Source of the DNA: Ascidiella aspersa | Taxonomy: Eukaryota | Assembly: GCA_963924565.1 (NCBI GenBank) | Contig: OZ004607.1 | Location: 8,308,001 to 8,372,000 of the forward strand | Length of the DNA: 64,000 nucleotides | Direction: 5' to 3' | Shown here: positions 1 to 64,000 of the stretch, in pieces | How positions within the stretch are numbered: position 1 is the stretch's first letter | Layout of the letters: each line of letters opens with the position of its first letter | Position numbers and translations under genes: made by a program | Notes under the pieces: model-generated | Databases searched by the model: none | What the model was told of the DNA's origin: nothing | What the model saw: only the letters and a program-made list of their open reading frames with translations

Positions 1-126
1 AAAGACGTGCTTAGTGATTGTGTGCCGCTTGCAAAAAGCATGCTCAGTAATTAAGGTGCGCATGCAGCAGACATGCTCTATATCATAACGCAGTTGCCTG
101 AAAAGTGCAACCAAAAAAAAACATGC

Positions 127-3100
127 CAGTTTTGGTGTCCGGTGTCCACTGGATGTCGCCAGCGATCCCCCACATCCAGCTGAGTCCGAAGCTGGAGATC
201 GGAAGCTTGGAGGAGGACTGGCGCGAATCTGAGGAGAAAATCCGCTACAAAGCAGTGGTTCTCAAACTGGCGTTCGTGAGAAAGTTTGGGGTCCGTGAGG
301 GGCATGTTTTACTGTAATTGCTAGAAGCCATTTGAATAAGACAGACGATTTGAGAAGTTTGATAGACCGTTTTTGTTTTATCGATATTTTTTTGAAAAAC
401 AGCCATGGGACGAAGGGGCTCTGTAAACTGTAGAGTGCTACTCTTGTCTGTTGCTATGCTAGCTGAGTTTGTGAATCATGACAAAATGGCAATTTTGAAA
501 AAAAAATAACATCAGCAACGTTTATAACTGATGGCGGGTTGAAAAATGCCTTTTAATGTTGTAATGTCATCCATTTTGCTTGCTTGAGTAAAGTGATGAC
601 GTTATTTGGTATCGGATCGGATCGAGATTCCTTTTGTCCTAAACCGGGATAGGTACCGGAATAAAAAAACGTCGTTTTGAGCTTTCTTATTGGCAGCCAA
701 GCAATGCAATATTCACCATATTTTATTGGAAATTTAACAACATGCTCTTTAATAAAAATAAGGCAGTCCTACAAGTTTACGGAAGTGATGGACACTGTTG
801 ATGACGTAATGTTGATGGCGCAATCCACTAACAGGGCAAAGTTTCGCAGTTCGCATGCTTTCAGCCAAATCCAGTGAACAACGTGAACAAATTATCATAA
901 AAATCCCCCAAATTAAAAAAGATGATTTTTTAGAGTTTAAAAATAGAAAATCTCCGCACCAACGCAACGATATTAAAAACCTTCAAAAAGTTTATAACGT
1001 TATTCGGTATGAAAAAAAGGTACATAACATATAAAGTAACGGCAAATGAAAAAAAGAAAGCCAGATGGCGATTCTACCGCTACACTTAAAAGAAACTCAA
1101 GAAAATAAAAATCAACCTACGATAAAACGGTAAAAAAACGTGTTTAGACATGTCTGTACCTTTGGTGTAGTTTTCTGCTGGGTTCGGGTTCAGCGACCAC
1201 GATATACTTTCGTTTCCCGGGAGGAATTTCATGTTTTTGCCAGCGGAGGGACTGGAACCGTCTGAACCTCCGCTAGCAGAGTCGTTGTAATCTTGTCGGA
1301 TCGTCATGTAACGCTGAAAACTAACACTGGAAACGAAGAAAGATAGAAATAGTCGCGTTCTAATATTGTTGAGCAAAGCAGTTTGCGTCTTGTTGGCCGT
1401 GTGTGTCATTCCCTGATGAAGAATTTCCGAATAGTTAGCCGCAACGTTGGACAAACAAATAAATACCAGAATAACTTATTTTCAGTATACTATGCCTGGT
1501 AGCAGCAGCAAATGTATTAAACTGGTGTCTAATAAATGTTTTGGTGGTCGATTTAGGTGTTAGGTCAAAAAATTTTGGTCCAAACCGTTTCATTCAGCTT
1601 TAGCTACAAAATGAGTTTGGTGTTATGTTGGTATCCCAACCTGGTGTTGGTCGAATCGTAGCTGGCGGGAGGACTCAATCCCTCCGAAAGGCTGGATCCG
1701 TTGCACATCTCCTCATCCGACTTTTCCGAGGTCCGACGACTGCGGGATATCGACCTTGTAAGTGGGTTTTGATGGTGCAACACCAGCGCTTCACCCTGGA
1801 TAGAATTGGGTATTTTTTAGCGTTTTTTGCCGCATGTTGGCAAACTTAAGTATTAGTTAATTTCATACTGCTGCCAAAAAGATTTCTTTTTTTGTTGTTG
1901 TCATACAAAGCATTTATTTCGTAAAAGTCCTAAATTAAATAAATTGTAGCATAATGTTTATAAATAGACTGTACCACGTGTCCATTAAAAAGCTACATAC
2001 GCCATTTAATGTGTCACCAGAAAAAACTAAAACATCCTTAAGATGTACCTGTGTACAACTTTTCATTTGTTTTAGTTTCCAAAGTTAAATGAAAAAGGGT
2101 TGGTATGTAAAGCAAGAAAGAGGAATTTTCTACAATTTCAAAAAATAACATAAAAAAAAATAAAATAAAAAATAAAATAATAAAAATAAAAAAATAAAAT
2201 AAAATATTCACGTAAACACAACAATTACACTGTCAACAAACGCCCTCTAGAATACTACACATTATAAAAAAAATGACGGGGGAAGGGAACAATTTTACAA
2301 TTAATACAATGCCTGGCAGTAACGGTATATACAAACTTTAGGTACTTTACCTGCGGCCCCCTGGGGTAAGTGTGCACCCATCTGCGCCGGTTCGCCGTCA
2401 GTGGGGCGAACATGTGCCTGGGGTTAAAGGGGTTAAACAGGGCCCTTCGCTGAGTGTGGTGAGCCGCACCTTCCTTCCATACGTCATGAGTGAGGTTCGC
2501 GCTTCCGACAACTGGTTGTACCTCGACCGCTTGATTCTTCCAATCAGAAACAAGGTAAGTTTACTACGATTGCTTGAGAAAAACTCTAAAATTGTGATTT
2601 TCATGGTACAATAAAATTGTGATTTTCATGGTACAATAGATAAATACACATATATGTTTATTAACAACTGTGATAGCCTCTCGGAAGCTGCGTTTTGACC
2701 AACAATTAGAAGGCATTCAAAGATTTATCAAAGAAAAATTGTAGCTTTTTAAAGACCTTAAATTGGGTCGCTTGATGTTTTTTAATATAATTCAAAAACA
2801 AAACAGTATAAAGACCATGGTCAAATCAACACCACTAAAAAGATATTTTTTTAATGTTTTTTAACGGCCTTTTTTAAACACATAACTTAAGCTGGACATA
2901 AACTAGTTTCAGCAACTTTCGGAAAAACAGGGTTTTTCGAAGACTTTTCAATTACGTAAATCAATTCAAAAAGAAGATTCAAAAGACTTCGCGGCAACCC
3001 TGGCTGATCTACGCAACCCAAAAATACTGACCTTCTGATTCTGATAGTATTTCTCCAGGTTATTGGTGGCGCCCACAGAACTGGCCAAGCCCTGGGCTTG

Positions 3101-6100
3101 GGTCAGATGGGCAAAGTGCTGGTTGCGTGGTGTGGTGGGAATGTACATCGGCCGGCTCTGTAGGTTGCTGGTCTGCGTGTTGTCCGGCGAGTAAAAGTTC
3201 TGGGGAAAAAACGCAACACAACTATAATAAATGACAGGCAAAAAACGTAATTTATAACCTTTTCATTGACATTTAATGACAGAATACTATATTTATACGT
3301 AGTGATGCGAAATTAACCAAAAAATACTACTATTACAGTGATAAGGTGAATTCATATGATTACGCAGCAAATAGATAAAGAAATAAATATTTTTTATCAA
3401 AAACATTATTGTTTTTAACATAGAATCTTCATTGATCAAATCTGACACTCAATGCTTAAATTCTACCATAGTATACAAATACATTTAAAAATGCTAGAAC
3501 TTTTTTTGTAACTGAGGTTTTTCGTTTACATTGGCATTTTCTGGTAAGCGAAAAGGTTGATCGAATACAAAAAAGATAAGGCGTTTTTTATTCTTAAAAA
3601 TTGTAAGCTATTGCAAAACCTACAAAATCGTCACTAGACTTGATTGGTCGCTTCTTGATGAACTCAAAGCTGTTCTTTTGGCTCAAGGTGGAATCGCTCG
3701 AAATTTGCTTCCAGTTATTGGAAAGTCGCTGGAATCCAAAAACCTAAAAACACTTTAACTTCAAAGTACAAAAAAGGCAAGGTTTATCCTTAACTTGTAA
3801 CATTCTGGTTAGTAATTCAACCTTCATAGATATGCAAAAAAAAAATCGATGTAATATGTTTTCCATATGCAAAAAAAAATCGATGTAATATGTTTTCCAA
3901 ATTCTCGATTTTCAAAGATTAAAAATTGATTTTTAAATGAAGTAATTGAGCGAAAGTCTTTATGTTGCCATTTTAGAAACATCCATTTTAGAAAATCTCA
4001 CACCCTACTTAGCCTTAGGTCATCGAAATCAGAATGCTATTAAACTTGCGACATATAAAACCGAAAAATAACGGCAAAAAAGCGTTTGTTTACCTCCTTG
4101 TCGAAATCGGCGTAGTTCATTTGCTGCAAGGTGGGCAGCTGAGGTTCGGCTTCGTTCTTGGACAGATTTGCATTGGCCACAAAGGACCCGGACAAAACGT
4201 TTTCCGACTTCTTTGTGATTTTTCTTGCCACGTGGATACGAGGGATGTAGTTTATGTTGGTTGTGCCTAAAATGAAGTAAAAAATTACAACGTACAAAAT
4301 CTACCTCGATATGTAATCAATATTTTTTTAAAAATATTTTGTTTGTTAAATTTAGCATCAAATAGCCTAGTGAGAAACAAATTAAGGATTGTTCAATTTA
4401 AATAAATCAATAAATAAATATCAACATTGATAGTGACGGTTGAAACAAAAAATAAGCAAAATTAAAGAAAAGTTTTATAAATATTTTATGCAAAAAAAAA
4501 AAAAAAAAAACTGTAAAACATGAATGCTTTTCAAACTGTTTGAAAATTCAATTTCAGACTATGAAAAGGATTTAGGTTTAGTATAAAAATATGTCACCCC
4601 TACCCTGGTCAGAGAAAGGGTTTATAGTGTAAAAACTGTGATTGATCCAGTGTGGAATGTTGAAGTCTTGGACTTGGGATTGTTGTGGAGGCCGCAAAAC
4701 ACTTCCCTTGCCTGTGGGTCGACTATAGAAAGTATTTTTTTTTATTAAAATTAAACTTATAAAAAAATATCAATTTTATTATTTAACATTTCTCTGGAAT
4801 GGTGCCACAAAGTCAAGCAATGCAAAAGGTCAAATATAATTCTAAGTTAATCTATGAGGCTTTGGTCATTTCACACAATAACCTATTTTAATTTTTAAAC
4901 TGTATACAAGATCTTGAAACAATTAATTTACAGCTACCTTTCTGCTTTAGCATGATGAAATTTGAAGAGTGGAACGGCATGTAGCGGTTGTTGTCCGAGA
5001 CAAATCAAGTCACTCCCGATGCCGTTATCGATCATTCTCTCTTTGGTAAGAATGGTGAGGTCACGATCAACATCAAAAACTCCAACACCTGGTTCAAACG
5101 CAAATATCTCAATGTGCATTTAATATCCATTGAAGTCTTCACATAAAACTCGTTGAACTAACAAGATGCAAGCACAAAGCTCCGTTTCATAGATTTGTAT
5201 TAGCTGTAGCAACTTAATATTATTTATTATAAAAAAACACTAAAAGAGTACTATCCAAAGTCTCACATTTCTAAATGTGTTATCAATGGGATGAAGAAAT
5301 TACAGTAATCTAATTTAACAACTGTAAAAGCCATTATATAGCCTATAAAAGACTAATTTTCTAATAAATCAAAAACCGATAACACCATATTTTTGCTTGT
5401 CGGTCACTGCTCCTCTGAGTCTGACATAATTCTATTTGAAAAAGCACTAGAGATGTCACTATGACAAAATAGACATATCTTCTGAACAACTGTCTTATCC
5501 TTAAATTACTGGTTTTACTTTTTTATTTTAGTCTTTTACTTATCAACTCTGTTGCACTGAAATAAAAAAGCATTTTTATTAAAACTCCCCATCTTCGTAC
5601 CAGGTGTGATACAGACAACAATCTGCCCAGTCCTGTCCAAATGCCGGTTGATATAATGATGCTCGAACACATTTAAAGACATGTTAATGGCTTCCAGAAA
5701 ATTGCCCTCAGAAGATGTTGAGTTTTTACCAGGCGGACATCCCGGTATCGTAGTAATGGACTGATACTCTGAAAAAAAAGAAGTAGTCAGGTGAAATAAA
5801 TCTAACTCTGCACATCTATTCTCATGATAAGCTATAATATTTTCTATTCTCATGGAGTTATAATATTTTTTTCATATTACACGAAATTCCATGTAACAAA
5901 TTCCTATGTAAAACAATAGACAAAAACATTTTCCCAATGGACATATAGTTGGTGCATAGTACAAAAGTATCAACTGCAAAAACAGTCAAGAACTTTCGCT
6001 CTTTAGAAAAGTATTACACACTAAAATGCCTAACTTCTAAAAGGAAGTTATAATACAGCATTATAACTTACTGTGAAATAGCTTCTTGAGAACTTTTATG

Positions 6101-9100
6101 AGAGGCGTGCAATCATCCATTCTCTCAGTTTGAGCAACACACTTGTAAAAATCAAGGTAATATTGACCCTTGTAGTTCTTGCGAATTATTTCACGAACAT
6201 CAGCAGGAAAGTCTTCTATGTTTGTTGTGTCATAGAAAGTCCTGAATATTTTATTGAGATTTAATAACTTAAATTGTGGTTAAAATGTCCAAAACTGTGC
6301 CAGGGTACACAATTTAATAAAATAAAAATACATTCAAACAAAATTTATAGGTCATTTAAAATACCTGGTATGGAATCACTCAACACATTTCGAATAAAAA
6401 TTAACAAAACAGTATAAATGCCATTGTGAAAATAATTTTATAGTTTAACATGTTTTACTATTGCATTATAAAAAAGCATACTTAAGCTGCAAATAAATCA
6501 AATTTAAAGATCAGAAAAATAGCAATAGTTTTTTCAAAGATTTTTAATGTGCAAATCAGTTCGGAAGATAACAAGGACATTTAAAGATTCAAAGACTTTG
6601 TGTCAGCCCTGATTTGCATTTTTTTAAATCATAAACTCACCTGGAAAACAATACTAGGGTTAATTCATGGCAGCATTTCTTATCCTTCCACTTTGTAAAA
6701 AGAGCCTGGTTAAAAAATCAAATGTTAATAGGAGAACAGGTGAAAAATCAACAGGGTGGTAACTTAACACCAGGGCTGCAAGTTGGAGTCAGCCTCAGAC
6801 TCAAAGAAGTCGGTTGGGATTCAAGTAAAACTATGTAAAACCTACCCTAGTCCAATGTGCTCATGCGCACAACAAAAGTTTCAAAACTGATAATAAGGAA
6901 AACAGTTAATTGTAAAGGTGGAATAGCATATGGTGAAACATTTTTCAATCATGTATTATGAATGATAATCTTGGCGAAATACAGGCTGTTGAGTCAGGGA
7001 TAAACTTTTCAGCCTTACCTTTAGAAAACCATTGACTGCTCTTTCAAACTGAAGGTAGCCATAGGCATCGTATTCCCACATCTCAGAACTCATTTGGATA
7101 AACAGATACACTTTTGCAGTAAAAGAACGAAGAACAAAGTTTGTGTGATCGGAAATGAATCCACATTTTACCTTTTCACTGTTGGCCCACATTTCACTAA
7201 CCTTAATTGTAAAATCAAACATTAAACTAAAGCGTCTAAAACTCTAAAACAGTGCTTCTCAACCTTTTTGTTCTCGCAACCCCTTTAAGTTTTCGATTAA
7301 TGCGCAACGTCCCCCCCCCCAATTATTGTTTAGTCAATAAAAAACGCATTTTAAAATTGGCAAAATTCAAATAGGGAAAAAATCTAGGCTAGGATTGTAT
7401 CAACATTTGGCTAAAATGCGCTATGCACAACAAGCTAAAGTTACGGTTTGAGCCCAGGTTGCCAGATGCTTGGTTTAGGATTAGGATATTGTTGGTGTGA
7501 AATTGGGACATTTTAGGTCAAATAACAATTTTGTACGTAGTGCAAAACTAAAGGGAATCAATGGAGGTAAATGTTCTTGGTAAACAGCCAAATACCTTAA
7601 AAATTAACAAAATTGTTAGTCCTTAACAGTAGTGCAATAATAAAGCTTTCTGTAAATTCTGTTTCCTTTTGCCAAAACTGCAACACCAAAATTTTATTAC
7701 CGAAATTCTGTGAATGTTTTAGAAAAGGCTATGTATAAGTTATAATACCGCTGAAACGTAGAAATACTTTGCCTGTAACCTCTTGTAAACCTAGGACAAA
7801 TTTTATTGTAAGCTAGCCTAAATTTCAATTTGGAACTAAAGCGCCCTATAGTATACCTGACGCTTTTGTGCTGCACAGAATTACTGTAAAAAGACGCATT
7901 AAAATCAAAGAAAAATTTTTGGATTTACGTTGGTGAAGTTGGTATAAACAATTTTTGGGGCCTTGTAAGCCCATGGTTTTTCTTCATCCAATGTTCCAAA
8001 TAAATTCGGCAAAATTGGGACAGAAAGCTTACTGTCCTAATGATTTACAAACCGTCAGACACAGCAGTTGAAATTAGGACAATTTATCGTTTTTGGTTGA
8101 AATTTTAGGCCATCTGGCACCCCTGGTTTAAGCGTCCATTTATTTTTATTAGACATTGTTTGACTGAAGCTACGCTTGAATAATTAATTGAAAAGTGTTA
8201 TGGTGACATCATAAACGTGACAGTTCACTGCAGCAAAGGCCACACAAAGACAAATATTAGACTGGCGATTGCTTTTGCTTCTTCTATACTGCTAAACTTT
8301 TAGTTCACATTGCCTAATTCTTATGATTATTTTATTTTTGAAATTCTACACGGCGACCCCCCTAGACAACCCCTTGCGACCCCCAGGTTGAGAACCATGG
8401 TCTAAAACAACCAAATATTTGGTCGCCTTAGCTTTAAACAAGCATATGTAAACAGATATATTTAGGGTACTGCTTGATGGTAACTAAATTGGTAAACAAA
8501 AATAAAACATGACATAGTACTTAGAAAACCAAAATGCCAAATTAGTTTAGAACTCAAATTGTATAAACTAACTTGAGCTCTGATGTCAGAAAACTGTACT
8601 TTTTCATCGATATAAACACAAGAGTTGACAAGATGGCGTTTCATTCTTAGCATGTCACTTCGACTTATGTATTGGTCTTTGAATGAAACTTCAAGCAAAT
8701 CGATAGTAACATCCTGAATCGGATATAGATTTTTAAACCAACAAAATTATTCACTGATAGTCAAGGTTAAAAACAGATAGAATCAAGTTAGGAAAGAAAT
8801 ACAGCATAAAACACTCCTTGTAATGCTAAAATAAATCACAAACTTAGAATCTTATAAAAACATAAAATGTTAAGTGTAAGCCTAACCTCAGGTTCCACTT
8901 TAACAACATGGACATCCTGAAATATCTGAAGGTTAAACTTAGTGGCAAGGTTTTGGTTGATACTGATTGTGTCTTTCTGTAGTTCACCTTTTATCGATTT
9001 CACCTTAATATAAAATGTTGCAACTAAATCTGGCAAGTTTGCAGTCAAATAAAATATTTAAACTAAGCAAGTAAGCAACAAAACAAAAATCTCTCACATA

Positions 9101-9851
9101 AAAGAAATAATTAGTGAGCCATACAGAGTCAGAATTATATCATATTATGTAAATATGCTCTTTAAAATTTGTGGGAAGAGCAATTTTACAATTGAAACAA
9201 TGCCTGGCAGCAACACCATATTCACAGAATTACAGTATATGTCAGTGGCTCATTATGCCTAAAGAACAGATAGTGTAGCGAACATTAGGAAAACACGACT
9301 TTAGTAATTAAAGGTGTTAGACAGCCAATTGCATTGGACGGTTAAAATGCGGGAGTCAGGGTCTGTATCAAGGATCTGTAATCATCATATTAGTGTACTT
9401 ATAGTTACATTAATATAATGAAGTGCCGGGTACATGCTTTGGGAATGTTACACTCTTTTAAGTTTTAACAACCTGAACTAGCAAGAAACTGATGGAACTG
9501 CTGTTGATGTGATAAATCTTAAGCAGGTCATTGAGCTTTACATCTGGGAAGTCAGCAGAATTGAAAATCAATGATTCAGCTGCAAAAATAAAGAAAAAAC
9601 ATAAAATTTGGAAAAACGGTCAGAAAAAACCTTTGAGCTGTAGAATGGTGTTATTTGAATTAATGTACAACGTTGTTTTTATTTTATAGTCACCCAAATT
9701 AGATGTGTTGAAAGAGTTTAAGGTTGCTGCTTGCTTTATAATCAGTTTAAATCAATTTTAGCATGTGCATTGTGTTTGTGCCCATAAGTAGGTATACAAT
9801 ACACTTACCGCTGAAGTTTTCCGGGTGGATTTTTAACTTGAATGCTTTCAT
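127..9851 (-). CDS. DEPDC5: GATOR1 complex subunit DEPDC5 (Iml1), 5' portion (17 coding exons; gene continues beyond left edge)
   Basis: Frame-consistent exons (5'->3'): 9809-9851, 9473-9579, 8887-9003, 8573-8713, 7019-7201, 6641-6705, 6072-6241, 5601-5768, 4938-5088, 4604-4722, 4094-4266, 3624-3743, 3032-3199, 2351-2536, 1641-1795, 1160-1326, 127-228. Translation [118 protein letters not shown] matches recalled DEPDC5 SABA-domain motifs. Confidence 0.95.
253..302. mobile_element. Truncated hAT-type MITE end (CAGTGGTTCTCAA family)
   Basis: CAGTGGTTCTCAAAC..GGGGTCCG start as in the full copy at 12389; no partner terminus found. Confidence 0.5.
1401..1506 (+). repeat. Hammerhead-motif (Penelope-like) repeat copy
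   Basis: ATTCC-CTGATGA-AG..AGCC-GCAA-CGTTGG..AATAAATACC..TATACTATGCCTGGTAGCAG; homologous to the reverse complement of 16727-16800 and to 17351-17424. Confidence 0.6.
2587..2636. repeat. Perfect 25-bp tandem duplication
   Basis: TAAAATTGTGATTTTCATGGTACAA x2. Confidence 0.9.
2929..3002. mobile_element. Terminal fragment of CAGGGTTGCC-type hAT MITE (related ends at ~6527-6610 and ~21006-21066)
   Basis: Shared ending TTCAAAGAC..GGCAACCCT(G/A) at three intronic/UTR sites. Confidence 0.5.
3830..3898. repeat. ~35-bp tandem duplication
   Basis: ATATGCAAAAAAAA(A)TCGATGTAATATGTTTTCC x2. Confidence 0.85.
6771..6957. mobile_element. Fragment of CAGGGCTGC/GGAGTC-repeat MITE family
   Basis: Begins CAGGGCTGC..GGAGTC; 6908-6957 is nearly identical to 48459-48510. 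Confidence 0.6.
7250..8399. mobile_element. hAT-type MITE (CAGTGCTTCTCAACC..GGTTGAGAACCATG) containing a nested element
   Basis: Imperfect TIRs; flanking 8-mers CTCTAAAA/GTCTAAAA. Confidence 0.75.
7454..8125. mobile_element. Nested hAT-type MITE (CCAGGTTGCCAGATG..CATCTGGCACCCCTG)
   Basis: TIRs plus 8-bp TSD GTTTGAGC/GTTTAAGC. Confidence 0.75.
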
Positions 9852-10601
9852 TGTTAAAACAAGGGGTGTTTATGCAAAGGGATTGTAAACATACAATCTT
9901 TCATGCAAATGTTATTCAACAAAACTTTGCCCTAATGCTGGCAAAATTTAGTTAAAAACTTAAAAACTAGGATCCTAAGGGGGAAGCCCCATATGAACGA
10001 AGAGACTAAACAGAAAATGTTTAACGCATTTAGTGTTATTAAAATAAAACACTAATAATTTTATTTAAAATATACATATCGATATTTTTTCTTTGTAAAA
10101 CTAGTATAAAACGAATAAAAAAGTGTTTCTGGTAGATATTTTTGTAAACTATTTTTCCACGCGTGAGTGAAAAAGCTTCTCGTGCGTGAACAAATTTCCT
10201 GGGTCTTGAATTTTTTTCTCAGGGCCATTACCTGTACTTGCCTATTACCGTTCGGCGCCTGTTGTTTCAGCTTTATAGGTGTAAATATCTAGTAAAAAAG
10301 TTTATGACATATAACATAATCAATTCGCGGTTATAGTTCTAAATATTAAAATATGGCCCCACTTTGGTATTTTAAGCAAGTTCATCCATGTATTATGCAA
10401 TTTGTAGAGATTTTTTATTATCATTTACATCTTATAATGGATAATAATTGTACATTGTGAACATAATTTGTACATACATAGTTAAGTCAAACTGTATTAT
10501 GTTTTTATGTGCTTTAGGTATATATGTTACAGCATACTCATTTGAACTAAAAAAGGCACAGAGGAAATTCCATTTTTGTTTTTTAAAACATAATTGGAAA
10601 A
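9852..10601. promoter_or_regulatory. Shared divergent promoter/5'UTR region of DEPDC5 and CWC22
   Basis: Start codons are 750 bp apart and face outward; CpG-containing patch at 10158-10260 (CACGCGTG) and TATCGATA at 10077-10084. Confidence 0.65.
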
Positions 10602-13600
10602 ATGTCATCCGATGCATCTGATGGGGAGAAGAGTGAAATCAGTCTGCATCGTTCAGAAAGCGAAGAGTCTGACCAGTCAGAAACCCAGGACAGAACTGAA
10701 GACTCTCCCCCTCCAACGAAGAAAAGGACAGATAAAAGTGAAACCGAAGAAGATAGCGGTACCAGCTATGACAGTGATGAAGACTTAACCGCTCACATCA
10801 GAATCAAGAGTGTTGTAGAGAGAAAAGAAGAACCGCCAGCTAAAAAACGACGGGAAGACAGTGAAAACGAAGAAGACAGAAGAAGTAATGATTCATCAAG
10901 GAGAGATCGCTCAGATCGAAGAACAGATGATTATGACAGGAGAGCTGATTCAGATGGAGAGGACTCTCCACGAAGAAGAGATCGTTCTGATCGCAGACGT
11001 TACTATGACGACAGAAGAAGGAATTATCCTGACAGGCGCCAGGATGAGTTTGATAGAAGGGATGATGGATACAGGAGAAGAGATGAAAGAAGAAGAGAGG
11101 ATTTTGATCTTAGGAGGAATGATGATCGCGATCGCCAGCGAGAAAGGTCACCCAGAGGTGACTCGGAAAAGCAGAAAGAAAATGATGATGGTGCTAACAA
11201 GGAAGCAGCTGCATCGGCCACAACCAAACCGGATCCGCAAAAACTGGTCCAAACGAAAACAGGAGGAGCCTACATTCCCCCTGCCAAGCTAAGAATGATG
11301 CAGCAACAAATGACTGACAAGTCCAGGTAATAATTGCCATACCTGAAACAAAGTGCTTAAATAACAAAACTAAATCATGAAACTAACAGTTTAGAAAACA
11401 TTAACTGAACAAAGAGCTTGACCTAAAATTATCATTTATTGTTGATTTCACTTGTTAATAGTTTCGTTCAACCTATAATCCTAATTTGAAAAAAAGTTGT
11501 GACTAGGTCACCAAAATTTTGAATAACATGTCACCAACACTTTGAATATAGTTACCAGAAGAGGTATTTGTGATTAATATTATGCCTGCAAACAACAGTT
11601 AAAATATTGTCTAGAATAGGTTTAGGTTAAGATTGTTACATCCCAAAATCATTTTTTATATTGAATTAAAGTTACTTTTGCCTTCCACATTTTCACCCAC
11701 AGTAAATTAATACTTTTATTGCAGTGAAGCATTTCAGCAGTTGAGTTGGGAAGCGTTAAAGAAAAGCATCAATGGTTTAATTAACAAGGTCAACGTTTCC
11801 AACATCAAAGAGATTGTTATGGAACTTTTCCATGAAAATATTGTGCGCGGAAGGTAATATTTCGTAAAATGGCCACTTAATGAGTTTCTAGACAAGTGAA
11901 GTTAATCTAGAAGGTTTGTTTCAAGTAATATTTATTTTTATTTTTTTTAATTTCAGAGGCCTTTTGGCTCGGTCAATTCTTACAGCGCAAAACGCGTCAC
12001 CCACCTTTACCCATGTCTATGCAGCTCTAGTGTCAATCATTAATACACGATTCCCTCAAAATGGTGAACTTATTTTGCGGCGGGTCGTTATGCAGTTTAG
12101 AAGGTCATACAGAAGAAACCAGAAAGTAATTTCATATGTTTTTTTTTGCGATTTGTTTCAAACATAGAACAGAATTTATACTAAAAATTTTTGTAATTAT
12201 ATATGAGTCCTATTTCGATGGATATTAAAAATGTTAAAGCACATAAATGTTATGTAACTTCAAACATCATCAAATAAAGTCTTCCACTATATTTTGAACA
12301 ATAATAGCAATAAAATTAAAAAAAAATTGTTATCTATATTTTCTTTTCAGTTAATATTTATAAATCTCTATATTTGTAGCCTGTAGACCAGTGGTTCTCA
12401 ACCGGGGTCCGCAAAACGTTTTCAGGGGGTCCGCAAAAACTTCTAAATATACCTTTAGTAAAATAATTAACGCTGGGAAACATGCCTAATCACAATTTTG
12501 GTATATAAAATCAAAGAAGTGATAAAATCACGCTATAAAATGTTGTAAATTGCATTGTGACGTAACAAATCGCATTGAGTGTGACATAACACTTCCATTG
12601 TAATGCAACACAAATAGATTATCAAATGAATGGCAGGATTATTACAGTTTCCATGTACTGGATTTGGAAAATATGACATGCGTTTATCTATTCTAGCATT
12701 ATCGAAAACACAACCACGCATTTAAAGACTGCCTCGGAGATAAAGCAGCAGAAATCACATTAAAATAAACTCGTTATAAAGTAATTTGGTGTTGTCTGTT
12801 AATTTATTCAACATAAGGTACACTATGGGCAGATATACTGAATTATTGAAAATAACTATAAACGCAGACATTTCACCATAAAAATGTAAGGGGTCCGCGA
12901 CCATTTGAAACCATCAAAAAGGGGCCACGGGTACAAAAAGGTTGAGAACCACTCCTGTAGACTTTTCAAAGCCATATATATACATATATATATATCACAC
13001 ACAATGCTAAATTCTTCTGAACTTAACTGTTGCTTGCATGTTCTGTTTCATTGTGCTCACACTTTATTTAGTTTTACTTTTAAATACGTTTTTTACTAAG
13101 TATGAAATTTTAATATTCATTCCTTTTTTTGAAGGATATTTGTCTCCACTCTGTGCAATTTATAGCTCACCTGATTAACCAGCAAGTAGCTCATGAGATT
13201 CTTGGCCTACAGATTCTGACATTACTCCTTGAAACTCCAACCGATGACTCAGTTGAGGTATAATAACATTGATGGCGTATTTGACAAGTTGTATAATGTG
13301 CTGTATTCTGAGCGTGATAACTTCCAACTACTTTCATTAGTTGAGTTAAAAAATATTATTTTTATAGAACTGTTCATGAATCTTTATGGGACGACTTTGA
13401 CATTCACACATGCATTAATTTTTTTATGAGATATCTCTCTTGAATGCTGCCTTCTCACATATAATTGTCAAGATATTTTATGATATGAGATTAAAAAAAA
13501 TTGTCATGATATTTTATGTTGTAAAATTTCTTTCTTGAATGCTGCCTTCTCAGATAAAATTGTCATGATATTTTATGTTTACCTAATGATAAAACTTATT

Positions 13601-16600
13601 ATGTAAATCAGAACAAACCTTTTTTAAACCATAATTTTCAGGTTGCTATCGGTTTCCTGAAGGAAAGCGGACAAAAGTTAGGTGAAGTATCACCACGGGG
13701 TTTGGCAGCCGTGTTCGAGAGATTAAGAGTTGTGCTGCATGAGGAGCAACTTGAAAAAAGAGTGCAGTACATGATTGAAGTATGTCTTTTAAGTGTCGCT
13801 TGTGTCTCTTATCATGCATACGTTTCACTCTGACATTTAAAACCGTATGCATATAGAAACACAATTACTCACATACATTGTTGTACGTTTTCTGTTCACT
13901 GGTTGTTAAAAAATAGTATTTTTTCTCACAATATCCCTATTTATTATACAACTTTTATTTTTATCTGATTTTGTAACTTACTGCAAAGGTTTTGGTTGTT
14001 AACCTAAGAATAAAACTGTTTTTTTTGGGGCAAAACAAAACTAAAATGTAACCATTTATATGTAATGCTGTCATACTTTCTGTACTACATCGACAATAAA
14101 AATATATTGCTAATCTGAGCACACTTTTCAGGTGATGTTTGCTGTTCGAAAAGATGGATTTAAAGAACACCCGGCGGTTATCGGCGATCTTGACCTGGTT
14201 GATGAAAGTGACCAGTTTACACATATGTTGACGGTTGATGACAACAATATTAAGGCTCTCGAGACAGAAATGAACGTCTTTAAAGTCGATCCTGACTTTT
14301 TGACAAGCGAAGAAAATTACAAACAAATAAAGAAAGGTATAATGAAGTTATAAATTTGAAAGGTATGTTTGGTTCGAACTTATTTAGCGGATTACACCAA
14401 TTTTTCCGGCATTTCTTACAGTTTATTCACTTTTAATCTAAACTTTTTTGTCGTTAGCTTTTGACCTAATTGGCTTTTTATTATTAGCTTTGATGCAACG
14501 CCATAAATATTTCGCCAAGCTGTCCCGTCGCATTAATTAGGAAGTTATTACATTAGAAAAAATCCTGACTGCACTAATGTACTACAAGAAACATGGGTCT
14601 ACTGACTCTTGAAGTTTTATATGGCGGTGAATTATCAAAATAATTGCAAAGGGTCCACTAGGCAAAATGTTTAAAAAAGATTGGGAATCGCTGGTTTAAG
14701 CTTTCTTAATCTAAACTTTTTTGTCATGTCATTAGCCTTCGACTTGACGTTTCATTATTAGTTTTGATGTAACGCCATAAAATATTTTGCCAAGCTGTCC
14801 ATTAGCGCAAGACTCTCACTCTCTTTTTGACCTATCTTCTTAGAAATTCTTGATGAGAGTGATGGAGGATCAAGTGGAAGTGGGTCTTCCTCAGGATCAG
14901 AATCTGATGATGAAGAAGGTTTGGCTTCACTGTCTTTCTAAAATAGGCTTTATTGCACTGTGATGCTGACCTTTAAGGTTTTGTTTGGTTAAAATTGGAC
15001 ACAATGGCATGAGAATATAGTTATACCAACTGAAACACAAGCTGTAAAACAGACAAGAATCTATATTTTGCCCGTCTGTAGATTTTCAGAATTTTATTTT
15101 AAGTATAACAGATAAAAAGGTGTGAACTGGTGTTAACAATAAACACACTTAAAAAACTAATGTTTTGTTCTGCATAGCTTGATTTTTTTTAATGAAAATG
15201 TCATCTCTTATAATGATTACTGTTTAAAACACAAAAAGATTGTGTGAAACATTAATAGATTTTTATTTGTATCTGTAGAAGAAGAAGAGACTACGATGGA
15301 AATCACTGACAAGACAGAAACGAATCTTGTTGCCCTTCGACGCACAATTTATCTCGCCGTTCAATCCAGTTTGACCTTTGAAGAATGTGCTCACAAAATT
15401 CTCAAAATGGAGTTTGCAGAAAAGGACTATGTTAGTTATTGTTGTGTATCTCTTTCTGTATTCTTTTAGTACTTACCGGATACACATCATAGTTTATTGC
15501 TAGGTCATGAAACAAAGATTTTTTAATATGAAATCAATTTGAAAGTTTTGCTTAAAAGCCTTTAGTATGAGACAAAATCCCCACATTGTTGTGATTGTTG
15601 ATACTAATAAAATGTTTGTCATAGCTGATGAATCTCCTTAATAGGTTATAAACATATATAACCTAATTACGACAAGGTTGCCCGGCTCTGCGCTCAATCT
15701 CATTTCCGTATTTCTTCAATGAGAAATTTCTAATTTTTCTTGACAGGGTGAGATTTGTGCGATGATCATTGACTGCTGCTCTCAGCTGCGTACCTACGAG
15801 AAGTTCTTTGGTCTTCTGGGAGGGGTAAGTAGTTGCTATTTTGTTAGTGTATTACCAATTTATTTAAAATAGATTTAATATTAACACATACACCGGAAGT
15901 TTTTAATAGACTAACCTAATCAGTTGATCAATGACGAAAACAAGGCCAGGCTAGAAAAAAACACTACTAGCCTGTGGTGGGGTTCGAACTCACGTCCTTT
16001 GGTCATACCAGAACCGTCGTCTTGCCAACTGAGCTACAAGGCTCATAGGGAGCCAGTCAAGAAACAACTATCCTCTTAGTACAAAAACAACTTCATATTA
16101 AAGGGGATTTACAGTATACAACATTCTGTCAAAAGAAAGATATATACACATACGTGTATCTAGTCCTGAGGCGCTTTATATCAGATGTATTGTTTTTTTT
16201 TTGTTTTTTTTAACTTTATTTAGTAACTCTACAATTAAAGGTTAAAAACAAATGTTTACGTTTTCGGCAGCGGTTCTGTATGTTAAAGAAAGAGTTCATG
16301 GAACATTTTGAGCTTCTGTTTGCTCAGCAATACGAAACGATTCACAGATTGGAGACCAACAAGCTAAGGAATGTCGCAAAGGTCTGTAAAATATATTGTC
16401 TCAAAAATGTTTGATGAATGTCAAGCGAAATATTTTATATAAATATCTTGGCATCAGAAAGGGAAGCCCTGGCTAATTACCTTGATAAATAAAGGTAAAT
16501 ATTCCCAGGAAAAATGTCGATTATGCTTGTCACTGTTACAACCCAGACCCTTAACCAAGCTGCATTTTTTCTTTAAATCGGACATAAAAGGGATATGTTA

Positions 16601-19600
16601 TGTCGCTGTCATTCAATTTTTTTGTTTTACTTGTTGATTTTGCAACATTTGTTCTAGAAAGGCGATTTGTATTACACAACTTGCACAATTTTTACAATGC
16701 GAATGCTAACAAGAAGCTCGTCCGGTACTTAATTATTTTTTCCAACGTTTCAGCTCCCTATAAAGAATGCCTTCATTAGGGAATGTAACCACACCACGCG
16801 AAAACGGCACAAAATAAGAATGATGTTTTATCCTTTTTTGTGTCGTTTTACTTTGCGTTGTGTTGTTGCACTCTAAGGATGATAAAGACATCCTTTACAG
16901 CAGTGGTCGGCAAACTTTTTTTGTCGCGGCCCGAAGTACTCTTTTTCGGAGCTATTAAAGGCCCACTACGTAAAACCACAACGAAATCAGTGGTGGATTC
17001 AGGATATTTGATTTAAAGGTGAAATATTACACGGCGCCTTAATGCCCAAAACACTGCTATACATAATGTAAAATACACTACAAAACAAAAAAACATACGC
17101 GCGCTAAGCGCGAAAAATTTTTCAATTACATATAGTTAAAGTTGGCAAAAAATATAGTTGGACAGGCCCTCAGAAGCACATTTGACACGTGGGCCTTAAA
17201 AATTCCATGCCACACCAACTATTAAAATAAAGTGTTATGATTGTACGGCTATCACGCGGTCCACAATTACATGATAAGACTTAACTATTTAAAAGTAACT
17301 CGCGGCCCACTAAAAGTGGCTCTGCGGCCCACAGTTTGCCGACCACTGCTTTAGTAGCTAAATCGTTGGGAAAAATAAATAAGTTCCAAAGAGGTTCTTA
17401 TTAGTATACTATGCCCGGTGGCAGATTGAGAAAGAAATGTAAGTTTTAACTTTCCGTGACTGTAGTTTATATGTATTGCATCAGAAAAAAAAATATTATG
17501 TCTTTACGATGTTATGCTGAAAGGTTTCCTATCGTGTTACATTTTTCAGTTCTTTGCCCACCTGCTCCACTCTGACGCAATCCCGTGGAGCGCTCTCGCC
17601 AACATCCGGCTCTCGGAGGAGACCACCACCTCATCCTCCCGCATTTTCATCAAAATCCTCTTCCAGGAGATCACGGAGTACATCGGGATCACCAAGCTCA
17701 ACGAGAGACTCAAGGACCCGTACGTGTTTAACTTGTTAAGAATGCAAAGCGATCAAAGAGCTTAAGTGCTTGTATCTTTCACCAAGTCTGGTGGTTTTGC
17801 GACTAAGGCACAAGAATATAATCGATAAGGACGCATATTATACATAAAAATTGAGTAAATTTGATGCACGCCAAAAAAGCCAAAGCAAATTCGTGATGTT
17901 TGTATGAATGTGTTTCAATATTGAAATATAGCCAATGTATACAAATCTTACTTAATAACATTCATTAAGCAGTTCTTTAACTTGCTGATTTGAGTGCATA
18001 ACTTTAAATTGGATTTTTATTATTTAAATCTGATTTTTCAGTCGTTTTTTGCAGAACGCTGGCGCCGTTCTTCGAAGGGATTTTCCCGAGGGACAACCCC
18101 AAGGACACAAGATTCGCCATCAACTTTTTCACGTCTATCGGTCTTGGCGGCATCACGTAAGCACATCTTCTTAACAGTCATATATTTTGTATTGCTTACA
18201 TGATCAGGGGCAGGTCAAACTAGGAATTTCATCTACATGCAAATACTACAGCTACCAGCTTCTGTCCATAACAGTCCAGAGTTGACTACCTTGAAATTAT
18301 TATAACCTACATCTCTATCTAGATAAGAAGTTTGTTATCAGTTTTATGGCACTTCGGGTTATACTTGATCCAGTTTGGGCAAAACCCACTTTACTTAAAA
18401 TGTGAAGATATTTTGTAAACGTAACAAAATGCCCAGCGTAACATTGTATAATTTTTTCTGGGACCCGGGGACAGTAGGCATCTATAATCCTAAAATCTGA
18501 TTTTGAAAAACATAAAAGTAGCAGTTGTTAATAAACTTAGTAATCAGTGTGATTTGGTCTTCGAAGTCGCACATAACTGGTGACGCTTAATAAATAGTAT
18601 TATATTCACTTATTTCACTGTTCAAATTTAAAGCGACGAACTGCGCGAGCATCTCAAAGTATCGGCGGTCCTTCTCTCTCAAAAGCTCCAGGCGGAACAA
18701 TTGGCTGCTCTTAACGCGTCAACCTCGGATGACAGCTCTTCTGAAGGTCAGTAGTTCATTGGATGGATGGTTGTTGATTTTATTAACATGACAATATATT
18801 TGGTTGGATGTAATACATGAGTCGAGTGGTTGTTTGACAATGATTTCAATAAATATTTGCTTGGATGTAATTAATTGGTCAGTGGTTGTTTGACAAAGTC
18901 AGTGGTTGTTTGACAACTACTTAATGATTGGTTGATCCGCTTTTTAGTTTGTTTATTGTTTGAAACTGTTTTTTTGGTGATTGGTTTATTTGTTGCCAGA
19001 TAATTGAATATTTACACTAATATATTACACTCAGAAATAAGGCAATCGATATGCCAAAAAATGCCTATTTTGAGGGTTTGGAAGAAAATAAGACAGTGTT
19101 ATCTGTTATGTGACATTCCTGTTCAATATATTTTTGTTTAAAACAATTAAACTTGAATTTGGCGATTTCTATCTGGAAGAACAAAAGTGGCAATGGAAAT
19201 TTGTTTTGACATTGCCGATGCTGTGCTAATCTCTTGTTTACCTTTTGTTTTTCAGATTCCAGCCCCGACGAGGAGCGCAAGAAAAAGAAGAAAAAGCTGA
19301 AGAAACGGAAAATAAAGAAATCGAAGAAGCAGAAAAAGAAGAACAAGAAAAACAAGAAGGCCGCGAAATCGTCCGACTCGAGTTCGGAAGACCAAAGCAG
19401 CTCGAAATCCGAGAGTGAAAAGGATATAAAAAAGAAGTCTTCCAAAGCGAAAAAGAAGCATAAGAAGAAAAAAGAAGTGGAGGAGTCGGAATCGAGTTCA
19501 GCCGAAGAGAAAGAAGAAGATCAATCTGTCAAAGAGAGATCCGAGAAGAGGAACTTTAATCAGGTGGAAGTCGATGAGAGAAGAGACCACAGAAGATCGC

Positions 19601-20313
19601 GACGCGATGAGGACACCGAAAGACCTTCTCGGCCACGAGAAGAAGGCGGAAGAGGCAACGATCAGGAGCGCAGACAAAGATCCCCGGATCGCGGTCGCCA
19701 TGGTGACGATCAACGCTGGCGCCGCGACTTCGAACAAAGGCGACAATCCCCGGATCGAAGACGCAAGAACGATAATAATGATAATGCTCGTACTCTAAAT
19801 CGTGACTTCCGGGATTCGCGAGACAGGCAGAGGTCTCCGGACCGTCGTCGTGACAACGGAAGACAGAGATCCCCGAATTCTCCTGGTCGTCGTCGTGACA
19901 ACAACAGAAATAGGTCCCCGGATCGCTCCAACCGTCGCCGGGATAACAATGTTCAAAGGTCCCCCGATCGTTCCGACCGTCGCCTTGACAACAGAAGACA
20001 GAGGTCCCCAAATTCACCGGATCGTCGTCGTGACAACGACGTAAAGAGGTCCCCAGATCGCTCGCGGCGCAATGACCGAAGCGAGAAGTCCACCCAGAGG
20101 CGATCTCCTTCGCCTCCATCACGGTCCTATAAGGAAGACCGCTCGCGTCGCGACACCAGGATGGACGGGAAAAAGAAGTACATCAAGCCTCGGAGCGCCA
20201 GCGTGTCTTCCGGAAGTCCCAGCTCCGGAAGCGAGAGCGATTCTTCTCCTCCTCCTCAATCGCGCCGGAGACCATCCCGGAGCGTTTCTCCCGATCCCAG
20301 ATCTCGCAGATGA
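10602..20313 (+). CDS. CWC22: Pre-mRNA splicing factor CWC22 (nucampholin; MIF4G + MA3 domains), complete, 14 exons
   Basis: Exons 10602-11326, 11725-11853, 11957-12125, 13135-13257, 13642-13779, 14132-14336, 14844-14918, 15279-15430, 15747-15824, 16271-16381, 17550-17719, 18055-18156, 18634-18746, 19256-20313, all GT-AG and in frame. Hallmarks [105 protein letters not shown] at ~20586. Confidence 0.97.
12389..12954. mobile_element. hAT-type MITE (CAGTGGTTCTCAACC family)
   Basis: TIRs CAGTGGTTCTCAACC / GGTTGAGAACCACTC; perfect 8-bp TSD CTGTAGAC; subterminal GGGGTCCG repeats. Confidence 0.9.
13437..13580. repeat. Degenerate local tandem duplication
   Basis: TCTTGAATGCTGCCTTCTCA..ATTGTCA.GATATTTTATG repeated. 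Confidence 0.7.
14434..14800. repeat. Diverged ~90-bp direct repeats (14434-14525, 14706-14800) flanking a hAT MITE 3' fragment
   Basis: TTAATCTAAACTTTTTTGTC..GATG.AACGCCATAAA..GCCAAGCTGTCC twice; GGGTCC..GATTGGGAATCGCTG between them. Confidence 0.7.
15968..16043 (-). pseudogene. Degenerate tRNA-like sequence (GGT/Thr-like anticodon); tRNA pseudogene or tRNA-derived SINE head
   Basis: A box TAGCTCAGTTGG, B box GTTCGAACC, cloverleaf with mismatches in the D, anticodon, T and acceptor stems; T7 run ~7 nt downstream. Confidence 0.75.
16727..17384. mobile_element. Fold-back element with two inverted hammerhead-like arms, interrupted by a hAT MITE
   Basis: Left arm ACTTAATTATTTTTTCCAACG..CACGCGAAAACGGCACAAAA is inverse to TTTTTGTGTCGTTTT..GCGTTGTG..[insert]..CGTTGGGAAAAATAAATAAGT. 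Confidence 0.7.
16901..17348. mobile_element. hAT-type MITE (CAGTGGTCGGCAAAC..GTTTGCCGACCACTG)
   Basis: Perfect 15-bp TIRs, subterminal GCGGCCC repeats; flanks CTTTACAG/CTTTAGTA (degenerate TSD). Confidence 0.85.
18794..18916. repeat. Degenerate tandem repeat
   Basis: AGTGGTTGTTTGACAA x3 and ATATTTG.TTGGATGTAAT x2. Confidence 0.7.
19670..20070 (+). repeat. Coding tandem repeat (R-x-R-S-P-D-R..RRDN) in the CWC22 last exon
   Basis: About eight SP(D/N) units; recurring DNA motifs CCCCGGATCG and CGTCGTGACAAC. Confidence 0.8.
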
Positions 20314-22635
20314 AGTGGGCAGCTAATGCTGTTGTTGTTTAAAAAGTGAATACAGTGCCGCCTGTGACGTCACAGTGAAGCGTTCTTTATAAGCGACCAA
20401 TCAGCAGAAGGCTAGTCGACTGGTGAATGCGAACCTTGTAGGGCGATTTTTGTGGATCGACCGACCTTTTCACGCTCGCTGTTACTGCCTGTCACTTTTG
20501 ACAAACCTGGAACTCGTGCGTTTTTGTGCGATTGTTATTTTTGTGAATAATAATGATGTAAGCTCCCTGCGAGCGGTGGCATCAAAATAAACCTGGTAAA
20601 GCATCAAAAACCCTTTTTTGTTTTGAGGTTAAAGTCTGTTGTTGTTCCAAAGGGAATTCACACGCTAGATGACAGCCATCCACAGTCTGCAAAAATATGC
20701 TTTTTTCAAGTTTCAGTAGAAATGAAAATATTAAGTTTTTGAACTGGTTCATTTTTATTCAAATAGTGAGTTTTTATGTGTGGCACTGAAAATATACGGG
20801 GTGGGGGATTTGGTGTTTAGTAAAATACATCTATACTACGTACATCTGTAAGATGGTACAGATATATTATTTGAATCTAATAAAAAAAAATAACAGTACA
20901 AATGCTCAACACAATAAAAATAGATTTTAATTTTTCCTTACTGGCATTTTGTTAACACATGACTTAAGCTACACACAAAATAAATGAAAAAGATTTTCGA
21001 AAAAACAGGGCTGTTTAAACACTGCTCAGAACGTAAAACAATTCAAAGACATTTTGTGGCAACCCTAACAACGCCAAACATGACCTTTTTATGGTGCCAA
21101 TAAAAGAAACTAAACACTCGGTTATTTTCGGACTTGGTTTAAATATTAACATTTCATGAGAAGTAGGACAAGTTGGTCGACCCAGAACAGTAATAAAAAA
21201 ATAGTACTGGACCTTTTAACAGAACCACAAAGGGTATAAAAAATAATCTAAGACAACTTTATTCAAAAAGAGCAGAATACTATAGTTATGCAAATTTCAT
21301 CATCAGTTCCACTTAAAAAAATTGTTTTTTTGTTGTTTGTAGTTTTCAAGCGGAACGGATGATGCATTTTGCTGTAGAATTGTAGACTTTACGCATCTTA
21401 ATATACCAACCGCAACGACTGTTAGTCAGGGATAAAAACTATTCATTATACTTTATTTTTCAAAACAAGGGCTCTCCAAGATAACAACACGACACATGAT
21501 TTCAGCTGAAAATAAGTTTTTAAAAAGTTAAAAAGTGTATTCTGACGAATCCGTGAGCATTCCTTCCTTGAAATTAAGGTTTTCTTCCGTTATTGTCTTG
21601 ACTTTAGTTTCAGGAGCCTGGCTTTTAGTATTGTTTTTGAATAAAAGTTGTTTTACAGCATTTGTTAAAAAAACAAAGCTTCGTTTTACTTCTGTAGTTT
21701 ATTTACAGCAGTAGTAAGGCAATGAGAGTACAAAGTGTGAGAAGACATTTCACTGGAATAGAAGGATGAAACAAGAACAAAATGTGAAACGCAGATGACA
21801 AAAAAAACATAGCTGCACATTTTTTAAGTTTAAAATACTTTCTTCGACAGCCGAAAAAGCTGGACTTTAGTTACTCTTACGTCAACGCTGGACATAACTT
21901 GCCTATAATCATAACAAGTCTTCATTAGTGCACAAAGGAATCCAACAATAATACCTTCAAAAAATAGGTTTAACAACGCATCAAAATGTTCGACTTCAGT
22001 ATTTTATTCAATCCTGATAGTTGTGTTATTCTTCTGAAAATGAAACAAAGCAATATGACATAACGAGGATCACCTAGAACTTCTTTAAAAAAACAGGATG
22101 TGTTTTTCTAAATTTACAATTAAAGGCGGGCAGTGATTGGTAGCCAGTCTCTGTTAGTTTTGGTTGAATTAAAAAATATTTTGTTAGTGTTACTGCCACA
22201 TTCAATCTGTTTATTTTCCACCATAATAGAGGCGCCAGTAACAGTAGGTAAGCAGCGCTTTTAAGAAGGTATGTACAGAAATGAGTAAAAAAACATAGAA
22301 CAAAGTTGTTGGTATAATGAAGATGTGAATAAGAGTTACGCGTGGCAAGACAATATAATTTATTTCGGATTAAACGGAAACGAAACTGCGAATATCTTTT
22401 AACTAAGTGGTCCATGGATCAGAGTTTAAGAACCTCACCATAAAAGCTATTTTGTTTTACAAGGGCTTTCAGCAACGTTTATTGCAACAGAGAATTTAAC
22501 AAGTGACAGCAGCCGATTTGCTAATTTTAGTAACATTTCAACAAAGATTAAGTAGTTGTTGGACCAGTGTTAGGGTTGCAAGGCATGAGTGATAGGGTTT
22601 TGAGTTGCTACAGCAGACAAAAAGGTGTTTAAGCC

Positions 22636-25600
22636 TCAAAGTTCCTGTGAAACCACCTTGGTTGTCCCACTCTTCTGTGCCTTCATCTGAGCCTGCATTT
22701 GCTGAACCATTTGCTGCATTCGACGAAGCTGTGAATGCGAGAAACGAATAATTGGTTAAAGCTTGTTAAGTAAATGTTTATTAATGAGCAGCACTCTTTA
22801 TGTTATACGACTTTAATTGTGACATTTACCACCTTGTTAACAAAAAGCTTCTTAGTATATTTTTTTATTTTGGAGTATGATAATTTTTTTTTATTAAAGT
22901 AGCTATTTTGCGAAAAAATGCCTACTGTATAAAAACAAATTTAATAAGCCGCCTTGAACCTTGGTATACAAATATCATTCGCAAACAATTTGAACATCGT
23001 TTTACATAACAGAACAGTCTTTTGGAACTAGTGTCGTTAAAAAAATGAAAAAAATATATTCTTGCCTCTGCGTCCTTTTCTTGTAGAGCTCGGTCGCTGG
23101 CATCCATCCTGAAATACAAAGATCAAAGTTATTTTAAGTAATTGCCGCTGCTTTTCTGAAAAGGAGTGTTTTTTGGAAGACTGGTGACATACTTTATAAT
23201 AACATCCTGCTCTCTGAGTAAATAAAAAGCTTGACTGTAGTCGTTAAGAAATGCCTATGCAGTTGGGAACACTACGACTCAAAAAATAGTTACTAATTAG
23301 TGCTGAGATGGACATAAACGGGTCAAAAAAGAGGTTAAGGGTATCTTCATCAGGCAATCAAACTCACGGAATCTCCGGTTCCTTTCCTTGCAGTTTGTTT
23401 GCGCGGAAGTTCTCATAATGCAGATCGTGCGTTACTTCTTGTAAATCCTGCATGTGAGTGCTGAAAAAGAAAATAAAAATAACAAAAAAATAAACCAAGC
23501 AAAAAAAATAAAACAAACTATATTCAATACAAAAAAAATATTTATTTAGGTCAAAAATTTTTTTTTAATTTTTTTTAACTTACATAAGCATGGTTCTAAG
23601 TTTGAGGAAGTCGCAGTGTTCTGGGTTCTCGACCTCAACAACGCCCCAAGGGTAAAGGCGACCTCTAACCTTTTTACCTTTGACCTCAATCATCTGTGTT
23701 GAGCCGACCACAGCAAACGGAATGCTTTCCTGGTAAAGGATAAAAAAAATATTAGGATGAGAAATATAGCGAAAGTTTGGTTATAAATAGGATAAATTTT
23801 GTGAAGTAACAAGAGTTTTATTTAAACATACATTGCCGTGTTTAATTTATTGTTGTTTAAATATATATACTAACTAACTTTTAAAATAGTGAAACACAAA
23901 ACTTCCAAGGTAACATGTTGCAAACTAGGTAAAATTAAAAAAACAATGAAACATTCAATGTTGCATCATTCCAGAAAAAAAACAAGTTTAGCCACAGTGA
24001 GTAGTAATTAAGTGCTAACATTTAGATATTTGTTTTAAATAAACAAAATGTTTATCACAGTAGTGTGCAGTTAGAAAAAAAATAAGCAGATTTACCAAAC
24101 AATATGAAAAATAAATTTTCAATTATGGTTGTTAATTTTAGCTTTCTATTTATCACATTTGAAAGGCTTCCAAGTTTCGGTGCTATTTTCGATGCCCATT
24201 TTCTCCAGTACTGTAAGCAAGTAAAAACTCCAATTGTGAAAATGCAGAATTGGTTCAGGCAAAATACAAAACATTTCTATATGGCTAAAAATAGCCATAA
24301 AATTAAAAATAACATGAACATCTCTGTGATTAATATTGTGGTGATTAATTTGTAAAATTGTTATTTATTGGAATAAATGCCAAATTGCCACAAATAAATT
24401 TAATGTATTTGCTTTATTTGAATAGGCGTGTTGATGTCTAAGTGGCTGGACTGTGAATATAAATGCATATATCTTAAAAAAATAGCTTTAACTTTAAATT
24501 AAAATATTAAACTACAAAAGCAACACAAACTGTACAGTCACATGTCTACAGAAGGTATGCTTCACACCTTTTTTAACCAAGTTTAACACAAAACTGGGTT
24601 ATTTTGTACCACATCTCGATTGGCCAGTATACGGCAACAAATATACACTTGTTATCTCTGTTACATGAACAATCAAGAACTGTAACAGTTTTTTTTATAC
24701 CAAACAAAGCCTTTACCTCTTCCTTTTACCAAGTTTCCATTTTCGAGTATATAACACATTTTAAATAAAAATAGAAAGTAAACAGCGACAATTTATTTTC
24801 ATATATCTACTTTAAACCACATTTATTTGAATATAGCAAAAGCGATTCTAAAAACTAAAACTTAACCACACTTTATGATAAGTCAGACTACAAAAACAAA
24901 CTATTAAACTATTGAATAAATATATTAAGAGTTAATTTTAATTATATAGTACTATGTAACCCTTATATTAAGATGACATGTTTTGCATTCCAAGTAATGC
25001 TTTATCTATAAGTAGCTGCTTGAATAATACAGATTTGTATACGACCCGCCATATCAATTTGCACTGTGATTTTTTAAGAATCGTTATTAAAACAACACTG
25101 TGTATAGGGTATATATATTAATAATAGGAATTAAGAGATAGTTCAATGGTATTGACAGTAGTGATAAAACTCAACAATAGTAGCTGCAAATTTTAATAAT
25201 TATTTGAGTCAGGCAATTGCAAAAGATTTGGCAAGCTCGAAGTTTTCGATGCCAATAAAGCAAATTGACAATTCCTGAGAAGATTACATATAGGCAAAAA
25301 CGCTGATTTATCATGTATTATAAGCAGGGCCATTTTTATTTTAACCTAAAAAAAATTTTTTTTCTTTAACGAAATTGCTTGTTTGTAGAGGCCACAGTTC
25401 TTCCTTGAGTTGATGCCAGTTACCCAAACATAATATTCTGTCGATTTCAGACCCAAACGTAATATTTTGTCGCAAAGTCAAGGTGTTTTATGGATTATAA
25501 AAAGTGCATCGGTTTTTTGGCGATAGATTTAGCTTGCTTAGGCATTTTTGTATTACAGAATGTCAGTAGGCTATTTCTAAAATCCAAATTGTTGATCTTC

Positions 25601-28600
25601 GAAAAGACCACGTTTATGAAGATAAAGTGTTTTATAAGATGTATTTAAATACGTAACATAACAATAAATAAAAAAATGGACAATTTGCGATAAAATTTAC
25701 CGCTGATCCATGTGGGAATTGTGACATATTGCCTGCTTTTATGGGTTACAATTTGCAATGCTTCCACAACGATTTTTACAAAAAATACTCTCAAGAAACA
25801 CAAAAACTTTGTCAAAAGGCATAATTTCACAAATTTTGACTTTATTAGAAAATTTTAACTTCATTGTAACTTTATTTTGACCTATAAACTTCTTAGAAAC
25901 AGTCCCCTAGGCGCTGAAAACAACTTTATTCTTTGATTCGTGGACAGACGAGGTCCTTAAATATTTTTAACTTTATTGACTTTTGCGGGCCCTAATTATA
26001 AGAGAGGTATTTTGCCAGTAGGATTGAAAATATGAAACTGAGTTATTATTACACAAAATAAAGCATTGTATATAATAACTAGGTATACTAAAAAAAATTG
26101 CCCCAGACTGCTAGTTGTTTGTTTTGCACATGTCTAGATGGTAGAGCACAAAAAACACTCAACATATTATTAAATATATGCTAGCTCAATTGACAATCAA
26201 TTTAAATTCCCAGTCTGCTAGTTTTAAACTATACAGGTAAAATACAATGTCACGAGCAATCCTCATTTACAAACTTTAAACAAAATTTGTTGCAAACAAT
26301 TTTTTTTTATAGTTTAGATAGGAACTTACCCGGAGCAATCTCGTTTGTTCCTTGAAGTCCTCATCCTCATCATCATCTGCATCCGGAAGCTGGTAGATCT
26401 GGATGCCGCTCATGGCGATCTCTTCCAGGATTCGTTTCTTCAGCTTCTTCACCTCGGGAATTGTCAGCGTGTCGGCTTTTGAGATCACTGGCACTATGTT
26501 GACCTTGTTGTGCAAGGCCTGCATGAACTCAATGTCGAGTGGTCGCAACCTTTAAAGACACAAAATGGGGTTTATTTTTGTCTATAAACATAATTAAAAT
26601 ATTTGTTTTCTCATAACTACAACAGTACATGTAACACAATTTTGACCTTTTTATTAGTTAACAATCTGTGTTTCATACAGTGCGATGACAATTTGATTTT
26701 TTGCAATTTTTGTTTGAATTTTTATTTCAGAAGCAACCTAAGTCTAGTTCACAATCTTGTAGTAAAACAAAATACATACATGGCTTGTAAACAGTTACAA
26801 TAAAAATATTTCAGTTGGCTTAAACAGTGAGAATTTTATGATCAAGAAAAGAAAGCGATCTCCTCACATTATCTAAAATGCACTAAACAACTTTGGTTTA
26901 CTTTTTTATGAAAACTGTTAGTACATTGACATACTTGGAAAAGGTTGATTCCACTTGAATAAACATTTTATTAGGTTTGTATTGGAAGAGCAAACTACCT
27001 ACCCATGGCCAGTTGACGACACAAAGTAGAAGCAGCAGTGGACTCGATTGTCGATGATGTGTCGTCTGTTCAGTCCACTTTCATCATGCAAGTAGCGCTC
27101 AAACTGGTCGTCTATGTACTGGATGATTGGCTTGTAACTGTGATGCAAAACAAAATAGTATGGTACAGCACTTACATTTGATTTCACACATTGTAAGTTT
27201 TTTTGGTCTAAAAATTCTGCTTTTTTTAACACACTCATTTTGTGATCAGATACAAAAAAGAGAGAAAAAATTAAAAAAAGCTAAATGACACAACAGGATT
27301 TAATTTTCGTTATTTAGCAAGAATTTAGTTGTGAGCCAGTGACGAACAAAGTTTTAAAGTTTTTGTTAAGAAATTTATTAATACATATATTCAAACGCAA
27401 TTAGTCAACTTAATAAGAAATTAACTAACGTCAATTAAGTTGGTGGCAAAACTTTAACTAATAGCTTAATTGGTTTGCATCCATTGCCAACAGCCATATT
27501 TTTATAAGTGCTTTAAAATTTGCACCTTAAAGAGTATATACAGTAGGTGAACCACAGTTTATGGGTGCCATAAACACCAGCCATTACTCACCAGTCTGAA
27601 CAGTTTATGGCATCCCCGTAGCCTGGGGTGTCGACAACAGTCAGTCGAAGTTTAACGCCCCTCTCTTCGATTTCAACCGTGCTGGCATCGATTTTCACCG
27701 TCTGCTTTACTTTGTTCGCCGCAGTGGGAACCTCACGCTCAGGGTACAAGTCGGTCAAGAAGAGACTGTTTACTAGGGTGGACTTGCCAAGGCCAGACTC
27801 ACCTTAATACAAATGGGTAACATATAACCTAATAGGCCATGTTTCCTGTTTACCCTCATTTTTAGGATTTGTACCGTCTGACTTATTGTTACATTGCTAT
27901 GTCATTATTTTATATTAAAGTGGGAATAAACAAACGTTGGCTTAACAATGATATTAACAAAAGGGGTGTCGAAAATGGAAGGGGCTTTGAATCTTAATTT
28001 TAGAAAGAATATTCTCTTTTTTAATACATCGGTCTAAATTATTATACTTTAAATGTAATCCTTCTTTATATATAGGCAGGCTTAAGCTTATAGGCAAACA
28101 TTTTAATTGCAAATTTGCTAGGAATAAAAAATCTGCTTTGTTCCTATACAAAAAGAAATTAGGAAATTCAGATTTTTTACATTCTACAAATTATTTACTA
28201 TCATAAACTCAGCACATGAATGTATTGCGTGACTGGTGATCATCTAAGGCAGTGGTTCTCAAATTTTTTAGCTCACGGACCGGTAAAATTTAAAAACAAA
28301 ATTCGCGGACCGGTGAACCTTTTGCAAAGAATGAAAATTTTATTTAATGAGCAATTGCTGTTGTCTTTTTTATAACATACGTGTTATACGTGTTTTTATT
28401 GAAGTTTTTTTACATACAACTGATCCTAAAGTTGACTTAAACCAGCCAAAACTTTATGTTACGTCACAATGCTGCAAATTACGCATCTGGCGAAGTTCTA
28501 AATTTGATGCAACTTGATTCAAATTGTCCGGAAGGTTTGTCCGCGAACCGGCGGTTGACCAACCACTGATCTATAGAAATTGTACATACAAGATAGGAGT

Positions 28601-31600
28601 TTAAATCAACACACCTGCCACCATGAGGGTGAACTCGAATCCTTTCTTCACAGATTTTCTGTGCACTTGGTTGGGCAGGTTCGCAAACCCCACATAACCA
28701 GGGGTCTCTGGGTTTGTGAACTGGAAAATTAGTTAGCACATTTCAGCATTGGTAAAAAACTTTTCTAACTACTTGAAGACTGATTGAAACGTTTTTGTTA
28801 ACAAGTACCAAACAACATTTTTTATGATTGTTTTGTGGTTATTTTATTGAAAGGCAGCGTATGCTTTGAGAGGTTTAATACAGCATCTCACTTTACCAAA
28901 ATTGCATTTAAAAATCCCAAAACTATAAAAACACTACACAAATTAGTAATTAATTAGGATACCCTATTTCCTTGTTTTAAAATTGCTTAAGACTATGGTT
29001 GCAATTCATTCCCAAAAATGGCTACTGAAATACCAGTTTAGACAATCTAACGACTCCCTACAGGGGAGACCACAGCACAGCAATGTGAATGAGTGATACT
29101 GTGGAGTACTTATGCAAGGGCTGTGATAAACAGTGAAAAAGTAATGCATTTTGACAATACCAAGCATTTAATCAGCAACATTAGCATTCTTGGTATATAT
29201 TTACATGATACTCCAACCTCCTCTGTAAAAAGTGATTTTTTTTAAGTTTGTCTGGCCTTAAATGTTATGAAATGATTCCAACTGACAATCCATTGGCATT
29301 CTTGCATTCACACATGTATATTATAATTAAACTTGTAAAATACATGAATGTATTGTGATATGTTTATGTTAATTGTTGGTTAAACATAATTTCCTGTATG
29401 CAACAATAGAAAATACCACGTAAGTGTAAATTTCAGCACTTAATTTAACAAGAAATAAAAATTACAAAATAAAATTGGATTTTACTTCACATAAAACACA
29501 GGATTATTTTGTCAGTGGCATGACATTAGTATGGTTTTAGAAAGCAGCTGCAGTATACAAAAGATTCCAATAAAATAAGTAAACTTTCAGGAAATTGAAA
29601 AGTGGGTAAAAGAAAGTGCTGCTGAAAGCATTCATGCATTGAGTTCATACAAAGGCAACAAAACATTGACCATGCAAAAAAATTATGCAGAAAAAGTGAC
29701 TTATCCATATCCTTGACCAATTCATTAACTCGTCAGTTATTGAATTTTAACACAGTTTGACATACAGCACCAATTCATGCACCCAGGCAATAGTTGCAAA
29801 TGTTTATTTATAAGCCTACAGGAAATATTTGTATATATGTATTATTTTCCATGTTTAAAACAAAAGAGGCGCCCTATTGTATTTGTTTTTTGTTGCCGTT
29901 AAGGTGACCAACCTTAAATTTTACTTGCTCTTCACGATCTTTCGGAATTGGGCTCGAGTAACCCTCATATTTCTTTCGAATTTCAGATGCATTGTACTGG
30001 TCAAGGAGAAATCAAAAAATCAGTGCAGAAAAAAAAGGCACAAAAGAAAGAAAAAAGCAAAACAAGAAGATTTCACACAAAAGGATATATCGCTACAATG
30101 ATAAATTCAGCATATTTAAGGCTTTAAAGCGATGAGAAACAAAACTAAGTCCAGGAGCCCTTTCCAGTCACACAATTTTGTTTTTTCTTAAATAAAAAAT
30201 ATTCTAAAATGTTACCAAACAATAAGAAATCGCATTCCATGTTTGTAAATTTAATTTTTTTTTTTTTGGTTAAAAAAACACACATTTAAAGAGTTTCAAT
30301 GAGGTTACATAATACACTGTCCTAGTCATTATTTTACAAATCACATTTTATCACTACAATTTTAAGGAAAGGTTCCAGGATTCTAATTCTTGCATAAAAT
30401 ATATTTTCTAGCAACTCTATATGATGACCATATGTTAGATTGTTACATGAAATAAAGCTGATAATATGCTGCAAGAAAAAATACAATATATATATATATA
30501 AATATATGAACAGGGTTTTCACTATACTTTACTCAGTAGGCTTCAACAGATTGTGGTTTATAGTGATACCCTAAGTTTATTCATTTTGAATACTAGAGTT
30601 TTATATATTTATTTGGCCTCTGCAAGGTGCAAACAAGGCAATTTGAATCAAGTAAAATGTTTTATTATTTGGGCTTTCTTTTGAACTTTCATGTTCTGAA
30701 AACAAGCTATTTAAGCTTTGTGAAATCATTGTATTTAAGTGCATTGTTTTATTAACTATAGGTTACGGCTTTTTTATTAATTAACTTTATATATTTAAAA
30801 CTAATAGTATGACATGCAAATGGTGGTGTTTAAACAAGATTTTTTTGCTAAAAAATAAAACTAATTACTACTTATGCAGGGTTTTCTTAAGACCAAACAA
30901 GCCAACACAAAATTATAAACATGTCATGCAGAATAGCTTCATGTAAAAAATTAACTTTAAAATAAATATTCCTAAACATTTAAATGTGAATTGTGAACTG
31001 TGAGCGCTTTAGAAAACTCAAACCTTTCACCAAGTGCAAACCAATCAGCCAAGTGCATAATTAGAATGTATTAATAATAAATTGAAACAAACTCACCTTT
31101 GGGTCTGTCAGCACAAAAACATGAAAAGTAAAAACATGTTAGCGTTAATTTTAAAATATACATTAAGCTGCAACGTGGAGTATTCTTAAACTAAAAACCT
31201 TGTAAGCAGACGTTAACAGTTAATTTATGCAACTTGAGGTGTTTCTTCAAAGAAGAAGTATTGTTGTATTTCTATTAAATGCTAGGCATTATTATATTTT
31301 GGTAGAGGATGCATACGAAAAATTGAGAAATCTTGTTGTTGCACTTACAAATAGTGCATCTTAGAAAACAACAGTACAACCCAATCAGTGCAGCCACGAG
31401 TCACCCACACAAAACTTAAGAAAAGACACACTGGAAATCTGGAAACTTTACATTAATACCGTTGTTGACACAAATAGAAACAAAACCTCTGTTGAAGGCA
31501 GGCTAATGAAATAGAATTAGGAACAATAAACGTATAGAATTAAAAACAATAATTGGCAAATAAGTAAAGTTACAGAAAGGCAAAACCTTTAATAACTATG

Positions 31601-32258
31601 AAACTTTTCACAGGCAAAGGTTAACGACAGTCAAAAATAAATTTACTGGAATAGCAATCAACACTTCAGAAGACAGGAGTTGGAAAAAATGAAATGCAAA
31701 GCAAACCTTACACACCTGTCATTTCTTCTCTTCGTAAAGGTTTACCGCTGACGTTTTTGCGTCGGATAATCTGGGCTACGTAATCTAATCCGAGCAATGA
31801 AAAACCCTAAGTTTACTGCAAATCCTTGCAAGACTGGAAAAGTTATTTTAAGTGTCAAAACGGTGTTTACAAATTTACTTCAAGTCGTTAATGTAAGTTG
31901 ATACTTTCGCGAACTACACCCTTCTGCTAGACGCACTGGCGCGTGACTCAGTTGGATGTTTTCACAGTCAGTCGGGGAGTGTGTCATTTCCTTTAAAAGT
32001 TTAGAACGGAACGGTTTGAATAGCTTTGTTTTTATGTAATAATTCCAAACGTTTAACTTTACACAGTGTATTAAATTATATTTAGTTAGGTCAAAGTTCA
32101 AGAAACAACAGTTCAATTCAGCCGAAAATTCTACATTAGATTATTTCAGTACAAACACTTATAGGCTACAGGAGCTTTTTTAACTTACCTGGCGCAAGTT
32201 GCGAAATGATCCTCGCATTTTTCCTGATGGAGCGGTGCCTTTCAAGTTGCTTAGACAT
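22636..32258 (-). CDS. SEPTIN2: Septin, SEPT2 group (septin-2-like), complete with alternative 5' exons
   Basis: Core exons 28615-28720, 27592-27802, 27003-27137, 26330-26549, 23584-23729, 23368-23460, 23066-23108 (GC donor), 22636-22728. 5' exons 32189-32258 or 31716-31722, plus microexon 31097-31104 and optional 29913-29996. [86 protein letters not shown] and EKDAELRRMQ closely match recalled vertebrate SEPT2. Confidence 0.95.
28250..28568. mobile_element. hAT-type MITE (CAGTGGTTCTCAA..GTTGACCAACCACTG)
   Basis: TIRs, CGGACCGG subterminal repeats, degenerate 8-bp TSD ATCTAAGG/ATCTATAG. Confidence 0.8.
29913..29996 (-). CDS. Putative 84-nt cassette exon of septin ([28 protein letters not shown])
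   Basis: Long pyrimidine tract + CCAG acceptor, open phase 0-0 frame, AAG|GTTGGT donor. Confidence 0.65.
31097..31104 (-). CDS. Putative 8-nt microexon of septin (ACCCAAAG)
   Basis: TTTTCATGTTTTTGTGCTGACAG|ACCCAAAG|GTGAGT; converts the phase-1 first exons to the phase-0 core exon. Confidence 0.75.
31716..31722 (-). CDS. Putative alternative first coding exon of septin (ATG ACA G)
   Basis: GAAATGACAG|GTGTGT; with the microexon gives [13 protein letters not shown]. Confidence 0.55.
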
Positions 32259-33820
32259 AGCTTATTCCCGGTGGTAATAAAACGCCAGAGTCAAATAAAA
32301 AAGCTACGCACGGGCGACGGAATGTTGCCGCGAGCCTTGTATATCCGAGTAGCCTTTCCTTCGCTATAAGATATGGAAATGCTCAACAGATTACAGACGC
32401 CTATTGCCGCGTACCTGTAAATTCAATGGAAAAAAAGCGTCTTCGCATCCGCCCGCGCAACGTTCAATAACATAACTAGCGCCTTCACCAGTTTTAGCCT
32501 ATCTCTCCAGCGACAAGAAATGAATCAATTCAGCTGCGTTGGTTAATTTTACCATTCATGCTAGTTGGCGTTTTCTTTTGCGGATCGCAGCTGACTGACT
32601 AACAATAATGTCAGGGTATCGCTACATGCTACAATAACCAAATGCTTCGCATCTCATCACGAACAGTTAAACGCGTTTTATCGCAGTAGGTTGAAGCGGC
32701 ACCGGCGAACTTTAACAATCGTGTAGATGTTTGCATACACCGCACTTCAGCTAGACTCCCTTTCCGCTGTTTTGAGGCCCAACTTTATAACCTGACAGCA
32801 GTGACAGGTGCTGCTGCTGCCGCCTCAAGTCGAAAGCAGACGTCCGCGCCCTTGTCTATTGTAGTTTTATTCGGTTCGGTTATTATGTTACACTTTGGGG
32901 AAATTGCCGGCGTCATTAGTCTGGCGTTCTAACCGCTGCTGGCCGCTCTATCTTGCCTGCCTTCATCGTCACAGTCAGGTCACGAATGGAGCCCGACACT
33001 GCGAGATGTTAGTTGTAAGTAAGACAACGCACACCCAGGGAAGCGCGATTGTGTTTGGACAAACAATAATGTGGCGATGACGTATAGCGTGCCAATACTC
33101 CGGTTTGAAGTGTATATTTTCTCTTTACTGTTCTGTCTGCGAAGGTCGATTAACGCTCTGTTTGCAGATAAGGTAAGTTGAATCAAGTTTTCCTGGCGAT
33201 GCTACAAAAGATCAGCTTACGCGAGCACAGCAAAAAGCGTTGGGCCACTTTTTTCAGCCAGCCCTTTGTCCACTGTTTGTCCAGTTTACATCCTCGCCGT
33301 TAAATCAATTGTCCCTTTGTCCACTCCGTTCGTTTTGAAGTAGCTGTGTTAACAGGCCTTATGCTACGCTATCTCAATCCGATATCAATCGACATATTAG
33401 CTCAATCCGCACAGCTTTACAGAGATAACCTTAACGGTTTAGGAGAGAAGGGGCTCGGTGTGGTTATTACGTCATGCCTCTTTTTATCCACTTGGTTAAC
33501 TTTCGTGTGCTGTTGTTCTTACCGAAAGGTTAGGCACCTATCTTTGACACGCACAAAAATACATGTTACTGGATAAAGCGTTTACTATCACCGTATAGGA
33601 CGCATGCATTCAGCATACTGCGATCGCAACAATCATTTTAGACTTCACACAATTACTTTGTTGGCTGCCATATTTCTACATGCTTTAATACTTCTGTTAA
33701 AGATTAATTTTAAAACAGTGCTTTTACTAAATATCCTTCCATGTCGTAAAATGTGTATAATTTTAGAAACCAGTCTTAAGTTTCCATTAAGACAATAGGA
33801 AGGCTATAAGTTCAATAGAT

Positions 33821-34088
33821 CAGTTCTTAACCTGGGGTCCACGGACCTCTTTGGGAGTTCGTGGACTAGTTTTAGGAGATCCATTACGGTCCAATTCATT
33901 CTTAGCATGGAAATTATAAATAGAATACATTTTTTAAACTTTAATTAAAAACACTTCTTCTAAATGTTCTTCAGTCTTCATTGAATTTCACATTTGTCGG
34001 ACCGAAAACAGCGGGGTTCTAAGTATATTTGTTTTACAATTTATGATGTAATATTGAAAAAATCTTGAAAAAAGTTTGAGAACCCCTC
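33821..34088. mobile_element. Degenerate hAT MITE (same family as 12389)
   Basis: CAGTTCTTAACCTGGGGTCCACGGACC..GTTTGAGAACCCCTC; flanks CAATAGAT/CTATAGAT. Confidence 0.7.
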
Positions 34089-35043
34089 CTATAGATGGCC
34101 TACATTTGCAGTGAAGGATCATATTTGATACCAAGGCTACATTCTTTGTAGACACAAAATATACGGGACTTTCAAATCAGGTACAAAGCAAGCCAGTTTG
34201 AGTATAAAAATGCGATTTCCTCATTTATTCCGACAAGACCAAGCAAACGCGACACAAAAACGGTTTGATTAAGTGTGGATAGATTAAAGATGTGGAACAA
34301 ATTGTAGCGAGCCAGGGAAGAGTGTAAATGAGTGAAGTTAGTTGCGTTTTAAACGAGACGTGGCGAAATGGGGAAATGAGACATCCAGTGGCGTCCGACA
34401 ACACTGTAAAGTGCGAAACAACAATGGTCATTGTGGAGCAAGAGGCGATTGGTCAGTTTACATTTCCACTCGAAAGCGTTCGACCTAACATTTATTAGAG
34501 CACTCGAAAAATCAGCCGTCACTTCTCGCAGTGTCCCTTTCGTGACCTAATCGCACCTCGATGACAAAATAGGAAGCCAAATGTTTTTCAAAGCAAACAT
34601 ACAGAGAGAGAGAACCATGAAACAGCGCCAGTTTAATGATCGTACATTGGCGATATTGGCGACATTTGAGGTTTCGCGAGATTTAATTTTAAGAAATAAC
34701 ACAAATTTTTAAAATATGTATATCCTCGTTAACAGAAAAACAACTTAACTTTAAGCAATTTGCCTTCACACACAAAACTCACTCTTTTTAGATGTGTTTT
34801 CTTCCAGTCCAGTCGTTCACCAGATACCGGCAAACAACATTAAAGTTCACAACCACAAAAACAAGATTTCAAAACGCGATTAGTTATATCGTTTACTGGA
34901 CAAAAATAACCACGGCAGATCACATCCAAGCAAAAGTACAACGCGTTCTTGCGTATCGCCGCCCTAAACCTCGAGTGCGGGCCTCTGCCGATTCGGCTTT
35001 CTGATGAGCGTTTTTTTGACATGCGTCGTTTTGCGCACTGACG

Positions 35044-38000
35044 TCACGTGACCTTGCTCTTGCGAAGTTTGACCTTCTTCTTCCAGTCGTCGCTGATGGG
35101 CTCGAAGTTTGCGTTCATGGCGGCCTTGCCGCTGAAAAGACGAGATTCAAGCGAATTAGGGGAGAAATTGTTATTAATAAATTGGCATTATAAACCTTAG
35201 GACAGATATAAACAAAATTGGGAAGAATTAGTTTGTATACATTGTGTAGCGGTTTAACGAAAAGTAATTGCAGAAGTTTTGACCTGAAAGTAAGCGCATT
35301 AAGCAGGATTTCAAGGCAAGCAGGTGTCATTAAATATAGTAGCTGGTTTTAAACTTTAAAGCTGTTAGCTCTTCATATTGTATTAGGTTTCTTTATAATT
35401 TTAAATTGCCGAAGTAATTGATTTCCTTTATTCAAATATCTTTATAGGCCCGACTCAGATCGTATTACCCATGTAAAAATCATTAGATATAAGAAGCTTT
35501 GGCAGCATGATTGCTTTGTTACTACCTTTTTAAATACCAATTCGCGTTACATGAAGCTGAGCAGAGGTATGTATTTATTGTGGCTGTCTGTAGTTAATGT
35601 AGCAAGTTTGAGTCACAATTAAGAATCCTGGTCACCGGACACGCCTAATTCTATGCAATTCTGTCCTTCATTCTCTCATTGTTACAGCTGTGTTCAACCA
35701 GTTTAAACCCACCTTTGCAACTGATCGCTCTTCCACTTTCTGATCCTGTACTCCGGATCCATCTCAAGGTTGAGCTCCTCCTCCGACTCCATGATCAGCC
35801 TCTTCTCCTCTTCTTCGATCTCCTGCTTGGCTCGCTGCCACTTGGCTACCATGCCAACCATCTCGCGCGGAGGTTTCTTGGAAGAGGCGAGCTTGTCCTT
35901 CTTCACCTGCAAGTTGACATTTATTAAGTTAATTGACTGAAGTTGAGTTGTTATGATGTCAGCATATGCGCCGACCGTGGATGTGAAGATCGTTTTTAGA
36001 TGCCCTGGATTTTCTGACAGGGCGTCAAAATGCCCTGGAATTCGACAAGTTATTAATAAAAGTTGAAATTCAACTTCTGTAGCCCAGTTTTTTAGTTCAC
36101 CTAAAGCGTTTTAGTTCCTGAATTACCACGCATACACGAGGCCATACAACTCAAAAACTATATCTTTTAATTATACGTAAAGCCGGTTTTTTAATTTAAT
36201 GTTACGTTTTGCTGGTTTGATGGAAACGTGTTTAGCCTAAAGGCGCTGTAATAAAGTTTGTAATAACAACAGCGCAAAAGCTGTTATCTAAGAGCTCGCA
36301 TTTGGTGTGTAAGCACTTTTGCACTGGTCAAAGATAACGTCATGAAAGTTTGACAGTTCGTTGCCAGTAAATCGCAGGTTTATTATTGTTGGTTTGTTTT
36401 AAATTGCCTTCTGCATGGACGTTTATTATTATTGACGCAATTGTGTAGAGGGTAAAAATCCTTCTTTGATTATACAAGTTGACATTTTTTAATCTGTTTT
36501 ATGTTACATATCGTTGTAATTTTGACACGCACCTTTTTAATTTTTTTCGTAGCCTTTTCCACAGCAACGTTCCTGTTTGCGTTGTGTTGAGCAGGAGCAA
36601 AGTTGGCCGTGCTAGGCGGGGCAGCCAATACAGCAGGAGCACTCAGCACTGTGTTGTACTCGACAGGCCCGCGCTGGAGTTCTGTGGCTAAAAACAAACG
36701 CATTTTCTGATGTCAATATAATATCGATCATCGTTGGTGGCAGTTTTTCACGGAAGCACTTAAAGTTTACCACTTTATTGCAAAAAAGTAAGAGTTTTCA
36801 AAAGCCTAAAATGAAATATTTTGCCAAAATCTTAGTTGCGAAATTTAACTGAAAGCAGTTGTACATCACAGAAATGTTTTATAAACTCAATATTTAAACT
36901 GAAATTCTATAAAATTTGGGCTTAAATTCAAATCTGTCTAAAAGTTGTAACCACGTCTAAGGTCAGTGATTAAAAAACATTCATAACTACAAGAAACATT
37001 TTTTCTTTAAAGCGTATATTAACATAAGACGGATAGATAGATAGAATAACTGCAACAACTATAGGCTGCAGTACAATGTTGGCAAAAAAATTACAGTTGC
37101 TTGATCACGAAGGCAGCGAAAGACCACAAGGTACATTGAGTCAACCGCAACCTGAAAAACAAAACCCACCAGTTGTTCCATTGTTTGTCGCCTGATCCTC
37201 AGCATCGCTTATCTCCATCTCAATCCCATCATCATTCACTTCACCTTCCTCAATCTCATCTTGAGTAGGAAGAGGCGGGGGTGGGGGAGGAGGGGGTAGG
37301 GGGGCATCCCCCTCCGATGGGGGTGCAGGGGGTAGCGGGGGCTCTTCCTCTGGTGGGGGAGGGGCTACATCCTCGCCAGGGGGAGGCGGGGGGACTTCCC
37401 GCATGGGTGAATTGCGGAAAGATGGGTCAAACCCGGGGTAATGCTGTCCGTAGGGCATTCCTGCGTACTGGCTTTGCATGCTCCAGTATTGGTAGTTCTG
37501 CATATTGTATCCGGCTCCTGTGGCACCAGGGTAAGTCATCATGTCCACGTTGGCCCCTGGGTCGGTGCCGGTTACCGCTGCTGCTGCCGCCTGGACTTCT
37601 GATGCCGAGATTTTTTCAGACTTGCCGGAGGTTATTGAATCCTTGCTTTCCTCTGTAGCGTTTGGTTAGGTTTAGTTATTGTTTGGTTTAGTTGATTTTA
37701 GCAACTATTCAAATTAGCTTAAGTAATTATTTTTTTTTGTTATTAAAATTTTTCTAAAATAAATAAATAGAAAGGGCAATGGAAATTTATCCTGGAAAAT
37801 TTAAAATCAAATCGAAATTGAACTACATATAATATTTGAAACCTCATATAATTCCAACCAAATTATGTCGATTAGGTATATAAGTTGCCAAAAATAAGTT
37901 TTTTTCTAGACCCAAAAGTGTACAACATTATCAGAAAACATTACAATTCACACTAACCATTGATCATATCCTGATCCAAGTTGGATGTAGTGGCGGGTGA

Positions 38001-41000
38001 CATTGTGGCAGTGGCAGTGGCAGGTGCTTCTTCCGACAACGCAAGGGGTGCTACCTCTTTTGGAAAGGTCCACTGAGACTGGCCGGTCTTTTTGTTCATG
38101 TAGAAATAGCGTTTGCGCTCGCTGAAGGTTCATGGAAAAATCAAAACACAAAGAAAGAGTCAACGACGCGCAGAAAAAGCATTTTCGCATCAGAAAACGA
38201 TCGACCGCAGCATAGTAGTTAGGTAGCGTTTTAAAAAAGTCACATACCTTCCTTGAATTCCCGGGATTCTACCATAATTTCCAGTCCGGTCTCCACGCGA
38301 CGAAACGGCAGCAAAAACCTGTGTGTGTGTTTTCTATACTTACGCTGCAAAAAGCGAGGAGAGGTGGCCTCCGCGACAGGGGGCGCCCATAACTTTGCTA
38401 ACAGCAACAAAGGTCTAACTCTCTGATTTTTCTGTCGTTACTTAAAGGATGGATCAAGATTTTCTACTGTTAATTCTGGCATTTCTCCCCGCCAATTTGC
38501 GGCGTCTTGAAGTGAAAGTTCTAGCAACAATAAATCGTCTAGTGGAGCCATGAGCGTACCTGTCCCACTGGCACGCCCATCCCGCCGGCACCGCGTTCGT
38601 CTCGTACTTTTCCAGCTGCTCTTCCGCCTTCTTCAGCTTTTTGAGGAAATAAACCGCGGCCAGTTCGCCGGCTTTGTAATCGGTCGAACGAACCTAAAAA
38701 TGGAGAATGAATTATGTAGAAATCAGTGGTGCCATTTCTAATGCTCAAGGGTGTAGATTGGATAGGTATTTGAGAATTTTTAAGAATCTGAGTTTTGCTC
38801 AATTGGTAAGCTTCTTGATGCCACTATTTGTGTACGATTATAGACCATTATATCAAATGACATTTTCCTACATGTTTTAAGTTGACTGTGTTGTTCCAGT
38901 ACCATTTATAGTGACATTTCGGTAAAATTCTAAATGAAAATTCCAGCCGAGGTACCAAAAATCTATTTATTATTTTTGAGGGGTGCCGTAAGCTAAAAGA
39001 TTGAGAATTGAGAACCAAAGATTGAGAATGACTGGTATAAATTGTGGCTGCAAGGCATGAAATCGATTTGTATAGGCCTGCTGGCATTGGCAAATATATA
39101 AGCTTTGTTGTTTTACTATTAATGTTCAACAGTTTCTATCAGTAGGATATGGTTATTGTTAGTTCAATTCTACTTGTTTTTGTTCAAAAACCTGATTTTC
39201 GTGGCCAAACAAGCAAAATAAATGAAATTAAAATGCGCAAATAAAATATTTTTCAGATTATTTAGCCATAATTTGCTTAGCATTAAAAAGCTTACAGACT
39301 TAGTTACAAACAACAATGTAAGAAATTTGCCTTGAAGGTAAACATCATGGGTTGGATCTAAAAAATAGCTAAAATTTGTCATTTTGATTTCGGTTGGCAC
39401 TGGTAACACACCCTGTCACCAGTCGAATGCAGAACACTTGTTAGAAGGTATCAGGCTTGATTCGACAATTTCAAAAGTCATAAAGTGTTCTCACAAAATT
39501 TAACCTACCTCAATTTCCATCAGCAGTTTGTGGAAATCAGTGAGGCTATCCTTGGATATTTCCAGAAACGAGAGCTTTCCCAGGAGAGTTGATTGCAGTT
39601 TATCGATGCTTCCCTGTTCAGAAAAGAGAATACAATAACTTTTAAAAGTTATTCCCGACGCTCTAACTATTCTGGACATATAGTGGCAAATTTTATTACA
39701 AATTCAAACTGCAACAAAATAGTAAACCAGCTTACATGGTAATTACTAAAATTACACAACTAAGAATTGTACTTTTTGAAACTTTGACAAAATTGCACAA
39801 CCCTAGAGAATCACTATAGATAGCAGTTTTAAAGCTGTTGTCCACACAAGATAAACTGAGCAAAGTATTTCAGCCATGCATAGAGCACTACTTGCTGCCT
39901 TGTCAGTAGAAAATAAGCGGTAATGTAATGGATTGTGGATTTGGTTCAACAAAATAATGTATATTGTTCTGAAATTTTTTACTTAGAAATAGACCAAAAA
40001 AAATAGTGAATAGGCATGTCTGATACTTGACATTCTATCACAATCCGATAGGAAATGACATCATTACTACGTTCAAGTAGGCAAATAGATACAATTAAAG
40101 TGCTAAGATGTATTTTTCCAGGTTATTACGTCATCATTTGGTTTATAGTTGAAAACATTTAGTTGCCTTTAAATAATTATTAATATACTATTTTTTATCA
40201 AATTTAGCTTTTAATTTACAATCACAAATCCTGGCCAGAAAAGCTATATTAATTTGGGATGTTATTTGCACTGATACAACAACTCGGTATCTGGTTTTGG
40301 CTCCGATGTGGTATTATCGAACGTCCCTGTTATTAAACATACGGCCCTTATTTAAAGAAGACATTCACCCCTGTTTGAAACAACAATAAAAAAAACATTT
40401 GAAATGAGAAGAAAATAAACTGTGTTAAGTAAACCTTATAGTGTAATAAGTTCCAGTCAAGTAGTAAAACAACAAGTCATAATCAAGTTAATTTAAACAC
40501 ATTGCCGTAAAAGTAAAGTCCAAGTCTTATCACTGGCTTCAAAAATAAATGCTACACTTACAAAGTCTATGAATAGTGAATACCGACTACTGAGTAAAAT
40601 TTTGGATAAATCAAATTCGAAACAAATGGAAAGTTAAGATTTGAATTTCAAGTCATTTGCATAAATTCATTCGGCCAACACAAGTTATTTTCGCCAAGAA
40701 ACAACTTATTTTCGCCAGAAAGACTAAAGCCAAGTGATTTGAAAATAGTAACTTAAAATTAATAAAATATTTATTTAGTGACACGTCTATCCAGGACAAA
40801 CAATTTATAAAAACATAACTGAAAAACAATAATAAAATTATACATAAACCCTTTCCAAATGCCATTCCTAGATATATAACCCAGGAAAGTGTCTAACAAC
40901 AACCGGTAATATTTCTTTTGTGTTTAGGCTACTCAACTCTATGGACAATGCTTGATACGCCAGATGAACCAAGGGCCATGCTTGGATTACATCATGGAGT

Positions 41001-44000
41001 TCGTAACGTATAGATACCAAGCGTTGATTCGTAACATATAGATACCAAGTGCACTTATAATGCAAACCACCTTGTGTTTTAAGTTTTCAGACTCTGATTG
41101 CTCCTTATCCGAAGCAGTCTGAGTGCTTCTGTCGTCAGTTTTTACGACATTTGTCTTGACTAAAGCAGGTGAATCCACCCGATCGGCCTTCCGAGAGACA
41201 AAACCACCATCGGGAAGAATTGGTGTCATGTCGTATTTGCTGGAGATACACAAAAGGCAAGGTTTAATTGCTGAGGACCCAAAATAAGTCTAAAATATTT
41301 CAGGCAACTTTTTAATGATTTTGAGATGTTTGTAATTTGTATTCTATTCAGATACCCAATACTTAAGGAAAATTTCTGTTGGTTCGATAGTAAATGACTT
41401 CCTTACCATGCTCAACAAAGCAAAATTATTCAAATTGAAATGTGCAATAAACATAATATTTTCCATGTTTTAAAGAAAATATTTGCAAAGAAACTTAATT
41501 TTAGTTGCCTTTAATGTTAGTATATTATTTTCTTTAAAAGATAACCTTTCAAAATAGAAAAAAGTTTAGCTGATCGCAAACCATGACTCAAATTCAACAT
41601 GTAATTTAGTATCGGTGTCAATCACCCAAATATCTGACGAGCACCGTCACTACCACTTGGTATTGGGCATTGGCTCCAATATGGTTTTATCGGATATTAA
41701 TAATATTGGAACTAATAACCTATTGACTAGTTTAACGAATTAGGTAACAAATAAAATCATTTTTTTTAAATGGAATCTTGCTTGAAACCGAAAAACCTTA
41801 ACACATAGGTCAAAAAATGAGTTATAGGCAATACCTGAGATCTTCATCTGGTCCACTATCTTCTTCGGATTCATTCATCAATCTGTGACAACAATAAATC
41901 GCTTTTTCATGGTGACTGTTTTTACTAACAAGGCGCCAGCTGTGAAAACGCTTAGTGTGCAATTGTTAACTTTAGTTCAAGGAAACCTAAAGCAAGCCCC
42001 CAAAAATGTGGGAGATTTAGTAGATCCACTAAATTTCAGGCAAGGGCCTAGGCTAAATTACAGCAGGACTGCCACCGGAAATACAAAATGTATATACTAT
42101 TTCGGGTTGTTAATGCCATGAAAATCGCAACATCTGCACAGAAGCTGTGTGCCAAGTCAGCTAAAAAAGTTTGAGGAATAATGATCTAAGAACTAACATT
42201 GTGATATTTGCAAAATGCTTTCTGCACAAGGAAAAAAACTTTCTTATTCGCTAATGTGTTGAATGCACATTTGTCATTCAGCCAACTTAAACGCGCTGTA
42301 TTAAAAAGTACTGCGTCTACGGTCGACCTAGGTTTAAACTCAAGACGAAAGACAGCGTTTTGTGGTTGATTTCGGTTTTGCATTAGGTTAAGATGCAAGA
42401 CCCAACTACAAATAAAAAATGAAAATAGTTGCCACCTTGTACAACGAGTTGAAACTCGTAAAAAAGATATTGGCACTTTTAAAAGGATCTGGGGGTCCGG
42501 ACCCCCAAAGGCCTCAGAATACATTCATACGATTTTAAAACTATAGCATAATAAACTTGGCAAAAAATATACTAACCCATCTCTCCAGCTGGTGATTGGC
42601 TCCACCTTTTCTTTCTTGGCACTGATAACTACAAATAAATTTGTAAATGTTATTTAGCTTTTTAAACAGCGACTACCCTTAGTTGCTACTGTTAAAGAAT
42701 ACTTAAAAATAATTTATTTTCACTTTGACAACACATTGGAATAAAAACACAAGCACAATATTTTAAACTAGATATTTTAATTTACAAGTTTACCATCAGG
42801 TTGAATTCCATTTGAATTCTCGGCCTTCATCTTTCTCTTCTTAGAATGAATTTCTAAAAAAGATTTTGATTTATTTAGTATAAGAAGAGAATAGATTTTT
42901 AAAAGTTGTGATTTATACACACACGCAAAAATAAAGGTAAAGCAAATTTGGAAAGGCGGTAAAAAAATAAAATATCATTGACCGAGATAATATGTCTTTG
43001 ACCAATCGCCTAATTTAAGCAATGTGTAAATTGCAATGTATGATAAATAACAGTTTTGTAATTACACAGCATTAAACACACCTGTGGAATCTAAGGCATT
43101 GTCCAGTTCAGCGTCGACATCAATTTCAACAACTTCCTTCTTTGGCTTTACCGCTTTCACTTCAAGTCTATAACATTTAAACCATTAAAAATAACTACAT
43201 AATATAAATATATACTGTGTAACTGGTTTTCATTACATAAAATATGTTTGACATGCTTAACCGTTGGGTATCAAGTCGTTTCATTTCAAATAAGCACACG
43301 TTATTTGCAATTTTGTTTCAACTAAATATAAAATTTTAGTTTGCGAAGACGAACAATTAGATGTTTCACAGTCATGCAGATAAATGCGATAATTTATAAC
43401 ACGCCATCCGATTAAATGCTGCTTTCACACAGGCTAAAGAATGTGACTCCATTTGTGGGGAATAATTTAGTTAACCCATTTCAGGCACAATAAGGAAAAC
43501 AATAGTCAAGGGACGACCAACATATATGCTGTATAAGTGTATACTATTAAAAAACATGATCAATACACATCTTTACATTAGTGTTGAACTTTTGGATATT
43601 TCGCTTTAATTTTTAAAAGGCAATTTTTTATAATTTTAAAAATAATACTAACTTATTTTGTCTTTTCTCAAGTTCCTTTTTCTTTTCTTCAAGGGCAGCT
43701 GGAATTAACAACATAAAAATTTACCAACATTGCTCAGTCTCAATTAACAATGTCTAACATTAATCAACAGTAATCAAAATGACAAAGTTGGCAACAGTTT
43801 TACATATTACCACAAACCTTTTAATGATGTCCGTGACTTTAACAAAACTTCTGTTTTCGATGCAGGTTGTTTGGCAGGTTTTGTTTCAGATGCAGCGGGT
43901 ACTTTTTCTGCAATTTTTTGTGGTTCTTTTGCCGATTTCTTTTGCACCGATTCAGCTTTCTTTGCCATTTGACTCTCGTACTGCTTCATAACAGACTCGG

Positions 44001-47000
44001 GCAAGGTCCACGACACTTCATTTGTTTCAGTGTTCCAGTAATAAGGATGGTTGGTGTTCTCGTCAATACATTGGTTCCAAGGGCCCCAAGCAACTATAAC
44101 AATATGAAAAAAATGGAAATCGGGTGGCACTGTTTAATGAGAAATTGTATTAAAATCTTGACACTGCCGCACAACTGTGCTTTATCATGTCAAAGTAATA
44201 ATGAAACCAAAAAGAAAAAAACATTAAATAATACACATTTGTCTCTTAAGTAATCATATGATTATATGGGCCGAAAATTTATTTTCGGGACATATCTTGT
44301 TTTTGCCGTTATTATATGGGCCGAAAATTTATTTTCGGGACATATCGTGTTTTTGCCGTTATTCTTTTTTGGTTTCCTATGGTTTCCTATGGTTTGTTTC
44401 AGACCGAGTTTTGTCCGAAGCTTTATAGAAAAAGTAGACATCGTAGAACCTTCAAATTTTCAGACATGGCGTAGAGTGGTATGTAGGTGCTTTGTAAAAG
44501 TTTATGAGGCTGCACTCCCAGGGGCCTTTGCTTGGGGGGTAAAAACCTGAAATATTGCGTTTTAGCACTTTGTAGCTAACGACAGCCATCTAGCAGCAGA
44601 AAAACTTTCATACAGAATTCGTTCATATTCGCTTGCTTTGTCCAGCTCGCGTCGCGACGAGGCGGCTGCTGGCATCCCTGCTGCGCCCTATTGTCCCGCG
44701 CGTGCAACATTTGTGTTGGAAGTGGCTTGCCTAGTAAAACTATGCACATGCGACTTGCCTTTCATAAAGAGGCCTCTCTAAGTAAAAAAACCTATTGCTC
44801 TTACAACACAAAATATTTTACCACCGCAAATTTAAATGCGAATCCTACAGGCAGTGTACACATCTCTGTTAGCACATGTTGTAATTGTTGCACCATTCAA
44901 ACATATCAACACCAGGTCTAAGCAAATATAATTATACAAGGGCCGCAACAACAAAAAGCTTAAGTTTAACGCATTCTTAACGACGACGTTACAAAGCTAC
45001 GTCATAACATGGCGTCATAAATAAATAAATCTTGCGTTTATTGGATTTAAATTGGCAAAACTTTCAATATAAAACGTGGCTTATTAGGCACATAAACATG
45101 TTTGCATATTGCTCAAAACTACAGATTTAAACTCTGTTTCAACAGTGATTGCTCAGACCAAGGCATGGTAAAAATTTACACAGTAAAAGTTGGAAAAAGT
45201 ATAGCAAACCATAGACATTAAATCATTTAGAGAGAATGAAAATATTGACTTTTTAAACATGCTAGCTGACCAAAATGTAATAACATGGCCGTAAGCATTA
45301 TCTACGTAAATTTTTATTGATCAAATGTATGTTTCGATCATTTGCCAAAATCTACGCCATATTTGAACCCCCTTCGCTTCAAAGCCATAATTTATTATAT
45401 TATTATACACAACTTATAATTGTGTGTAGATATGTTGGATTGGAGTAACATACAGAACAGGTGCAAATAGCAAATATTCTCCAAATACGATGTTTCCAAT
45501 ATTCTCCAAATCGTATTTCATCGTATTGTCGCGGTAATACACAAAGAGGTAAGGCCGTGAATAAAGTTTCACCCACCGTACAATTAACGGAGGGAAGCAT
45601 TTCGAGTAGGGATGTTCAAGGCAGAATATCGGCGACACATTTATAATGCTTGCTTTAAATGCGGCGTCAGCATTTTTTGGGGCGACCAATTACTTCGCGA
45701 TAAGCTTCGCCTAATAATTAAGTGTCAATAGGGTGTATTTACCGCCGCAAGTTTAAATGCGAAATCTTAAGGCAGTCTACGCCTCTCTGTTAGCACCTGT
45801 TGTGCATCTTGCTCCAACCAGCATACCAACATCAGGCCTAAACGTATCTAGCAAAACTTTCGATTTAATAGTTTGCGTATTAGGCACGTAATAGTGTTTT
45901 TCATATTGTTTGAAACGACAGATTTAAAGCCTGTTTTAACAGTGATTGCTCGGACCAAGCTATGGTAAAAAATTACCTAGTGAAAGTTTGCAAAAGTATA
46001 GCAAACCATAGGCGTTAAACCATTTTTAGTCTTTAAGAGAATAATAATATTTGATTTTCAAACACGTAAGCTGGTCAAAATTTAATAAAATAGCCATATG
46101 CATTATCTAAGTAAATTCTATTTATCAAATATATGTTTCGATCATTACCCAAATTCTACGCCATATTTGAACCCCTTTCGCATCAAAGGCATATTTTAAG
46201 TGGGAAGGTTTTCGGCCCATATCTGTTTTTGCTTGCAGAAACAAGTTAAGGAAAATGAAAAACAAAATATATAATATAAAGTACACAATACAAAATATTA
46301 AAAAAAAAATTTAAAAAATTAAAATAAAGTAAAAATTGAAAATAAACACTAAGCCCTGAAAATATATCCCCTGACAAAATATACAACAACCGCACCACCG
46401 TCTAGTTTTTGTTTATTATTACTGGATAAAGTGCTCAAGTCATTGATCATATAAATTAACGGTACACAGAAAAAATGAGTAATCATCACCAGGCCACCGA
46501 AAAGTTAAGTTAACAAAAGCATCATAGGGTAATGTCAAAAACGTTTATTTTTTTCTTGTGAAAACGTATTCTAGTTTGCTATTAAGAGATTAATTTTGTA
46601 ATAAAGACCATAAGTGCTATGGCGCAGGTGTGTTGAATAATTGCAGGTTTGTTGATTTCAGTAGTTGCAACCAAAGTCAATGCTCTTTACAGTGGGTCCC
46701 CAGTCCCGGTTAAATCATTTAATCTGCAGGGTTTAATATGGACTTAACCCTCCCGCAGTTGCACTCTCAGCGGTAGTCGCACAATTGCACATTTTATGGA
46801 AAATTGCCGTGAAAAATGTTCAGGCACAAAAATTTAATGAAACATGCAAAATTTTAGTTGTATTAGGTTTTTTAAAAGTGTAGGATTGATTTACTGTCAT
46901 GTAAATTTTAGCATTAACTTGATTACAGCTGCAAAATTTCAGGCTGTATGACTCTTCCCCGCACAATGTCTAAATTTTCCGAAATAGCATTTAATAAAAG

Positions 47001-49076
47001 AAAAATACAATAAAACACTATACATACTTTTAAAATCATCATCATTTTGGAGGGCAGCGACAGTGGTTTCCTTTTTCTCTTCTGCTGTTTCTTTTGATTT
47101 AGTTTTGGCGGCGGCCACCGGTTCAGTGTCAAGGTCGTTTATTTCTTTGAGAAAGTCAGCTACCTTGTCGTCCAGTGTACTGACTGGGATTGTTTGTTCC
47201 TCTTCATCTGATTCTTCGTTGTCTGTTCCATCGCCGTAGCTACCAAGCAACCCAAGTCCTGCTCCAGCTCGAAGTTTTTGTGGACGGGGAAAATCTAAAA
47301 GGACAAGACGGTAAAAATAGAGCTATTTTTCTAAAATTTACAAATAAAACAGTTTGCTAGCTATTATGCTGTAATTTTGTTGTGAATTGGACTTAAGTTA
47401 TTTTAAAATGACTTGTTTACAACACTGATCAACATTCTTGGAAAGAAGACTCAACAGCACCTTATCCACTCTCCATTAGATAAATTTTCCATGGTCCACC
47501 ATAAAATCAACACAAAAGTACATATTAGTTAAGTTTGTGTACAGGTTACTTTGATAAACAGCTGTTCATATCTTTGATATAGTAAAACAATGCGACTCCA
47601 ACAGAGCTGCGGAGTCGGTTTGTTTTGCTGAGTCGTACTCGAGTAAGACCACGTAAAACTACAAGTTCAGAGACCGGCATGCACAGTAGGGTTCCTCTTT
47701 TTCCCGGATTTTTTCAATCCCGGGAAATGGGATTGAAAAAAATCCAGGGATCCCGACAAAAAAATTATACATAAAATTACTTCACTATGACGTTTGAATT
47801 TTTTTTATTTTAGCTCCAAACATTTAATTAAGCTGATTTATGGGCGTTCTTTCACTTATGGACGTGGAAAGTTATGCAAAACAAAAAAATACTGCATACC
47901 ACAACTCATCTTGTTTGGGTTAATGTTTGGGCGAGGGTTGGTCAAGTATTATTATGTTTATTATTAATAATAACGCTTGACCAACCCTCACCCAAACCCG
48001 CACCCTAACCCAAATAATATGCCTTGTGGTATGCGGTATTTGAGGACCGTTTTTTTATTAACTTATACGTTCATAACTGAAGAAGCGCCCATTTTGTCCT
48101 GTAATATTGCTTACTGCAATCGTACAAGACCTTCTCGTATTAAAGTCAGGACCCTTATTTGTTTTTATTTAAAAAAAAGCGCATGCATTTTTATTGGTAG
48201 GATAAATTTAATTAAGTTTTTCCGCTGTTAAGCGCGAATAAAGCAACTCAAGCTTTCACATGGTTGGTACTACTTTTTTCTTTATATTACTCAAAAACAA
48301 TCTTTTTTAAAGTTTGACTATGTTGCCGAATACCAGGGATTATAAAAAAAATTTCCTGGGATTCGGGATTGTTAATTCGCAGGAAATCCCGGGAATTCCC
48401 GGAGAGGAACCCTAATGCACAGTACCAAATTTTAAAATTGAAATGGCCGCCAACTGGAAATTGTAAAGGTGGAATAGCATATGGTGAACATTTTTTTTCA
48501 ACCATGTATTGTGAGTGAATGAATTATACGACACCCCTAAGTTGATTACGGATACCCACGTTATTTTAGTTACATAAATTGGCAGTATACAGGAGCCTGT
48601 AAAGTCAGGGCCGGACTCAGGACTCAATAAAATCAAACAATTAACTGGAGTCGGATTTGGATTTATTTTTTTGGCAGGAGTCGGACTGGGGTTACTTTTA
48701 ACCGAGTTGGCAGACGGGTAATACTAATTTAGGGAATGATGAATGGTCGGAATCCTCACTGATTTAAGTGTTACCCCGTTAAAACAATTATTAAACCAAC
48801 GCCCAATATTGGAGTTAGGCTGGGGGTTAGCGTTTGGGTGAAGGTGGGTCAAGTGTTATTATATTTAATAATAATACTGTGAGCGTTCCGACCATTCATC
48901 ATTCCGTAAATCAGTGTACCCTTGGCAGATTGCACTTCAACAACTGCCCAAAATGGCTGTGGCTTTGTATATTGAAATTAAACTTATAGGAAAATCAAAC
49001 TACCTTAAAATTTCAAAAGAAACTTACTTTGTTGCTCCCTTGCACCAAGTTGCAAGGTCGGTTTCCTCCGTGACAT
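35044..49076 (-). CDS. FNBP4: Formin-binding protein 4-like (two WW domains, proline-rich), complete, 16 coding exons
   Basis: Exons 49028-49076, 47028-47294, 43818-44093, 43653-43698, 43082-43167, 42794-42853, 42577-42628, 41835-41882, 41071-41239, 39509-39613, 38560-38693, 37958-38121, 37170-37652, 36533-36687, 35713-35906, 35044-35131, phase-consistent. Motifs [28 protein letters not shown]1 [29 protein letters not shown]2 [30 protein letters not shown], poly-Pro, C-term [17 protein letters not shown]. Confidence 0.9.
44261..46247 (+). mobile_element. Non-autonomous Helentron/HINE (DINE-1-like) element
   Basis: 14-bp subTIR ATATGGGCCGAAAA (44264) / TTTTCGGCCCATAT (46209); 5' stem-loop duplicated with 50-bp period; 3' hairpin GTTTTTGC-TT-GCAGAAAC (46225-46242); internal diverged direct repeats. 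Confidence 0.7.
47687..48414. mobile_element. hAT-type MITE (TAGGGTTCCTC..GAGGAACCCTA)
   Basis: Perfect 11-bp TIR, perfect 8-bp TSD ATGCACAG, subterminal CCCGGGA/GGGAT repeats. Confidence 0.9.
47842..48090. mobile_element. Palindromic fold-back MITE nested in the 47687 element
   Basis: GGGCGTTCTTTCACTTATGGACGT / ACGTTCATAACTGAAGAAGCGCCC; arms ATACTGCATACCACAA..GAGGGTTGGTCAAG vs CTTGACCAACCCTC..TTGTGGTATGCGGTAT. Confidence 0.8.
48716..48921. mobile_element. MULE/Mutator-like MITE
   Basis: ~43-bp TIRs GGGTA..GGAATGATGAATGGTCGGAA; 9-bp flanking duplication TTGGCAGAC/TTGGCAGAT. Confidence 0.75.
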
Positions 49077-50052
49077 CGTAACTGTTGTTAAGAGGAAAAC
49101 TGAAACCTAAAAAAACAGCAAACATGTCAGTTTTATTGATACAATTTTTTAAATCATCTGCACTGCGTTACATCATGTCACCAAAACGCAGGCGTAATAA
49201 GCAGAATAACTGAAACTATCAACTATTTTCTACTTTTTTATCTAAAAATCATGAAGAACTGTTCCCTTTTAGGTTAAAATTGAATCATTTTTTTTTACTT
49301 TCTGTAACGCAATTTTATCTTCGTTATAATACGATGACCAAGTGTTATAACGTAATGTCTACTTAATAGTACTTAATAGTAGAATACTAAGTACATAAAG
49401 TTTTTTTTCAGTATTCTATGTGCCATTTGTTTTTCATATGTTTTTTTCTACGCCTGCGATGTACAACCATATAACTTGTCGCTTGTCATTGCCCATCAGA
49501 AGCAATTTGCTTCATATGGGGGGAGGGGGAATAAAAAATGTTGCTTATGACGGCATCAGTTACGTTAATTGTGCAAACGAGTACACTTGACGCATTGGCC
49601 GCATAAAATGGGAGAACTATAGTATATTATCTCCACATCTAAGCAACACGAAAATCATTTAAAATGTTCACGGCAAAAAGCATACATTTCGTTTATCTTA
49701 TTTTAAAAGTGGACTAGGTGTTACTCACGATACAAATACCATACTGCAAATCTTTGTCAAAAGTGCATTGCCTAAATATTTGGCCAAGATTGCATTTTGT
49801 AGGAAGTCCAAGTTCGCACAGCCATACGCTGTGGACATGTAAAAAAGGGAAAATATTGCACGGCGCCTTCAAGGTGAAATGTTGGATTGCCATAATTAGG
49901 ATTACCACAGGCATAAAAGAAAAATAATTTTCCTGGATTAACCTAACGCATAGAAATTTTCAGAGATGTGAACACAAATTTACGTCATAAGAAGACGTCT
50001 AAAGCAGGAGTTTTTAAACTTTTCAGACCGCGCCCTCCTTGATACAATTTAG

Positions 50053-50542
50053 CAGTGTTGTAAACAAGTCATTTTGAAATAACTTAAGTCCAAGTCAAGT
50101 CATTTGAAAAATAACTTAAGTCCAAGTCAAGTCTTTTGCAAAAATAACAAGTCAAGTCCCAGTCCAAGTCATCGGTTGCCCAAGTCAAGTCATTATGAGA
50201 GCAAGTCAATTTCAAGTCATGTCATTGTCATAAAAGTAAATTTTTAAACTATTAAAATTGGTAAACTCGTCCGATTACAAGCAACAATTTAACTAAAAAA
50301 ACACACAAACGCAATATACAGCAATAAGAGTGTTTAATATGCAAAACTTGAGATAATTTTAAATGAAAAACACTTAATTTACTCCCAAGTTATTTGACAA
50401 AATGACTTAAGTCCAAGTCAAGTCATTTGTCCAAAAGACTTAAGTCAAGTCAAGTCATTTTGGTCAAAGGACTTAAGTCAAGTCAAGTCATTTGAAAACA
50501 GTGACTTAGGTCAAGTCAATGACTTAAGTCCTTACAACACTG
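50053..50542. mobile_element. hAT-type MITE with AAGTC subterminal arrays
   Basis: TIR CAGTGTTGTAA/TTACAACACTG, perfect 8-bp TSD CAATTTAG; sits inside another hAT-like end starting CAGGAGTTTTTAAAC at 50005. Degenerate relatives at ~53233-53785 (inverted) and ~40440-40530. Confidence 0.9.
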
Positions 50543-52600
50543 CAATTTAGCGCAACTCGTGCTACCTTTCCGAATATTATGCTTCGGAGTCACAAAACCC
50601 ATGTGCTTACACTGCAACTTTCAATGAAGAACGATATGCATTATACAAGCAGTGTTTAAGTGTTTTTTAATTTTCATATCAATATATAAATTTCGCTTAA
50701 TGAAATATGGCGCTTATATGTTAACGGTGAAATTATGCAAAATACCTTTGTTATCTGAGGCTTTCTTTAGCCAAACATTAGTTTAGCAATGTAATCATGT
50801 TAATCAGAATCTATGAAGAATTAAGATGTTTATTATAAAACCTGCGGTTCTCGGTCAAACTATTGCTTAAACATGCAACAGAGTTGCCATTCTTAAGTAT
50901 ACGAGTTTTTTTTCTTTTTTTTTTTTGAGTCTTTCGTGTAACCCTTGCGAGTCATTCACGCCTCTTGATGTTGTAGCCTTGCTGGATGTGATACATTTTC
51001 AATTTTGGTGGTCCACCTAACATAAACAAAACACGACTTTTCAGGTTTTGCAAATCGCGGTTATATAATTTTATTCGTCTGAGAAAACTCGCGACAAAAC
51101 GCGAGCGGGGGGCGACAAGAGGGGGTAGGGGATATTTCGGGGGGACAGGGAGGGGTAAATGCAGCGGACACGTGAATACAGAGGATATCACCAAGGACAT
51201 ACAGACTTTCCGAACAGAAATACTGAGCGCGAGAATGGATTTTGCGAGAGGCGAAAAAACGAGAGCAGACTTTTTACTTACTGTACAAAGAAGAAGCTAA
51301 CAAAACGCAACCGGCCTGAAGCCGCTCTGCTGTTAATCATTTGGTCATTTTTCTTTCAATCACAAATTTACATGCTTGATAGGAATGCAATCGGCTGAAT
51401 AGGACAGGGAATCGATTAAAAAGATAAGCGTGACACGATAGGATATGTTTGGTCTGGAAATTAAACGACACATACAAAAAAAATTAATGATGACGGTTTA
51501 CCATACGCGTACCAAGGCTACAGCAGTCGCTGCCCGATGTATATAATTACTTTTAAGCATCGGTGATTTGAAAAAGCAAATTATCGATGACGGCTGAGCA
51601 AAAAAACGGTTATAACGACTCTTTTAAGTACACTTGTCGCATTGAAACAGTTACGCATTATACTTTCAAAGTGCTCTTGTTTAAATAAAATTCAGCGGAG
51701 AAGTTAGAAAATTGTACAAATAGACCGCAGCGGGTGATTTCCGTATAAAATACTCGTGATGCTTTAAGGAACACTTATATAAAAAGAACAGATTCAAAAC
51801 AATTCCATCTAAAAAGCAGCTTACACTAACGATTGGTAAAGTCTTTTAAGATCATTGCCACTGAGTCCGCGGTTACGACATTGGGACTCGAACTAAACTT
51901 GACAAAACTTTTCCGATTTAGACCCAATATAGTTTCTTTGCAAAGGTAAGAAATGGAGTCAAAGAAAAAAAAAACACTCGACGGAAATATAATCCTGTAG
52001 TTTCAAGGATTGCTCTGAAGCTATATAAAAAACATAACTGTACAAAAACGATGCATTTTGGTCACGAACCAGCAAAGCGGATGGTGGTGGTGGTTGATAC
52101 TCAATAAAACGCGAAAGAAAGGGAAAATCATGAAACTTATATGTTAATAATATCAAGGAGCTATTTACAGGGAATAAAATGGCAGCGGTTTAGAATATAA
52201 CGACAAAAACAACACTTGGCCCACAAGTCATGGGCGTCTCACACGTTTTCGTTTTCGTTGATTTTTTTACTTTTGGCCCCCCAAAAGTTGGCGCCCGTTT
52301 TTTTTTCTGGTGCTTTTTAAGCGCTTCAAACATTTTCGCAATACAGTGCAATTTCGGCCGTATCTCGAACACACAAAAAAAATATTTACGTACACAAGGG
52401 AAACGCGACGCTTTTTACTGCATTAAGGGTCAAACACAGGAGCAAGACAGAGGGCGCGTCGAACAAAGGCACTTGAGTTACTTTTTTTCCCGTGTGCCGT
52501 ATATTAATTGTTGCTGATGCTTTAAAACTGAGATGGTGCTGTGGTGTGGACGAATAGGGTGCTTTCTTTGTTTGTTTTTTGTCGGCAACAAAACGATTTT

Positions 52601-55600
52601 TTACTCCTCGTCAGATGAATACTGGCCGCGGCCTGCATGAAAGAATATCTTGGTTAAATCACGCCCAGTGTTGATTTAACCTAAAAAACCTTCTCACTGC
52701 AAGGTAAATTTTACCAAAGTATTAAAATTCTTTATCGCAAAAAAGAGTACACACTAGATCTTTTTAAATAGTAATAATTATTGCTATTGGTGTTCCAAAA
52801 ATGGGTCTCCTGTCTGTTATTGTTAATTTTGATATTGTGACACACATTAAAAAGGCACTCTATTGCTTTTTAGCCGTTTTGTGTTAATGCGGACCAACAT
52901 TTAAAAAAGATTAACAGACATAAACGACTTTACTTGAAATAGTTCAATCTTCCAAAATTTGTGTTATTTTACATTATTGTCTTCAGTTTGTATTATAAAC
53001 AACAGCTTTAAACTGAGTGCACATGTGTCAATAACGCAGCGCACGAACCCGAATCGTCGTCATATGATCTCCGTCCATCGTATGAACCATCACGGTCGGA
53101 CGCACTGCTCAGGGGACGATCGTCCTGCACAACACAAGTAGGTCGATGACATTTAATAAGCCATTTCACTAAGATACAGGGGCAGCACGATTGGATTTAT
53201 TAGATAAATAATCCAATAAATCGGACCACTCAAGGGTTGCATTCAATTTTCTCTGTCAATGAATTGACTTTTTTCTGTGTAAATGAATTGACTAAAAGCC
53301 ACTGTTATGAAATTACTTGAATTGACAGTCCTTGGGCAATTGACTTGACTTGGACTTCAGTCATTCTGTTAAATAACTTGGGTTTAAGTTTAGTGCTCTA
53401 ATTAAATATTTTGAAATAATATCGACACATTGTGTTATTTATCTCAATTTTTGCAAGTAAAACAATTCGCTTGCTATTTGCTGAAATTTTGTTATTTTTT
53501 AGTTGAAATATTGCTAATACACGGACGACCAAAAGTTCAACGTTTTTTATGTCAATGACTTGGAATGGGGCTTGTTAATTTGCAAAGGACTTGAATTTTT
53601 TTTAATGACTTAACTGGGAACCACGTCATTTCGAAATGACTTCTTTACAACACTGCTGTGTTCCATACGTGGTTAAACGACCCGTTCGTAAAAGTTTTAA
53701 CTTCACTTTGCACTGAACAAAATGCAGCGTTGTATTGACTTATGTCATTGACTTGACTTGGACTTGGACTTAAATCATTTCAAATGATTTATGCAAGCTA
53801 CCATGCTTATTGCTTACAGTATATATTACGGCGCACTAACTTGTAAGAATAAGTGTTATAATGTCACGATATTTCGCAAGTTAGAAAAAGAGCCTTTGCG
53901 CTTTGCTACCAGTAGTCAGTTTACAAGGTAAAGCTATGCGAGGAGTATAGTAGATAAAGTCGCAACCTTTATAAACAACAGCAGCAGCTGTTATGAAAAT
54001 ATCACAGGGCTTTATATTTTCTTCAGTACATTTCCGTGAAGCTATGTGATGTGATACCACGAAGTGTTACTCGTATAGTTCGCTCATCGCGTGCCAACGC
54101 AAGAATGCAAATTCAAAGGCAGTAAATTAACGTAATCGATTCCTGCTGACTGCTTGATGCGAAAAACACTAACTTTCACTCTCACCTCCTGTTTTCCACC
54201 AGCTTTGCTTTCGTACTTCTGCTTGCGGTCAGAAACTCCAGATGCCTGCGGAATGAAAGGAGAGTTAAGGATAAACTACTATTGGTGACGAGACGACGTG
54301 AAAAAATAAACGTTGCACCAGAAATTTTTCGAAATTTGAAGTTCGCGTTGCAGTACCAATGCTTTTATGGTATATTTTATTTTGGAAAGACAATCCTAAA
54401 CATAAATATTATTTGTTTCCTTAAGTTAAATGCCCAGTCGTTTGTGTTTGTCCTTTGAAAACTTACAGGCGAACTTTTTCGCAGCGTTTTTCTTTAAAAA
54501 GATTATTAATATTGCACTCCACTTAAATGGAATTTAAAGGTTCGTTTTAAGAGACTTTGTTCTAATTTGTAAAAGATTTATCCTTGTTTGCCTGACAAAT
54601 TCTAAAGTCATATATAGAGGACTGAACATATGGTGTTTTGCAATTCGACCGCTTTTTCATTTGAGCTCTCTAAACAAAAACAAAAAAACAATCACCATGA
54701 ATGTTAACCAGAAAGTCAGAATTCTTGTTGACTTGTTGTGATAAAAAAATCCACAAAGGGTGCGCAACTGAAGTTTTGCGTAGCTCACACTTTTTCCAAC
54801 AAAAAATCAGCAGCAATTACAACTTACCGCAAGTTTGATGGGCTGCTTGGTTGTGGTAGTTTTCGGTGAGTCGGAGATGTTCTCGAACTTTGCCCTTCTG
54901 TTGCCCACACCAGCCGCTGGAATCACGTCGGCCTAAAGTAAGCGAAAAAAATTGCTACTCTTGAAGCCTGCTCAGGTTGGAAATAAAATAAAACGCTAGG
55001 GCCCAGTTTTGTTATTTTCTTGGAAAATCGCCTTTTTGTTATCTTTTTTTTGTTTTGCAGAAAGTTATGTGTCCTTGGTAATGTTTTTTTGTATTTCTAG
55101 TCAACACTTGTTTTACGGTTTATGTTTCACAATTGATCGCGGAAGAAAAATGTCTTTAATTTTTTTCCAGCTTGTTTCATGTCCAGTGAAGCACGAAGCA
55201 AAAGTCATTAATCAGTTTTTTTCCCCCAAAAAAAAGATTTTTCAAAAAGTCTATAATATTATAGTGTTAGAAAGTGAGAAATAAATAATTATTAAGATAT
55301 TTTAAAATAGACTTTTCTCAAAATTTTCCACGATGTCATCAGCCAGCGACGTATCAGTGACGTACCTTGGTCTTTGGCTTGTCATGCGACGCGCCACTAA
55401 CGGCGCCCTGCTCCCACTTGTTAAGTCGGTTCATGACGCCCGTCCTTATTCCAACCGGCGACTCCTGGGTAAAAAATAAGTGGGGTTTTGGGTTAATGTA
55501 GGTACTATGGCAGGACTTTTTTCAATTTTACCAAAGGCGTTTTCGTTGAACTGAAAAAAAAGAATGTATTCAAATATTTTTGTGTCTATGTCATTAGCAA

Positions 55601-58600
55601 ATGGCAACCAACATTTATCGGATATTGTTTAAAGTTAAACGAATAGAAATTAAGAATTGTGTGACTAAGTTAGTAATAAAACAGTTTTAAAAAAATATAA
55701 TCTAAAAAAACACATACTACTTTATAAATATATTTCCTAATTATACTGTGATAAATTAGCTGTTTGTGACGGTTAGTTCGTAATTATTGGGGAACAGGTC
55801 GATAATAGCTTTTTAAAGCGTCAGGCAACCCCCCAAAGGAAACTGGGCATTTAGCATACTTACTGGCGCAGCAATGCAAGTCTAAGCCATCTTAAAGCAG
55901 TTACAAAGTGAGTCGGTAAACCACCATATTGTGCGTCCAAAACGTCTTTTATCTGGCTCAATTAGCACATAAAAGCGTTACAGAGGTATCCTGCTAGATT
56001 TTCCCGTGCGACAAACACGAAACGGTATAAAATCAGAGGGAAGACAAACTGCCAAGCATAGTTTCTCACCGTCACTAACTACCCAGCGGCTATCATAATT
56101 ACCACCTGTTGGATGCATTGGGCGAAAAGACATTTGCATTAAAATGGGCCTTACACGTGGGAAAAATAGACTGCCCCTGTGCTTAGCAAACGGTGGCCAT
56201 TAAAGAACAGGTCGAATTTACGGCGTGGGATTTTTAAGTGCACTTTGTGATATCGTGGGCTCGTTTTAAATAGACAAAAAAATAATCATTGTTAGAAGAA
56301 AGGAGTTATCCACTTTGGTGAGTTTAAATAAAATAAGGCCGTCCAAACATCCAGAAAATTGAAAATAGGTTTAGTGTTAATAGAAACTAAAATTGCGATA
56401 AAATTTCTCCTACTAATATAACCGAAATCAGCCATGGCGCACAACTATACATAAATGAGTTTTAGTCATTGATATTTTGGTCCTATAGTTCAATTATAAC
56501 GAACCTATGAAGTTCGCTTAAACCAGCAACTGTACTTTTACCCACTTACTTTATATATACTTTTTTAAAAAGATTTGATAAAATGAAAATTCATTGAGAA
56601 GGATGTGCCTAAGGTTAACATAATTTCTTAGTTAATGAATTTGGCAGATGGTGTGCAGACTCCTTGAAACTCCCTCATAGAATTAAAAATGAGGCATAAT
56701 GCCGTTCAAATATAAGGGAAGTTGCAGATAGATTTAATGGCAATATAAACCCAAATTGCGATAAAACCCGTTATCACGAAAATGTATGGCTTATGTAACT
56801 ATACAGTGTACATTTAAACAAGTTTTCGCTTGAAAAAACTCGTGAAAAAACTGACGACTTTAAATTTTGACTATAAAACGCTAAACTATATATATGAGTA
56901 GAAACTCGTCCTATTCACCGTTTTCTTGGCGCTGCTGCCGCGCTGGGACGCCTTAAGCCAGAGGTCCTTTCGACTCGAGAAACCGGCGCCGTGGACGTCG
57001 GCCACCTCCTTGCTCGCTTTGGGGGATGCCCCGGACACCTTGCCACTCTCCCAGAGGTTCTTGCGCGACGAGATGCCACCGGCGCCAACCACGTGCGGCT
57101 GAAGGTCAAAAAACGCGTGTCAAGGTCAAAGGTTTAGGAGGGGCGAAAATCCAAAGGGTGGTTTGGTGTTTAAAACCATCGCGTCTTTCAAGCCATAGTT
57201 TAGCGACACACAAGTGTTTTTTTGTTTAATTTATTGAGTCAACCACTGCAGTAATTGATATAAGTTTAAATTTAAAATTTTTATAGAGAAAACAAAAGCA
57301 TAGCATTTGCATATTTTTTTATTATGTACGTTTAAATGTAGACAAGCCTATCGGACTTAGGAAGTCCTAAAAGGTCGCAAAACCAAATATAACAGTTTAT
57401 AGGTGTGTCATATTTCCAGCTGAATTTCAGCTGAAAACAATGACTAAAATAGAAATAACAAAACCTCCATTAGTCACACTAAACATGACGAAACTAGCAC
57501 AAATGTTGCAGGCCAAACTCGACTGTTTATGGTATTAGAACGTTTTAGGTTGCTTTACGGAAACGCACAAACAACATTACCGTATACACAGTGATTTTGT
57601 TTGCTTGACAAATTAGAAACGCCATGCCAAAAATACCATTCCAAAATGTGCAAAATCTGTATTATGTCGGATAGAAATTGTGCGATATTAACTTGATGAA
57701 TGATGTTTAGTTTAATTTAGGATGGTTTATGTATTTGTCCCCTATTTAACATAAGCACGGATTGCAACTTTTGATCATATAATATAGCATGCTGTAAACC
57801 AAAGGGAAGTCGAGTTATCCCAATGTTAGAGCCAAACGTTAATAGCTAGTCGTACACTGGACTATGTCATCTACCTTTAAATATCACGTAGCATTGGCAT
57901 ATTTAATTCGACGATGCAAAAAAGGCTTAGGCGAGGTTTGCCACAAAACATACGTGACTTTTAAACGTGAATCCTAAAAAAATATTCTGACACGCTTTTC
58001 ACATTTTATAGCATGGGTTGTTGAGAGTAGGTCACGCAAAATGAGAGCATAAAAAGCTAGGTGGCATCTATAACGAGATACGATAAAACATTTTTTAGAA
58101 TTAATGTTTTAAGAAATTCAAGTAAAATTATTTTAAGAGGAGCAAAATTTAACCTTTCACGTGGTCTTAAATCCTTTTTTTAAAGATTTTTTTACGAACC
58201 TTCGATTTGCACCCATGATATGACCTCTTTAATATAACACGTTCTGCACAGACAGCAACCGAACATTTCTGAATTTGCCTGAAGCTAGCCTAAGTGAGAA
58301 ATTGCCTCCGAGAGGTGAATACTTTCGCATCGACGCACTCTGGCTAGCGACTTATAAGGCAAAAAAGGCTTGGCGTGCTGTAGCCTTTGGTGAAGCTTAA
58401 CCGAGCGTAACGACCGGCAACAGTCCATCAGACCATCAATCGAGGTCCGCTGCTAGTGACAGTGAGGAGGGGATTTAAACCGCAAATATCATTGCAAATT
58501 GGTGCGGGAAGTGAAAGTATTTCGTATCATAAAACAGGAATGCGTCGCTTTGACAAAATTCCGGCCGTTTTCGATATGGAAAGCGGAAAACTTGGTTTAT

Positions 58601-61600
58601 GACGATGGCGCATAACAAAGTGCGTTGTCACTAATAACATTACGGACGATTTGGAATGTCTACCGTTTGTATTCTCAGCAAACGCAATTAATGTACAGCA
58701 TATCGCCCAAACTTTTAACATTATATTTAATTTGCGATTCAACACAAACGAGTTAAGGCTTAGATAGATCGAAATATTTCCTATTTTGCCATTATTTTTA
58801 AGAATTTCACCACTTGGAAAGCTATCGGTCTTGTTTGTTTTAATTTAATTTTTTTCTCGGTTGCCTTAAAATTTTAACGCCAAAAGTTTTAAATCATTTT
58901 TTTTATTGTCCCAATGTCGCATTAACCAGCAAAAATTCTTAACCCTTGTGTTTGTACCAGGAACAAGTAAAATGTCGTTAGAACAAATTTAAAGAGCTCA
59001 AGCAAAGTACTCCAAAGCAAGCAAATATAATTCAGGCAATACTTTTGCTCCGTTTCGTTCACCCGCGCGTCATCATCAGCAATTGATGGCAACGCAATCA
59101 CCAAACTGTGTTTATCCGTTTTACAGCTGAGAGCGTAGCAAACCGCTAATGGTGTCGAATGCGGTTAGTTCAATCGACAATGAGCGGCTCGCATTACGTG
59201 TTTTAGCAAGCATATTTTATCCGCTTTTGATATAGATTTATAGACCTTCACGTTAAAAAAAGACGTATAATAAATGTATAATGAATTCTGATTTTTACCC
59301 GGGTTTGATCTACAATTCTAGACCTTTACTTTGAATAAAGAAGTATTTGAATTGCGGATAATTATTTTTTGCTACCATTTAATTAGGTTCTCTCGTTTGT
59401 TAGTATTTTTCATCTGTATGATGGATGACTTTTTACCAACGGATAAACATTGGAACCACGGTTCAGTCATAATAACATAAGGCGTTTATCTACAAAATTT
59501 CAGCGTAACTTACATGCAGTTGCGGGTACTAGAACATACATCACAAACAAATCCATTACCAAAGTTAAGTGACACTATCTAAACAAACATGGCTTCAGTT
59601 GTATTGGATTTTTTATGAGTCGCGTATTTTGCATATAAGGTTAACAGAGCGAACCTGTCCTTGTCAACCGGGAAGTGGAATAGGGAAGCGTTGTCTCGTT
59701 TCAATGGCAGTTTAAAAATAGCGGACTCGGTCGTTTGCAATTCCAGCGATACTAAAATCACCGCATACGTACCGCACAGTGAGTAATGAGTAGAGAACTA
59801 GGCCAACTTATTGCAAAAAAGCTGGATTCGTGCCCATTTTTAAGTTACTGAAGGTACGTTTTAAGTTAAACGTTTTTTTTTAAGTACGTTGTTGAAATAC
59901 AACAGTTATCCAGAGACAGTGTTACCCAAGCACCAAAACTTTGAAATCGGAAAAATGTCGAAAATTTACAGAAATAGGTGGTATTTTGTTAACGATTCGC
60001 ATTGAGATTATTCTAAAAGCAGAATGCTACCAATCATGGTGTGGACTTTGATATATTGTGTAACAAAAACGATAAAAATTTCGGCGGAACTACAAAATGC
60101 GGAAACAAACCTGCCTGACAAAGTAAAAGAGTGACGCTGTCTGTGCATCAATCAGCACACATCACAGCCATTTCGTCGTGACAAGTGGGCGCCGTACTAA
60201 TTGGCACGAACTGCCATGACGTCACGGGTGTTTGACGTCACGTGTTGACGCGACAATTAATCAAGTAAATAAATGTTTTTTTAAAGTAGTGTGTGGGAAG
60301 GTTGTGGGACCCGCAATATATTTACGGATCTAGCATACTGAGGTTAAACGTTCGCAACCCCGTAATACCGCATTCATAAGTTGGAGTTACTTGGCTATAA
60401 GACAAATATCCCCGTTTCAAAACTGGGGCATTAACCACACAATAAACATAACAAGCGTGCTACTTTCTCACAAAAGTTTAATATTGAGAGGATTTTTTTA
60501 TCTTTCATTGTTTTACAACAATGCAGCAGATATTACAAACACCGCCATATGCATAGGGTATGTATTAATTTTTACACCCAAAAGCGCTAATATCCCGTTT
60601 TTAAGGTATTTTAATCTATTTAAAACCAAAATAAAAGTACCGATATATTTTGTTTTTGAACAATATGCCTATTTCCTCGGCAGACTCGACCAATTCACAG
60701 CCCCCCTCGCTCATATTACTTATTTATGTATTTTTATTGCAAATCTTGTCGATTTGTCACGCACTTTGGTAAATATACAAATTGACCCTCCTCAAAAAAA
60801 CGTACCCCGCGTATAAAAAAACAGTTTCGGTGTAGTTTTCTGTTACCCAGTCACTTTGATCGCACATAATGCCCATTTTAAAGTACTTTTTTATCGCAAA
60901 TTTTGTCCGCATCATCCACACTAATCTCCAAAAGCGTGTCTCGCGCTCTTTAATTACGAATTCGGTGCAATTTTCGGTTACCCAGTAACTTTTGTCGCAC
61001 TCAACTCGAGTCGACGTCGCCTGTCAATCATCTCACCTTCTTGTACGACTTCTCGGCGCTGTGTACCTCTCCCCTCTCCCACTTGTTACGTCGGTCGCTG
61101 ACGTCACTACCGACTGGGGTCTTCATCGATGACGACGAGGTCTTGCGCTCCTACGACACAATGGGCCATTGTTTTGTAAACGTCAGTAAAGTGTCACGAC
61201 GATATAACAATGCTAATGGCGGGGAAATTGATGACGGACGTTTTGGCTCGGAAGTAGATTACATTGAAATTAGCTGGACATTTGGATTAGGTTGTATAGA
61301 TACTTCGTACCTTGTTTAGCATGTGTTTCTGCTTTTTTCACATACTCTTTAAAAGTTTCCTCTTTTGAACTCTAAATTGTGTGAACGTTTGTTGAAAAAG
61401 ATAATTATTTGGCCGAATATCTGTGTATCATGCAGCTTGCACAAATACAAGCAAGCAGTTTAGATGTAATAATATATTGATAGCTTAAGATAAGTTTACG
61501 CGAAATGGCGTATTTCGAAAGGCGGTCAACACTTTTTGTCCAAAATTCAAATCACTTTTTACCTGTGGTTACAACCACATGAACTGTGTTCGACTCTAAG

Positions 61601-63154
61601 CCCACGCATAACGCGCATTTAGATTTCCTGTTCGAGATACGTAAGTCGAGGTGAAACCGCAACAAAAGGACAATATAATTGGCGCGACATGAGTGCAAGC
61701 GAGGAACGACAAAAGACGAAATGTCATCGGTTTCCTTTTGATTTAAATCCCAAAGGCACGGATGAAACCCTAAAAATCCTGACGGACTTCGCCGAGAGAC
61801 AAGCCCAATCACATAACTACAACTTGTCTGGCAAGTTGGAGTGGGTATGACGTCATGGCGGTGTCGGCGTGACGTGTTTTGTAAATGTTAGTACGCCCGC
61901 AGTCGCTCCTAGTTTGATTTATTAGTATTGTATTAAGTTTCGTTCGCTAAGTTTAGGTCATTGAGGTTTTGGCTGTTTAGACGAAATGCGTTCGGTGAAA
62001 AGTTATTACATGTTATAACCAGGGCGGTAACGATACCCAATGAAGAAGTGTATTTAATTTTGGAGTACGTGCGTATAGTTGGGGTTGTAAAACTTAAACG
62101 CGAAATTAAATTAGTCACACTATAAACCGTTTGCGTTTTTTCAAGATGACTTTCGTTTTAAACGGCAAAAAACAAATAACGCGGCAGAACAACTGCGCCA
62201 CAGGCTTTTTACTCCATTATAAACGCTTTAAAACGTATCTGAGATTTAACGAGCCCCGCACTTTTCTCAATAACATTATAACCTAACTGCTGGATGCTAC
62301 TACAAAGCCACTACTTATTATTCCGTATCACCTAAAGTGCCCTGGAGATTTTTGCCCTAGATTGAGTTTAGGTGCCCTTCAGCACAATGGTCGAACGGCC
62401 AGTGTTTACTTAATTCGAGGAAGGTTAGGAGGTAACTGTTCCAACGTCGCTGGCTGAACTATGGTTGAAACCTTTGGAGCTGTTTATGTTTTCTTTCTCC
62501 AGCAAAGCGGCTAACCATTTCTACTACAGACGGAATAACATCACATAGAAGTTGTTTTTCTGATACAGGTAGCAACGCACAGCAAACTGCTCGCAACCTT
62601 TAATGTGGTCCCCAATGTAGTAACATTTGGCGGTTTAGTACTTAAACAAGAGCGCACTTCTATTACATGATTTCATAAAAAAGGTACGTTCCATTAAAGG
62701 TGACCTATATGTAAGTTGGCTTAAATAAAAAAACCTGATCGACTATATCGCACTCCATACACGTTTAAATGGTTGCACGAACGTTAGTATCGATAGTCGC
62801 GTAATTTTTTTATTATTGCGGCCCTTTTAGCTTTTACAGAACTGACATAGGCAATAAATAACGTAAAAAGAGTAAATTTATTAATGTACAAGCTTATAGT
62901 TTCAAAAGGGTTTTGAAAAACCAACAATATAACTCTGTTTTCTATTGAGGTCGACCGGTAAAAACGCCGAACATTATTCGTTGCGGGTGGGACATGTGAT
63001 TCGTCCTAGTATAACATATAGCTTAGCAAAGCGAACATGAAAAGTAGCACAAGGCCCTCTTACATGTTTGCTTGCTTGTTTGGTGTACTTTTCCAGCCGG
63101 CTGTCCAGTCCCTCGGCCTTAGCAACGGTGATGTCAGCTTTGATCGGCTTCGGC
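52601..63154 (-). CDS. CALD1: Caldesmon-like actin/calmodulin-binding protein, 3' portion (8 exons; gene continues beyond right edge)
   Basis: Exons 63064-63154, 61037-61150, 56919-57098, 55366-55464, 54828-54932, 54186-54245, 53049-53124, 52601-52632, in frame. GLDSRLEKYT resembles caldesmon KIDSRLEQYT; GIRTGVMNRLNKWE resembles GLKVGVSSRINEWL; ISSRKNLWE resembles VSSKRNLWE. The last two exons are less certain. Confidence 0.78.
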
Positions 63155-64000
63155 CTGCAAAGGCGGGTTTAGACTGGTTAGAACCGGTTTGTGACTGGCT
63201 AACCAATAAATGCGAGAAAATATAAAAAACGGATTGAAACTAAAGGCTATATTGTACGTAAACTTTGTAATTGAGCATAAGTGATCGAATTCTACTGAGT
63301 ATCAAAGCATAATACGAATTCCATACGCGAAAATAGTATATGTCATAAATGTATTACCCTGAGATCGAATGGCCCAACGTAAAAAATTAACACAATAAAC
63401 TTAGTTATTCTCCACAATTTAAGGATTTTTCAACTAGCTATTACGCCGAATTGTGGTACTGTTACGTTTTGTATAAGGTAAAATCTCGGATAGGAACACA
63501 ATAAAGTTACATTTCGAAACAGTATACATAATCATAATTTCTTTCAATTACTTACGTTTCATGTTGAATGTGCTTGTTGAGTTGTTCAACCTACAAAAAT
63601 GAAGAAATCCTCATTAAGTTTAAGAATTTAGCTCGGTAGTAACTTTTTTCTGGAAGATTAAGGCTATTTAACTCTCATTTTTAGTTTTTCACACACAATC
63701 AATCGCCTTGTTAAGAAACGCAGGTTGCATTATTGTGGATTAAACCATTCGAAATATAAAGTTGTTATTAAACTTGTGTTACACATCGCTGCATCACAGC
63801 TTTATTTTAGAGACGCGCGCCGGCAATTGTCTTCGGTCTATTCTACATCTCAGTGCCGCTTAATTTTAGTAAACAGGTTGTAAGTTTCACACTGGTGGTA
63901 ATATGTGTTACGAACCGAGAGACACTACTCTTAGCACACTGGTGCGACAAATCCACGCCGGGCAAGAGTTTAGCAGTCATGAGGCGAGGCAAAAAGAGAA

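What the first reader, a model, noticed from the sequence alone, without database searches (positions are those of the whole stretch)
30813..32258. Frame-switching 8-nt microexon couples promoter choice to septin N-terminus
Both candidate first exons ([11 protein letters not shown], 32189-32258; MT-G, 31716-31722) end in phase 1, while the core exon starts in phase 0. The 8-nt exon ACCCAAAG fixes the frame, giving ..[11 protein letters not shown]. Exon 1a also has an internal ATG (32218) that gives [10 protein letters not shown] in phase 0, in frame only when the microexon is skipped, so skipping could swap N-termini rather than destroy the ORF. The microexon has a UGC just upstream of the AG (an SRRM4/eMIC-type signature), a CTAAC branch-like site, and two downstream TGCATG (30925, 30813). 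MSKQ also matches the start of human SEPT2 as recalled.
Basis: partly seen in the sequence, partly recalled or inferred. Interest (0 to 1): 0.7.

Follow-up and report, generated by a model that had tools for sequence, protein, structure and literature searches.

The report
Sea-squirt septin-2 linker microexon
An 8-letter exon in a sea-squirt septin gene is real and is spliced onto both alternative first exons in RNA, but it is likely a fixed linker, not a switch; the part that varies is a neighbouring 84-letter exon, and related sea squirts already have the same protein variants annotated, so this is largely ordinary.

Summary
The sequence observations hold. The gene is an ascidian septin-2 on the minus strand. 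RNA shows the 8-nt exon (31104-31097) joined to both first exons: spliced contigs of run X3 for both, and 6 raw reads of X4 for exon 1b. No skipping joint was listed, but 25 joints were hidden. Its share of spliced joints into the core exon is 19 of 25 reads in X4 and about 35% of depth in X3, and three TGCATG follow it. Ciona and Styela records show the same two-by-two design, first exon by cassette; 19 of 23 named ascidian records with an N-terminal extension carry D/E-P-K. The microexon serves both first exons, so it couples nothing to promoter choice. The internal ATG is forced by an Asn-Ala codon pair and cannot occur in the coding part of Styela's long first exon. No eMIC core was found in the genome. 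Two downstream TGCATG (9 of 1000 shuffles) leave regulated skipping open. Verdict: a real, likely constitutive linker microexon; low novelty.

The parts
32189..32258 (-). Coding part of long first exon 1a (23 basic residues plus 1 nt, phase 1); RNA runs further upstream
   Evidence: joint 28722-32189 at depth 147.8 and contig 32189-32821 in X3; 75% identity to Ciona P0012 residues 1-24
32216..32218 (-). Internal ATG of exon 1a (+1 frame), formed by Asn(AAT)-Ala(GCG); likely incidental
31716..31722 (-). Coding part of short first exon 1b (ATG, one codon, 1 nt; phase 1)
   Evidence: Joint 28722-31716: 6 reads in X4, depth 163.6 in X3
31138..31142 (-). CTAAC branch-point-like site at -38, followed by a pyrimidine tract; no AG for 65 nt before the acceptor
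31111..31113 (-). TGC at -9 of the microexon acceptor
   Evidence: background 21% per 17-nt intron window
31097..31104 (-). 8-nt microexon (phase 1 to phase 0), completes D-P-K
   Evidence: Letters between joints and a 9-letter loose end at 32189 in X3; D/E-P-K in 19 of 23 named ascidian records with an N-terminal extension
30925..30930 (-). TGCATG (Rbfox-type motif) at +167 of the microexon
30813..30818 (-). TGCATG at +279 of the microexon
29913..29996 (-).
   Evidence: Joint 28720-29913: 19 reads in X4, depth 164.8 in X3, while joints that bypass it also exist; 82% identity to Ciona and Phallusia
29633..29781 (-). Three TGCATG at +132, +237, +275 of the 84-nt cassette
   Evidence: 4 of 1000 shuffles reach 3
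28615..28720 (-). First core exon (phase 0 start); its last codons hold the next in-frame ATG
   Evidence: 35 of 35 residues identical to CiSeptin-2, PDB 9bht_A; joints
27592..27802 (-). Core exon 2 (P-loop and G3); skipped-microexon frames stop 1 nt into it
27003..27137 (-). Core exon 3
26330..26549 (-). Core exon 4 (G4 motif)
23584..23729 (-). Core exon 5
   Evidence: 5' joint, 3' joint not listed there (repeat skipped)
23368..23460 (-). Core exon 6
   Evidence: 3' joint
23066..23108 (-). Core exon 7, ends at a GC donor
   Evidence: Joint 22728-23066 CT..GC, 10 reads in X4
22636..22728 (-). Last coding exon to the stop codon; RNA depth continues to about 21500-21900

Best explanation
The 8-nt exon is spliced behind both first exons of this ascidian septin-2 gene and is likely a constitutive linker that keeps their reading frame, while N-terminal variety comes from first-exon choice and a separate 84-nt cassette that is likely Rbfox-enhanced. 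Each first exon ends one base into a codon; the microexon adds 8 bases and delivers phase 0 to the cassette or the core exon, giving proteins of 353, 374, 381 and 402 aa. Shown: both first exon-microexon-core joints and the cassette-core joint exist in RNA. Inferred: near-full inclusion of the microexon in all tissues; the microexon-cassette joint (from a contig end and from relatives); splicing of so short an exon helped by a strong donor, a distal branch point with pyrimidine tract and two downstream TGCATG; Rbfox control of the cassette; separate promoters.
For: X3: joints into the core exon are cassette 164.8, exon 1b with microexon 163.6, exon 1a with microexon 147.8, unspliced 36.4. They total 512.6 against 589.9 leaving the exon (581.1 + 8.8), 87%, while neighbouring joints range 467-821., X4: 25 reads enter (19 + 6) and 18 leave. 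The exon-1a contig of X3 ends with the microexon plus the one base shared by cassette and core, as expected at a fork between them. Ciona and Styela records show long and short first exons with and without the cassette; of 30 named ascidian records, 19 carry D/E-P-K, 1 G-S-K, 1 L-Q-K, 2 neither, 7 are truncated or fragments. 25 of 27 unnamed tunicate-like records carry a D/E-x-K motif (loose pattern). Skipping gives stops after 59 or 38 codons, 1 nt into core exon 2, and one search found no second SEPT2-type locus (5 candidates scored). In human brain about 81% of micro-exons were constitutive (PMC4317164, passages).
Against: The joint table hid 25 rows and lists raw-read joints only from 3 reads, so skipping up to roughly 13% in X3 is not excluded. 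Only two RNA data sets of unknown tissue were seen; X4 had 0 reads for the exon-1a joint. Two TGCATG within 300 nt downstream exceed chance (9 of 1000 shuffles), and the same paper finds this motif enriched behind alternative, not constitutive, micro-exons and says constitutive ones get rarer as size falls. The branch point-pyrimidine-UGC-AG layout matches that of SRRM3/4 targets. The protein census is blind to skipped transcripts, and 325-327 aa records that start at the downstream ATG exist (P0123, P0136, P0140). Clavelina P0121 and P0122 lack the tripeptide.
Confidence: 0.75

Rival explanations
1. The microexon is a regulated on/off exon: Rbfox at the two downstream TGCATG raises inclusion, and in other cells skipping shifts the frame and sends the mRNA to nonsense-mediated decay or to a truncated septin from the downstream ATG.
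For: Two TGCATG at +167 and +279; 0 in the 9 introns that do not follow the microexon or cassette. The motif is enriched behind alternative micro-exons in human. The premature stop lies upstream of six further joints. A decayed product would be scarce in RNA data. Rbfox1/2/3 is named as a Ciona cardiopharyngeal gene (PMC10219245, one passage).
Against: No skipping joint among those listed in two RNA data sets, and a depth budget near closure. No second SEPT2-type locus was found, so broad silencing is unlikely (inference). The motifs may only help a very short exon be recognised.
Confidence: 0.15
2. One reading: skipping the microexon swaps the N-terminus by using the internal ATG at 32218, under SRRM4/eMIC-type control.
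For: The frame is open and would give 358 aa, or 386 aa with the cassette. The ATG has A at -3. The Asn-Ala pair that allows the ATG is also in Ciona and in unnamed record P0171. UGC at -9 and CTAAC at -38.
Against: The ATG follows from the conserved first frame. The Styela long first exon has no codon pair that can hold such an ATG in its coding part. No record has such an N-terminus. It would work for exon 1a only, and only by leaking past the first ATG. No eMIC core was found by four looks, although the Pfam model finds it in P0228 and P0304.
Confidence: 0.06
3. On a side point: exons 1a and 1b are not two promoters but one transcription unit processed by alternative spliced-leader trans-splicing or retention of 5' sequence.
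For: Spliced-leader trans-splicing is common in ascidians (recalled, no call). An acceptor-like site with a pyrimidine tract ends at 32415, and RNA extends to 32821 upstream of exon 1a.
Against: No strong acceptor was found upstream of exon 1b (best pyrimidine fraction 0.6). X4 shows depth 10.2 in the bin of exon 1b against 2.8 in the bin of exon 1a, which fits a start of its own.
Confidence: 0.2

Closest known systems
Ciona intestinalis septin-2B RefSeq isoforms (XP_002125452.2, XP_018667113.1, XP_009858358.1, XP_009858359.1) and CiSeptin-2 of PDB 9BHT
   Same: Orthologous gene; the same long and short first-exon peptides, the same D-P-K, the same 28-aa cassette, present or absent. The 9BHT construct is the long form with D-P-K and the cassette (P0132).
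   Different: Ciona records add a third first-exon peptide and two longer acceptor forms of the cassette, which were not found here. The Ciona exon borders were not seen (no Ciona DNA available), so its microexon is inferred from the proteins.
Styela clava septin-2B-like isoforms X1-X4 (XP_039256951.1 to XP_039256954.1)
   Same: Same two-by-two design with E-P-K in all four.
   Different: Diverged long first exon with no room for a +1-frame ATG in its coding part.
Constitutive and RBFOX-enhanced micro-exons (PMC4317164, passages read)
   Same: Very short exon with a near-consensus donor; downstream TGCATG as in the alternative class.
   Different: Human data; here a non-3n exon directly behind ATG-bearing first exons, with features of both classes.
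SRRM3/4 (eMIC)-dependent neural microexons (bioRxiv 10.1101/2024.09.17.613571, passages and section 10; PMC8797185, passages)
   Same: Branch point, pyrimidine tract, UGC close to the AG, long AG-free zone.
   Different: Not frame-preserving; no sign of tissue-restricted inclusion; eMIC core not found in this genome.

Membership tests
SEPT2-group septin | Septin G domain with best matches to SEPT2 | tested here: met
   Core exon 1 identical over 35 aa to CiSeptin-2, next hits human Septin-2; core exon 2 96% to Phallusia septin-2B; Pfam Septin on the Ciona orthologue P0130; G1, G3, G4 motifs in the translation
Real spliced microexon | Present between flanking exons in RNA, AG/GT borders | tested here: met
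   joints and letters between; borders
Constitutive microexon | Inclusion of 90% or more across tissues | tested here: inconclusive
   Two RNA data sets of unknown tissue; no skipping joint listed, 25 joints hidden; depth budget 87%
Constitutive microexon | No enrichment of downstream TGCATG (PMC4317164) | tested here: not met
   Two copies within 300 nt, 9 of 1000 shuffles
SRRM3/4-eMIC neural microexon | UGC between branch point and AG | tested here: met
   TGC at -9; weakly specific: 3 of 10 acceptors of the gene have TGC within 20 nt, background 21%
SRRM3/4-eMIC neural microexon | Strong distal branch point, pyrimidine tract, long AG-free zone | tested here: met
   CTAAC at -38, pyrimidine fraction 0.74, previous AG at 65 nt, the third longest of 10 acceptors
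SRRM3/4-eMIC neural microexon | Usually frame-preserving (3n); recalled, the source paper was not held | tested here: not met
   8 nt; skipping gives stops after 59 or 38 codons
SRRM3/4-eMIC neural microexon | Included in neurons, skipped elsewhere | tested here: inconclusive
   Included in both data sets, tissue unknown
SRRM3/4-eMIC neural microexon | An eMIC-bearing Srrm2/3/4 protein encoded in the genome | tested here: inconclusive
   Not found with PF15230, an exact pattern, a 41-aa query or tblastn over the locus and 40 kb downstream. The model does detect P0228 and P0304, but the genome search has no positive control, so absence is not shown
Rbfox-enhanced cassette (84-nt exon) | Alternative inclusion with downstream TGCATG cluster | tested here: met
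   Included and bypassed forms in both runs; three motifs, 4 of 1000 shuffles
Rbfox-enhanced cassette (84-nt exon) | Inclusion depends on Rbfox; motifs conserved in relatives | not testable with these tools
   No perturbation data and no DNA of other ascidians; Pfam Fox-1_C not found in the genome, the RRM was not searched

The most novel reading that the evidence does not exclude
The 8-nt exon is a regulated frame switch: where Rbfox is low it is skipped, silencing short-first-exon transcripts while long-first-exon transcripts restart at the internal ATG and give a septin-2 with a different N-terminus, in a genome that may have lost the eMIC microexon enhancer.
Probability: 0.07. Interest if true: 0.6.

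Novelty: new member of a known kind. Interest (0 to 1): 0.2.

Why it matters
As it stands it is a gene-model point. An 8-nt frame-shifting exon is easy for annotation to miss, which likely explains the 325-327 aa ascidian septin-2 models that begin at a downstream ATG. The gene also offers a compact test case for Rbfox-type control in ascidians, with five TGCATG in the two introns behind the microexon and the cassette and none in the other nine. If skipping proved regulated, it would link one splicing factor to the amount or the N-terminus of the only SEPT2-type septin found in this genome. If the eMIC core is truly absent, the exon would show an eMIC-like acceptor layout working without that factor.

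Tried and rejected
A closer read-out of the joints between 28540 and 33300 was not obtained, so the hidden joints stay unseen. Run search: no RNA holder listed by index; X3 was taken as RNA because its contigs are spliced, and X1 and X2 behave as DNA. A homologue search with the first 62 residues of P0130 found only 2 known records; a search with the SRRM2-like exon found none. No counterpart of the extra Phallusia segment behind the cassette was found in the window. A third first exon is not shown; one candidate donor with an open phase-1 ATG ends at 32415. The MSKQ likeness to human SEPT2 was rejected as non-positional. Amphioxus records show alternative N-termini without a shared tripeptide, so no shared microexon is claimed there. 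Paper searches that found no description of this exon: microexon+septin (6 hits), Ciona+septin+isoform, eMIC+microexon+Ciona, SRRM4+eMIC+tunicate (0 hits), Ciona+microexon, Ciona+Rbfox+TGCATG, Sept5+microexon (0 hits); only listings were seen for these. The original eMIC paper and one further microexon paper were not held. One supplement file of PMC4317164 was not searchable and may list septin micro-exons; bioRxiv supplements are closed. PMC12445529 and bioRxiv 10.64898/2026.05.07.723466 (passages) added nothing on this exon. Three look-ups of earlier scan notes returned nothing.

Full report
Gene and organism. The window lies on contig C1 of a 308.6-Mb genome. The region holds a minus-strand septin gene. 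Its first core exon is identical over 35 residues to CiSeptin-2 (PDB 9bht_A). Core exon 2 is 96% identical to Phallusia mammillata septin-2B, 91% to Ciona and Clavelina and 89% to Styela. The organism is therefore an ascidian, and the gene is septin-2. A search of the genome with core exon 2 found this locus and one more distant septin (63% and 49% identity, 5 candidates scored).

Observation. Exon 1a (32258-32189) and exon 1b (31722-31716) end in phase 1, the 8-nt exon lies at 31104-31097, and the core begins in phase 0 at 28720. The internal ATG at 32218 is open in phase 0. TGC is at -9, CTAAC at -38, and TGCATG at +167 and +279.

RNA evidence. Four runs were laid on 21500-33500. X4 is raw RNA reads (about 6 in 100 of the run read), X3 has spliced contigs, and X1 and X2 behave as DNA. 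The joints 28722-31716 and 28722-32189 skip 2 letters fewer than a direct splice would, and in X3 carry 6 letters between; together these 8 letters are the microexon. Depths in X3 are 163.6 (exon 1b) and 147.8 (exon 1a); X4 has 6 and 0 reads. The cassette-to-core joint has 19 reads in X4 and depth 164.8 in X3. The cassette thus makes up 19 of 25 spliced reads into the core in X4 and 164.8 of 476.2 depth units in X3. No direct joint from a first exon to the core is listed. The limits are real: 25 joints were hidden, raw-read joints need 3 reads, contigs drop rare forms, and the tissues are unknown. In X3 the depth entering the core exon (512.6 with unspliced RNA) is 87% of that leaving it (589.9), within the spread of neighbouring joints (467-821). 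The joints upstream of the cassette were not listed. Indirectly, the exon-1a contig ends with the microexon and one base shared by cassette and core, which is where a fork between the two would cut it.

Relatives. Ciona records have a long first-exon peptide (75% identical to exon 1a in its first frame), a short one and a third one, each followed by D-P-K and then the cassette or the core. Styela has four records in the same two-by-two pattern with E-P-K. Of 30 named ascidian records, 19 carry D/E-P-K (two of them tagged constructs), one G-S-K, one L-Q-K, two neither (Clavelina P0121, P0122), and seven are truncated or fragments. Of 27 unnamed tunicate-like records, 25 carry a D/E-x-K motif by a loose pattern. 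This census cannot see skipped transcripts, which would give no in-frame N-terminus; three records of 325-327 aa start at the downstream ATG and could be annotation or assembly cuts, or real skipped forms.

The internal ATG. It is the AT of an Asn codon and the G of the next Ala. The pair is conserved in the first frame in Ciona and in unnamed record P0171, so the ATG needs no function of its own. The Styela long first exon has no residue pair that could hold a +1-frame ATG. Among 73 N-termini compared, the best match to the alternative 10-mer was 4 of 10, in a limpet. Skipping would give ORFs of 59 or 38 codons from the first ATGs, stopping 1 nt into core exon 2, upstream of six further joints; decay is the expected fate (inference), though stops near the start can escape it (recalled).

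Cis elements and factors. The acceptor has the layout described for SRRM3/4 targets (10.1101/2024.09.17.613571, passages and section 10; PMC8797185, passages). The TGC alone says little: 21% of random intron windows have one, as do 3 of the gene's 10 acceptors. The SRRM2/3/4-like gene on contig C2 has cwf21 and ends in a stretch that aligns with the flanks of the eMIC segment of P0304 but lacks its centre. Three genome-wide queries found no eMIC core. The Pfam model does detect P0228 and P0304, yet the genome search had no positive control, so absence is not shown. The TGCATG motifs are above chance: five in the two introns behind the microexon and cassette, none in the other nine; 9 of 1000 shuffles reach two behind the microexon and 4 of 1000 reach three behind the cassette. 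PMC4317164 (passages) reports about 81% of human brain micro-exons constitutive, but TGCATG enriched only behind alternative ones. This is the main point against my reading.

How it most likely works. Transcription starts at exon 1a or 1b (two promoters inferred). Either exon is spliced to the microexon (shown), which brings the frame to phase 0. The message then goes to the core (shown) or through the cassette (cassette-core shown; microexon-cassette inferred). The four products have 353, 374, 381 and 402 aa and differ only upstream of the conserved stretch that precedes the G domain. The cassette is likely the regulated element, probably enhanced by Rbfox; the motifs behind the microexon likely help so short an exon be recognised. 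Confidence 0.75; regulated skipping to decay 0.15; N-terminal swap 0.06.

Comparison and verdict. The same isoforms are annotated in RefSeq for Ciona and Styela, and the long form was used for PDB 9BHT. Seven paper searches found no description of this exon (listings only). It works like a linker microexon; it fails the frame test for an eMIC-type neural microexon and meets only the cis-layout tests. New member of a known kind, interest 0.2.

Noticed in passing
G000:C2:32004543-32007196 (L090) and downstream loci L086-L089: The SRRM2/3/4-like gene ends in a stretch that aligns with both flanks of the eMIC segment of P0304 but lacks its centre; no eMIC core was found in 40 kb downstream or by three genome-wide queries. 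This may be a loss of the microexon enhancer in this lineage; absence is not shown.
   Followed up: partly
window 22729-23065: GC-AG intron before the last coding exon, supported by 10 reads in X4 and a contig in X3.
   Followed up: yes
window 32415-32448: A pyrimidine tract with CAG directly followed by GT: acceptor-like and donor-like at once, with an open phase-1 ATG at 32448. Could be a trans-splice acceptor or a third first exon.
   Followed up: partly
window about 25340-26000 and 28260-28510: High-copy repeats in two introns: depth in DNA-type runs up to about a thousand times the single-copy level.
   Followed up: no
proteins P0012, P0134, P0171 versus window 32189-32258: The basic core of the long first-exon peptide is kept in Ciona and in a distant unnamed marine record, which suggests a function of its own; none was tested.
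   Followed up: no
window 31097-31104: Recalled, not tested: human SEPT5 is remembered to have a phase-1 first exon followed by an 11-nt exon. Several invertebrate septin-2 records also start with a D/E-x-K/R motif. A short non-3n exon here may be old.
   Followed up: no
window about 10587-20310 (+), 1-9060 (-), 35700-47320 (-): Neighbouring open frames resemble CWC22, DEPDC5 and FNBP4; the names are recalled from the translations and come from no search.
   Followed up: no
proteins P0123, P0136, P0140: Septin-2 records of 325-327 aa for Clavelina and Styela (one of them an unnamed record in the Styela cluster) begin at the downstream ATG; the newer Styela version is shorter than the older one, possibly because the microexon was not aligned.
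   Followed up: no
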